Origin: an uncultured virus (IMG/VR IMGVR_UViG_2061766007_000712)
Lineage: Duplodnaviria > Heunggongvirae > Uroviricota > Caudoviricetes
DNA length: 52,511 nt
IMG/VR virus record: IMGVR_UViG_2061766007_000712
Strand: one strand, 5' to 3'
Position 1 is the first letter of the stretch. Each line of letters begins with the position of its first letter. This document shows, in pieces, positions 1 through 52,511 of the stretch. A program made the position numbers and the translations under genes. The notes under the pieces were generated by a model that worked only from the letters and a program-made list of their open reading frames with translations, searched no databases and was not told the origin of the DNA.

Positions 1-87
1 TTCATATAATTTACCATCATATTTTATTTTTTTAGGTGCTTTACCATCTTTAACCATTCCTAATAATTCATACATTGTTACTACCAT
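1..87 (-). CDS. Partial hypothetical phage protein, homolog of 31677-32024
   Basis: ATG at 87 after GAAGGT; MVVTMYELLGMVKDGKAPKKIKYDG resembles MKIINLLNKIANGEEVPKKIKFNG; runs off the window edge. Confidence 0.6.
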   Translation of the reverse strand, partial: MVVTMYELLGMVKDGKAPKKIKYDGKLYE

Positions 88-259
88 TTATTTACCTTCT
101 TTCAATTTTTTTAATTTATTTAAAATACAATTTATAATGTCAATAGTAGAATTGCTATCATATTTTTTACATTGTATTTTGTATTCTTTTAACCATTTTT
201 CTAATTCATTTACTATGTTATTTGTTTTCATTGCTTCTATTTCTTTTTTATTGTATTCT

Positions 260-460
260 TCATGTAATTTTTCTAANNNNNNNNNNNNNNTTTAACACTT
301 CTTCTTTTGATGATTTTGAAAAAAGTGTTTCTATATACTTTTGATCCCATTGTTTAGGTTTTATTATTTCATTTAGCTTTTCTATTTCTTCATCTTTTGT
401 TTGCATTTCTAGAGATAGTATCAAATCTAAATCTTCTTGACTATAAATTAGTTTTTTCAT
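260..460 (-). CDS. Hypothetical phage protein, interrupted by an N gap
   Basis: ORF abuts the upstream gene; 3' end is uncertain because of the gap at 277-290. Confidence 0.45.
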   Translation of the reverse strand: MKKLIYSQEDLDLILSLEMQTKDEEIEKLNEIIKPKQWDQKYIETLFSKSSKEEVLXXXXXXRKIT

Positions 461-847
461 TTATTCCACCACCTTATATTCCATACTTTCAAATTGCTCG
501 TGTGTTACTATTGATTTAATGTCTTTTTCATAAATGTTTATATGCCCACAAGCATACAAATTATCAAATTCAGTAATATCAGTTTCTAAATATAATACTT
601 TTCCATCTATATTTGTGGCTAATTCTATAATTTTACACCCATTTACATAATCTCCAACTTCTATTAAATCGATAGGTTTTTCTTTTACTAATTTAATATC
701 ATCATCTCCAATAAATCGAATATCATCTAAATAACTTGCTTCAATGCCATATTTCATACAGGGCTCTCTAAATTCATTTATATTTACTATTCTACATATA
801 AAACCACTTTTGGTTCTTATATAATCTCCTATTTTCATTTTATTCAC
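461..847 (-). CDS. Hypothetical phage early protein
   Basis: 128-aa ORF with AGGAG RBS, co-oriented with neighbours. Confidence 0.75.
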   Translation of the reverse strand: MNKMKIGDYIRTKSGFICRIVNINEFREPCMKYGIEASYLDDIRFIGDDDIKLVKEKPIDLIEVGDYVNGCKIIELATNIDGKVLYLETDITEFDNLYACGHINIYEKDIKSIVTHEQFESMEYKVVE

Positions 848-852
848 TCTCC

Positions 853-1062
853 TTAATCTTTTAAATCTTCTTTTATTGAATCATATTTTTTTAAACTTAT
901 AAATTCTTCATCAGTTGTTTTTATCTCTCCACAATTTTTACATATTATATTATACAAATTGAGATAGTCTTGTTTAAGCGTTTTAATTTCTTCTCTTGCA
1001 TAATCTAAAACCACTTTTGTTCTAGCTAATTCTCTCTCTAAATCTTTTTTTAACATTTTCAC
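853..1062 (-). CDS. Hypothetical coiled-coil protein
   Basis: GTGA overlap with the upstream ORF. Confidence 0.65.
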   Translation of the reverse strand: MKMLKKDLERELARTKVVLDYAREEIKTLKQDYLNLYNIICKNCGEIKTTDEEFISLKKYDSIKEDLKD

Positions 1063-1241
1063 TCGTCATCATCTCCAAACATTTCTTCATAATGTTCTTC
1101 TATATATTCATCAATTATTCTATCATCTTCATAATGACTATCATATTCTGGTTCAGTTTCTTCTTCATCTATGAATAGATCATCAGGTGCTTCTGGCATA
1201 CATGGAGAATTATAATCTTGTGTTTCTATCATTTTAATCAA
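1059..1241 (-). CDS. Small acidic hypothetical protein
   Basis: AGGAG RBS; very D/E-rich. Confidence 0.6.
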   Translation of the reverse strand: MIKMIETQDYNSPCMPEAPDDLFIDEEETEPEYDSHYEDDRIIDEYIEEHYEEMFGDDDE

Positions 1242-1437
1242 CTCCTAACTCTCTTAATTGTTCTTCTAATTCTCTTAATTCTTCCGGTTTTAAATGTTTA
1301 ATTGCATATTTCATTGTGTGGTAGTATCTATCTACCCATATTCTTCTTTCATTATTAGCTTTAATATAATATATACTCCCTGCTACTGATAACCCTATGC
1401 AAATTAATGTCATTATCCAAAATGCTATTTCAGTCAT
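1234..1437 (-). CDS. Membrane-anchored hypothetical protein
   Basis: N-terminal hydrophobic helix; GAAGGT RBS. Confidence 0.65.
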   Translation of the reverse strand: MTEIAFWIMTLICIGLSVAGSIYYIKANNERRIWVDRYYHTMKYAIKHLKPEELRELEEQLRELGVD

Positions 1438-1641
1438 TTTATTTACCTTCTTTCTACTTTATTTTTTTTAATGTTTTTGCTTCTTTCAAAAAACTTTCTT
1501 TATTAATTAATTCACTTTCTAAAGTTCCTACTTTTGTGTACCATTCATAATTATCATAAGTGTTATTATCTAAATCAATAACCCATTTACTATTATCTTT
1601 TAATATAACAACCCACCTACCTGAANNNNNNNNNNACTCAT

Positions 1642-1873
1642 CTATTTACCTTCTTCCTTTATTATTTCTTTTAATGTTTTAACTTGTTGTCTTAATCTTT
1701 TGTTTTCTTTCTTTAATCTTTCATTTTCAGTTGGTTCATTTAAGTATCTTATAAAATCTTTATACAAACCATCTTTAATTATTTGTTTTAAATCTTGATT
1801 CTCGTTTTTTAAGACATTATTTTCAGCTAGTAGTCTTATACATAATGATGGTTTCAATGTCTTTTTTAATCTC
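1642..1873 (-). CDS. Hypothetical coiled-coil protein, 5' end in gap
   Basis: Open frame ending ...EEGK; start hidden by the N gap at 1874-1889. Confidence 0.55.
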
Positions 1874-1889
1874 NNNNNNNNNNNNNNNN

Positions 1890-2101
1890 TAATCATTTAA
1901 AATTTCAATATCAGTTCTATCTTCTAAATCTCCATACTTAATTAATAAATAAGTATTTAGTAAGATTACTACTATTGAAGCACCTTTTATGTAGATTTCT
2001 CTTACAATGCTGTCACATTCAACACCACATAGTATTGCAAGTAATGTACTTACTAGCACTAATGTTATTGCAACCCACTTTCTTAATCTTATTCTTTTCA
2101 T
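1890..2101 (-). CDS. Two-TM membrane protein, first early gene (3' end at gap)
   Basis: AAGGAGG RBS; two hydrophobic segments; directly after a sigmaA promoter. Confidence 0.65.
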
Positions 2102-2123
2102 TTTCTTACCTCCTTGTACTTAT

Positions 2124-2152
2124 AATATACTCCACTTGGTGTATAAAGTCAA
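2124..2152 (-). promoter_or_regulatory. sigmaA early promoter with an overlapping palindrome
   Basis: TTGACT-17 bp-TATATT; TATACACCA-AG-TGGAGTATA imperfect inverted repeat covers the spacer and -10. Confidence 0.7.
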
Positions 2153-2177
2153 TACTGAAACATAAAAAAAAGAAAGT

Positions 2178-2429
2178 TTACACTTTCTTTCTTAATTTGT
2201 CTAGGTTGTGAATAATGTCATAAGTACCACCTGCAAGAATTCCGGAAGTCATTACTGCAAATGAGAAATCTTTTGTTATGATCCATTCCACTATTGCAAA
2301 TATTAAACCTACAAGTATATTTTGTATTGGAATTAGTTTATTATTTACAAATGGAACTTTCTTTGCAATAATTCCTAGAACAAATGAAACTACAAATGTT
2401 ACTAATGCTAGAATTTCAGTTGTTTCCAT
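2178..2429 (-). CDS. Holin
   Basis: 83 aa with 2-3 TM helices and a basic C-terminus; adjacent to the endolysin. Confidence 0.8.
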   Translation of the reverse strand: METTEILALVTFVVSFVLGIIAKKVPFVNNKLIPIQNILVGLIFAIVEWIITKDFSFAVMTSGILAGGTYDIIHNLDKLRKKV

Positions 2430-3304
2430 TACTTACCTCCTTTAAATAATTGTACTATGTATTTAAAAAATTGTAAAATGACACTTAAAATTGTTTTTTT
2501 CTCGTTAGGTTCGACCACATTATGCTCTATTTCTTGTTTTTGTGGCTCATTTTGGGCTGTTTGGGTATTGTCAGGTATATTTGTACTCTCTTTCGGTATA
2601 TTCTCTTTTTGAGTATCATTTGTCGTGAATTCAAGTTCTTCTGATTCAGTCCATAGTGGAGTGTCTTTCGTTCTCAAGCTAATTCTTAATGAATATTTGG
2701 TTGCAGGATCAAGTCCTTCTATCGTATTTGTAGTAGGTAGACCTTTCCACTCTTGTTTATTAAGGCTGTATTTAGCATAGTCGAAAGTTCCGTTGTCAGG
2801 TTTGAATGATATTCTTACGGAGTTTTCACTGACTTCTTCTATCTTGAATTCTTCTATTGGTTCAGCATAATAGCCCGGATTAGTGTCAACGTGAATATAA
2901 GCACCCATGTTGCAACGACTTGAGACGTAGTTGTATCCATCCCATATTGTATTGTCATCTATTTTACAATAGCAGTAGTGGACGTTGTATGTCTTTCTTA
3001 ATCGTGTGACTAGGTTCTTGCGATTATTTATGTTTTCAGTATATCCATTGTCTATGTAGAAGTCACAAGCTGAACCAAGCAAGTGTGCTGAATTACTAGC
3101 ACCACCTACACTAGCATTGCAATTTGGACAACGGTAGCCACTTGATATTGTTATGCTTCCAAATTCGTTTCTTAATTTTTGCATAATTTCAAGTAGGGAA
3201 TAGTAAATACCATCCCCCACTGATTTGTGGTTACACATAAATTCTTCTTTTCTAAAGTTAGGGAATCTAGTTCCCCATTCTTCGTCTTTTACGTATTTAA
3301 CCAT
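2429..3304 (-). CDS. Endolysin: peptidase M15 domain plus FN3-like domain
   Basis: SGYRCPNCNASVGGASNSAHLLGSACD...HVD is an M15 Zn-peptidase motif; GLDPATKYSLRISL is FN3-like. Confidence 0.85.
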   Translation of the reverse strand: MVKYVKDEEWGTRFPNFRKEEFMCNHKSVGDGIYYSLLEIMQKLRNEFGSITISSGYRCPNCNASVGGASNSAHLLGSACDFYIDNGYTENINNRKNLVTRLRKTYNVHYCYCKIDDNTIWDGYNYVSSRCNMGAYIHVDTNPGYYAEPIEEFKIEEVSENSVRISFKPDNGTFDYAKYSLNKQEWKGLPTTNTIEGLDPATKYSLRISLRTKDTPLWTESEELEFTTNDTQKENIPKESTNIPDNTQTAQNEPQKQEIEHNVVEPNEKKTILSVILQFFKYIVQLFKGGK

Positions 3305-3321
3305 TATCTATTACCTTCTTC

Positions 3322-4252
3322 CTAGGTTTCTCCTGATTCTATTCCACGTTGAGCTTCTTGAGATGGTATTTGTGGCCATAATGGAAGTTCTGTACTTCTA
3401 TTTTGTACTTTTGAATATTCAAGTACAATTGTTGCTTTAAATGGCAATGCTGGATAATTTGTTCCCACTTGAACGTCTAATCTTGTATTACCTTCAGATA
3501 ATAGTGCTAAAAATGTATCGCTATTACTTTTATAATAAAATGGATATGAAAAATTACCAGAAACAGCACTACCTTCAAGTTTATAAATTCTATCTACATT
3601 ACTAACAAAATTATTAACATAGGTTGATCCAGATGACGTTATATTCAATTCAGCAACTTTTCTATATATAGGTCTGTTATCACTAGTTACACCTACTATT
3701 TCTTCTCCATTTTTTAATACATACATTGGTTGGAATATTGGTTGATTTGCATAAAATCCAATTATGCTTTCTCCAAGATTAGTATTTCTTGATAAAAATT
3801 GTATAAAATTATATGTTAAATCTTCTGGTATTTCTTCTAGGTATTTATTATATGTATATTGAAAATCTGAATAAGTACCTGTGTCAAACCCTGTTTGTGA
3901 ACCTGTANNNNNNNNNNTATACACCCATAATATGTAGTTCCATTGTATTTGAATTTTACTATCATAAATGATTCCTTTATGTAATCAAGTAATGTAGGTA
4001 TGTCGCAATTAAATAATAATGACTTGTATTCCTCTAAAAAGTTTGCGTATGTAAATTGACCTGTTGGAAAGTCTTTCCATTCTTCTATTGTTGGCTGTAC
4101 TTCACTTATGGCTTNNNNNNNNNNNNNNNNNNNNNNNNNNNATTTAAGTCGGTTCCACCTTCAAATTGACTTTGCACAGGGTATTCAGTACCATTGATAT
4201 TTACGTATGGTGCTTTTACTACTTCAGTATCTTGAAAGTTTATTCTTTGCAT
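3322..4252 (-). CDS. Tail fibre/receptor-binding protein, one gene spanning two gaps
   Basis: ATG at 4252 (MQRINFQDTEVVK...) after GGAAGTGA; open frames continue on each side of the gaps into the 200-aa ORF (...RPIYRKV...IVLEYSK); syntenic with 41923-42810. Confidence 0.6.
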
Positions 4253-4443
4253 TCTTTGTCACTTCCTTTCTTTTCCAACGAGTTAACGTACTCTTGAATT
4301 TGCACATTGTCTTGTCTTTGAATTTCGTTGGCAATGCTATTTAGTTCATTTAATAAAACGTATGCTGGTAGTTCTGCTTCATTTATTATTTCGCATAGTT
4401 TATTTTTGAACTCATTAATTTTAATTGTTAAAGGTTTTTCCAT
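4240..4443 (-). CDS. Small tail-module protein
   Basis: Homolog of 42810-43031 (MEKP..IK.....IN..E.PA.VL). Confidence 0.75.
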   Translation of the reverse strand: MEKPLTIKINEFKNKLCEIINEAELPAYVLLNELNSIANEIQRQDNVQIQEYVNSLEKKGSDKECKE

Positions 4444-4465
4444 TTTTTCCTCCTATAATTATCTA

Positions 4466-6279
4466 TTAAGGTGCTACGTAATTCCATGCAACCAAAATCC
4501 CTTTTGAAAATCCTAACTGCCATACTCCACCGTTTTTATCTCTTATATTTATTCCACTTGGTGTGTCTTGTCCAGAATGATAACCTGTACCTGAACCCGG
4601 GTTTCCATAAGTTGATATACTTGTTAGACCTGATATTCCGGAACTTCCACCACAATTTATACCAGCCCAACCTACGTTTAGTCCACTTACACTTGGGTTA
4701 TCAGTCGTTAATCCCATTGTGAAGTAATAGCTTCCTTTATGTATATCAATGCTTCCACCTGTTACTTGAATTTTTGAAGTAACTAGTGATCCGTCATGTC
4801 CTACTCTAAATGGGGCTTGCGAACTTGTATCACTTCCAGCCCAGAAAGCATATTCTTGTCCTGAAGTTGAACACATACCAACTTGGCTACTTCCTGTTCC
4901 ACCTTTTAGTGAGTATTGGTCGATTACAAAGTTTCCGATTTTTCCACCTGTGGCTGTCATGTTTCCATCAGTATCTACTGCGAACTTGCCATTGATAGTA
5001 GTGTATCCCTCAAGTTTTATCTTATTGGCATTTATTGTGATTTCTTCTGGAGATAGGTTGATGGCACTGATTACTTCGTTTCTATTTACTTTCAATTCGA
5101 TTTCAGCAGTTGCTTTATTTACTTTTAATATTGCATTTTTTAAATCATTGTCAGTTAAACTTGCTGTCTTATAATCAGTTTCACTTGTATTTGGTTCTTC
5201 AGTATATGTTTTTTCACTGATTCCACTCGATAAATCAATTATATCATTTAACATTAAGCATTTTCTTTTACCACTTGTTAATGATCTTGCTTTAGCAATT
5301 CCACTTTTTACAATTCCACTCTTTAATGCGTGATAATCTTCACTCAATTCGAAATTATAAAAATCTCCAATGTCTAGGAACATTAAACCTGTTGTTTCAA
5401 CGTCCATTATATAGAATTCTAGTCCTTTTATTTTATTAAATATTNNNNNNNNNNNNNNNNNNNNNNNNNNTCAGTTCCACTTAATAATGGGTTATCACTA
5501 AATTTGATTTCAGTTAGTCCATAAGTAGCTATGCTTGTGTCATCTTTTCTATAAATATTATCAGCACCTTCACTTCTTGAAAGTACCAAACTATTTATTG
5601 GACCATACTTTTTATTAAAATCGACATTTAGATTTGATAAATAATCATTACTGAATGTTTCATTTGTTTCAGTAGGATATTTTATATCAAGTTCATCATC
5701 ATCATTTATTATAAACCAACCCGCAACTACTTGTGCTAAATAATCTAAAATATCTCTATATGTATAACTACCATTTTCGAAATTATCTTGTGAAATTTCT
5801 TTATTATAGTTTATAAATGTACTATTTTCTTTTGCAAATGTTAATCCACATTCTTCAGCAAGTGCTGTTATATATTCTCTAACATTTATAGGAAATATTA
5901 GCCCCACTGGTTTCTTATAATCGACCATTGTAAGCAACATTTTATCATAGCAAGTATATTTATATATTTTTGTATTTATGTCGTATTCTGGCTTGTCTTT
6001 TATTAAATAATTGCCATAATCTAAATATTCATAACTTCCATTTACTAATATTCCACTCTTTAAATTAAAAATTGGGTTATTAGTGATTCTCTCTTTTGTT
6101 TCAAATTCAAATGATTTCATTACGGTTTTAAATAAATCAGCATAAGTTGACTTATTTAAACCATAAATTTCATTTGAAGTTAATGTCTTTGTTACGCCAT
6201 CAATTGTATATTCTATTTTATTGTCAGCTTGTCTTATTCCAACTAAATTGTTTTTAAATGCGTTTGTATGAGTTCTCAT
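4466..6279 (-). CDS. Tail tip/baseplate protein, one gene split by an N gap
   Basis: The 283-aa and 313-aa ORFs align in sequence to the 965-aa protein at 43031-45928; after the gap the frame reads IFNKIKGLEFYIMDVETTG versus ILNRLNGLQYYLNDFSSTG. Confidence 0.75.
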
Positions 6280-6650
6280 AATTTATCATTTCCAACTAAT
6301 TCAAATTGAAATGGCAAGTGTTTATCAATGGCATAATAGTTTAATGCTAAATCTCCTTTGTGTGTTTTTATTGTTTTTCTTATTCCACTTGGATCATCAT
6401 ATACTACGGTTTGTTCAACCGTTCTAAAAATATTATTTGTAAGATAAATTAATTCTTGTTTTGTCAATGGTCGTATCTTTAATGTAAATTTTGGGTATGT
6501 TCCTTTGAATGTTCCTGTAAATTTACCACTATTGGTATTAAAACCAGCGTCACTCGACCAAGTATCATAGAAACCATATAATACTTCAGTCAAGTATTCG
6601 CCAATGCTTATTCCATTTATTATTAAACTATCTTTATCTATCGTAAACAT
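6276..6650 (-). CDS. Distal-tail-like protein
   Basis: Follows the tape measure gene; homolog of 45930-46313. Confidence 0.7.
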   Translation of the reverse strand: MFTIDKDSLIINGISIGEYLTEVLYGFYDTWSSDAGFNTNSGKFTGTFKGTYPKFTLKIRPLTKQELIYLTNNIFRTVEQTVVYDDPSGIRKTIKTHKGDLALNYYAIDKHLPFQFELVGNDKL

Positions 6651-6660
6651 TCTTTACCTC

Positions 6661-8319
6661 CTAACCACCATTTGTTGCAAAATTCTTCTGATTTGCTACT
6701 TTTGAAACTTGTCTTTGAATCAACTTGCCATCAAGATATACATTTGTTACATTACTTCCACCTGTATTTCCATATTTAGCAATTTCACTTGCTAATGTAC
6801 TTAAATATTCAGCGTTCATTGGAACTACTGCTTCAGCATATCCGGCTTCTCCTATTATTGCTCTTGTTGGTTGTGTTACAATTCCACCTGTTGCAAAGTG
6901 ACGACCACCAGTGCTTGAATAAGTGTTTCCAGAATGACCTACAAATTGTTCAGTAGTTTCTAATATTACTTGAATCTTATGTGGTTTTTGAGTTAATCGA
7001 TTAAGTGTTGTTTCTAAATCTTCATAACTTTTTTTAGCAATTAGTCCTTTATCACTTAATTTTTGTAAATCATCAGTCGCAAGTTTATATTCATCAGCTA
7101 ATATTTTTTGTTGTTTTGATAATTCTTTGTTTTTACCTGTCAATTCGCCAACAACGGTTTTTTGACCTTCTAATTTATCTATTTGCTTAACTATATCTTC
7201 TCTTGATTTCTTTAAATAATTAGCATAAACTTCAGTTTGCTCTGCTGTTGCTTTTCCTTCTTGTTGTAATTTCCAATATTGTTCTGATAATTGTTCAGCA
7301 CCTTTTTTATTATCATTCATTAATGTTGTATTGTTCTTTACAACTTCCATTAATTCTTTATATTGATTTATTGTTTCTTGAATTCCTTTAGCAACTAATG
7401 TTATTACATAAACGTCAGCAATTAATAATAATAAACTTGCAAGTCCAGCTAGTCCTTTTCCCACTGCTGTTGCTGTTCCTTTTGTGCCAATTAGTGTTCC
7501 TATGCTAGTTAATAAATTTTTAATTGCTATTGCACCAAATGTGATTCCAAGAGCAATTCCAACTGCTTTTACTAAATCTTCGTTTTGTTTTAACCAATAT
7601 GCTAAATTTTGTAATTTTTGTACTAAACCAGCGTCTAATTGTGGAATATCTATCATTGGACTTGATGATCCTCCACCTCTTGAAGTATCTTGTTGTGTTC
7701 TAATTACGTCAAAATCATATTGTTGAGTTTGTTTATTTAGATTTGCTTGTGCTTTTGCTTGTTTATCTAATGCTTTTGCATTGGCATTTGCTATAAAATC
7801 AACTCCTGTAAGTGCTTTTACGAATACATTGATATATCCTACTGCTTTTAGCATTAAGTCACTTACACGCCTTAATAATGGCTCTAGGAATGAGCCTAAA
7901 CCAACCCATACACTTTGTAATTTTTGTGCAAGTTCAGTGTCTTTTGATAAATATGCACTGCTAGCTTTACTTGCTAGTCCATATAATGAACTTACACCAA
8001 TAATTCCAAGTGCTAATCGTTTTAGTCCTTTTAGATTTATGTCCCAATGTTTAGAACTTTGTTGTTGCATTTTTCTTTGTTGTTCTGATAATCTTAAATA
8101 TTCATTAGAAGTTTTTTCCATTTCAAGTCTTATTCTTTTTAATGCTTCTTCATTTGGTGCAAATTGCTTTCCTGTTTCACGACTTACTTTTTCAGCATTT
8201 TCATATAATTGGTCGTATTCTCTTTGTAATTCTTCCAATTTATCTAATGCTCTTTCTAATTGAGCGTCATAACTTCTAGTATTCATATCTAAATCTATCT
8301 CTAATTTACCTCTATTCAT
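6661..8319 (-). CDS. Tape measure protein (552 aa)
   Basis: Helical, with hydrophobic segments; C-terminal FATGGIVTQPTRAIIGEAG.EAVVP motif; tail-module position. Confidence 0.85.
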   Translation of the reverse strand: MNRGKLEIDLDMNTRSYDAQLERALDKLEELQREYDQLYENAEKVSRETGKQFAPNEEALKRIRLEMEKTSNEYLRLSEQQRKMQQQSSKHWDINLKGLKRLALGIIGVSSLYGLASKASSAYLSKDTELAQKLQSVWVGLGSFLEPLLRRVSDLMLKAVGYINVFVKALTGVDFIANANAKALDKQAKAQANLNKQTQQYDFDVIRTQQDTSRGGGSSSPMIDIPQLDAGLVQKLQNLAYWLKQNEDLVKAVGIALGITFGAIAIKNLLTSIGTLIGTKGTATAVGKGLAGLASLLLLIADVYVITLVAKGIQETINQYKELMEVVKNNTTLMNDNKKGAEQLSEQYWKLQQEGKATAEQTEVYANYLKKSREDIVKQIDKLEGQKTVVGELTGKNKELSKQQKILADEYKLATDDLQKLSDKGLIAKKSYEDLETTLNRLTQKPHKIQVILETTEQFVGHSGNTYSSTGGRHFATGGIVTQPTRAIIGEAGYAEAVVPMNAEYLSTLASEIAKYGNTGGSNVTNVYLDGKLIQRQVSKVANQKNFATNGG

Positions 8320-8324
8320 TCAAT

Positions 8325-8891
8325 TCACTTCCTTTCTATCTTTGCTTGTTTATAGAACTCATTTACACTTCTTTCTTGTTCTTTTGTTCTCTTATGTTCT
8401 TTTGGTTTTAATGCTACTCTTTCTTTTGCTTTTATTAGTCCATTTCTTTTCTTTGCGTCATTTATTTCATTTATGTCCATACTTCTTATTTCTCTGATTC
8501 TACTTAATGCTGTATCTTCAGTTAAATTAGATATTAATTCATTGTATTCGTACCAACTTAATTTATCTATTTCTTCTGGTGTCATTTTATAACATTGTCT
8601 TATGCTTGATCTTATTACTGATTCATCTTGGAAATAGTCCATATCAATTTCATCTTGACTTGTATTTTCTTCACTACCACAACGCAAATATTTGGCAATT
8701 TTATCTTGAAGTAGCATTTCATCTTCTTCTAAAACGTCTGGTCCTAATAATAATGTTTCTATGGCAAAAAAGCGTTCTATTGGTGTTATTTCATCATCAT
8801 TTACTGCTTTTAAACAAGCAAGTGCCACTTTATAATTTGTATTAATTTTATAAATGTGTCCATTTGCTTCCATTTTTGTTGGGTATGCCAT
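8325..8891 (-). CDS. Gp15-family tail assembly protein
   Basis: INTNYK...MDYFQD...LSWYEY...IREIR pattern; lies before the tape measure gene. Confidence 0.75.
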   Translation of the reverse strand: MAYPTKMEANGHIYKINTNYKVALACLKAVNDDEITPIERFFAIETLLLGPDVLEEDEMLLQDKIAKYLRCGSEENTSQDEIDMDYFQDESVIRSSIRQCYKMTPEEIDKLSWYEYNELISNLTEDTALSRIREIRSMDINEINDAKKRNGLIKAKERVALKPKEHKRTKEQERSVNEFYKQAKIERK

Positions 8892-9341
8892 TTATATCAC
8901 TTCTTCATCTTTTGGAAGGTATTTTTCTGCAAGTTTTTCTTTACCTTTTCTTATTTGAAAATTCATTTTCTTAAAATGTGGTTCTAATGCTTCTAATAAT
9001 TTGAAATATTGCTTTTCAGTCTTTCTATTTCCAAATATTTTTTCACAAGTGCCTTCTCCTAAAAAACTATCAAATAATTCTCTTTTCTTTTTATCTACTC
9101 TACTACTTAATTCGATTAATCTTCTTGCTTGTTTTACTGAATTCGTTTCTTCAGTCATTATTCTTTCTTTTTCTTCTTCTTCTTCAAGTGCTAACTTTTC
9201 TAATTCATCTCCTGCACTCATTATTCTTTCAGCAAGTCCAATGTCAGCTAAATCGAATTCAATATAATTACCATTATCATCTATTTCTAATTGATAAAAG
9301 TCATTCTCATCTCTTGTGTTATCTAATACTAATTTTTCCAT
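8892..9341 (-). CDS. Tail assembly chaperone
   Basis: Likely start MEKLVLD at 9341 (AAGGAG RBS); FDSFLGEGTCEKIFG motif; follows the major tail gene. Confidence 0.7.
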   Translation of the reverse strand: MEKLVLDNTRDENDFYQLEIDDNGNYIEFDLADIGLAERIMSAGDELEKLALEEEEEKERIMTEETNSVKQARRLIELSSRVDKKKRELFDSFLGEGTCEKIFGNRKTEKQYFKLLEALEPHFKKMNFQIRKGKEKLAEKYLPKDEEVI

Positions 9342-9361
9342 TTTTCTTCTCCTTTTAAAAT

Positions 9362-9392
9362 AAAAAGGCATAGGTGTTGCCACCTACACCTT
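9362..9392 (-). terminator. Intrinsic terminator after the major tail gene
   Basis: AAGGTGTAGGTG-GCAA-CACCTATGCCTT followed by T tract. Confidence 0.75.
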
Positions 9393-9399
9393 AATAGTG

Positions 9400-9885
9400 T
9401 TATAAACTAACTACTGCACTTGATTCAGTGAATGTAGGAACTCCATCTGTAATTGTTGCAGTACCGATTTTTGGTGTACCATTTACTGCTATTGAATATG
9501 AAATTGTTGCGTCATCTCCTAAAAAGCTACTAATAGTAATTAATACTTTATAAAGTAATGCGTCGTATGAACCACTATTTTCAGTTGTCATATCAATTTC
9601 TAGGAATTCAGTTTCTCCTGCAATACAATGTTTTCTTAAATAGTTTAAATAAGCCCACATAGGATCAGTTTTTTCAATTCTCTTATTTTGAATACTTGAA
9701 GTTATTGAATAACTCTTGAAAGTATTGTTTGCAACGTCATCAAGAATTGATTTGAAAGTATCAATTTCAGAGTTGTAGTCAAGTGCTAATGATTCAACAC
9801 CAATACCTTCAATTGTGAATTCTTCAGTATCTCCACTTAAATGTGTATCTACATAGTGAGCAAAGTCTTTTCTTTTAGCTTGCAT
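9400..9885 (-). CDS. Major tail (tube) protein
   Basis: Tail-module position; homolog of 49337-49831; ends ...AVVSL. Confidence 0.8.
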   Translation of the reverse strand: MQAKRKDFAHYVDTHLSGDTEEFTIEGIGVESLALDYNSEIDTFKSILDDVANNTFKSYSITSSIQNKRIEKTDPMWAYLNYLRKHCIAGETEFLEIDMTTENSGSYDALLYKVLITISSFLGDDATISYSIAVNGTPKIGTATITDGVPTFTESSAVVSL

Positions 9886-9904
9886 ATTCTACCTCCTTCG
9901 TAAT

Positions 9905-10363
9905 TTATAAACTTATTGATGATTCGTGATTACCATCATCATAGTATGTTATTTGTATTTGAATGTCGAATTCTGCTGAATTAGTTTCTGAATTATTCAT
10001 TGTTCCACGATCCAAACATTCAATACTATCTATACCATTTATATCAGGCTTTATGCCTTTGTTATTATTAGATTCGATTATATCTTCAAATTTTTCAAAA
10101 AAACCCATTGTTTTTAGATTTGTTTTGGAATCTTGTCCGTATGGAAGTCGTCCCCTAAATGAGTAAACTTCTTTATAAATTCCACCACCAATTATATATG
10201 GAATAACAACTCTTTCAGTTGGTATTTTATCAAGACTATAATTGTCTATTTTATTTGATAAGAAATTTGCATTGATTTGGTTTACACTTCTAATGTTATT
10301 TATTACTTCGAATAAATAATCTCTTAATTTACCTATTCTAGTATCTTTATAATCTTCTTCCAT
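9905..10363 (-). CDS. Tail terminator/completion protein
   Basis: Immediately upstream of the tail tube gene; homolog of 50022-50483; ends ...SSISL. Confidence 0.7.
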   Translation of the reverse strand: MEEDYKDTRIGKLRDYLFEVINNIRSVNQINANFLSNKIDNYSLDKIPTERVVIPYIIGGGIYKEVYSFRGRLPYGQDSKTNLKTMGFFEKFEDIIESNNNKGIKPDINGIDSIECLDRGTMNNSETNSAEFDIQIQITYYDDGNHESSISL

Positions 10364-10704
10364 CAGTTTCTACCTCCACGTACTATTTCGTTTTTTACTA
10401 CTCTTAATACTTCATCTTTCTTTGCTGTCCACATTCTATAATCCCAATATGGTCCAGTACCTGCTGTTGTATATTTTCTTACAGGTCCTGTTGTGTAACC
10501 AACATATTGAGCATGAGCATAAGGAGATTCATAAACGATTTTTTTGGGGTTACTTAAATCAACATTAGTTCTCAAGTCCCCTTGATCCATTGGAACAAAT
10601 CTATCCATTGCTTTATAACAAGCGTCTTGGAATACTCTTTGTATTCTTCTATTTGGTTCTATTCCAAATTGTCTTTTGATTTCTCTTATATCAATAATTG
10701 ACAT
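10363..10704 (-). CDS. Neck protein ('minor capsid' family)
   Basis: MDRFVPMDQGDLR...YESPYAHAQY...GPYWDYRM motif. Confidence 0.8.
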   Translation of the reverse strand: MSIIDIREIKRQFGIEPNRRIQRVFQDACYKAMDRFVPMDQGDLRTNVDLSNPKKIVYESPYAHAQYVGYTTGPVRKYTTAGTGPYWDYRMWTAKKDEVLRVVKNEIVRGGRN

Positions 10705-11057
10705 TATTTTCCACCTAAATGTACGTGTGGATTATTTCCAAAAGTATTATTTTTTATACTTATAACATTATAAATGTCATAGTCTTTTAAATCTTCTTGA
10801 GTATTTATTTCAGTTTCTAAAGTGCCTTTTACAATAATATCTCCAATTGCCAAATCTTTAATATCTAGTCCTTCATTAAGACTATATGGTATACGCACCT
10901 GTACGTCATTTGCATTGTCGTATCCTTTGTCTATTCCGGCACCTTTACCACCAAAAAACCATACTTTATCATAATTGTGTCTTACCCATATTTCTTCGTG
11001 TGTTGTTAAATCTAACCCACTCATGTGATAAATAGTTAAACTTGAATTAGTAATCAT
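10704..11057 (-). CDS. Head-tail adaptor/closure protein
   Basis: MITNSSLTIYH...; highly similar to 50829-51185. Confidence 0.75.
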   Translation of the reverse strand: MITNSSLTIYHMSGLDLTTHEEIWVRHNYDKVWFFGGKGAGIDKGYDNANDVQVRIPYSLNEGLDIKDLAIGDIIVKGTLETEINTQEDLKDYDIYNVISIKNNTFGNNPHVHLGGK

Positions 11058-11464
11058 TACTTAACTCCACAATATAAAATGTGTTCTCCATTAATTATAA
11101 CTCCTGTTAAATAAGTGTCTATTGTATTCATTAATTCAATATTCTTTGAACTTACAACTTCACTTATTTTATCAGCAGTAATATAACTAATTGAATAACC
11201 ATCTATGCTTTCACTAGCAACATTTCCATTGCTAGAAGTATTGCTAGTAGAATTAGCATAGTTATTAATACTATTTATCAAAGCATATTCACAAAGTTTT
11301 ACTTCTTGTGGTATTTCTTCGCTGTTCTTTACTCTGTTAAAGGTTTTTACGTCAATTTGTCGTCTTGCTTCAAATTCTAATAGATTAAAAGGCATTTCGC
11401 CAATTTCAGAACCACCTAAAGTTAAATATTCTTGATAGGTTAAGTATTGTCCTTCAAATGTCAT
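11057..11464 (-). CDS. Head-tail connector
   Basis: YLTYQEY...ARRQID...SESIDGYSISY; directly after the capsid gene. Confidence 0.8.
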   Translation of the reverse strand: MTFEGQYLTYQEYLTLGGSEIGEMPFNLLEFEARRQIDVKTFNRVKNSEEIPQEVKLCEYALINSINNYANSTSNTSSNGNVASESIDGYSISYITADKISEVVSSKNIELMNTIDTYLTGVIINGEHILYCGVK

Positions 11465-11481
11465 AAAATGCCTCCTTTATA

Positions 11482-12399
11482 TTATAAACTTACTGTTCCT
11501 TCTGGTTTTAATGAAGCGAATGGGAAACGAGTTTCAGTTTCGTTTTCAGCATTTACTGGGTTTGGAATTTCCCAACCAAGTCTCATAGTTACACGTAATG
11601 CAACCATGTCATCTTGTGCTAGGTTATATAAGATAGAACCGTCACTTGGATCTTGAATAACTGCTTCAGTTAATACTTTATAAGTTATATCATTTCTAAT
11701 TGCATATACAGCTTGTGAGAAGTCTCCTGCAATTAAAGTTGATTTAGTTTTGTCCCAAGTACCATTATCTAGGAATGTTCTATTTAAACTTCCAATTTCA
11801 GTTGTATTTAATGGTTGACCGTTCTTGTCAGTCATCATACGGAATTTACCTTTAAGTCCAACACCACCAAGTAAACCTGTTACGTTATAACCACTTTCTT
11901 CAACTTTAGTCATAACGTCGTTAATATCAGAATATAAGTTTCCTGTTTCATCAACTTCAGCACCTACTTCTTGAATTGAAGGAATTAAACCTTTTCTCCA
12001 GTCAGTTGGTTTACCAACACCATTGAAGATAGCGTCGTCAATTTTACGACCAAATGCTTCAACTAATCTTGGTTTTACTTGAGCCCAAATATCAATATCT
12101 GAATCAGCTAAATCGTTTTCTTTTATAGGAACGATTACAGCAATTTCAGCCGCATTGATAAATTTCTTGTCCCAAGCAACTTTTGTTAAATTTTTTCTAC
12201 CATTGTCTTGTGTTTCATCTACGAAATAAGCAATTGGTAGTGAATCTAAAATACGTAATTTTGTTTTGTCACTTGTCATGTTTGGTAGTCGTCTAAACAT
12301 TGAAAGTGCTTTTGAATCTCTAACTACTCCTTCAAATATTTCACTTGCAACTTGAGTTTCAATTAGAGCGTCAACGTCATTTCTACTAATTTTTGTCAT
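11482..12399 (-). CDS. Major capsid protein (HK97 fold), copy 1
   Basis: AYFVDE...EIAVIVPI...IDDAIFNG...GDFS...QDDMVALRVTMRLG; follows a scaffold gene. Confidence 0.9.
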   Translation of the reverse strand: MTKISRNDVDALIETQVASEIFEGVVRDSKALSMFRRLPNMTSDKTKLRILDSLPIAYFVDETQDNGRKNLTKVAWDKKFINAAEIAVIVPIKENDLADSDIDIWAQVKPRLVEAFGRKIDDAIFNGVGKPTDWRKGLIPSIQEVGAEVDETGNLYSDINDVMTKVEESGYNVTGLLGGVGLKGKFRMMTDKNGQPLNTTEIGSLNRTFLDNGTWDKTKSTLIAGDFSQAVYAIRNDITYKVLTEAVIQDPSDGSILYNLAQDDMVALRVTMRLGWEIPNPVNAENETETRFPFASLKPEGTVSL

Positions 12400-12419
12400 A
12401 AATAATTTCTCCTTTTCTT

Positions 12420-12899
12420 TTAATTTTCTTTTGAACTACGTAATATGTCATTCATTATGTCATTTGTTGTAGTTTCTTTTAAACCACCATTTAAGTTTGG
12501 CGAACTTTGTACTTTTCGAACTACGGTCTCCCCAAAGTATTGTGGATTTTCCTTTTTGTAGTTTTCAAGTGCAGTTTCGAAGTTTGTTTCATCATTTACT
12601 TGTGACATAACTTCACTTGTAACAAATTTGCTGAATTCTTTTTTTACGTTACTATTGCTCATTTGCAACTGAGCTTTTAAGTCTTTGTTCTCATTTGTTA
12701 CATTTTGTAAATTTTCTAAAGATTTGCTGTTTGATTCAATTGTACTATTTAACTCTCCAATTTGTTTTTTATAACCTTCAACTTCTTCTTTATAACTATC
12801 TATTTTTTCTTTATAGTTAGTTACATTCTTTCCATATTCAGCCATTATAGTATCAATAGTTTCTTGATCTAACTCTAACCCTTTTAAAAATTCACGCAT
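12420..12899 (-). CDS. Capsid scaffolding protein (Phage_GP20-like), copy 1
   Basis: MREFLKGLELDQETIDTIMAEYGK N-terminus; coiled coil; KKENPQYF. Confidence 0.85.
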   Translation of the reverse strand: MREFLKGLELDQETIDTIMAEYGKNVTNYKEKIDSYKEEVEGYKKQIGELNSTIESNSKSLENLQNVTNENKDLKAQLQMSNSNVKKEFSKFVTSEVMSQVNDETNFETALENYKKENPQYFGETVVRKVQSSPNLNGGLKETTTNDIMNDILRSSKEN

Positions 12900-13016
12900 A
12901 TAAATATCTCCTCCTATCGTTAGTTTTACGTGCCACGAACACGAGTGAATTGATACAAGTACCTTTGTACTCTAAAATCATTATACCACAATAAAAAAAA
13001 AGTGCCAAGTGGCACT
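12900..13016 (-). promoter_or_regulatory. Terminator-overlapped sigmaA promoter and structured leader of scaffold 1
   Basis: TTGGCA(13003-13008)-17 bp-TATAAT(12980-12985) with TG extension; two leader hairpins. Confidence 0.75.
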
Positions 13017-13026
13017 CATTTTTCAT

Positions 13027-13100
13027 TGGCAGGGGAAGTAAGAATCGAACTTACACCAAAGGTTTTGGAGACCTGTATTCTACCTTTAAACTATTCCCCT
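13027..13100 (-). tRNA. trnW: tRNA-Trp (CCA)
   Basis: AGGGGAA/TTCCCCT acceptor stem; CTCCAAA anticodon loop; GTAAG-TTCGATT-CTTAC T arm; encoded 3' CCA. Confidence 0.93.
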
Positions 13101-13115
13101 ATAAGAAAGCAAGAA

Positions 13116-14927
13116 TTAATCTTGCTCTTTTTTAAATTGTTCAAATGTTAATTTTGAGTTTGGGTGTTCTCTTTTATATTTTTCGTATGCTTTTTGTTGT
13201 AATGAATTAGTTATTTGATTTCCAGATGACTTTGTAGATTTACTTTCTTTTACTTGATATGGTTTATCATATTTACCAATGTTTACCCACATATAAGTTC
13301 CATGATTAAAGTAGTCAGTCATTGCGTCACTATCATCATAAGTGTATGAATCAGCCTGTTTATTTAATTCTTTCATGACTTCTTTTCCATAATCACTTAA
13401 ATACCACTCGTCACCTCTAACACTTTGGTTATCTCTTTTCTTTAATTCAGCTAAACTTTGTTTTGCATAGTTTCTTACGTCTTTATCAGTAAATGTATGT
13501 TCAGTTCTATAATTTGGAACATTATCATTTGCCCAACGCTCAAAACCCCAACCTCTTGTTATCTCTGAATTATATAATTTATCAGTGCTTAAATTATCAA
13601 TATCTTTATCACTAATATATAAATCTTTATCACTAGACATAACACTGAATGTTATAGAACTTCCACCACTATATACACTGCTCTTTCTTGCAATTTCTAC
13701 ATTTGGATATTTTTCTTTCATTGCACTTGTTATTGCTTTTGCTTGTTCTGAAGTTGTTAAGTTCTTATCAGAATTTACACCTTCCCAACCACTTCCAGAG
13801 TATGTATTTTTCATTGGCTTAACGCCACTTTCTTCCATTTTCTTTAAATCTTCTTTAGAATATTCTTTATCAGCATAGAATGGGTTTGTTGAAGATGAAA
13901 CAAATTTATCATTTTTTTGTTCTTCTAAACCTTTTGTAATTTCATTTGCTTTGCTTTGTAATTTATTTACTTTCTCATCTTTAAAATTACCTTTTTCTCT
14001 TTGCTTTTCCATTAGATAATCAGCAGTTCCCATTTTGCTTTGCTTTTCTTGCTCACTAACATTTTTAAATAAATTTTGTGCTTCTTCTTTATCTAAATTA
14101 TATTCGCTAGCTAAATCTCTAACAAAATCTTCATTACTATCCCAATTATCTCTATCTCCACCAAGATATTGTTTAATGTCATTTATAGCATTTGTTACTG
14201 ACTTTTCTTTTAATTTATTCCCTGCTTCAATTTGTTTTTCACTTAATTTTGGTTCTTCTTTACTACCTTTAAGTTGTTCTTGCCATTCTTTTAGATATTT
14301 TGTACTTCTTTCAAGTTCTCCTTTAGCATTAGTATAAGGTTTATCTCCTTCTTCTAATACTTCTCCTTCTTGAGGTTCTAGAATTTCTCTTGCTTTTCTT
14401 TCAAGTAATTCTTCTCCCATATTTTTTCCATAAACTTCTCTTGCAATATCTTTGGCAATTTCTAATCTTTCTTTATCTTCTGATCCTTTAATTGATTCAG
14501 TTACTTTTTCTAATTTTAAACCACGTCTATCCATTTCATCAAATACTTCATCATCATAAGCACGTCCACCCGGATTTTCTTCAGTGATTTGACATAATTT
14601 TGCTAATTCTTTTAATTCATCATCACTAAATTTTTCAAAACCTTTGTCATTATCTTTGTCGTATAAGTCCATTGCTTTCTTATCTAATGAATCAATGTCC
14701 ATTTTTTTATCTTCTTTTGCATAAGGACCTTTTTCAGTTTCTTTCTTAATATGACTTTCTTCTTCTTTTTTCTTTTTATCTTCTTCTTTTGCTTTTACAT
14801 AAGAACTTCTTAAATCGTTTTTGAATTTTCCACTTTCTATCATTGCGTCAGCTAAACTTTGACCGTCTTTAATGAAAACTCTACGACCACCAATAGTTCT
14901 CCAAACACCTTTTTCTTCACTTGCCAT
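13116..14927 (-). CDS. 603-aa head-module polyvalent-type protein with an LPD29-like C-terminal domain
   Basis: N-terminal GVWRTIGGRRVFI; C-terminal KEKYPNV...YSGGSSI...YDDSDAMTDYF pattern recognised as LPD29-like. Confidence 0.65.
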   Translation of the reverse strand: MASEEKGVWRTIGGRRVFIKDGQSLADAMIESGKFKNDLRSSYVKAKEEDKKKKEEESHIKKETEKGPYAKEDKKMDIDSLDKKAMDLYDKDNDKGFEKFSDDELKELAKLCQITEENPGGRAYDDEVFDEMDRRGLKLEKVTESIKGSEDKERLEIAKDIAREVYGKNMGEELLERKAREILEPQEGEVLEEGDKPYTNAKGELERSTKYLKEWQEQLKGSKEEPKLSEKQIEAGNKLKEKSVTNAINDIKQYLGGDRDNWDSNEDFVRDLASEYNLDKEEAQNLFKNVSEQEKQSKMGTADYLMEKQREKGNFKDEKVNKLQSKANEITKGLEEQKNDKFVSSSTNPFYADKEYSKEDLKKMEESGVKPMKNTYSGSGWEGVNSDKNLTTSEQAKAITSAMKEKYPNVEIARKSSVYSGGSSITFSVMSSDKDLYISDKDIDNLSTDKLYNSEITRGWGFERWANDNVPNYRTEHTFTDKDVRNYAKQSLAELKKRDNQSVRGDEWYLSDYGKEVMKELNKQADSYTYDDSDAMTDYFNHGTYMWVNIGKYDKPYQVKESKSTKSSGNQITNSLQQKAYEKYKREHPNSKLTFEQFKKEQD

Positions 14928-14976
14928 TTTCTTTTTCTCCTCTCTCTTATATAAGTTTAATATAANNNNNNNNNNC

Positions 14977-15828
14977 TTATAAACTTACAACTGGTCCAGT
15001 TGTTTTGATTTGTACACCTAAAGCATTTGTAACTTTAAGTCCACCTACTTCACGTCCTTGTAAAGCACTTGCTCCGATGTGTTTTCCATCTGCTAAATTA
15101 TTGATAGTTGGTTCAACAGCCCAAACTTCATATTTTTGGATGAATCTCTTATCATAGATAATAAATTCAACACCTTCTGGTAATAAATAGTTAGTTTTTA
15201 CTGGAACACCATTGATTTTACCAATAACACCTTCACGTATTAATTCAGCACCAAGTTGTCCTGAAGTGTTAGCAAATTTTTCATCAGTTAATAGTAATAA
15301 TTCAGTGTCTGCATCTATTACTATTCTCATTTGTGATACATCCATGTTTCTTTTCTTCATGTTAGACACTTCAGCAGCTATTTTTTTGTAAGCTGTTTGT
15401 TCAGTTAATGCAGTAGTGTCACTTGAAGTTGTACCATTGTTTACTAATGCAGAAATTGCCATGTTTTCTTTCTTTAATCCTAAAGAATAACCAGCGGCTT
15501 CAATTCTGTTAGCACGAATGTTATCAGGAACTGCATCTGCTTCATAACCATCAATTAATTCATTGATACCATAGTTTTTATCTACTGGTAAGTCTACATA
15601 ATCAGTAGCACTTTGTGTTAGTTCGATACCATTTAAAACATCATAGTCACTTATTGTAACTTGTGCGTCTCTTGTAGGAACTTTAATTGCTCCAGTTGCT
15701 CCGTCGATTTCATAATCTGTTGAGAAATCTTCGTAAATATTAACTTTAGCTTTAGCCATTGCTAAAACTTCAGTTGCATAAGTCTCACGTCTTTTGTGAG
15801 TACCATTTATAGCTATTGGATTAGCCAT
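14977..15828 (-). CDS. Major capsid protein, copy 2 (different family from copy 1)
   Basis: GAIKVP...ELIDGYEA...GVIGKINGVPV...ALQGREVGG; follows a scaffold gene. Confidence 0.85.
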   Translation of the reverse strand: MANPIAINGTHKRRETYATEVLAMAKAKVNIYEDFSTDYEIDGATGAIKVPTRDAQVTISDYDVLNGIELTQSATDYVDLPVDKNYGINELIDGYEADAVPDNIRANRIEAAGYSLGLKKENMAISALVNNGTTSSDTTALTEQTAYKKIAAEVSNMKKRNMDVSQMRIVIDADTELLLLTDEKFANTSGQLGAELIREGVIGKINGVPVKTNYLLPEGVEFIIYDKRFIQKYEVWAVEPTINNLADGKHIGASALQGREVGGLKVTNALGVQIKTTGPVVSL

Positions 15829-15846
15829 TTGTCATCTCTCCTTTTC

Positions 15847-16356
15847 TTAATCAAATAATTCTGGGTGTTTTGCTTTTAATATAGCACTTACACCATTTTC
15901 TTTTGGAACTGATGAATTATTGCTTGGAGTACCAGTGGCTTTTGGCTCACTTTTTTCTTCAGCAAATATTCCTTCTTTTCCTTCTGTAAAATTATTTAAA
16001 AGGTCGTTAATTGATTTACCTTTATTGCTTTCATCGTCTAGACTTTTTTTGATTTCACTAATGACAGCATTTTTAGTATAATCATTAACAAATTTCTTAT
16101 CTCCAAGTGCTTCTAAAATCTTATCATTTATGTTTCTATCAGCAACTTGTTTTTTTAAAGCCTCTAATTCTTCTAATGTTTTAGAATTGTCATCAGCTTT
16201 GCTAGATAGATCACTAATCTTTTTTTCATAATCACTTACTTTTTCTTTGTAATCATTAACTTGTTCTTTTAAACCAGTTATTTCTTTACCATGTTCAGCC
16301 ATTATTGTATCAATTAATTCCTTATCTAAATCTAATCCTTTTAAAAATTCACGCAT
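15847..16356 (-). CDS. Capsid scaffolding protein (Phage_GP20-like), copy 2
   Basis: Likely start MREFLKGLDLDKELIDTIMAEHGK at 16356 with GGGAG RBS. Confidence 0.85.
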   Translation of the reverse strand: MREFLKGLDLDKELIDTIMAEHGKEITGLKEQVNDYKEKVSDYEKKISDLSSKADDNSKTLEELEALKKQVADRNINDKILEALGDKKFVNDYTKNAVISEIKKSLDDESNKGKSINDLLNNFTEGKEGIFAEEKSEPKATGTPSNNSSVPKENGVSAILKAKHPELFD

Positions 16357-16473
16357 ATAATATCTTCTCCCTTCGCTTTTTTTCGTGGTCTCGTCCACGT
16401 GTGAATCGATAAAGTTCTCTCGAACTCTATATAAATTATACCATAAAAATAAAAAAGTGCCAAATTGACACTT
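16357..16473 (-). promoter_or_regulatory. Terminator-overlapped sigmaA promoter and structured leader of scaffold 2
   Basis: TTGGCA(16458-16463)-17 bp-TATAAT(16435-16440); leader is homologous to 12900-12975. Confidence 0.75.
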
Positions 16474-17194
16474 ATTTTTTAGTTTTTTTTGTTTTCTTTT
16501 CTTGTGTATGTTCCTTAATTTTATCAATTCCAACTAGCATAACTGCATTGTTTTCTCTTAAAAACTCATATCTTTCTTTAGTACAATTCCAAACACTAAC
16601 ATTTGCAGTTCTAGGTGTATCTGTTCCTGCTTCTGTTTTCTCTGCCGTATCATTAAAGTTAATAATTGCTTTTACTACATAATTTTTCATTTCTTCCTCC
16701 TTTATATAATATCCATATTGATAATTTTTAAAAATACATTTTAAATATGCGTATCTTTGTTTCATAATTTCATCTGTTAAATCACTTTGTTTATGTATTT
16801 CATATACATTGTCTTCTTCAATACCTTGTGGGCTTAAATAGGGCACTGCAACTATCATAAACTTGCACCTGTCATAAGCATATTTTAAGACTTTTTGAGC
16901 ATCTTTTACATCTAAGTGTTCAATTATATCTCCAAATATAATTATGTCGTAGTAATCGTACTTAAAATCTCTTATGTCGATGTTATATACCTTTTTATAT
17001 TTTTCTTCTAAATGAAAGTTATCAATATTTGGTTTAAATATTTCTACTGCCTCTATATTTGTAAAATAATCTTGTAAAAATGGTAAGTAAGTACCTTCTC
17101 CTGCACCTACGTCTAATATACTAGCCTTTTTAGTAAAAAGTTCTTTTAAATAATCAGTAATTTCTTTTTTATATATTGCGTATGATGTTGCCAT
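16472..17194 (-). CDS. Class I SAM-dependent methyltransferase with a small C-terminal extra domain
   Basis: ILDVGAGEG motif I; YDIIIFGDIIEHL; TAATG-coupled to the glycosyltransferase; internal AAGGAGG-ATG at 16690. Confidence 0.85.
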   Translation of the reverse strand: MATSYAIYKKEITDYLKELFTKKASILDVGAGEGTYLPFLQDYFTNIEAVEIFKPNIDNFHLEEKYKKVYNIDIRDFKYDYYDIIIFGDIIEHLDVKDAQKVLKYAYDRCKFMIVAVPYLSPQGIEEDNVYEIHKQSDLTDEIMKQRYAYLKCIFKNYQYGYYIKEEEMKNYVVKAIINFNDTAEKTEAGTDTPRTANVSVWNCTKERYEFLRENNAVMLVGIDKIKEHTQEKKTKKTKK

Positions 17195-18924
17195 TATATT
17201 TGTTGATACTCCTTTTTTGTAAGTTCTTTCCACTGCTTATCAAATTTCATTTGAACCCATTGCTTATATTTTTCATTTTTAGTATTTGCTATAAAATAGT
17301 ACATTTCTCCAAGATGTTTATAAATAGACATTTCCCACATTGCCTCACGTTTTGTTGTTACACTTGTAGTATTACTTCTATTCCATACATGAGTAGATTT
17401 GTTTAAACAAGTAAAACTATTTGATTTTTCGCATATTCTATAATGATGTACTCTATCTTCGGCAAGTGTACTTTCAGGGAATAATGTATCTTTTAATATT
17501 TCGGATTTTACAACCTTAGTCCATATAGCACATACATCATTAATAAATGCCTCATACATTGTTTGATAGTTTGGTCTAAATGGGAATAAATCTTCTACAC
17601 CATCTTTGTATAAATCAAATCCCAAAAACATTACATCTTCATCTTCTAAATTATCATTTATTTCTTGTAATGTGTTTTCATTTTTTAAATGGTCATCACT
17701 ATCTAAACAAACTATATAATCTCCCGTTGCTTCCATTATTCCAATATTCCTAGTTCCACCATTATATTTTTTATAAGGAACTTTCAATACTTTATGTGGT
17801 GATTTTAACATTTTATTTGCTATTTCAAGTGAATTATCTTCACTCATATCATCTATAAATATAATTTCATAATTTTTATAAGTTTGATTTAACACACTAT
17901 TTAAGCAACCTTCAAGCCATTTTGCATTGTTATAGTTTGGAATAATAATACTAAACTTATAATTTTTCTTTTCTATTGGTTCGATTAGTTTTAACCACTC
18001 TTTTCCATAATCAGGGTATTCATATTTAAAGCCTTTTTTTAAATTTTCTATTATATCTAAATCTAAATTAGACAAATCTTTTTTTACTACATACCCTTTT
18101 CCATCAGTTAATTCTTTTATAGCATTTGGGAAATCAGTACATACGCAAGGTGTTCCTAATATTAAACTTTCATACATTACCATACATTGGCTTTCATAAT
18201 CACTTAATTGCCACAAACTATCAGCCCATGCCATGTATTTGTAAGGATTATCTTGTTTGCCTTCCCATATTACGTTGTAATCAACTAATTCTTTTTTAAG
18301 ATTTTCACTATATTGTGGATATAAATAGCAACTACCAACTATTACAAATTGATAATCTTTGCCATGTCTTTCTTCACATTTGTCTAGTACTGCTTTTAAT
18401 CTAGGAAAACCTTTTTGTGGGTCTATTCTACTTACTATTAAAAAATTATGTTTTTTCTTTGGTATATCAACTTTTTCTTTTGCTAATTCTTTTATTTCTT
18501 CAGTATCAATAATGTTTGGTATAACAATGCAATCTTTACCTTTTCGTTCTTTAAATTGTTTTCTTGCTTCTTCTGATACTGCTACATACTTTTTAAATGG
18601 TATAACTTCTTCATAATTTTCGTTGCTATCAATTAAACATCCATTTATTACTTGCACATAGTTATTTTTCCTAGCTTTTACTTTTTTTAAATTATAAACA
18701 GCATCGTATATAACATAGTCAAACGTTTCATTTTCACACATATCAATATGTTTTACATTTCCTATTGTAGCCCATTTTTCTAACATATCAAGTGGACTAT
18801 CTACACTTGCAAATACAAAAGTTATATCATGTCCTTGCTCTGCTAGATATTTGCCTCTAGCAAACATTGTCTTTTCTACGCCACCGGTTTCAAATGGTCT
18901 AGTATAATACATCGCAATTTTCAT
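17194..18924 (-). CDS. Bifunctional glycosyltransferase (GT-B/GT4-like plus GT-A/GT2)
   Basis: GGVEK, VSRIDPQKG, SDYESQCMVMYES (GT-B); SIIIPNYN, IDDMSED, CLDSDD (GT2); likely start MKIAMYY at 18924. Confidence 0.9.
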   Translation of the reverse strand: MKIAMYYTRPFETGGVEKTMFARGKYLAEQGHDITFVFASVDSPLDMLEKWATIGNVKHIDMCENETFDYVIYDAVYNLKKVKARKNNYVQVINGCLIDSNENYEEVIPFKKYVAVSEEARKQFKERKGKDCIVIPNIIDTEEIKELAKEKVDIPKKKHNFLIVSRIDPQKGFPRLKAVLDKCEERHGKDYQFVIVGSCYLYPQYSENLKKELVDYNVIWEGKQDNPYKYMAWADSLWQLSDYESQCMVMYESLILGTPCVCTDFPNAIKELTDGKGYVVKKDLSNLDLDIIENLKKGFKYEYPDYGKEWLKLIEPIEKKNYKFSIIIPNYNNAKWLEGCLNSVLNQTYKNYEIIFIDDMSEDNSLEIANKMLKSPHKVLKVPYKKYNGGTRNIGIMEATGDYIVCLDSDDHLKNENTLQEINDNLEDEDVMFLGFDLYKDGVEDLFPFRPNYQTMYEAFINDVCAIWTKVVKSEILKDTLFPESTLAEDRVHHYRICEKSNSFTCLNKSTHVWNRSNTTSVTTKREAMWEMSIYKHLGEMYYFIANTKNEKYKQWVQMKFDKQWKELTKKEYQQI

Positions 18925-18940
18925 TTTATCACCTAGAATA

Positions 18941-18981
18941 ATTATATCATAACAAGCAAAAAAGGACAAATTATGTCCTTT
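18941..18981 (-). promoter_or_regulatory. Terminator of the accessory operon overlapping the glycosyltransferase promoter
   Basis: AAAGGACA-TAATT-TGTCCTTT plus T tract; TTGTCC-17 bp-TATAAT with TG extension. Confidence 0.7.
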
Positions 18982-19336
18982 AATCAATTTTCCAAGCACA
19001 TCGCATTATTCTTTCACTTGGATTAAATGTATCATATATAATGCCATCTATAATAGCAGTTATATGACCATTGATTGTTACTGCATATTTTCCATAGGGA
19101 TATTCTTCAGCAAATTCTCCTATTGTTTTTGAATAATGACATTCTCTTGGGTATCTATCATCTAAATAGTCTTCAATAAATACTACACTATCCATCATCA
19201 AACTATCTTCATTTGCTAATGTACTTAATTCTTCATAAACATCATGCCAATCTCTATTTGTCAATAAAGATATTGCCCTCAAAGTGCAATCATCAATATG
19301 CCTGTTATGTGGATTATTATTATAATATCTATACAT
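18980..19336 (-). CDS. Conserved phage protein with Cys/His/Asp, possibly a papain-like peptidase
   Basis: NNNP...DDCTLRAIS...GHITAIIDG..YDT. Confidence 0.7.
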   Translation of the reverse strand: MYRYYNNNPHNRHIDDCTLRAISLLTNRDWHDVYEELSTLANEDSLMMDSVVFIEDYLDDRYPRECHYSKTIGEFAEEYPYGKYAVTINGHITAIIDGIIYDTFNPSERIMRCAWKID

Positions 19337-19337
19337 A

Positions 19338-19797
19338 TTATCTCATACTATTTTGTAATGCTTCCATTAATTGTTGTTTTTGTTGTGGTGTTTCAGCTTC
19401 TTCTTTTAATACCATAACAAAATCTTCAAGTGCTTTTACCATATAATGAAAACTTTTATCGCTTTCTTGACTTCCTGCACCATATCTTTGACGGCTTTCC
19501 ATATAACGTCCATATTCTCCTGACATTCTATCTAGGGAATCATCACCGCGATATTTAATATCACGTCCACGCCTTCCATAATTTTCACCATAATTGCCAT
19601 ATTCTCCGTAGTTATCACGCCCATAACTATCATATCCTGGTCTTCTTACACTATAGTTGCCATAGTTTCCATAATTCATATTTTCTTCCTCCTTTGCTAT
19701 ATGATTGATTTTAGTTAGTTTATACAAATGATCTAGATTATTGGTAGTTATACCTTCATCTAGTATCTTATTTATGCTTTCTTCAGTTTTCTTTTCT
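19338..19797 (-). CDS. Tyr/Gly/Arg-rich hypothetical protein, 5' end in gap
   Basis: Open frame after the gap; YG-rich repeats; internal AAGGAGG-ATG at 19679. Confidence 0.7.
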
Positions 19798-20254
19798 NNN
19801 NNNNNNNNNNNNNNNNNNNNNNNNNNNNNNNNNNNNNNNNNNNNNNNNNNNNNNNNNNNNNNNNNNNNNNNNNNNNNNNNNNNNNNNNNNNNNNNNNNNN
19901 NNNNNNNNNNNNNNNNNNNNNNNNNNNNNNNNNNNNNNNNNNNNNNNNNNNNNNNNNNNNNNNNNNNNNNNNNNNNNNNNNNNNNNNNNNNNNNNNNNNN
20001 NNNNNNNNNNNNNNNNNNNNNNNNNNNNNNNNNNNNNNNNNNNNNNNNNNNNNNNNNNNNNNNNNNNNNNNNNNNNNNNNNNNNNNNNNNNNNNNNNNNN
20101 NNNNNNNNNNNNNNNNNNNNNNNNNNNNNNNNNNNNNNNNNNNNNNNNNNNNNNNNNNNNNNNNNNNNNNNNNNNNNNNNNNNNNNNNNNNNNNNNNNNN
20201 NNNNNNNNNNNNNNNNNNNNNNNNNNNNNNNNNNNNNNNNNNNNNNNNNNNNNN

Positions 20255-20355
20255 CAGCAAGAAGCACATCTAGTTCTAATAGTGGTTTCATCAAAAGTTA
20301 CTGGACTTGAATTACTTGGCAATACTAATGGTTCGTTTATAATTGTTTCTATCAT
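20255..20355 (-). CDS. Partial hypothetical protein, 3' part lost in gap
   Basis: AAAGGAG RBS; MIETIINEPLVLPSNSSPVTFD...RCASC. Confidence 0.65.
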
Positions 20356-20475
20356 ATTATCTTTCTCCTTTCATAATTTTGCACAATTTTTATGATTTTT
20401 AGTGCATTTTGAGAGAAAATATCTCCTAAAATCACTAATTTTGTGCATTTTTGATACATTTTATACCATTTTTTA

Positions 20476-20508
20476 AAAAAATAGAGAATAGAACCATGCC
20501 TATTCTCT
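20476..20508 (-). terminator. Intrinsic terminator after the 274-aa gene
   Basis: AGAGAATAG-loop-CTATTCTCT followed by ATTTTTT. Confidence 0.7.
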
Positions 20509-20579
20509 CGTTTTCCCCTTAAAGGGAATTTCGTTAGCAAGTTCTCGTATTCGAGCAAGTTGTATTCAACTATATGCTA

Positions 20580-21404
20580 TTAAATAAATTGACTTGATGT
20601 ACCTATTCCACATCCACAACCATTGTTGTTGCAAGTGAATATAGGTGTTCTACCATAAACTGGTGTTGATGGTACAGGGCAATTGCTTAATCTGTTGTAT
20701 AATGCGTCAACTTCATTAGCAAATCCTTGTGAAATAAATGCGTTTTGAGCAGTTTGTGAAGCTCTTAAATCAGCCATAGATAATTGTCTTTCAAGATCAC
20801 GAATTTTATCGTTCTTTTCATCTATCTTATCTTGACATAATTGATCTAGAACTCTTTGAACGCCTGCTGTTTGATTTGCAATAATATCTCTAATACCATT
20901 GCTTAATGCTTCTCTATCGGCACAGTTTTCACTAATAACTGTTGCTTTTAAGTCTTGTGTAGCAAGACGGTTTTCACAGCAACAATTCAATAATGAAGTG
21001 TTTAAGCCATAGAAACCATTATTTACTGCTGAAGTTATATTGGCTGTACTATTACAGATTTGATTAGATATACCATTAATAGCGTCTCTATTACCTTCTA
21101 ATTGATTAGATAAGTGTAATGTATCAAATCCGTTGTTAGTGTTTTGCATGATTTCTTTTTGACCGTTAGATAGCCAAGCATAACCATTATCAAAACCATT
21201 ATTACCGAAGAAACCACCGTTATTTCCGTTATTTCCCCAGCCAAATAATGCTAGTAATAAAATAATCCATAATGCACCATCTCCACCGAAACCACCAAAA
21301 CCACCATTACCATAACCACCCATCATAGGATATACAGGATAAGGGTAGAATCCATTTCCATTGTTAGTAGCTAATTCTACTGTTGGTTGAATTGATCCGT
21401 TCAT
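20580..21404 (-). CDS. Gly/Asn/Cys-rich protein with one TM segment and a coiled coil (spore-coat-like composition)
   Basis: GGFGG tract; WIILLLALFGWG; CCCENR; C-terminal GCGCG; AAAGGAG RBS. Confidence 0.8.
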   Translation of the reverse strand: MNGSIQPTVELATNNGNGFYPYPVYPMMGGYGNGGFGGFGGDGALWIILLLALFGWGNNGNNGGFFGNNGFDNGYAWLSNGQKEIMQNTNNGFDTLHLSNQLEGNRDAINGISNQICNSTANITSAVNNGFYGLNTSLLNCCCENRLATQDLKATVISENCADREALSNGIRDIIANQTAGVQRVLDQLCQDKIDEKNDKIRDLERQLSMADLRASQTAQNAFISQGFANEVDALYNRLSNCPVPSTPVYGRTPIFTCNNNGCGCGIGTSSQFI

Positions 21405-21494
21405 ATATTCTCCTTTCTATAAATCCACGCTAGTTATAGACTTATTTGGAAGTACACAACTAGCATATACTCCCAAATAAACCTATAAATAGGC

Positions 21495-21710
21495 TTATTT
21501 TAATTTATTAATTATGTCATCACTTATTCCAAATTGTCTTGCCTTATTAAATATATTTTCAAGTTGCTCCTGCTTGTAATCTTTAGTTATTTCTTTAAAT
21601 ATCTCTTGTGGATTGCTTTTGTTTTTTTGAGCCTGTTCTATGAATTGGAACATCTGTGGATTTCTCATCTTCAGTTGTGCCATCAGCATATTCATTACTT
21701 GTCCTTGCAT
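21495..21710 (-). CDS. Met/Gln-rich small protein
   Basis: RNPQ...NPQ...ARQFGI; AAAGGA RBS; overlaps the upstream gene by 116 nt. Confidence 0.7.
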   Translation of the reverse strand: MQGQVMNMLMAQLKMRNPQMFQFIEQAQKNKSNPQEIFKEITKDYKQEQLENIFNKARQFGISDDIINKLK

Positions 21711-22095
21711 TTTCTATCATTCCTTTCATTTCATTAATTTGTGCTTGTAGCATTTCTATTTGAATATCTTTCTCATCTTTTTTAATTATTTCCACTAATT
21801 CATAAGATTTAATTTCACCTTTAGAATTTTTAATCCACACGACTGACATATCTTTACTAAAAAATGGCGTATCATTATAAACATTTTCTTTAGCAACATC
21901 ATCAATAGTATTTGCGTATCTCATAGAATGATTGCTTGTAGGTGCGAGTTGAAATGTTTGATTTATAGAAGGTTGTTGATTTTTTAATTGCTCTTTCATT
22001 TGGTTTAATTGTGCTATTTGATTATCAATTCTTTCATTTAAGCTTTGTTGCCCATAATTTGTAACATAATTCGGCATATATGGATTGTTATACAT
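21595..22095 (-). CDS. Asn/Gln-rich hypothetical protein, first gene of the accessory operon
   Basis: Likely start MYNNPYM at 22095 with AAGGAG RBS. Confidence 0.75.
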   Translation of the reverse strand: MYNNPYMPNYVTNYGQQSLNERIDNQIAQLNQMKEQLKNQQPSINQTFQLAPTSNHSMRYANTIDDVAKENVYNDTPFFSKDMSVVWIKNSKGEIKSYELVEIIKKDEKDIQIEMLQAQINEMKGMIENARTSNEYADGTTEDEKSTDVPIHRTGSKKQKQSTRDI

Positions 22096-22108
22096 AATTT
22101 CATCTCCT

Positions 22109-22162
22109 TTAAACAAAAAGAAGGAGGGCATACAACAATTGTGTTTTACTACAAAATGTCAT
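22109..22162 (-). CDS. Putative 17-aa leader peptide MTFCSKTQLLYALLLFV
   Basis: GAAGGAGG RBS 9 nt before the ATG; stop codon abuts the RBS of the next gene. Confidence 0.4.
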   Translation of the reverse strand: MTFCSKTQLLYALLLFV

Positions 22163-22233
22163 ACTTATTGCCTCCTTCTAGTTTTAATTTTATTACTTTA
22201 TTTGTGCTAAAACGTGTCAAAAAAAGAATAGTT

Positions 22234-23505
22234 TTAACTATTCTTTAATTCTTTTAAATATTCCATTTTCATGTGCCTTAATCTGTCTGTTGAATATTTA
22301 TATTTGAAATGTAATTGTACATAATTCATTTTGTTGCAATAAAAATCCACTAAAAATTCAGTTTTATATTTGTCGAGATGTTTTAACTCACATATTTCTC
22401 TTAATTCACTTTCAGATATACCTTTGTATACGTCCTTCGTCATATATTTAACTAGTAGTGCAGTATAATAGGACATACATACTCCAATTAAGATTGGTAC
22501 TAAATACGATGTACCTATCGGAAGTGTAAGTCTTGAAATAAAGTAATATGAAATATTAGAAATAATAAAACACCAAAACGCACTTTTTAAATGTAATGCT
22601 TTACCAAACTTACCTTTATTGAATAAAAATGCAAACATTACAAATAGCATTGTTATAACTACGTTATTTATTTGTGCTATAAATATTATTAAAATTATTG
22701 TAAGTACATTCCAAAATAAAGTCAGTAGATAATATATGCTTAAAAAGGCGATATTATCTATTTTATCTCTTGTTTTCGATTTCAAGACCTTTTTTATAGT
22801 ATTTAACTGCTTCTTTAACCCATAAATAAGGTGTTTTAACGATTCCAAGAATAAAACCGGCAATTGCGTAAAGCCATGCCAAAGGTCCAATAATAAACCA
22901 ACAACCATCTCCCATAAATCTTTAACCTCCTTCCTTTCAAAATAATAGTAATAAAATAATAATAACACAATTATGTAATCTATATCAAAAATTATATTTG
23001 TTATGAATTCATTAATATTATGCCAAGCATCTATGTTTTTACAATATAGTGTTATATGTTGAAAAAATACATTTACAAATATATAAATTATAATATTTTT
23101 CAATGTGTGTTTTACTTTTTTTGTATAAACAATAGGGGGTATAATCATAAAAAATACTTCTAGTACCACTTTTAATGGTGGTATTAATGTTTTTATATAG
23201 TTTGTAAAAAACTTAAATGGAATACCTATCAAAGTCACAATTAAAGCATATATTTTCATTTGTTTTGAATTATCTTTACAACTTACACTTAATATCATAT
23301 AAGTATAAATGTATAATGTTATAGAGTACCATATATTTTCCAATCCATGACTTACAACAAATTTGGCGAACTTGTTTATCATGTTGTTGTCATATTTAAT
23401 CCCAAAATAATCAATATTGATTATTTTTAATAATACTATCACAGAAATTATGACAAAATATGTCAAAATTGTTCTAATACACACTTTACCAAAATTTTTA
23501 TTCAT
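22234..23505 (-). CDS. Multi-pass membrane protein with an AgrB-like peptidase motif and a C-terminal HTH
   Basis: Many TM helices; KGKFGKALHLKSAFWC has AgrB-like H-x6-C spacing; the C-terminal ~60 aa resemble sigma region 4. Confidence 0.7.
   Translation of the reverse strand: MNKNFGKVCIRTILTYFVIISVIVLLKIINIDYFGIKYDNNMINKFAKFVVSHGLENIWYSITLYIYTYMILSVSCKDNSKQMKIYALIVTLIGIPFKFFTNYIKTLIPPLKVVLEVFFMIIPPIVYTKKVKHTLKNIIIYIFVNVFFQHITLYCKNIDAWHNINEFITNIIFDIDYIIVLLLFYYYYFERKEVKDLWEMVVGLLLDLWHGFTQLPVLFLESLKHLIYGLKKQLNTIKKVLKSKTRDKIDNIAFLSIYYLLTLFWNVLTIILIIFIAQINNVVITMLFVMFAFLFNKGKFGKALHLKSAFWCFIISNISYYFISRLTLPIGTSYLVPILIGVCMSYYTALLVKYMTKDVYKGISESELREICELKHLDKYKTEFLVDFYCNKMNYVQLHFKYKYSTDRLRHMKMEYLKELKNS
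22763..22915 (-). CDS. Nested 50-aa peptide (AgrD-like candidate)
   Basis: AAGGAGG RBS; MGDGCWFIIGPLAWLYAIAGFILGIVKTPYLWVKEAVKYYKKGLEIENKR; different frame inside 22234-23505. Confidence 0.6.
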   Translation of the reverse strand: MGDGCWFIIGPLAWLYAIAGFILGIVKTPYLWVKEAVKYYKKGLEIENKR

Positions 23506-23524
23506 CTCTCACACCCCCTTCCAT

Positions 23525-23600
23525 AAAAAAAGATACTGTTTCTAGTATCTAATCCAACCCCTTAGTTATTGATTATAAATTATTAAGGATTACAAGTCAA
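23525..23600 (-). promoter_or_regulatory. sigmaA promoter with a leader terminator upstream of the 423-aa gene
   Basis: TTGACT(23595-23600)-17 bp-TATAAT(23572-23577); AGATACT-loop-AGTATCT plus T tract before the RBS. Confidence 0.7.
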
Positions 23601-23606
23601 TATTTT

Positions 23607-23954
23607 TTACAAAATATCAGTTTTTGTTATTTCCCAAGATTCCATTTTATGTGCAAGAGTGTGCACATAATCATTACCACCTAGTTTTTCATAAACATCT
23701 AATAAATTTAACCAGTTTTTGTAAATATAATCAGGTATTTGCTTTAATTCATTATATACAAAGTATGTATTAGTTAATTGACTTTGTAATAATGTAAGTA
23801 AAGCTATGTTTTGTATAGTTTCGTTTGATTCTTTATTTTTTATTTTTTTACGATATTCTTTAACTTTCGCAGATAAATAACCACATGATCCTGTTACTAC
23901 AATTCCTACAATAGTGAGTATTACTTTAATCCATATTTCGTTTAGCATTGTCAT
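23607..23954 (-). CDS. Membrane-anchored phage protein (holin-like)
   Basis: N-terminal TM helix; YEKLGGN motif; own promoter TTGCCT-17 bp-TATAAT at 23984-24012. Confidence 0.7.
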   Translation of the reverse strand: MTMLNEIWIKVILTIVGIVVTGSCGYLSAKVKEYRKKIKNKESNETIQNIALLTLLQSQLTNTYFVYNELKQIPDYIYKNWLNLLDVYEKLGGNDYVHTLAHKMESWEITKTDIL

Positions 23955-24013
23955 TCTCCTTAATGTTACTCTTACTAAAATAAATTATAGCATTAAATAA
24001 AAAAAAAGGCAAA

Positions 24014-24118
24014 TTATACCTTTTCAATTATTATTTTGTTGTTGTTTGAAGTTATTTTAAGTTCCTTTCCTTCTAAATCAGTTTTATTTACTATTTCTTT
24101 TGGAATGTTTAATATTAT
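24014..24118 (-). pseudogene. Start-less remnant of an AbrB/MazE-like gene
   Basis: Alternate frame reads ILNIPKEIVNKTDLEGKELKITSNNNKIIIEKV*; no start codon or RBS. Confidence 0.45.
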
Positions 24119-25466
24119 TTTTTTCTATTCTATCTGGCATAAATACAACTTCATTTGTAGTTGGTTTTATTTTATCATCATATTTAGTTATATCAAAATT
24201 TCCTACTTTATATTTATTTATTTCATTTTGATAAACTTTACTAGCACTAGCACTTCTTTTATATGCACTAACTCTTAATCTTTGTGCTTTAGTAGGTAGA
24301 CCACTAACATCACTTAACTCTTTATATTTATGTGTTAACATAGTTATTTTATTTTGTGTTTCACCAGCAAGAAATTCATTGCCACTAGTTTTAGCTAATA
24401 TTTGTGTGTCTTTTTGCTCTCTAATAGCACGTTCTAGGTTTCTTTGAAGTTGTGTTCCCTCGTAATTAGTATAATGCTTACCTTCAAATTCAAATCCTTT
24501 ATTATTGCTATCAATTATCTCTTGCAATTGCTTATCACTATATTCAGGTTCACTAACGCCTAATACAATGCTAAATATGTAATGATAACAATTAAGTTCA
24601 CTAATTGGACGATAACCATTTTTGCCATCGTGATCTAATGTATACGTGTTGCCTTTGTAGTCTTTTGCTTCAAGTCCACTGTTTAATCTATCGTATTCAG
24701 CAATTGAGAACTGTCTACCTTGTACTTGTTCGTGGTCTTCGGCTGGATTACTATGTACACTTATTTCATAACCATCAGCATCAAATTCAGCACCTAATAA
24801 CTTTTGATTTTCGTTGTGTAGCTCTCTTAAACGGCTTTTTAGATTCATACGAACTGCACTATCTAATCTCATTGAACGTCCACTTTGATACTCAATAGTT
24901 TTTAATCCACTACCACCAATGTCTTTCATAATTCTAGTCATAGCACTGTCGAATGTTTCTTTTCCAGTGCCGACATTTACTAATGCTTCATCTAATACTC
25001 GGTTGTAAGTTTCTCTTAATCCCATAAACTGAACTCGACCATTTATATCACGAATAGTATAACCTAACACATTTGCACGAGTAAAATTATACATTTCGTT
25101 CTTAACTATGTTCGCAAGTGCCTCTGTTTGACGTTTTAACGCCTCATTTTTGGCATATTCTACAAAAGGTATATTTCTATACTGATAAAACTTTTCGTAG
25201 AATAACTGGTCTTTTTTTGCATAATTAGAGAATATCTCGTCAATGTCTTTTATATTTAAGTTAGTATATTTAGCAATTTCTCTAACAATATCTTCATAAT
25301 TGCCACCATATTTAAGTATTTGTACCAATTCTTGTGCTTGGCTTGGCGCCAATTCTCTTATTTTCTTAATAGAAGAACCCATTTTCATTAGAAAATAGGT
25401 ATTTGCTTCTTCTATTCTGTTTACAAGTCTTTCGACTAATAATTCTATTTGTTCTTCACTTATCAT
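24084..25466 (-). CDS. Phage minor capsid protein (Phage_min_cap2-like), apparently truncated at the C-terminus
   Basis: YQSGRSMRLDSAVR...ISVH...HEQVQG...NCYH...YEGTQLQRNLERAIR. Confidence 0.85.
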   Translation of the reverse strand: MISEEQIELLVERLVNRIEEANTYFLMKMGSSIKKIRELAPSQAQELVQILKYGGNYEDIVREIAKYTNLNIKDIDEIFSNYAKKDQLFYEKFYQYRNIPFVEYAKNEALKRQTEALANIVKNEMYNFTRANVLGYTIRDINGRVQFMGLRETYNRVLDEALVNVGTGKETFDSAMTRIMKDIGGSGLKTIEYQSGRSMRLDSAVRMNLKSRLRELHNENQKLLGAEFDADGYEISVHSNPAEDHEQVQGRQFSIAEYDRLNSGLEAKDYKGNTYTLDHDGKNGYRPISELNCYHYIFSIVLGVSEPEYSDKQLQEIIDSNNKGFEFEGKHYTNYEGTQLQRNLERAIREQKDTQILAKTSGNEFLAGETQNKITMLTHKYKELSDVSGLPTKAQRLRVSAYKRSASASKVYQNEINKYKVGNFDITKYDDKIKPTTNEVVFMPDRIEKNNIKHSKRNSK

Positions 25467-25480
25467 AAGGAATTACCTCC

Positions 25481-25798
25481 TTACTTAAAATAATCTTCTA
25501 CTATTTTATAAATAGTGTCAATAGAACTTGCAACAAAATCACAAACAAGTTCTTCGTTATTAAAATCTACATTATAAAATCCATTTTCCCATATATAACA
25601 ATGAGTTAATTCGTGTTTTAATGTTCTTTTTTTCTCATCACTGCATAATTCTTCAGCAATCCATATTTTATGTTCTTTATAAAAAGTTAAACCATTGCAA
25701 CCATAAGCATTAGGTTGTCTTTTCCAATATTCTTCAAGTAATTCGTTTTCAGGTTTTTCTTCTATAAACCATTCGTGATTATTTATTTTAAATTTCAT
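25481..25798 (-). CDS. Small HExxH zinc-metallopeptidase-like protein
   Basis: TLKHELTHCY...EE. Confidence 0.7.
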   Translation of the reverse strand: MKFKINNHEWFIEEKPENELLEEYWKRQPNAYGCNGLTFYKEHKIWIAEELCSDEKKRTLKHELTHCYIWENGFYNVDFNNEELVCDFVASSIDTIYKIVEDYFK

Positions 25799-25806
25799 AC
25801 TATCAC

Positions 25807-27279
25807 CTATTCTTCATTATTTCTAGTTCCTAGTAAATCATTTACACCTGGTTCTTCTTTTTTTATTTGTGCTATTTTTTGTCTAGCAACTTCTTCTGTT
25901 TCTCCATAGACTTTCATACGATATTCAACTTTACTTGTAATACCTTTACTTACTTCTCTTTCAAGTCTTTGTTGTGTCTTTTCTTGGTTTTCAAACCTTG
26001 AATAATCAAAATCTACTTGTATTTCATCTTCGCTTAATTCTATTTTTTCTAGGAAGCATACTGACTTAACTAAATCTATAATAACATCTTTAATAACTGT
26101 TTCATAAACTTGTTTAGTTCTAAATGCTTCATCATCTTCACTTAATATTTCAGTAGCAGTCGCATTTCCTTTACCATCTACTTTGTAATAATCAGATCCT
26201 AAACCTATTGAACCTGAATACCAACTTAATTCAGCATTTATTGAATCTATATGCTCTTGGTATCTTATATCAAAACTAATGTCTTTTACTGGTTGGTCTT
26301 TCATACCATTCATTGCTACATAAGTTCTATCGTTCTTATCAAAGTACAATGTTTGTGTTACCTTTCCATTTTCATCTACTTGTGGTGAAGCCTTTAAAGC
26401 AGTTTTGTCTACTAATATTCTTCTTTTACCATCTATAAATTCCATATCAAAGCTATCATACTTATCATCTATTGATTTTAACTTATCTATAGAGTTAGCA
26501 AATATACTTATTCCCATTGGATTTCCTAAATCTGCATTGTTTACTATTGGTGGCTTAACTATTTGGAAATGTGGGGTATCAGTGACATATTTTACACTTT
26601 CTTCTACATTAGGGTATTTTTCTTCAAATGGTATTTCTTTTCCTAATGTATTTGGGTCTTTTGACTTATATAGTTCATTTAACTTTCTATAAACTTGTTT
26701 TAGTTCATCAGTTTTCTTATCTTTTTCAGTTTTAAACTCATGATATGTTAGATGTGTATAATATATAGGTTTCCCTTTTTCTTCTTCTTGCCATTGGTCT
26801 AATGCTACAAATCCTGTTATATTAAAGTTATCGTAAGCATAAGGAATTATACTTGAAGGATCAAGCATATATTCTATTCTTGTTCTACCTAATTCGTCTT
26901 TGTATTCGTTCATACCTGTTGTACCTAAAGCGAATGCAAGTTCTAGTACTTGTGGAAACATTATAGTAAAGTTATTTTGTTTACTATCTAATACTTTCCA
27001 TAATGCTTTTGTTTTATCATCAGTTGCAAGTTTGATATCACATTTATTACTCCAGTTAAGTTTCATCATATCTTCTGATGACTTTTTTGCTAAAGCCATT
27101 GTTTTCTTTTCTACTTCAACAGTGCTTCCATCAGCTATTTTTATGTTGTAAAAGTGGAAGTCTTCTACAACACCTTTATACCAACTATTCCATACGTCTA
27201 TTAAATCGTAATAATTGGTGTTAATAATGTTTATTCCTTTTTTGTTTAATTGTTTTCTTAAATCATCATATATTCTCAT
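25807..27279 (-). CDS. Portal protein
   Basis: NNADLGNPMGISIF...TATEILS...EYRMKVYGETEE; follows terL. Confidence 0.9.
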   Translation of the reverse strand: MRIYDDLRKQLNKKGINIINTNYYDLIDVWNSWYKGVVEDFHFYNIKIADGSTVEVEKKTMALAKKSSEDMMKLNWSNKCDIKLATDDKTKALWKVLDSKQNNFTIMFPQVLELAFALGTTGMNEYKDELGRTRIEYMLDPSSIIPYAYDNFNITGFVALDQWQEEEKGKPIYYTHLTYHEFKTEKDKKTDELKQVYRKLNELYKSKDPNTLGKEIPFEEKYPNVEESVKYVTDTPHFQIVKPPIVNNADLGNPMGISIFANSIDKLKSIDDKYDSFDMEFIDGKRRILVDKTALKASPQVDENGKVTQTLYFDKNDRTYVAMNGMKDQPVKDISFDIRYQEHIDSINAELSWYSGSIGLGSDYYKVDGKGNATATEILSEDDEAFRTKQVYETVIKDVIIDLVKSVCFLEKIELSEDEIQVDFDYSRFENQEKTQQRLEREVSKGITSKVEYRMKVYGETEEVARQKIAQIKKEEPGVNDLLGTRNNEE

Positions 27280-27291
27280 TTATATTCCTCC

Positions 27292-28674
27292 TTAAAATTC
27301 TAATCCTAATTTTTCTAGGTTATCTTTAACATAGTATTGAAAAGCATCACAACTATGGTCTGCATAATAGTATGAATAATCATTTGTGTGTGTGTTGTAG
27401 TATGTTTCACTTGTTAATTCCTTTTCTTCTTTATCAGGTTCTGGCTTTTTGCCTTTTCCAACACTATCTTCCTTCCACATATAATTGTTCATTTCTTTTA
27501 TATGTATCCAATTATTAGGCGTATTTAATATTACATACTTACCTAAATCAATAAAATCTTGTGAATACTCAATAAGTTCTTCTTTATCTTTTCCTTTGTT
27601 CACAGGGTGTAAGTTAATTCCAAACATTGCAAAGTATTGGTTTCTTAATGCACCTTCTGCACTATCTATTGTTTCGTTATCAACTATTGTTTGATACTTT
27701 TTACATATATAAGTTCTAAAATTAAATAAGTCTTGCGCTAATTCACTCGGCGCTTTCTTTCTGGATTTTTCATGTGGTGAATAATAGTAAGTATCTAATA
27801 AATAATATCTACCATCACTAGCATAACCAAATGCCATACACGTTGTAGCACTTGTTTGATGCCCACAGTCAATAGCAAAGTCTACATATAATATTCTTAA
27901 TTTGTTTTCTTCTATATAGTTTGGTTTTTCTAAAATAAACAAATCAGGATTATATATAAGTCCTTCTATACCTATTACTTTTCCTAAATAAATCCATTCA
28001 TATCTTTTAGGATCATATTCTTTTAATCTTTCGGCTTCTGCTATAAATTCTTTCCCTAGCCATTTTACTGGAACTGTTCTATAATCACTATGAACAATTA
28101 ATACATCATCACGTTTTGCCATTTCATCACACCATATATTAACCCAATGATACTTGTTCTTTGGTGGATTATATGAATACATACAAATAAACCAATCATC
28201 ATTACCACGTGAAAATGTTGCTATTATTTGGTCTATTTGATCCTGATTGTCAAATTCAGTAAGTTCTTCAAACCATACCATTTTAATTGGTGCATCTTCA
28301 TCTATAAAACCTTTTACTTTTTCATAGTCGTCTCCACCAGCAAAGTATATATTGTTTCCTGTTTCAAAAATATGTATTTGAAATGGGCTTACTGTTGCTT
28401 TGTAGTCTATATCTTCTTGTAATCCTAATCTTTTTAATGCTCTTTTAATTTCTTTAAATACGCTGTTTCTTATTGTGTTTTGATATCTCTTAATTATAAT
28501 GGCATTACAATTTCTATAAACTAAATTAAAATAATTAATTTTTATAGCTATTTTACTTGTCTTTGTAGAGCCACGACCACCTTTGTCTATCTGGTGCCTT
28601 TTTTTGCTGTTAAAAGTTGAATAAAAATGTGGGGCAATTATATCTTTAATATCAATTGTTTGATTCATCTTCAT
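27292..28674 (-). CDS. terL: Terminase large subunit (PBSX family)
   Basis: KGGRGSTKTS Walker A; WFEELTEF Walker B; SYNPP; DHSCDAFQY nuclease motif. Confidence 0.95.
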   Translation of the reverse strand: MKMNQTIDIKDIIAPHFYSTFNSKKRHQIDKGGRGSTKTSKIAIKINYFNLVYRNCNAIIIKRYQNTIRNSVFKEIKRALKRLGLQEDIDYKATVSPFQIHIFETGNNIYFAGGDDYEKVKGFIDEDAPIKMVWFEELTEFDNQDQIDQIIATFSRGNDDWFICMYSYNPPKNKYHWVNIWCDEMAKRDDVLIVHSDYRTVPVKWLGKEFIAEAERLKEYDPKRYEWIYLGKVIGIEGLIYNPDLFILEKPNYIEENKLRILYVDFAIDCGHQTSATTCMAFGYASDGRYYLLDTYYYSPHEKSRKKAPSELAQDLFNFRTYICKKYQTIVDNETIDSAEGALRNQYFAMFGINLHPVNKGKDKEELIEYSQDFIDLGKYVILNTPNNWIHIKEMNNYMWKEDSVGKGKKPEPDKEEKELTSETYYNTHTNDYSYYYADHSCDAFQYYVKDNLEKLGLEF

Positions 28675-29020
28675 CGTCCTTTGGAAGTGAATTAACTATT
28701 GTTACTTTGCCTTGCGTAGTATTTTCAGCTTCAATTTTATCTTTATAACCACATTTATTTTTCATATAAAATATAACTCTAGCATCATTTAAAGTATGAT
28801 TATTAATAGCTTCATCTTCTAACATATCATTAACCTTTTTAAAAGTCTCGGAGTAATATTCTCTTTGAGCATAAAAAGTATCTTGATTAATATCAGCATA
28901 AACTGCGAATCCAGCAACATTTGGCATACGCTCATTAGCCCTACAATAATTAATATATTCTTTAAATTTATTTTCAAAATCATTTGCTGTTTTAAATGCA
29001 CGTTGACTAATAATAATCAC
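28652..29020 (-). CDS. terS: Terminase small subunit
   Basis: PNVAGFAVY...IFYMKNKCGYKDK; overlaps the terL start; promoter TAGACA-17 bp-TATAAT upstream. Confidence 0.8.
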   Translation of the reverse strand: MIIISQRAFKTANDFENKFKEYINYCRANERMPNVAGFAVYADINQDTFYAQREYYSETFKKVNDMLEDEAINNHTLNDARVIFYMKNKCGYKDKIEAENTTQGKVTIVNSLPKDDEDESNN

Positions 29021-29073
29021 CTACTTTTCTTCTAAATTTCAATATAAATTATAACACATAAGTTTAAAAGTGT

Positions 29074-29154
29074 CTAATCGTTCCAATGTTTAATGAAAAT
29101 GTAAAAACAATATAAAATATATAAGCACATAAAAACAATGATAAATTCAGTCAT
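29074..29154 (-). CDS. 26-aa hydrophobic peptide MTEFIIVFMCLYILYCFYIFIKHWND
   Basis: GAGGTG RBS; single TM helix. Confidence 0.5.
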   Translation of the reverse strand: MTEFIIVFMCLYILYCFYIFIKHWND

Positions 29155-29165
29155 AAAAACACCTC

Positions 29166-29411
29166 TTATAAGTATTTGTTAAGTTCTTCAAGTTCAATGT
29201 CGTTATTTAAGTATTCCCAAATTTTATTTGCTTGCCATTCTTGGATAGATAAAGAGTAAATAGAAGAATGGCAGTCTTTAGTAAATAACGCTTTTTCATG
29301 TAGTTTAAAATAAGAAAAAGACGATAATTTCCCTAGAAACTCGTCTTTTACAATTTGAATATTAGCGATTATTTGTTTGAACTTCCAATTTGGATCAATG
29401 TGCAAATTCAT
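29166..29411 (-). CDS. Hypothetical protein with its own promoter (moron-like)
   Basis: AGGGGT RBS; TTGATT-17 bp-TATACT promoter at 29437-29465. Confidence 0.65.
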   Translation of the reverse strand: MNLHIDPNWKFKQIIANIQIVKDEFLGKLSSFSYFKLHEKALFTKDCHSSIYSLSIQEWQANKIWEYLNNDIELEELNKYL

Positions 29412-29462
29412 AAGTACCCCTACTTTCTTTAATTAAAGTATAACATAAAAATGAAATAAAAT

Positions 29463-29551
29463 CAAGAAAAAAAGAACAAGGAGGTGTAAATGAAAAATGT
29501 CTTGTTCTTTTTTTAAAAATAAAAAGGGGTTTGTTGTGACTTATTAAAGTC
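29463..29551 (-). ncRNA. Putative ~90-nt small RNA carrying anti-Shine-Dalgarno sequences
   Basis: Promoter TTGTAT-16 bp-TATACT with TG (29558-29585); no ORF on this strand; ends in an AAAAAAAGAACAAG/CTTGTTCTTTTTTT hairpin. Confidence 0.5.
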
Positions 29552-29592
29552 AATATAAGTATAGCATAAAAAAGAAAAAATACAAATTGTTG

Positions 29593-29805
29593 TTATTTAC
29601 TTCTTTCTAATTCTAATATTTTTGATACTTTTTCAAATGTTTTATCAGTTTTTGATAATCTAAGAATTGCATTTCTTTTAGAATTATCAAATTTAGCATC
29701 ATAATTTAGAAATGCTAATAAAAACGCTATAAACCAAGTGAATGCTTTCATACCTAAACACATTCCAATTATTATTAAAAGAATTAACAATAATTCACCT
29801 GTCAT
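29593..29805 (-). CDS. Membrane hypothetical protein
   Basis: Hydrophobic N-terminus. Confidence 0.65.
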   Translation of the reverse strand: MTGELLLILLIIIGMCLGMKAFTWFIAFLLAFLNYDAKFDNSKRNAILRLSKTDKTFEKVSKILELERSK

Positions 29806-29806
29806 C

Positions 29807-30067
29807 TTATTTACCCTCTTTCAATTCTTTTAATTTATCTACCAAATCATTATAGTCATAGTTTTGATACCAATTTTCTTCTTCAAAAATAGTATTTATA
29901 ATTTTATTTGCCTTATCTCTGATATTATTTAATCTATCTATTTCTTTATCTTTATTTTCTATGTAATCTAATAATATTTTACTTTCTTCTATTGTTATAC
30001 ATTTAATTCTTCTTGTATTTTCTTTCTTTTTTAAATAATCTATTATTTCTTTTATTTCATCTTCCAT
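29807..30067 (-). CDS. Hypothetical protein
   Basis: Coupled ORF in a small-gene array. Confidence 0.65.
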   Translation of the reverse strand: MEDEIKEIIDYLKKKENTRRIKCITIEESKILLDYIENKDKEIDRLNNIRDKANKIINTIFEEENWYQNYDYNDLVDKLKELKEGK

Positions 30068-30311
30068 TCCAACCTAACTCCTCTATTTGTTTATTTATTG
30101 CTTGTAGTTCTAAAATATCAATAAAAACAGGCAAGTTTCCACTTATTTTTCCTTTAAAACCAAACTCAATTGTTTTATTTGGTAAGTCAAAACTCAATAA
30201 TATTCTACCTTTCTCACGCCATTGCCTGTCTTGTTTTATACAGATAATTTCTTCGCTATCGTATTGGTGGTACTCGTATCCTAACTTTTCAAACATTTCT
30301 TTTGCTGTCAT
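30057..30311 (-). CDS. Hypothetical protein
   Basis: MTAKEMFEKLGY...ELQAINKQIEELGW; AGGAGG RBS. Confidence 0.75.
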   Translation of the reverse strand: MTAKEMFEKLGYEYHQYDSEEIICIKQDRQWREKGRILLSFDLPNKTIEFGFKGKISGNLPVFIDILELQAINKQIEELGWNGR

Positions 30312-30312
30312 T

Positions 30313-30810
30313 TTATCCTCCTAATCTTGGGTCATAAACTTCCCAAGCATAATTTTCTTTATATTCAGTTGTTCTATTTAAAATTAATTCACCTTTAACA
30401 ACTTCTATTTCTTGGGTGAAGCAACAACCGTTTTCAAATACCATTAACTTAAAATCTATATTATAAGTTTTCGAAGTATCAACAAAGTATTCTTCATCAA
30501 TTCTCCAAGCCTGTTTTATATCAAGAGCCACTACTTCTTCTATATTTTCATCATCGTTAAAATACCACTCAATATTTCCATTCACAAATAATCTTCTTGA
30601 ATTTTTAAAATGTAACCAACTATGATGTTCTTCATCAGTTTCTTCACAAAAAATATCTCCAAACTCATCACATTGAATATTTAATGGTAATTCGGTATAA
30701 TCTTCACCATTTCTTGGATAACCATATCTTTCTATCCCACTATTTAAAAAGTTGATAATATCTTTTTTCTTTCCCCTAATTTTTAATACACCTTTACTCC
30801 AATTTGGCAT
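30313..30810 (-). CDS. YubB/DUF1281-like ferredoxin-fold protein
   Basis: MPNWSKGVLKIRG N-terminus; QAW and FE.G motifs. Confidence 0.6.
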   Translation of the reverse strand: MPNWSKGVLKIRGKKKDIINFLNSGIERYGYPRNGEDYTELPLNIQCDEFGDIFCEETDEEHHSWLHFKNSRRLFVNGNIEWYFNDDENIEEVVALDIKQAWRIDEEYFVDTSKTYNIDFKLMVFENGCCFTQEIEVVKGELILNRTTEYKENYAWEVYDPRLGG

Positions 30811-30811
30811 T

Positions 30812-31096
30812 TTATTTCACTTCCTCCACACTTAATATTTTTAATACATAATATATTTTATTTAGTTCTGAACCCCACATTGTATGTCCAAAATTTTTTT
30901 GAAACTCTACTAAACATTTAATACTTGGGCTGCTTTTTGAATAACCATTTCTAAAAATAACTTCAAATGTATCCCCATATACATATTTATTATCTAATCT
31001 TGCAGTATAATATGGTTTTATTTCCCTATATTCTTCTTTCTTTTCTCCTGATTTAATCATATCAAACCATTTCTTTTTTATTGGTAATGTTAACAT
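30812..31096 (-). CDS. ASCH-domain protein
   Basis: LPIKKKWFDMIKSGEKKEEYREIKPYY...FRNGY. Confidence 0.85.
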   Translation of the reverse strand: MLTLPIKKKWFDMIKSGEKKEEYREIKPYYTARLDNKYVYGDTFEVIFRNGYSKSSPSIKCLVEFQKNFGHTMWGSELNKIYYVLKILSVEEVK

Positions 31097-31098
31097 TA

Positions 31099-31254
31099 TT
31101 ATTCACCTCTTACATAAACATAAGTGCTTATTAATTCAATACTTTTAATATCACCATTATTATAAGCATTAAATCTTTCTCTATATATTCTTTCTGCTTC
31201 ACAATAATCATCACATACAATATAATATGATCTATTAACTAAATATAACTTCAT
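31099..31254 (-). CDS. 51-aa hypothetical protein
   Basis: GGTGA RBS; fills the space between coupled genes. Confidence 0.5.
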   Translation of the reverse strand: MKLYLVNRSYYIVCDDYCEAERIYRERFNAYNNGDIKSIELISTYVYVRGE

Positions 31255-31256
31255 TA

Positions 31257-31511
31257 TTACTCACCACCAAACATTTTAAAAAAATCATTAATTGCTTTTA
31301 CATTTTCTAAATCTTTAGGATTTTCTCTTGCATAACTATCATCTAACATTTGTTTTTTATATTTTTGTTTTATTTCTTTAAACTCTTCTTTTTTGAAAAT
31401 ATTTTTATTAATCAATATTTCAATTACTGCATTTAATGATGAATTTATTTCTAATATTCTTGATAAATCTTCATTATTTTCTATATATTTTATATATTCT
31501 TCTTTATTCAT
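31257..31511 (-). CDS. Hypothetical protein
   Basis: AAGGTGA RBS. Confidence 0.65.
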   Translation of the reverse strand: MNKEEYIKYIENNEDLSRILEINSSLNAVIEILINKNIFKKEEFKEIKQKYKKQMLDDSYARENPKDLENVKAINDFFKMFGGE

Positions 31512-31676
31512 TATTACTCACCTTTGCTTTCTAAATACTTATATCACTTCTAACCGAATAATATGGATATATACAACCATTTTGTATAATAGACCACACT
31601 TCCCACTTAATACCATTTATCGTTTGATAATACATAATTATATTACTTGTTGCACTTGTAGATGTTCTATTCATAC

Positions 31677-32024
31677 TTATTCTCCTTTGTTTTTAAGATA
31701 ATCTATTAAACTATCTATTGTTTTTCCTAAATGTGATATACAAGTCATCATAAATGCTTCATTTTCGCTACAACCACTGACAGGTAATTTTGTATTAAAA
31801 TCTATGTTAGATTTTTCAGGTATTTTCTTTTCTTCTTCTAGGATTTCTATTTCATCATTTAATATAATTCCTTTATAATGTCCTAAAACATTAAATAATA
31901 AGTTTTCACCGTCGCAGTATCTTTTATTATAAATATCATAATCCCATATAAAACCGTTAAATTTTATTTTCTTTGGCACTTCTTCACCATTTGCTATTTT
32001 ATTTAATAAATTTATTATTTTCAT
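31677..32024 (-). CDS. Hypothetical phage protein
   Basis: GAAGGAG RBS. Confidence 0.7.
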   Translation of the reverse strand: MKIINLLNKIANGEEVPKKIKFNGFIWDYDIYNKRYCDGENLLFNVLGHYKGIILNDEIEILEEEKKIPEKSNIDFNTKLPVSGCSENEAFMMTCISHLGKTIDSLIDYLKNKGE

Positions 32025-32027
32025 ATT

Positions 32028-32492
32028 CTATTCTCCTTCCTTTTTTAAGAGTTCAATAATTTTCTTTCCCATATCTTTTCTAGGGCATATTATAAACCTA
32101 ACACCATATCGTTGTTTCATAGTCCCCATTATTTTTAATAAAGTTTCACCTTTTACTTTCGTATGTGGCGAACTCCAGTTTTTAATATCTTCAACTGACT
32201 TAATTTTACTATCTTGAATAAGAAATATAAAATTTTCACAACCAAGTTCTTTTGCTCTAGCTATTTCTCTTTTTATTCTTTCGTGTTCTGGTGTATTACA
32301 CAAATTACCAGCTAATTCAAGTAATCCATCTTTCTTGTCAATGATAGTTGAATAATCTTTGTAAATCATATAATCTCCTGCATCTAGTTTGCTTATTACA
32401 TAATCTTGATTTATTTTTGTAAAGTATTCTAATATTTTTTTATTTCCTTTTTCACGAGTATCACACACTATCAAATTATTCATTTTACTCAC
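32028..32492 (-). CDS. ERCC4-domain nuclease (probable resolvase)
   Basis: DTRE...LDAGDY...IDKK...EL...RE..RA. Confidence 0.8.
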   Translation of the reverse strand: MSKMNNLIVCDTREKGNKKILEYFTKINQDYVISKLDAGDYMIYKDYSTIIDKKDGLLELAGNLCNTPEHERIKREIARAKELGCENFIFLIQDSKIKSVEDIKNWSSPHTKVKGETLLKIMGTMKQRYGVRFIICPRKDMGKKIIELLKKEGE

Positions 32493-32566
32493 CTTTATTA
32501 ATACTCACAATTGCAAACAATACAAAACCAATAAACGTTCCAGTAACTAGCCCTAATAGAAACATA

Positions 32567-33001
32567 TTAATCAACCTCCTTAAATATTTCATCAGCATTT
32601 TTATAAATATCATCTAATTTAATTTTAAATTCATTAGAAGTTATACTTCTAACATACAAATCATTAGCTAATGAATATATTTTTTCTATTATCCATTTTT
32701 CTTTTTTATTTTCTTCATATAAATCAATTAATTGTTTTTGATACTCATTAAATCTACTTGGTGTTGGTTCTTTATCTAATAAATAACCAATGTATTCGAC
32801 AATTGTATATTTTTCTTTACAAATTGTTGCCATTAGGACTAAATCAAAATTATGAAACTTATTATAAAATGCTTTCATAAATAACCATATTTTTTTATGT
32901 TTAATAAAATACTTATCATCCAATATAACTTTATCCATAAGTTCAGGTTTTTGTAATAAACAAGACAATATACATGATTCTAAATCTGTGTATTCATTCA
33001 T
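32567..33001 (-). CDS. DnaB-helicase N-terminal-like domain protein
   Basis: LESCILSCLL..PE.......L...YF...H..I pattern. Confidence 0.65.
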   Translation of the reverse strand: MNEYTDLESCILSCLLQKPELMDKVILDDKYFIKHKKIWLFMKAFYNKFHNFDLVLMATICKEKYTIVEYIGYLLDKEPTPSRFNEYQKQLIDLYEENKKEKWIIEKIYSLANDLYVRSITSNEFKIKLDDIYKNADEIFKEVD

Positions 33002-33020
33002 ATTAACCTCCTAATTATTA

Positions 33021-33290
33021 AAAACTTACAATAATAATTTACTTTAACTTACATTTTTATATATATTTCTTACATAAAAACTTACTATAAAACCTTTAAA
33101 AAATATAGTAAACTTACGATTCTTACGTTTTTTTCTATATACACTTCATATAGAAACTTTATATTTTTTTATTTTTTTCTATATATATGTGTATACCCCA
33201 TTTTTGTGTAAGTTTGTAAGTTTTCTTTGTTTTATAAGGCTAAAGTGTCATTTTTTGTGTAAGAAAAAGTGAAAGAATTACGTAAGTTAG
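33021..33290. repeat. Probable replication origin: iteron array
   Basis: Non-coding AT-rich gap with six CTTAC followed by four inverted GTAAG, next to the helicase gene. Confidence 0.7.
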
Positions 33291-33299
33291 ATATTTTTA

Positions 33300-35039
33300 T
33301 TATGTTAGATTAAGTCTGATATAATTACCTTTTTCTTTTCTAACTGTCGTTTGATGAATATATCTACCCTGTGAATTTAAACCTAAAAAGTTCATATCAA
33401 CCCAGTCTTTTTTTATTGTATTAAATTCAAATCCACCTTTTTCAAGTTCTCTATAAAGTATTTGAGCATTGATAGTACAAGTATATTCATCTTTAATGCC
33501 CCAACATTCACTATAATTGGTTTCTTCAAATTTTTTATAATTAGCATTTATTATTCCAATAATATATTCTTTAGCTTTCATTGCTGTTCTTATTTCATCT
33601 TTATCATTTACATATTCAATAATATCTTCAACTTGTAAAATATAATCATCTTTAAATATACATTCATTTGCCAATTGATTCGCCAATAATATACTTGCCA
33701 ATGAACTTGCTTGTTTGTCGGTTGCATTAGTTTTTTCTAAAATTTCATTTAAAATGCCTTTAAATCTTTCAAAAATAACATCAAAACCTACATTTTGAAT
33801 ATATTTAATGTATTCTTTGCCCGCAAAACCATAGTTTTCTTTAATAATTCTCGCTATATCTTGTCCATTTTCTATTATTTTTTCGCCTATTTCTAGATCA
33901 ATAACTCTATTATATACTTGCTCCCCAGCATTTTCTTTTACAAGTCTATCATTACTTGTAAATAAGAAATTATTAAACCAAACTTTAATTTCCTTTGCTT
34001 GACTATTTTTATTTAATCGACCTTTTTCAGTTCCATTGCATAAATCCATAACTAAACTTTCTAAATCAAGATATTTACTTCTTTTAACAATTTGTAATTC
34101 GTCAAAATAACACGTAAAGTTTCTCATAAAACTTGCAACTACTGAATAATAGTTTTGTGTATTATTACTTGATAGCCTTAACGCCCCAATATCAGGGTTT
34201 CCCCAAATACTCATTGCAACCATACAACTTAAAGTCTTACCATTTCCAGATAAAGAACTCCATAAATTAACCATATATGGTTGTAAATTTAATTTTTCTA
34301 ATAATGGACTAGCTAACGTAGTTGCCATTAACAATTTAATAACTTTGTGTTTTCTTAATTCAAACACACAATTTTTCCATTTTTCATAATTTCCTTTTGT
34401 TCCTATTGACTTGTAAATGTTTCTAAACTCATCAGCACCATCAAATATTCCATGTGTATCATAAGGAACAAAATCATTATCTTTCCAACCAATATGTGAA
34501 ATACTATCGAGTTTTTTTATGTTATTTATATTCATTATCTCGTTAAAGTAATTTATATAATATTTAACATTTTCACTTGTAACATCTAATCCATCATCGC
34601 TTAATAGCAATAATTTGTTATTAATTGATAATTGACTTTTATCTACAATTAATTCCTTCCATTGACCTTCTTTATAAAAAATGATTTTAACTTTTTCTTT
34701 ACCTGTGTCTTCATTTATATATCTTTCAACTGGTATAACAGGAATATAACTAAACTTCATATTATATTTATCAGTTATTCCATCAATAGTACAAGTGTAG
34801 TTACCCCAAGTATAATTATTAATTTCATATTTACATTGGGGGAGTTTTTTATTTTCATCAATTGATATCTTTTGTTTTAATAATGATTCATATTTCTTTA
34901 AACTTTCTTTAAATCTCTTTTCAACACCAAGTTTTCTTGCTTCCATAAAAAGTTTATCTTCTTGTTCAATTTTTTCAAACTCATTCATGTTTAAAAGATT
35001 GATGAAAGTTTCTTTTGAAAATAATTCCTGTTCTGTCAT
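33300..35039 (-). CDS. DUF927-domain replication helicase/ATPase
   Basis: SHIGW; SLSGNGKT Walker A; YFDELQ Walker B; KGRLNK; NRVID; ENYGFAG. Confidence 0.85.
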   Translation of the reverse strand: MTEQELFSKETFINLLNMNEFEKIEQEDKLFMEARKLGVEKRFKESLKKYESLLKQKISIDENKKLPQCKYEINNYTWGNYTCTIDGITDKYNMKFSYIPVIPVERYINEDTGKEKVKIIFYKEGQWKELIVDKSQLSINNKLLLLSDDGLDVTSENVKYYINYFNEIMNINNIKKLDSISHIGWKDNDFVPYDTHGIFDGADEFRNIYKSIGTKGNYEKWKNCVFELRKHKVIKLLMATTLASPLLEKLNLQPYMVNLWSSLSGNGKTLSCMVAMSIWGNPDIGALRLSSNNTQNYYSVVASFMRNFTCYFDELQIVKRSKYLDLESLVMDLCNGTEKGRLNKNSQAKEIKVWFNNFLFTSNDRLVKENAGEQVYNRVIDLEIGEKIIENGQDIARIIKENYGFAGKEYIKYIQNVGFDVIFERFKGILNEILEKTNATDKQASSLASILLANQLANECIFKDDYILQVEDIIEYVNDKDEIRTAMKAKEYIIGIINANYKKFEETNYSECWGIKDEYTCTINAQILYRELEKGGFEFNTIKKDWVDMNFLGLNSQGRYIHQTTVRKEKGNYIRLNLT

Positions 35040-35041
35040 AC

Positions 35042-35206
35042 TTATTTCCCTTTCTTTTCAATTTTAATTGGTTTTAATTTAATAGAATCGTCTTTAGGAT
35101 CATATTCTAAATAAAAATCTCTACCAACTTTGTCAATGATAAATTTAGGAATTATAATACGATTTCTTAATTTATCAGCACGTTTCATAAATCTTAGTAT
35201 ATCCAT
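35042..35206 (-). CDS. 54-aa AbrB/SpoVT-like DNA-binding protein (not in the ORF track)
   Basis: AAGGAGG RBS; MDILRFMKRADKLRNRIIIPKFIIDKVGRDFYLEYDPKDDSIKLKPIK... Confidence 0.7.
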   Translation of the reverse strand: MDILRFMKRADKLRNRIIIPKFIIDKVGRDFYLEYDPKDDSIKLKPIKIEKKGK

Positions 35207-35233
35207 ACTTTACCTCCTTTACCTTACATATTA

Positions 35234-35262
35234 AGTGTACCACACTCGTACCACTTTTGCAA
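35234..35262 (-). promoter_or_regulatory. sigmaA promoter of the replication operon with a GTGGTAC direct repeat
   Basis: TTGCAA-17 bp-TACACT with TG extension. Confidence 0.65.
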
Positions 35263-35304
35263 TACTTTTTTGCAAAAAAACGACTTTTTCAAGTCGCTTT
35301 ACAA

Positions 35305-35320
35305 TGTTTCACGTGAAACT
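35305..35320. promoter_or_regulatory. parS (ParB/Spo0J-binding) site
   Basis: TGTTTCACGTGAAACT matches 15 of 16 positions of TGTTTCACGTGAAACA; intergenic. Confidence 0.8.
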
Positions 35321-35946
35321 TAATCTAACATATTATCAGTTATTTCTACAACATCATCTAATCCAGCAAATGGATCAGTTGAATTTGTGTTTTGTTCTTG
35401 TGATTTTTCATTATAATCATCATAAGTCATATAAGTTCCATCTAATAATTTAACTTTTGGTATTTTAATAGCATCAATTTTATCTAAACTTCTAAATTGA
35501 TTTAATTTAGTTGTTGTTTTTACTTTTCCTTCTTGGTCTTCATATTCTTCTAATCCAAACACTAATCCAACCTTTTTTCCTTTTAATTGGTCAACATCTT
35601 TGTTCCAATCATAAGTAAAGTTTTTGTTTGAATTTTCAACGGCAGTAATAAAGCCCTTCAACATTTTAACACAATTTTCATCTTGTTTTAATGAAACATA
35701 TTTAGTTCCTCCTGTTGACCATTTCTTATCAGCACTTGTATTTTCATCATATTGCTTTTGATAATAATTTGGTTGTTTGTCATCCTTGTCAGTGTCAACT
35801 TCTACTTTTAAAGAAGTGTTGCCACTTATTGTTGAAGTATATTCCTCAACATTTTTAATAATTCCTTTGTGTCCACCAAGCTCTAATTTTTCAAAATCTT
35901 GGTTAACTTGTACTTCCTCATATTTTTCTGGTTTATTTAATAACAT
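35320..35946 (-). CDS. DUF669-like ssDNA-binding protein
   Basis: Likely start MLLNKPEK at 35946; acidic C-terminal tail; follows the AAA recombinase. Confidence 0.65.
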   Translation of the reverse strand: MLLNKPEKYEEVQVNQDFEKLELGGHKGIIKNVEEYTSTISGNTSLKVEVDTDKDDKQPNYYQKQYDENTSADKKWSTGGTKYVSLKQDENCVKMLKGFITAVENSNKNFTYDWNKDVDQLKGKKVGLVFGLEEYEDQEGKVKTTTKLNQFRSLDKIDAIKIPKVKLLDGTYMTYDDYNEKSQEQNTNSTDPFAGLDDVVEITDNMLD

Positions 35947-35947
35947 A

Positions 35948-36568
35948 TTATTCTTCTCCTTCTTTCTTATCTTCAACTTTATCTAATTCATAATATTGCC
36001 AATGATAGCCACCAGCTGTTTTTCTTCCATATTCACCTTTACAAACTTTTGAAATATTTTTGTATTTTGCTCCAGTTTCTTTTTCAGCAATGTGCATACT
36101 ATCATATATTATTCCAGTTTCTATACATAAAACTTTTTTACAATTATATGGAATATTACCTTTTAATGATTCACTAATTCTTCTTTTTGCTTCTTCGGTA
36201 AATTTATGTCCTTTGTTTGCTTTACTTATTTTATTTTTAGTTTCTTCGCTGCATGGAACCCCTTTTGTTCCTTCGCCACCTTTGGTTGCGTTATAACCAT
36301 ATTTTTTAGTAAAAGCATTATATTTATCTATCATTTCTATTTCTTTTTGTTTAGCTTCTTCAAAGTTTAAATTATTAAACAATATAATATGTTCAAAATT
36401 ATCCCAACCATATTTAGAAATAGCATTATAGAATTTTGGTTGCTTTTTATAACCACTTCCAGCACCCCATCTATATTTTGTTTTTTGACAAGTAATTCCT
36501 ATATAAACTTTATTATTTATTTTGTTTTTGTGCATATAAACTATATATTTTTTATCCAATACTTGCAC
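35948..36568 (-). CDS. GIY-YIG homing endonuclease with NUMOD3/NUMOD1-like DNA-binding domains
   Basis: YIVYMHKNKINNKVYIGIT...GYNATKGG; SEETKNKISKANKG repeats; KTAGGYHWQY. Confidence 0.9.
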   Translation of the reverse strand: MQVLDKKYIVYMHKNKINNKVYIGITCQKTKYRWGAGSGYKKQPKFYNAISKYGWDNFEHIILFNNLNFEEAKQKEIEMIDKYNAFTKKYGYNATKGGEGTKGVPCSEETKNKISKANKGHKFTEEAKRRISESLKGNIPYNCKKVLCIETGIIYDSMHIAEKETGAKYKNISKVCKGEYGRKTAGGYHWQYYELDKVEDKKEGEE

Positions 36569-36691
36569 CTCCTTTTTGCCATTTATTTAAGCAAAAAGGA
36601 CTTATACAAGCATTGGTATTTATGTCGAGTAAGCACCAATGCTTATATAAATCCTCTTTACTTACTCGACAATTATATTATATCATATTTT

Positions 36692-38158
36692 TTATTTTTC
36701 TTCAACTTTTGCTTTTTCTTCTAATGATTTAAATCCATAATATTCTCTTATTATTTTATCTATTTCATATAAATCATTTGGCATTTCTTTTGATTCAAAC
36801 ATATCCATTGGTGATTTGCAAACTGATGTACCATCATTTTGAGTTTGAAATATATATTCTCCATTTTTATATAAACTTCTTAAAACAATACTGAATAAGC
36901 CTTCGATTACTAATTGATTTGAAAGCATTTTTCCAATAGTTTTAGGCCTATATAATTGATTTACATCATCTATTTCTTCATGTGTGATAACATATACTAT
37001 TTTTTCATCACCACAACTTATAGCACTTTTTATTAAATCATAATAATTTTTTGCCATATTTGTAAATTTATCATAACTTTTATTAGTAGCTTTTTCAAAA
37101 TTTTCAAAAGCCATCATATAAGAGCTATCATCAATTACTATAATTTTCTTTTTAGTGCCTTTTATTGCACTGATAATTCTTTTATATAATTCTTCATAAC
37201 TTAACTCTTTTTCCCCTTCTCTTTGAAAATCTGTTAATGTTACTATTTTTTTGCCATCTTTGTTTTTAAATGGCATTGGTTTGTTAGTTATATTTATTAT
37301 TGTAGTTTCTTCTGCTGGTAAATTTCTTAAACTTGTTGATTTACCACTGCCAGAAGATCCCATAAGTAAAACTCCCATTCCGTTCATATTCTTGCATCTC
37401 CTATTCTCTAAAATTTCTTTTACTTCTTCATATAAATAAGGAATCGGTATTATCTCATAATTTTCAATATTCTCACTAAAATATACAATAAACATTTCTT
37501 CGATTTTCAAGTTGGTGTATTTTTCTACAAGATATTTGTAAATTGATAACTGAATGTAATAGTGATTCAATGTGTAATCTTTTAAGTGTGTTAATGGTAC
37601 TTTCATATTTTTAGCATACTTTTCATTTTTATGTATATCACTATTTGTTTTGTAATCTACTAATACCAAGCCACCTGTTAGTTTATTTATAAATAAATGG
37701 TCTATTGCTGATGCTATGTCATATTTTTCACTACCTATTACAAATTCATCTGCAAGGTGTTCTAATCTATCTTGATAATCTAATTTAAACTTTAATGCTT
37801 GTCTTCTTATCTTACCACAAGCATTTAAAAATTCTTCGCTATTATCAAATAATGCTATTTCATATTCATTTCTACTCCACAAATGTTGTGCAAATTCATG
37901 ACAAGTAGAACCCTTAACACAAGCAAATTTGTTTTTGTAATCCCACTCATCAAGAACTTCTTGAACTGATTTATTTTCTTTTGTAGCAACTTTTTCGGCT
38001 ACTGCTTCAACATCAAATTCATTTGTATAATTTTCTATCAACCTTGTTACTGACATCCCAACTCGTTGTCCTTTGTATTCGTAGTGATGGTCTTCTTCAA
38101 AAAACTTGAAATCTCCAAATGCCTTATTTAATTCTTTTAAATATTCTTCTTTTGTCAT
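36692..38158 (-). CDS. PD-(D/E)XK nuclease fused to an AAA_24/Sak4-like ATPase
   Basis: KGSTCH...IDHL...DYKT...QLSIY; GSSGSGKS Walker A; IVIDD Walker B; KSPMDMF. Confidence 0.85.
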   Translation of the reverse strand: MTKEEYLKELNKAFGDFKFFEEDHHYEYKGQRVGMSVTRLIENYTNEFDVEAVAEKVATKENKSVQEVLDEWDYKNKFACVKGSTCHEFAQHLWSRNEYEIALFDNSEEFLNACGKIRRQALKFKLDYQDRLEHLADEFVIGSEKYDIASAIDHLFINKLTGGLVLVDYKTNSDIHKNEKYAKNMKVPLTHLKDYTLNHYYIQLSIYKYLVEKYTNLKIEEMFIVYFSENIENYEIIPIPYLYEEVKEILENRRCKNMNGMGVLLMGSSGSGKSTSLRNLPAEETTIINITNKPMPFKNKDGKKIVTLTDFQREGEKELSYEELYKRIISAIKGTKKKIIVIDDSSYMMAFENFEKATNKSYDKFTNMAKNYYDLIKSAISCGDEKIVYVITHEEIDDVNQLYRPKTIGKMLSNQLVIEGLFSIVLRSLYKNGEYIFQTQNDGTSVCKSPMDMFESKEMPNDLYEIDKIIREYYGFKSLEEKAKVEEK

Positions 38159-38289
38159 TATTTTTTCCTTTCAGAAATTATTAAATTCACATAACTATTT
38201 AATGACATCCCTTTTTGTTCCGCTTCTTTAACTAAAGAATCGTGAGCATCTTTTCTTATTTGAATATGAATATAAACTTTTTCTTTCAT
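38158..38289 (-). CDS. 43-aa ribbon-helix-helix regulator (not in the ORF track)
   Basis: AGGAGG RBS; MKEKVYIHIQIRKDAHDSLVKEAEQKGMSLNSYVNLIISERKK; TAATG-coupled. Confidence 0.75.
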   Translation of the reverse strand: MKEKVYIHIQIRKDAHDSLVKEAEQKGMSLNSYVNLIISERKK

Positions 38290-38346
38290 TTTTTACCTCC
38301 TATCTATATTAATTATACTATATTTTTAATATAAATNNNNNNNNNN

Positions 38347-39005
38347 CAAAGACAATCTACAGTATTAGCAATTTTAGCAGGTATTTTCGGTATGACAGGT
38401 GGTGTTAACGGACAATTCGTTACAAAACACACTTACGATATTACTGCTTCTGCTAACCCAGAATTAGGTGCTGATACTTTAAATAGAGCATCACAAAAAG
38501 CATTAGGAGATAAGAAAGCAAAATTAGATGTAATCTTTATGCACTCAGCAGTATCAACTAACTTAGAAGGTTTAAACTTAATTAACTTCTTAAAATATAC
38601 TGATAAAGATGGTATTGAAAGAGATTTAACTATTGGNNNNNNNNNNAATTAGTAATCGTAGATGATGAAATGCCAGTAACTAGCGATAGTACAGGAGATA
38701 TTTATACATCTTATGTATTCCAAAAAGGTTTCTTTGAATACGAAAACATTGGTGCAGAAGTACCAAGTGAATTAGTAAGAAATGCTTACGAAAAAGGTGG
38801 TTTCACTGATTTAGTAACTCGTGAAAGAGAAATGATTGTTCCAACATTAATTTCTTACAAAGGAACAGGAACAGTTTCACCAGAAAATAGTGATTTCGCT
38901 ACTGGTTCTAACTGGGAATTAGTAAACAATGACAAAACAGGTGCTAACAAAGTATATGTTGATGACAAATTAATTCCAGTTGCTCGTGTAATTTCTCGTG
39001 GATAA
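38347..39005 (+). CDS. Partial major capsid protein of a third, unrelated phage
   Basis: LGDKKAKLDVIFMHSAV...VIVDDEMP...SP...NWELV...IPVARVISRG; opposite strand; bounded by gaps. Confidence 0.75.
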
Positions 39006-39029
39006 TTTGAATAAAGGAGATGAAAACTT

Positions 39030-39115
39030 ATGGAAAGTGTAGTAACACAATTAGATTTATTAAAGGAAAGAATTGAATATGATGAAAATATCTTTACTGA
39101 TAATGAAACTTATGA
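39030..39115 (+). CDS. 5' fragment of the gene after that capsid (probable head-tail connector)
   Basis: AAGGAG RBS; MESVVTQLDLLKERIEYD...; cut by the gap. Confidence 0.5.
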
Positions 39116-39125
39116 NNNNNNNNNN

Positions 39126-39263
39126 CCAATCTATGATATTTATTACTTTAATTTTTTTAGAATAATGACACTTTCTAACAAAATCATTTTTCTTTTTTAA
39201 ATTCCAAAAATTTACATCAAATCTTTTTTCAGTTAATAAATTTAAACATTGTACCTGCCACAT
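39126..39263 (-). CDS. Hypothetical protein, 3' end in gap
   Basis: Co-oriented ORF with RBS. Confidence 0.5.
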
Positions 39264-39280
39264 GATTTACACATCTCTTT

Positions 39281-39511
39281 CTATTTTTCTACTTCACAAT
39301 TTTTTATTTTATATATTTTAATAAACCACCTTGCTTCTTTAACACTATTAAATGTCATTGATTCTTTTTTATCAGCTACCCAATGAATATAATATTTGTT
39401 TTGTTTGTCTGATCTGTCATAATATTCTACTGGTTTAAGATAGCCAAAACCCCATTCTTTTTCATCTTTATTGTATCTTCTTATATAACATTTCATATTA
39501 TTTACACTCAC
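39281..39511 (-). CDS. Hypothetical protein
   Basis: Coupled ORF. Confidence 0.6.
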   Translation of the reverse strand: MSVNNMKCYIRRYNKDEKEWGFGYLKPVEYYDRSDKQNKYYIHWVADKKESMTFNSVKEARWFIKIYKIKNCEVEK

Positions 39512-39845
39512 TTTCTACCTTAACCCAACTTGATACCTTACTACTTGCTATCCATCCTGTTTGATGATTGCCATACACAATTTTGTACCAATTATATTGA
39601 TTTCCTTCATAATACTCCACAACATCAAATATCTCATCTTTATATACTTCTTTAATAATATCTGTATCTAACCCTATTTTTTTTCTTAAATTTATTTTTT
39701 CAACATCAATTCTCACTTTGTATATTATGTTATTATCTAATTCTTTATTTCTTAAATTAATTAATATTTGTGTTGTAATATTTCCTGCTATAAAAAACAC
39801 TGTGCATAATACAAATGTTATTATAATCATTTTATATGTTTTCAT
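39498..39845 (-). CDS. Membrane-anchored bacterial SH3-domain protein
   Basis: N-terminal TM helix; INLRK...WYKIVYG...TGWIAS. Confidence 0.75.
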   Translation of the reverse strand: MKTYKMIIITFVLCTVFFIAGNITTQILINLRNKELDNNIIYKVRIDVEKINLRKKIGLDTDIIKEVYKDEIFDVVEYYEGNQYNWYKIVYGNHQTGWIASSKVSSWVKVESECK

Positions 39846-40126
39846 TTTAATCTCTCCTTTATTTTTTTAAACTCATTTGATATTTTCTCAAGTTGTTTTA
39901 ATTGCTTATCTACTTTTTTTATAAATTCTTGTGTATTTTTATTTACTATTGATGGTTCATCTTTTGTAGCCATAAAGTATGTAATATGATTTTCTAATTC
40001 TTCTAGCTCTTCTTTGTTTAATGGCTCACATAAAATTATATTCATCAAATAAACAGGTTCGTTTTCATATACTTTTTTACCTATGCGTGCTAATTCTTTA
40101 TCACTTATATAAAATCCTTTTTTCAT
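39842..40126 (-). CDS. Hypothetical protein
   Basis: AAGGAG RBS. Confidence 0.65.
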   Translation of the reverse strand: MKKGFYISDKELARIGKKVYENEPVYLMNIILCEPLNKEELEELENHITYFMATKDEPSIVNKNTQEFIKKVDKQLKQLEKISNEFKKIKERLK

Positions 40127-40138
40127 CTTAATTTCTCC

Positions 40139-40366
40139 TTACCATAAGTTCATTTCTCTTATTTCTTCATCAGAAATTATTACTAAAATAGGAAAAATTA
40201 TATTAAAAGTAGTTAATATTTTTAAACTATTTTCATTAATATAGATATTTCCAATATGAAACATTGTATTTGGGTTAACTAAACTCCATATTCCAACAGT
40301 AATAGTTCCTATAATTGATACTATAAACCAAATTATAAATGTTATTGTTTTAATTTTCTTTTTCAT
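40139..40366 (-). CDS. Two-TM membrane protein
   Basis: ATGA-coupled; hydrophobic. Confidence 0.6.
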   Translation of the reverse strand: MKKKIKTITFIIWFIVSIIGTITVGIWSLVNPNTMFHIGNIYINENSLKILTTFNIIFPILVIISDEEIREMNLW

Positions 40367-40578
40367 TTTCTCTTAATCTTCTTCCTTAACCTATATTCAA
40401 ATTCATCTTTTGCATTTGCAAATATGTATCTACCACACCATTCGCAAAATGCTTTATTTCTTCTTATTACTTGTAGTGAATGTCCACATCTCTCACAATG
40501 TAGGCATGTACTATAAAAATTTACTGCTCTTTGTGTATCTTTCTTGAAGTTTTTGTCATATATAGTCCTTTTTACCAT
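40363..40578 (-). CDS. Zn-ribbon protein
   Basis: CERCGH...CEWCG. Confidence 0.7.
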   Translation of the reverse strand: MVKRTIYDKNFKKDTQRAVNFYSTCLHCERCGHSLQVIRRNKAFCEWCGRYIFANAKDEFEYRLRKKIKRK

Positions 40579-40657
40579 TTTGACACCCTTTCTAGCAACT
40601 TTTTAGAAGAGTTTGATAGTTTATACTATCTTGTTAAAACTCTTCTAATTTGCCCAT

Positions 40658-40894
40658 TTATTCGTTTTCTTCGTATTCTTCTGCTCTACGATCCATTTCT
40701 TGCTGTATTAAGTAATCATCATAAGCTTCTTTGTTATCTTCTTGCTCTTCTACATAGTCATCATATTCGTATGCTTTTTGGTTGTCATAAGTATTTAAAA
40801 TTTGGTCTAAGTTCATATTAGCACTCCTTTCTCTATAAATATCTGCTAAATCTTCCATTACAAAATCTGTTAAATTCATTTTCTTATTTTCCAT
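40658..40894 (-). CDS. Small acidic protein
   Basis: AAGGAG RBS; D/E-rich, like 1059-1241. Confidence 0.65.
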   Translation of the reverse strand: MENKKMNLTDFVMEDLADIYRERSANMNLDQILNTYDNQKAYEYDDYVEEQEDNKEAYDDYLIQQEMDRRAEEYEENE

Positions 40895-40906
40895 TTTAAT
40901 CTCTCC

Positions 40907-41071
40907 TTACATTATAAAAAATATTGTTATGCAAAATGTGTATAATGCTGTGAAGAATATTAATTCTAATTTATCGTGTAATTTTTTCTTTTTTAAATCT
41001 TGCACTAATTTTGCATTTGATATTCTGTATTGATTCTCTATTATTTCTAGCATCTTTCTTGTTTCTTCCAT
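40907..41071 (-). CDS. 54-aa membrane protein, first early gene
   Basis: AAGGAG/AAGGG RBS; C-terminal TM helix; directly after a promoter. Confidence 0.55.
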   Translation of the reverse strand: MEETRKMLEIIENQYRISNAKLVQDLKKKKLHDKLELIFFTALYTFCITIFFIM

Positions 41072-41097
41072 ACCCTTTCATCTCCTTTTTCAATACA

Positions 41098-41126
41098 AGT
41101 ATACTATAATTATACTATAATGTCAA
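41098..41126 (-). promoter_or_regulatory. Consensus sigmaA early promoter with a TTATAGTATA direct repeat
   Basis: TTGACA-17 bp-TATACT. Confidence 0.8.
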
Positions 41127-41173
41127 TACTTTTTTTACAAAAAAATAAAAAAAGTGTAAAAAATTACACTTTC

Positions 41174-41695
41174 TTATGATAAATCTTTTATTGCTTTATC
41201 AATTTTGTCTTGTAAATATTTATTTTCTTGTTTTAATAAATCTATCTCTTTTAATGCTTGCTCATATTTCTCTTTGTAGTCTATTGGTTCAGGATTTGTT
41301 GTTTTAAGTCTAAAAGCGTGTTGTCCCTCACGATTTATTACCATTACTTGACAAGGGTTTGGGTTTTGTGAAAAATACCAACAACTCTTGCCATCATAGT
41401 GGTCTAGTACAGCAACGTGTCCGTATTCCCATATTATTACATCTCCCATTTCCATTTCGTTTAATGGTACTTCGTCAAAGTATTGTAACAATTCATTTAA
41501 TTCTGGTGGTACTAGCATATTGCTTACTAAACCACAACCACCTAAAACCCAGTCAGGAACACCTAAATATTTTACAAAATATGTTTGTGCCAAGTCCCAA
41601 CATTGCGCTCCGTGCTTTCCGTCATAGTCTACATATTTACCATTATAAGTATCTCTAAATTCTATGTACTTTTGTACTGCTTCATTATGTGTCAT
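41174..41695 (-). CDS. CHAP-domain endolysin
   Basis: DYDGKHGAQCWDL...GDVIIW..GHVAV...SQNP. Confidence 0.85.
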   Translation of the reverse strand: MTHNEAVQKYIEFRDTYNGKYVDYDGKHGAQCWDLAQTYFVKYLGVPDWVLGGCGLVSNMLVPPELNELLQYFDEVPLNEMEMGDVIIWEYGHVAVLDHYDGKSCWYFSQNPNPCQVMVINREGQHAFRLKTTNPEPIDYKEKYEQALKEIDLLKQENKYLQDKIDKAIKDLS

Positions 41696-41911
41696 TTATT
41701 TTTTCTCTCCTTTCTCCTTATTATAATTATAACTAGATATTCCTAACCAAATACCTAAAACAGTTCCTATAAGGTTTATAGTTTTTACTATCTCATTAGT
41801 ATATGGAATACCCCATATTTCACCTAAACCTGCTACTAATGTTGACAAACCATATAGTCCAACAATTGCAACCCATTTTAAAACATCATATGCTTTATTG
41901 CTCATTTTCAT
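41696..41911 (-). CDS. Holin (Dp-1-like)
   Basis: MSNKAYDVLKWVAIV...WGIPY...LGIWLGISS..Y. Confidence 0.85.
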   Translation of the reverse strand: MKMSNKAYDVLKWVAIVGLYGLSTLVAGLGEIWGIPYTNEIVKTINLIGTVLGIWLGISSYNYNKEKGEKK

Positions 41912-41922
41912 TTTATCACCAC

Positions 41923-42810
41923 CTATTCTATTGGATAACAAACAGTTGCATTCATCCAACCACCTGTTGAAATTCCACCATCTACTTGTATTTGAGTGTT
42001 GTGAACATATAATCTGTATGCAGCACCAGCAGAAGCACCTAAAAAACTAAAATATGAAGGTTTGGTTTTAGGTAATCCTGTAAATAATACTGCACCATTA
42101 GGAATACTACTAGCCAGTTGTACATTTAAACTAACCATACATATTGAACCATACACATACACATTAGCATTACCCACACTTGTAACGTATGTTGTATTTG
42201 CAGTTATTGTGATGGGCTCTAATTCTGGGTTTAAATCTTGGAATGGTGCATATAGTGTTGCCGTATCTCCTTCTTCAATTTGAAAGTTAGAAATTGTTAT
42301 AGTTGCACTATTTGAACCCACACCATAAAAAACTGTGTTTTTATTTATTAAATCACTTCCGTTCATTGTGAATGAAAGTCTTTGAACTGTTGTAGTTAAT
42401 GTTACATTCATTTGATTTGGTGAAATTCCATATTGGAAATTTTTATTCGTACTTGCTACTGCATCAAACGAAATTGTATATTGTTTTGTGGTATCAATGT
42501 TTGCATACGATAATATATTTCCAAATATACCACTATAATTTTGTGCAGTAGCATTTATAACTATTGTTGTATCATTACTGAATGAATATGTAGCATTTCC
42601 ATTAGTAATAAGAGTAAAACTTTTATAACTATTTGTTCCTAACATATTTTTACTTCTTATACTATCTACTATAATATTTCCTGCAGACATTTCACCACTT
42701 AATTTTTTATCATTGGTTTCAATACCATTTTCCATATTGTTTAATCTTGCTGCAGTAACAGGTGTTGTTGTATTTGGCAAATCTTCCCAAATTGTTTTTA
42801 CATATGACAT
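41923..42810 (-). CDS. Tail fibre/receptor-binding protein
   Basis: YVKTIWEDLP.TTTPVTAARLNNMENGI; carbohydrate-binding-like middle (QIEEGDTATLYAP). Confidence 0.75.
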   Translation of the reverse strand: MSYVKTIWEDLPNTTTPVTAARLNNMENGIETNDKKLSGEMSAGNIIVDSIRSKNMLGTNSYKSFTLITNGNATYSFSNDTTIVINATAQNYSGIFGNILSYANIDTTKQYTISFDAVASTNKNFQYGISPNQMNVTLTTTVQRLSFTMNGSDLINKNTVFYGVGSNSATITISNFQIEEGDTATLYAPFQDLNPELEPITITANTTYVTSVGNANVYVYGSICMVSLNVQLASSIPNGAVLFTGLPKTKPSYFSFLGASAGAAYRLYVHNTQIQVDGGISTGGWMNATVCYPIE

Positions 42811-43031
42811 TATTTATCACTCTCTCTTTCTAATTTAGTAACATTTTCTTCTAATGTTTTGTTGTATTTTTTTAATTCAGTTTCATACTCTTGTTTTTCT
42901 AATAATTCTAGTTGCATCAATATTTTTTCTATTGTTGGTTTTAACACAAATGCTGGTATTTCACATTTATTGATTACATCAACAATTTGCTGCTCCGTTT
43001 CTTTTAATTTTATTATTGTTGGTTTTTCCAT
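42810..43031 (-). CDS. Small tail-module protein
   Basis: Homolog of 4240-4443. Confidence 0.75.
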   Translation of the reverse strand: MEKPTIIKLKETEQQIVDVINKCEIPAFVLKPTIEKILMQLELLEKQEYETELKKYNKTLEENVTKLERESDK

Positions 43032-45928
43032 TATTTTTCCTCCAATTTATTTATTTTTTGCTGTAATGCTTTACAGACAACTAATAAATATTTTATTAAT
43101 GTTTCTTCATCGTATCTTTTAAAGTTTATTATTGGCAAATTTTCTTTATTTTCTTCGCCAGCAAAATAGTCTAAATAATTATTTTTGTTTATTCCTGCTT
43201 TTTCATCTTTAAAGTAGAAAAATTTATCTGCTAATTTATTATCTAATAAATCATCGATCATAAAACCGAATTGGTCTTTTTTAGGATGTATATTATATTT
43301 ATAATTGTAATCGTACAATTTTATTTCATCTAGTAATGTTAAAGCGTCATTATATTCACTTTGTTTAAATTCTTCAATATTTGTTTTCAAACATCTTGAT
43401 GAAGGTCCACTACTTGATGTTGCTGCTCTTGCATTTCCTACATTAGCATTTCCAATATAAACATAATGGTCGTACGCAGCGTTTATTGTAATGTGTGCAG
43501 AAGCATACATATATATACTTCCTGGGTTAGTCCCATATCCTGTTCTTCCTCCTGTTGCTATTTGTAAATATCCTCCAGGTTTAATTTGATTTGTTTTAAA
43601 CACACCATAAACAATTGCATCTCTATCTACTTCTAAATCACTAGTTGCTGTTATATAAGGTGTGTTAATTCCCCCAGCAAAAGTAAATATGTTACCATCA
43701 CTATTAAAACCAAGATTGCTAATATTAATTCCAGCACCACCTGTTACGTTTAAACCAGATACATTTACGTGTGTAGTATTTGCTCCTGCTGATAAATAAC
43801 CGCCACCATTAGTGTTAATGTTTATTGTTCCACCAGAAATTCTATCTCCACTCAAGGTTCCAGAATTTATCTGGTCAGCACTTATATTTTGAGCAGATAA
43901 GTTGTCTGTTGTTATTACACTACTATCTACTTGTGATGCAGTTATAGTTCCTGTTGTGATTTTGTTTCCATTAATCGTTGTTGTAGTATCATTATTAATT
44001 GCATTTATAACACCATTTATATTTACTTTGTTTGCTTGAATAGTTGCTGTTCCTGGTGCTAAATTAATGCTAGAAAATATATCTTCAGTTCTGTTTCCAT
44101 TTTCATCAAACCCAATTATTCTTCTTCTAACTTCTAAATTAATATCTTCTGCTGTTTGATTGATAGCACTATTCATTTCAACTCTTGTTGCAAATTGTGT
44201 AGTGTAAATATTACTTGCCATTAATCTTACCATTATGCAAGCATTGTTATAACCTAATAAACAAACTGTATAACTTCCTGTTCCTAAATTAATTGTAGGA
44301 TATGGGTCTATATCAATGACTTGTGGTGTTGATAATAAATCAACAGTTCCATCACTATTATACACACACTTTTTTGTTACATTACACGTATGGCTATCAT
44401 AATCTAAATAAAATTCATCATAGTTGTCTTGGTCATAGTACAATAAATCGTAAGGCAATTCATAATCTATTATTTGTGTTTTTTGTACTCCTTCCTCGAC
44501 ATAACTTCTTGTAAATCTTAATGTTCTTCTTTTTAAGAATAAATTAGTGCTTGGGAATAATCCACTATTTGGATATAAATAACTTATATTCTCTCCAATA
44601 GGATGTATCTTAATTTGTATAGGTTCGCTTTCATTGACACCATCCAATTCAACTTGTGCATCAGTATCTTCAGCACTTACTGTTATATCTGCAATATTGC
44701 TTATTTTAGCGTTTAATTCATCTACTGTTTGTGTTATTTGCGATATTTTATTATCTTGTTCAGTTACATTCGTTACAACACTTTCTATTACTTGATTTTG
44801 CTTATCTACAATAAAATATGTTTGGTTTATTCTTCTATCTGTTTTATCGCTCTTTGTGTAATCTGTTTCACTTTCTTCTGGCAAATCAGTATATACATTT
44901 TCTTCCAAACCTTGCGTTATATTTATTTCATCATTAAACATTATACAAGAATAAACATCTTCACCAATTTGAATATTGTACCTGTCACACATATCATAAT
45001 ATGTAATACCTGTACTAGAAAAGTCGTTTAAATAGTATTGTAAACCATTTAATCTATTCAATATGTCTGTTAAATAGGTATCTCTATCGTTCCCATTCAT
45101 TATTTGATTATTGGCTATTTCTATTGCTTTTCGTTGGTCTTCTGGCAAATCATCAGGATAAGACTTATATATTTTGTCTGCCCCTGCTCTTGACAACACA
45201 ATTGTGTTTACTGTGCCATACATTTCACCAAATTTTACATTAACATCTTTTAAATATTCTGCATCTATTGTATCGCCAGTATCATTTATATATCTAATTT
45301 CAAGTTCATCATCATCATTAATACAAATTGTACTTGCTGTTACTTGTGCAAGTTCATCTAGCACATCTCTAAATGTGTATCCAAGCGAATTGCCTTCACT
45401 ATCCAAATATAATTCTGTTGCTATTTGTTTGTCATAATTTGCAAAAGTATCGTTTAAATTCGCAAAATCTAAGCCTAAATGAGTACAAATAGCATTTATA
45501 TAATTTCTTACTGTTATTGGATAAGTTATATTCATTGATTCATAATCAACCATAGAATATAACATTTTATCATAACAAATAATATTATAACTATCTACAT
45601 CTTCTTGCTTTTCAACTTCTTTAACAATATAATTTCCAAAATCTATATAATCATAATTGTCTCTATAATCTTCAACTTCATTATATCTTGTTTTAACACC
45701 AAATTGATAATTGATAATTGTTCCAACAGGTATTTCAACATTACTATCTATTTTTAATTCTTTCATAGCAGATTTTAATATAGCACTTTCATATATAGGA
45801 GAAACAGAGTTAAGTGCTTCATTCCCTAATATAACTGTTTCCCCATTATCGTCGTATGTAATTATGCTATCTAATTCTCTACCAAAAAGTTTTACATTTT
45901 CTTTAAATGCGCTTGTATGTGCCTTCAT
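43031..45928 (-). CDS. Tail tip/spike protein with a C-terminal intramolecular chaperone (S74-like)
   Basis: Beta-helix-like ITTGTITA repeats; SSRCLKTNI cleavage-type motif; FGFMIDDL; C-terminal coiled coil. Confidence 0.8.
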   Translation of the reverse strand: MKAHTSAFKENVKLFGRELDSIITYDDNGETVILGNEALNSVSPIYESAILKSAMKELKIDSNVEIPVGTIINYQFGVKTRYNEVEDYRDNYDYIDFGNYIVKEVEKQEDVDSYNIICYDKMLYSMVDYESMNITYPITVRNYINAICTHLGLDFANLNDTFANYDKQIATELYLDSEGNSLGYTFRDVLDELAQVTASTICINDDDELEIRYINDTGDTIDAEYLKDVNVKFGEMYGTVNTIVLSRAGADKIYKSYPDDLPEDQRKAIEIANNQIMNGNDRDTYLTDILNRLNGLQYYLNDFSSTGITYYDMCDRYNIQIGEDVYSCIMFNDEINITQGLEENVYTDLPEESETDYTKSDKTDRRINQTYFIVDKQNQVIESVVTNVTEQDNKISQITQTVDELNAKISNIADITVSAEDTDAQVELDGVNESEPIQIKIHPIGENISYLYPNSGLFPSTNLFLKRRTLRFTRSYVEEGVQKTQIIDYELPYDLLYYDQDNYDEFYLDYDSHTCNVTKKCVYNSDGTVDLLSTPQVIDIDPYPTINLGTGSYTVCLLGYNNACIMVRLMASNIYTTQFATRVEMNSAINQTAEDINLEVRRRIIGFDENGNRTEDIFSSINLAPGTATIQANKVNINGVINAINNDTTTTINGNKITTGTITASQVDSSVITTDNLSAQNISADQINSGTLSGDRISGGTININTNGGGYLSAGANTTHVNVSGLNVTGGAGINISNLGFNSDGNIFTFAGGINTPYITATSDLEVDRDAIVYGVFKTNQIKPGGYLQIATGGRTGYGTNPGSIYMYASAHITINAAYDHYVYIGNANVGNARAATSSSGPSSRCLKTNIEEFKQSEYNDALTLLDEIKLYDYNYKYNIHPKKDQFGFMIDDLLDNKLADKFFYFKDEKAGINKNNYLDYFAGEENKENLPIINFKRYDEETLIKYLLVVCKALQQKINKLEEK

Positions 45929-45929
45929 A

Positions 45930-46313
45930 TCACACTCTCCTACTTACTGCTATAAATGAACAACTAAACCCTTGATTTTTTTTACCATTTTCTATTACTG
46001 TTTTATTAGATATTTCATAATCACCTGTATATGTTGACATTGTTACACTTGCTTGTTTGTTAGGATCATAATATGTAACAGTTTGTCTTGCACTATCTAA
46101 TATAGGTATTATTATTTCAAGTTCTTCTTTTGTTAGCTTTCTAAACTGCAATATTATTTTGGGGAATATTCCTACGAGAGTTCCGCTTTGCGTTCCTGCT
46201 AAATTTCTTCCACTATCACTAGACCATAATTTGTTGTATCCATATTTTGCTTCTACTAAATATTGACCCATTGATACTTCATTTATTACAATACTATCTT
46301 TGTCTATAAACAT
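45930..46313 (-). CDS. Distal-tail-like protein
   Basis: LWSSDSGRNLAG...YYDP...YTGD. Confidence 0.75.
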   Translation of the reverse strand: MFIDKDSIVINEVSMGQYLVEAKYGYNKLWSSDSGRNLAGTQSGTLVGIFPKIILQFRKLTKEELEIIIPILDSARQTVTYYDPNKQASVTMSTYTGDYEISNKTVIENGKKNQGFSCSFIAVSRRV

Positions 46314-46324
46314 TATAACACCAC

Positions 46325-48178
46325 CTATCTATTAAATGCAAAATCACTATCGCCTTTAACAATTTGTAATTGTCTGCTTATAGTTCTTCCATTCATTTGA
46401 TTTATTACTGTTACTGGTATAGTTACATTTCTGCCTATTGCTTCTCCTAATGAACTCATAACTTGCGCATCAGTTAATGGCAAGTATGCTTCTTGTCCTG
46501 CCTCAGCCCATTGAGCGCCTCCGCCAACTGTTGGTATGCCACGTCCTGGATAACTTGCTATTGCTCCTTTTGCTAATTTTGGTATTTCAGGTATAGGTAG
46601 TGGGTCTTGTTTCCATAGTCCCTTAAAAGGGTACACACCCAAAACTCCTGCATTTCTAATTGTATTAAGTAATCCGTTTATTCCCTTAAAAGGTAATGAT
46701 ATAACCCAATTTATACCATCTATCAAAGCATTTACTATTGTTTTAAATACATTTAAAATTCCTTCACCAATTCCTTTAAATATTTCTCCACCTTTTGAAA
46801 ATGAGCCAACTATGAAATCCCAAGTCTTGACAAAAGTGTCTTTTATTCCATCCCATAAATCTGTAAAAAAGTCTGCTACTGGTTTTATAACATTGTCATA
46901 TATCCATCCAGCAAACGCACTAAATATTCCTTTTATAAATTCCCAAGCAATAGATAAACCTGTTGTTATTACTTCCCATAACCACACAAAAAAGTCAGCA
47001 ACTTTTTTTATTATGTTTTCATATATCCACTTCGCTACACCTTTTAGCGTGTCAACAATTTTGTTCCAATTTTTAACTATTACTAACACTAACGCACCGA
47101 CAAGGCCTATAATTAAAGTTATTAATGCTGGTACCCCACCAAATATTACTAAAACTCCTCCTGCTACCAAACCTATTCCCATTAGTACTGTGAGAAAATT
47201 ATTCCAAGTTGGGTCTTTTAAATAATTTATTACTCCACGAATTGTTGTAATTACACCTTCTACTATTAAAACTGTTCCTATTATTGTTTTTTTGTGTTTT
47301 ACAATAAACTTACCTATTGGTGTTAGTTTGGTTCCTAAATCTGTAATATCTTTTATTAAACCTCCTAATTTTATAAGTCCTATTGCAGTCGCAATTCCCA
47401 CTAATGTTCCAATTATAATTTCTCTATTATCTGCTATCCATTGTATCCATCCAGGTACTTCCATACTTTCTATATTAGATAAATCAAAACTTGGAGCAAC
47501 AGCAGTATCTCCACCACCACTTGTTGATGTGTCTTGTAAGACGTTCATTTCATCAAAACCAGATAATTGATTTTTTAATTCTTTTGCCTGTTTATTAGCA
47601 CCTTTTAAGTTCTTATTGGCATTTTCAAATATATTTTTACCTGTCCACGCTTTAATTATATAACCTATATACATTAAAAGCGTTTTTACAAAATCTACAA
47701 TTCTTCTGACTATTGGTTCTACTACACTTACTAATGCTGCCTTTATATAATCTATATCTGCTTTTAATTGCGGGTCGCTTTCTGATAAAGTGTTTATAGC
47801 GTTTCTTACAAACATATAGGCACTTCTAACGCCAAATATTGCTAATGCCCATTTTGCTACCTTTTTAGTTACTTTATCTAGTCCTTTACCTGCATTTTGT
47901 AGTCCTTGTTCAAATTGTGTTGGTGCGTTATCTAAATCTTTTTGTCTTTTCCTTAAATCTATAAGCTTATTAGAAAGTTTTTCTGCTTCCACTTCCAATT
48001 TTGCAATATCTGTTGTAGTTAAGTTATACGCTTTCGGGTCGCTCAGCATCTTATCTATTTCTTCTAATCTTCCCTCCATTGCATCAATTTGCTTATCGAA
48101 CCCTTTATTATCAATTTTAGTTTCAATTACAATTTCGCCATCTGCAAACTTCTGTATATTTAATTTCATTTTTTTCAT
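46325..48178 (-). CDS. Tape measure protein (617 aa)
   Basis: LSGFDEMNVL; Trp/Phe-spaced repeats; IPKLAKGA...EAGQEAYLPL. Confidence 0.9.
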   Translation of the reverse strand: MKKMKLNIQKFADGEIVIETKIDNKGFDKQIDAMEGRLEEIDKMLSDPKAYNLTTTDIAKLEVEAEKLSNKLIDLRKRQKDLDNAPTQFEQGLQNAGKGLDKVTKKVAKWALAIFGVRSAYMFVRNAINTLSESDPQLKADIDYIKAALVSVVEPIVRRIVDFVKTLLMYIGYIIKAWTGKNIFENANKNLKGANKQAKELKNQLSGFDEMNVLQDTSTSGGGDTAVAPSFDLSNIESMEVPGWIQWIADNREIIIGTLVGIATAIGLIKLGGLIKDITDLGTKLTPIGKFIVKHKKTIIGTVLIVEGVITTIRGVINYLKDPTWNNFLTVLMGIGLVAGGVLVIFGGVPALITLIIGLVGALVLVIVKNWNKIVDTLKGVAKWIYENIIKKVADFFVWLWEVITTGLSIAWEFIKGIFSAFAGWIYDNVIKPVADFFTDLWDGIKDTFVKTWDFIVGSFSKGGEIFKGIGEGILNVFKTIVNALIDGINWVISLPFKGINGLLNTIRNAGVLGVYPFKGLWKQDPLPIPEIPKLAKGAIASYPGRGIPTVGGGAQWAEAGQEAYLPLTDAQVMSSLGEAIGRNVTIPVTVINQMNGRTISRQLQIVKGDSDFAFNR

Positions 48179-48193
48179 ATAGTCATCTCCCCT

Positions 48194-48775
48194 CTATAAA
48201 CCTATTATTTCATTTAATCTTTGCATACTTTCTTCTTGCTCTTTGGTTAAATGATTTTCTTTTTTATATTTTTTTAATGCAACCAATTCTTTGGCATCTG
48301 TCATTTTTTGGCGTTCTTTACTGTCCTTTATTTTACTTACATCAAAATTTCTTAAATTTCGTATTCTGTTTAATACACAGCAATTACCTAATTCACTATT
48401 TGATAAACCGTTGATTAATTTATTAAATTTTTGCCAATCCATCTCGGTATTTTCTAGGTCTATACTATAATCGCTCATAAAACTTGCTTCTATATATTCC
48501 ATATCTTCTATATAGTCCATATCTGGCTGTTCCTTTTTCTCGGTAACTCCTTTGCCACAAGATATGTAGTTTAAAGCCCATTTAAGCAACTTTCCGTAGT
48601 GATTAGGTTTATCTAACGCGTCAGCACCGTAAAGTGTGCAAATAATGCCTAAAACACGTTCAAAATCACCTATTTTGTCATCATCAGCAATTCTGTTGCA
48701 TTCTATTATGTTCCTAAAATCTACGTTGGCAGTATAAATTGTGTCATCTATTTGTATTTTTTTTATACAACTCAT
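48194..48775 (-). CDS. Gp15-family tail assembly protein
   Basis: NVDFR...DMDYIEDMEYIEASFMSDYSIDL...W.KF. Confidence 0.8.
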   Translation of the reverse strand: MSCIKKIQIDDTIYTANVDFRNIIECNRIADDDKIGDFERVLGIICTLYGADALDKPNHYGKLLKWALNYISCGKGVTEKKEQPDMDYIEDMEYIEASFMSDYSIDLENTEMDWQKFNKLINGLSNSELGNCCVLNRIRNLRNFDVSKIKDSKERQKMTDAKELVALKKYKKENHLTKEQEESMQRLNEIIGL

Positions 48776-49272
48776 TCTACCACTTCAATTTTTTCTTTGT
48801 TTCTTTCAATTGCTTGACTATATTTTGCTTTTACTTTGTTTGTAATTCTTTCCATACTTATATCTAGTTTTGGGGCTATTTGTTTTTCAATTATATCATC
48901 TATTTCGTCTAATGTGTTCCAAGTAAACCTTCTTCCATTCAAAAGTTTTTCTACACCACGTGCCCCCAAAAACATATTATATACTTCAACTTCTTTTATA
49001 AAAAATTCGTTTAACACTTTTATTTTATCTTCCTGATTTTTAGTTAAAAGTTTTTTGCCTTTAACATCTTCTCTTTTATCAATAATTAACATTTGATTTC
49101 TTAAATTTTCCCTATTTCTTTTATCTTTTTCTAATAATTCTTGGTATCTTAAAGGTAACTCTATATCTTCTAAATCAAATTCAAGATATTCTCCTGTTTC
49201 CTTTCCTTCATCTGTTCTAATATTTAAGCGTAGAACGTCGCTTTTATTTAACTGTATAAAATTATCTGTCAT
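48772..49272 (-). CDS. Tail assembly chaperone
   Basis: LEFDLEDI; homolog of 8892-9341. Confidence 0.7.
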   Translation of the reverse strand: MTDNFIQLNKSDVLRLNIRTDEGKETGEYLEFDLEDIELPLRYQELLEKDKRNRENLRNQMLIIDKREDVKGKKLLTKNQEDKIKVLNEFFIKEVEVYNMFLGARGVEKLLNGRRFTWNTLDEIDDIIEKQIAPKLDISMERITNKVKAKYSQAIERNKEKIEVVE

Positions 49273-49336
49273 TTTATACTCTCCTCTCTTTCTAAATTAA
49301 AAGGGCAGGGTCTATGCCCCACCCTTATAGGTTTTA

Positions 49337-49831
49337 TTATAAACTTGTTGTTGGTGTAAATGTTGGTGTACTACCTATGAAAGTAACTGTACCTTCAATA
49401 GCATCTCCATCATAATAGATGTCATATTCTATTTCTGCATTTTCACCCATATAATTTGTAACTGTAATTATTACATCATTCATTTTTGCTGGATAACTTG
49501 AACCAGTACCATTCCATCTATCTATATCAAGAACTTGTGATTTGTAGTTTAATTGGTCTCTACCAGCATTTATAAATTCAAATACAGGATCACCCTTATA
49601 ACATTTTTGTGTTACACTACCTTGTTTTTGGTTAGATGAGTGGTCAGTTCTAGCATTATCTTCTATAATCCATTTTTCAGTATCAACTTGTGGATTGTAA
49701 GATATGCCATATTCAGTAATACCTACACCTAGAATGCTCCAAGTTGGTAATGCACTTGTTCCAGTGTTTAAATAAGTTAAGAATTGACTTCTTTTGATTT
49801 TTTCAATTCCACTTGGTACAAAATCTGCCAT
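49337..49831 (-). CDS. Major tail (tube) protein
   Basis: LGVGITEYGISYNPQ...; ends ...TPTTSL. Confidence 0.8.
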   Translation of the reverse strand: MADFVPSGIEKIKRSQFLTYLNTGTSALPTWSILGVGITEYGISYNPQVDTEKWIIEDNARTDHSSNQKQGSVTQKCYKGDPVFEFINAGRDQLNYKSQVLDIDRWNGTGSSYPAKMNDVIITVTNYMGENAEIEYDIYYDGDAIEGTVTFIGSTPTFTPTTSL

Positions 49832-50025
49832 TATAATTCCTCCTTTTTCTTGTTAGATGTTTCTAGTTCTCTTTTAACTAGCACTAAATCTTTATAACTA
49901 AGAGGTTCTATAAAGCCTAATTCATTTAGTTTTACTATTTGTTCGTATGTTAAGTTTTTTATTTCATCACCTTTTACATATTGTTCATATTTGGTTGTGA
50001 AATCTTTATTTGCTATTATTTTCAT
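49831..50025 (-). CDS. Small protein inserted between the tail terminator and tube genes
   Basis: Coupled at both ends; absent from the homologous module at 9400-10363. Confidence 0.7.
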   Translation of the reverse strand: MKIIANKDFTTKYEQYVKGDEIKNLTYEQIVKLNELGFIEPLSYKDLVLVKRELETSNKKKEEL

Positions 50026-50483
50026 AGACTTGTTGACCCTCCTTCTCCATTATCTCTATATGTTATTTGTATTTGTATATCAAATGTTCCTGTTTTACCA
50101 TCATCATTACTAATCATAGTTCCACAATTTAAACATTCAATACTTTCTATACTTTCTATATCAGGCAAAACGCCTTCGTCATTATTAGATTTGATTATAC
50201 TTTCAAATTCTTCAAAGAACCCTATATTTTTTAAATTGTTAATAGTATCTTGTGAATAAGACTTACGACTTCTAAATGAATAGACATCTTTTTTTACCTG
50301 AACACCTATGATCCAAGGTGGTTCTGCTTCTGGTTGAGTTGGTATTTTATCAAGTGAGTAATCTCCAACTTTATTGCTTAACATATTAGCATTTATTTGA
50401 TAATTACTATTTGTAGTAAGAGTATTTAATATTTCAAATAAATAATTTCTTAACTTTGATATTCTATAATTATTAACTTCCAT
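50022..50483 (-). CDS. Tail terminator/completion protein
   Basis: Homolog of 9905-10363; ends ...GGSTSL. Confidence 0.7.
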   Translation of the reverse strand: MEVNNYRISKLRNYLFEILNTLTTNSNYQINANMLSNKVGDYSLDKIPTQPEAEPPWIIGVQVKKDVYSFRSRKSYSQDTINNLKNIGFFEEFESIIKSNNDEGVLPDIESIESIECLNCGTMISNDDGKTGTFDIQIQITYRDNGEGGSTSL

Positions 50484-50827
50484 TATTTACCTCCAACATA
50501 ATTTTGTACTTCTTTAACAACATCTTGCATTTCTGCACTTACCATTCGCTTATCCCAATAAGAGCCAGTACCTGGTGTGGTGTAGTTTTGCACAGGTCTT
50601 GTTCCGTCACTCCTAATACCATAATACTGATATTTAGCATAAGGCATTTCGTAAGTTATTGTATTTGATTGTATATCAACAATAGTTCTTAAATTGCCTT
50701 CATCTTTAGGAACGTATTTATCCATGTGCTTATAACAAGTGTTAGTAAAGAACTTTTGTACTCGCCCATTAGGATCAATTCCTAATCGTGCTTTTATTTC
50801 ACTTGTAGGCTTTAATTTAACAGGCAT
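50483..50827 (-). CDS. Neck protein ('minor capsid' family)
   Basis: MDKYVPKDEGNLR...PYAKYQYYG. Confidence 0.8.
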   Translation of the reverse strand: MPVKLKPTSEIKARLGIDPNGRVQKFFTNTCYKHMDKYVPKDEGNLRTIVDIQSNTITYEMPYAKYQYYGIRSDGTRPVQNYTTPGTGSYWDKRMVSAEMQDVVKEVQNYVGGK

Positions 50828-50828
50828 A

Positions 50829-51185
50829 TTATTTGCCTCCTAAATGTATGTGTTGATTATTACCAAAATTATTATTATTAATGCTTGTTATGTTATAAAT
50901 AAGATAATTATCTAAATCTTCTTGTGTTTCTATATCAATGTCAAGAGTACCTTGAACAAGTATATCACCAATTGCGAAATCATTTATATCTAAGCCACTA
51001 TTTTGGTCATAAGGTATTCGCACCTGTACGTCATTTGCATTGTCATATCCTTTGTTTATTCCAGCACCTTTGCCACCAAAGAACCACACTTTATCGTAAT
51101 TATGTCTAGTCCATACTTCAAGGTGTGTAGCAATATCTAAATAATCTTCTTTATGATAAACAGTTAAACTCGAATTAGTTATCAT
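50829..51185 (-). CDS. Head-tail adaptor/closure protein
   Basis: Homolog of 10704-11057. Confidence 0.75.
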   Translation of the reverse strand: MITNSSLTVYHKEDYLDIATHLEVWTRHNYDKVWFFGGKGAGINKGYDNANDVQVRIPYDQNSGLDINDFAIGDILVQGTLDIDIETQEDLDNYLIYNITSINNNNFGNNQHIHLGGK

Positions 51186-51587
51186 TTAAACTCCAATATA
51201 CATTAGGTGTTCCCCATTGTATACAACGCCCAATAAATAAGTTTTTATAATATCATCTATATCACTTTGATGCGATTCAACAATATCTTTTATCATATCA
51301 GGTGTTATTTTAGAAACGGAATAACCATCTGTATTTTCACTTTTTATATCATTACTTTCAGCTTTTAATTTATTTTCAGCATATTTCATAATACTATTTA
51401 TCAATTTATTATCACATAATTTTGCTTCTTGTGGTATGTTTTCACCATTTTTTAATCGATTTAAGGTTCTTATATCAATTTGTCGTCTTGCTTCAAATTC
51501 TAATAGATTAAAAGGCATTTCGCCAATTGCAGAACCACCTAATTCTTGATATTCTGCATAAGTTAGGTATTGTCCTTCAAATGTCAT
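51186..51587 (-). CDS. Head-tail connector
   Basis: Homolog of 11057-11464. Confidence 0.8.
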   Translation of the reverse strand: MTFEGQYLTYAEYQELGGSAIGEMPFNLLEFEARRQIDIRTLNRLKNGENIPQEAKLCDNKLINSIMKYAENKLKAESNDIKSENTDGYSVSKITPDMIKDIVESHQSDIDDIIKTYLLGVVYNGEHLMYIGV

Positions 51588-51604
51588 AAAATGCCTCCTT
51601 TATA

Positions 51605-52474
51605 TTATAAACTTGGATTTCCTGTAACTGGGAATTCAGCAACTACAACTTTTGATTCATCAGTTAATGCAACTGTATAGTGTTCATCTGCAGAAATTAA
51701 AGTCTTTTTACCTTTAACTTTTCTTTCAGTTTCTAGGTTAACTCCACGTTTCATGTAGATTGTTACTGCTGATAATTCATCGTCACCTGTTTGTGCTTCT
51801 GCTCTTAATTGAACGATTGGGTTTTGATAGTATGTACCAGCTTCGTTAACAGCTTTTCTTGTTGATACGATTCTTGTATTAGCAATCATACCAATTTCGC
51901 CTTTTAATACAACTTGTTGATTGTATTTATCAGCACTGATGAAGTTAGCATCTTTTCTTAAAGTTGAAACTTGATGTGGGTGAACAAACATTGCTTTTTC
52001 AACATTGTCTTCTTCAATGAATAAATCGATTGAGTCGATTATGTTGTTGTAAGAAATGTCGTTAGTAAATCTTTTCTTAACTTGAGCACCTTTTAATGCA
52101 TCGATTACATCGTTATCAACTTTACTTGCGATTGCGATAGCTAATTGGTTATTGATTTCTCCTACTGGGTTTCCATATCCACTTAGTACTGCTTCATCAG
52201 TAATTGTAACGTCTTTTACAATTTTTTTAACTTTATATTCTGCTGTAGTAGTTGTTAATTGTGCATCGCCTTGTTCAACACCTTCAGCAACTTCTTCTGC
52301 ATCTCCAATGTATTCATACTTTGGAACTGTTATTGTACTGCCTGGTTGACCTTCTAGAGTAGTGTCAATTTTAGCAAATGGTGTAGCTTTGATAGCTTTT
52401 GGTACTTTGGCACTGATCATTGGTGCCATAACTTCTGGATCAATTAGGTTTGCTAATTTTGTAGTATTATCCAT
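51605..52474 (-). CDS. Major capsid protein (N4-gp56-like family), copy 3
   Basis: LIDPEVMAPMI...DTTLEGQPGSTITVPKY.YIGDA...ITDEAVLSGYGNPVGE. Confidence 0.9.
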   Translation of the reverse strand: MDNTTKLANLIDPEVMAPMISAKVPKAIKATPFAKIDTTLEGQPGSTITVPKYEYIGDAEEVAEGVEQGDAQLTTTTAEYKVKKIVKDVTITDEAVLSGYGNPVGEINNQLAIAIASKVDNDVIDALKGAQVKKRFTNDISYNNIIDSIDLFIEEDNVEKAMFVHPHQVSTLRKDANFISADKYNQQVVLKGEIGMIANTRIVSTRKAVNEAGTYYQNPIVQLRAEAQTGDDELSAVTIYMKRGVNLETERKVKGKKTLISADEHYTVALTDESKVVVAEFPVTGNPSL

Positions 52475-52511
52475 TTAAATCATTCCTTCCTTTATTGATT
52501 ATTATATTTAT

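Follow-up and report, generated by a model that had tools for sequence, protein, structure and literature searches.

A peptide gene hidden out of frame in a phage AgrB-like fusion gene probably specifies a leaderless AgrD-like precursor

In the staphylococcal and clostridial agr systems, an AgrB-family membrane protease with a His-x6-Cys dyad (PMC10482373, PMC8251862) acts on a small precursor, AgrD, in which a Cys or Ser nucleophile and the hydrophobic residues behind it are followed by a C-terminal follower. The chemistry, as described in PMC10482373, PMC8251862 and PMC4979651, proceeds by cleavage behind the core, an acyl-enzyme and closure of a (thio)lactone. According to PMC10482373, canonical AgrB requires an N-terminal amphipathic leader on AgrD, and the AgrB1 and AgrB2 proteins of Staphylococcus aureus did not process Ser-containing AgrD. 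In Enterococcus faecalis, the propeptide of the Ser lactone GBAP is encoded by fsrD, which lies within an annotated agrB-like ORF (fsrB) and is translated separately; in PMC7028047, fsrD shares the reading frame of fsrB and occupies its 3' end, whereas the review PMC3673130 gives a different frame. Phage-borne agrB and agrD homologs are described from the agr3 locus of the Clostridioides difficile phage phiCDHM1 (PMC4124054), and an N-terminal core with a C-terminal follower is described for bottromycin-type RiPPs (PMC4979651).

The locus described here resembles each of these systems in part. It shares with agrB/agrD the protease family, the dyad and the small precursor, and its peptide family has cores similar to CWFWSY, the core of clostridial Rc-AIP1. 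Unlike agrB/agrD as described in those sources, its peptides have no 24–25-aa leader and would need no second cleavage, their amphipathic helix is C-terminal, and the nucleophile is mostly Ser and in some cases Thr. The AgrB part is missing roughly the final third, the locus has no AgrC kinase, and it adds a further membrane domain and a helix-turn-helix (HTH); the phage form is fused, with the peptide gene nested. Like fsrD, the peptide gene lies inside an agrB-like ORF, but in frame +2, upstream of the AgrB domain and in the middle of a three-domain fusion, and the locus differs from Fsr, with its FsrC kinase and FsrA regulator. phiCDHM1 has three separate genes including an AgrC kinase, whereas the present cassette is kinase-free and HTH-bearing, with the peptide gene hidden. 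The enzymes and chemistry of bottromycin-type RiPPs are unrelated. The locus would work like agrBD biosynthesis and is outside canonical agr by its leader, AgrB length, kinase and receiver. Full-text literature searches that covered few subscription journals turned up nothing that describes a leaderless AgrD, this fusion or the operon presented below; families of autoinducing peptides (AIPs) listed in the supplements of PMC11953309 and PMC13056109 could bear on this novelty.

The window, by which we mean the whole stretch of 52,511 nucleotides analysed, is part of a virus record with terminase, minor capsid and holin-like genes around the cassette, and bovine and goat gut metagenome runs contain near-identical DNA; no RNA run turned up among them, which carries no information on expression. 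The host gene and its parts are as follows.

22234..23505, minus strand: host gene, 423 aa, with membrane domain, linker, shortened AgrB and HTH (from Pfam, homologs and a structure model).
22936..23505, minus strand: N-terminal membrane domain, about residues 1–190; a separate gene in split relatives, and a candidate receptor or AgrB partner.
22468..22749, minus strand: AgrB-like domain, residues 253–346, with His305 (22593–22591) and Cys312 (22572–22570).
22237..22434, minus strand: C-terminal HTH resembling sigma70 region 4 and LuxR, about residues 358–423; a separate 81–93-aa gene in chromosomal operons.

Residues 253–346 match Pfam AgrB with an E value of 1e-5 (25.5 bits, cut-off 23), and the same family matches most of the full-length or C-terminal homologs tested and four of four chromosomal genes. 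The match in the window spans model positions 19–111 of 185, so that about two helices are missing; homolog matches stop near position 102–140, mostly 111–120, short of the six-helix length, and stand-alone chromosomal AgrB-like proteins have 144–160 aa. All 46 DNA-derived AgrB domains, a set that includes two canonical AgrBs, keep the H-x6-C motif, whose spacing equals that of S. aureus His77/Cys84 (PMC10482373); among 114 database proteins, 107 have H-x5/6-C. The fused protein is modelled as a single confident fold (pLDDT 92.6, pTM 0.86), an earlier model built on 27 close sequences having been unusable (pLDDT 50). An assembly fusion as the origin of the 423-aa ORF was rejected: 22 of 26 close homologs have 392–451 aa, the other four being shorter, and many distant ones have 380–440 aa. 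The UniProt entry A0A8S5R960 (virus sp. cti5L29), compared as a BFVD protein model, matches over its whole length of 429 aa (E 7e-12, TM 0.54) and is a member of the same fused family; its name, "Accessory gene regulator B", is an automatic annotation.

For the N-terminal domain, Pfam, NCBIfam, PHROG, PDB-sequence and Atlas searches gave no usable assignment (Atlas 0.79–0.81, below the lead threshold). An hhalign comparison with AgrC sensors, for which the profile comprised just two AgrC-like proteins, gave a probability of 0.4%, and a weak search returned neither a kinase fusion nor a longer fusion of this domain. Foldseek of the host model against the PDB gave no match at E 0.001, and no match came from a single-protein scan of viral contigs, a close-alignment search of genome contigs or tblastn against GenBank phages. 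VIA-align rows are dominated by the HTH and say nothing about the membrane part. Genome matches (82 of 399 and 48 of 151, with two genomes unscored) are mostly weak HTH-only matches and were left uncounted.

The linker between the membrane domain and the Pfam AgrB match contains, in frame +2 of the host gene, the ORF and signals listed here.

22763..22915, minus strand: nested peptide gene, ATG at 22915–22913, 50 codons, TAA at 22765–22763; long subclade of putative leaderless AgrD-like precursors (sequence and homologs).
22926..22938, minus strand: ribosome-binding site (RBS) of the nested gene, GAAAGGAAGGAGG, with a 10-nt spacer to the ATG; the host frame reads E-R-K-E here, and an RBS-like motif also precedes the peptide ATG in homologous loci.
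22904..22915, minus strand: predicted exocyclic tail MGDG, role inferred; 1–8 residues in the family and highly variable.
22889..22903, minus strand: predicted ring core CWFII, from the family pattern, with ring size by analogy.
22766..22888, minus strand: predicted follower, 41 aa, a hydrophobic stretch and then an amphipathic charged helix; the top 19-residue hydropathy, 2.17, starts at residue 8.

The RBS, the ATG and the 50-codon out-of-frame ORF quoted in the first-pass annotation are present in the DNA exactly as given there. Its argument from chance, made for fifty open codons behind a perfect RBS, needs one correction, in that open codons by themselves are no rarity: a stop-free run of 57 codons occurs elsewhere in the same frame of the same gene. 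When synonymous codons of the host protein were resampled, the 50 codons stayed open in 1085 of 20,000 trials, and in 18 of 20,000 when an ATG and AGGAGG were required as well. The 57-codon run and the resampling rule out open-frame length as proof of the gene; what decides the matter is the comparison with other loci. Such chance runs also speak for a different view, in which the ORF is vestigial, left from an ancestral peptide gene, or simply results from the codons of the host linker, and has no function in this phage.

We examined 58 loci (the window plus L001–L058, minus one duplicate), five of which (L035, L040, L045, L047 and L054) end or begin outside the junction. A peptide ORF with RBS and ATG is kept at the junction in all 53 loci that cover it, down to 32% host identity; 49 were found by script directly in frame +2, and those of L030, L042, L051 and L056 by reading the loci. 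As a control, 50,610 nt of 42 host genes held one other alternative-frame ORF of at least 22 aa with RBS and ATG. The check proposed at first annotation, that frame, RBS and ATG be kept in homologs, thus came out positive, as did that for altered variation in the host frame, which has the codon-position signature of an overlapping gene. Variability in the overlap peaks at host codon position 2, the wobble position of the nested frame: three long-type loci give 0.31, compared with 0.17 and 0.09 in their flanks, and 39 short-type loci give 0.45, compared with 0.36 and 0.22. In pairwise comparisons, which are non-independent, pN/pS is 0.25–0.53 for the nested frame and 0.65–1.51 for the host frame, and the same signature appears in the host protein alignment as V/A/G/D, L/S, H/R and T/M exchanges over the overlap.

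Near-identical strains from four runs, each a single low-depth contig, carry eight changes in the ORF, five of them silent in the nested frame and all five altering the host protein; the other three are two Ile/Val exchanges and one stop read-through. Outside the ORF, 15 of 22 variants in these low-depth contigs are host-silent. The nested stop is read through in one strain variant and in several relatives, leaving the exact C-terminus loose. Judged from these comparisons, the nested ORF is under selection that favours it over the host frame. Purifying selection in the window's subclade and in the near-identical strains largely refutes the vestige explanation, against which the perfect RBS and the independent gene calls that exist for five close relatives also count; we give that explanation hardly any weight and regard the nested ORF as almost certainly a real, translated gene. 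Over host residues 197–242, and in short-type loci such as L003 and L019, both overlap frames encode lysine/leucine-rich helices, so the peptide follower doubles as a host linker helix.

A census of 75 loci or proteins yielded 68 distinct peptides. These were anchored on the most hydrophobic four residues before Ala, Gly or Pro, which fixes the final column by construction and leaves the preceding column free. Position 0, immediately before the hydrophobic four, is Ser in 53 peptides, Cys in nine, Thr in five and Gly in one (L091), and the four core residues are mostly Trp, Phe, Leu and Ile, with Phe (51), Ile (9), Trp (4) or Leu (4) in last place. Only 1–8 variable residues precede the nucleophile position in all 68 peptides, none has the AgrD-type N-terminal amphipathic leader of about 24–25 aa, and in every one follower amphipathicity exceeds that of its shuffles. 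An NCBIfam scan of three short peptides and the window peptide gave no AgrD-type match. Typical members have 22–34 aa and a lysine-rich amphipathic follower. The window peptide belongs to a subclade of 50–54 aa (100/100 on the tree), in which position 0 is Cys in five of eight members and Ser in three. The charged follower comes right after the ring in short members, whereas members of the window's subclade first have about 17 hydrophobic residues. Among close relatives, tail and core vary strongly and the follower is conserved.

The Cys had been put forward as the conserved feature, and this was rejected with only nine Cys among 68; from the alignment, what is conserved is a side-chain nucleophile. 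As position 0 is mostly Ser or Thr, most family members would make a lactone. The first annotation had also stressed that the Cys motif precedes a hydrophobic helix, with no leader: the core-first order stands for the family, whereas the hydrophobic helix is restricted to the 50–54-aa subclade. A five-residue ring, CWFII, is predicted by analogy with AgrD; Pro stands right after the predicted cut in seven of 68 peptides for a five-residue ring and in 17 for a six-residue ring, and is avoided by a four-residue ring. L091 (42–212 of G441) is a divergent 56-aa peptide upstream of an AgrB-HTH gene, with an aromatic core that lacks Ser, Cys and Thr; closure through its N-terminal amine is a possibility.

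Does the AgrB-like domain act on this peptide? We consider it likely that the peptide is a substrate cyclised by that domain, mainly because position 0 swaps among exactly Ser, Cys and Thr; the AgrD-like substrate reading of the first-pass annotation gains support, at the level of sequence, from the census and the conserved catalytic dyad. Points against are that the family has no leader and mostly Ser, that AgrB is short and that L091 is without a nucleophile. The missing leader and shortened AgrB, with the Pro behind the predicted cut in some members and the one member without a nucleophile, would suit an unprocessed small membrane subunit or regulator, whose Ser, Cys or Thr serves as a helix cap or sits in the active site like a pseudo-substrate. 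Such a subunit seems quite improbable to us, given that the dyad is retained almost everywhere and that Ala, Asn and Asp, all of them acceptable in a helix cap, do not occur at position 0.

The same components occur in several arrangements. Besides the fused gene with the nested ORF, as in the window, there is a three-gene phage form (L048–L056) with a membrane gene, a 22–26-aa peptide gene that overlaps the 3' end of the membrane gene in frame +2, and an agrB-HTH gene with its own RBS. Chromosomal operons, found in genomes that share the class of a Bacilli MAG, consist of a membrane gene, a peptide gene, an agrB-like gene, an 81–93-aa HTH-like gene and usually a LytTR gene; the peptide gene is free-standing in several of them (for example L065, L066, L119 and L128) and end-overlapping in others. 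Beyond the 53 junction loci, the peptide gene is linked to agrB in 13 chromosomal split operons. A chromosomal case of the fused, nested form (L129) adjoins genes that by eye resemble cold-shock and ribosome-hibernation genes. In a fourth arrangement, the fused 452-aa gene of L130 (667–2174, G482) has no nested ORF, and a peptide gene of the same pattern lies 60 nt downstream; the linker motif is also missing from P0058, P0066, P0067 and P0082, which may resemble L130. Finally, P0139 and P0171, for which only proteins are available, seem to have a Met-started peptide-like segment in frame at the C-terminus of the membrane domain, recalling fsrB-fsrD. In an AgrB-domain tree of 46 rows, which leaves out distant fused proteins lacking DNA and whose root is unsure, all 29 fused forms group together (98/96), with split forms outside and canonical AgrBs on long branches. 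By this sequence-based comparison, split-to-fused is the simpler order: the fusion would have come about by read-through over the peptide gene in a split arrangement of membrane gene, peptide gene and agrB-HTH gene. P0110 and P0113 point to fusion and splitting as recurrent events.

A LytTR gene follows 11 of the 13 chromosomal split operons, being absent in L127 and not seen in L125. Pfam confirmed LytTR in four of four proteins tested (E 1e-13 to 3e-20), with no receiver domain at E 0.1 in any of the four, and the operon LytTR is the sole LytTR match in each of four draft genomes. The four chromosomal loci read over 15 kb have housekeeping flanks and no phage genes. No kinase was found within about 7 kb in these four, nor did the 28 most frequent clusters of neighbouring genes at 60 phage-type loci include one, and AgrA, a phosphorylatable receiver plus LytTR, is absent from the window. 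Each of the four draft genomes, which are incomplete, has one HATPase_c_5 match, by eye an ordinary OmpR-paired or sporulation-type kinase. In the operons L063–L066 and L119–L129, a common TTGCG-like direct repeat lies at -35, 30–90 nt upstream of the membrane gene, with a GG-(A/T)8-CC near-palindrome just upstream; repeat and palindrome are possible LytTR or HTH sites.

We propose the following route. A single mRNA would give the 423-aa protein and, through internal initiation at the nested RBS, the 50-aa peptide. Its C-terminal helix, as the hydrophobic moment suggests, would replace the N-terminal leader as membrane anchor. By analogy with AgrB chemistry, Cys312/His305 would cut behind the hydrophobic core to form an acyl-enzyme, which Cys5 of the peptide (Ser or Thr in most relatives) would attack to give a thiolactone or lactone. 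As the core starts 1–8 residues from the initiator Met, no second cleavage of the MroQ or SpsB type is needed, and the likely product would be (f)MGDG-cyclo[CWFII]. More tentatively, sensing of this product might need no phosphorylation, with the N-terminal membrane domain as the simplest receptor; transcription would then be changed by the attached HTH, or in chromosomes by the separate HTH gene and the LytTR protein, and in phages the conserved downstream cluster would be a plausible target.

That the peptide is a leaderless AgrD-like precursor cyclised by the AgrB domain of its own host gene, in a kinase-free agr-like circuit, is the account we favour, with moderate confidence. For an extracellular signal read by the same cassette the balance is even. 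The peptide could instead be processed by the AgrB-like domain and send no signal between cells. The precursor or the cyclic product would then act within the producing cell or its membrane, where it could inhibit or switch the membrane-tethered HTH, for instance, or be active on the membrane itself. This would fit a locus with no kinase and no identified receptor or exporter, extremely hydrophobic cores, a transmembrane-like follower in the long subclade and one mRNA that gives both peptide and enzyme. Variable tail and core beside a conserved follower in close relatives are, however, what specificity-bearing signals would be expected to have, and the chromosomal operons end in a gene of agr's regulator class, LytTR; we judge same-cell action unlikely. 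The fullest form of the circuit, in which one host gene makes the signal, senses it through a new receptor domain with no phosphorylation and acts through its own HTH, is doubtful, if somewhat less so. If it is true, gut phages would have a lactone-based counterpart to arbitrium that either derives from the kinase-free chromosomal operon of uncultured Bacilli or is common to both.

Signals around the host gene could bear on its expression and targets.

23572..23600, minus strand: promoter-like site TTGACT-17-TATAAT, 11/12, a consensus match only; similar in many phage homologs.
22219..22246, minus strand: terminator-like hairpin and T run over the host stop codon, -8.8 kcal/mol for 22250–22212; like hairpins follow most homologs.
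22204..22219, minus strand: imperfect 10-bp-period repeat TGACAC/TAGCAC ahead of the downstream gene cluster, a candidate HTH operator; weak in the window (p 0.195).

The stem of the terminator-like hairpin is AT-rich, so a general signal scan did not flag it. A 10-bp-period repeat follows the terminator in the 34 phage-type loci tested, with imperfect shuffle nulls (one breaks T runs, the other scores "no pair" as -9). Across L004–L058, head-to-tail repeats of TTGTAT, TTATAC, TTTTAC or TGACAC type lie 20–60 nt past the host stop. Repeat type roughly tracks the HTH recognition helix (partial correlation 0.17, p 0.02, given the protein body), non-significantly so when the rest of the HTH is also controlled (0.12, p 0.07). 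From the sequence alone, the repeat as an HTH operator is a lead. Between the promoter-like site and the host RBS, a hairpin with a T run occurs in the window (23570–23520) and in L001, L002, L004, L010, L011, L019, L020, L023 and L058, possibly an attenuator or the terminator of the preceding gene.

Downstream, at 22131–18980 of the window (minus strand), conserved genes of 178, 71, 274 and 118 aa surround a masked gap, each present in 33–39 of 60 loci; the cluster matches PHROG 16490 and 3754, both without assigned function, and is a candidate HTH target. A similar cluster lies elsewhere in the 117.5-kb record (G000, about 43274–44945). An 81-aa gene resembling a second HTH, with no PHROG match, follows the fused gene in 14 of 60 loci (e.g. 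L030 5301–5546). Between the cluster and the capsid genes, at 16472–18999 (minus strand), lie a two-domain glycosyltransferase gene (GT1 and GT2) and a gene that by eye is methyltransferase-like. The record as a whole seems to mix parts of more than one phage and is possibly joined or chimeric: its tail and head modules are repeated (window 4466–12399 versus 43031–52474; 72.7% identity over 1.6 kb, 86% over 1 kb), a pair of minor capsid genes are alike, and it contains 4,929 N.

The locus contains, as far as its sequence and homologs tell, a real hidden gene, with putative agr-type peptide biosynthesis and probably kinase-free wiring. AgrB would have here a family of substrates, as yet unannotated, whose precursor order is reversed, with the core in front and no leader; a single enzyme step would do in place of two, which would make such precursors easy to test and to put to use in producing cyclic peptides. 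Gene callers and AIP-mining pipelines that seek AgrD leaders would miss such peptides, above all nested ones. For the evolution of overlapping genes, the peptide genes, free-standing, end-overlapping, fully nested in a fusion or relocated, offer a clean natural series. Should the cassette prove to signal, gut phages and uncultured Bacilli would have a phosphorylation-free agr-like route.
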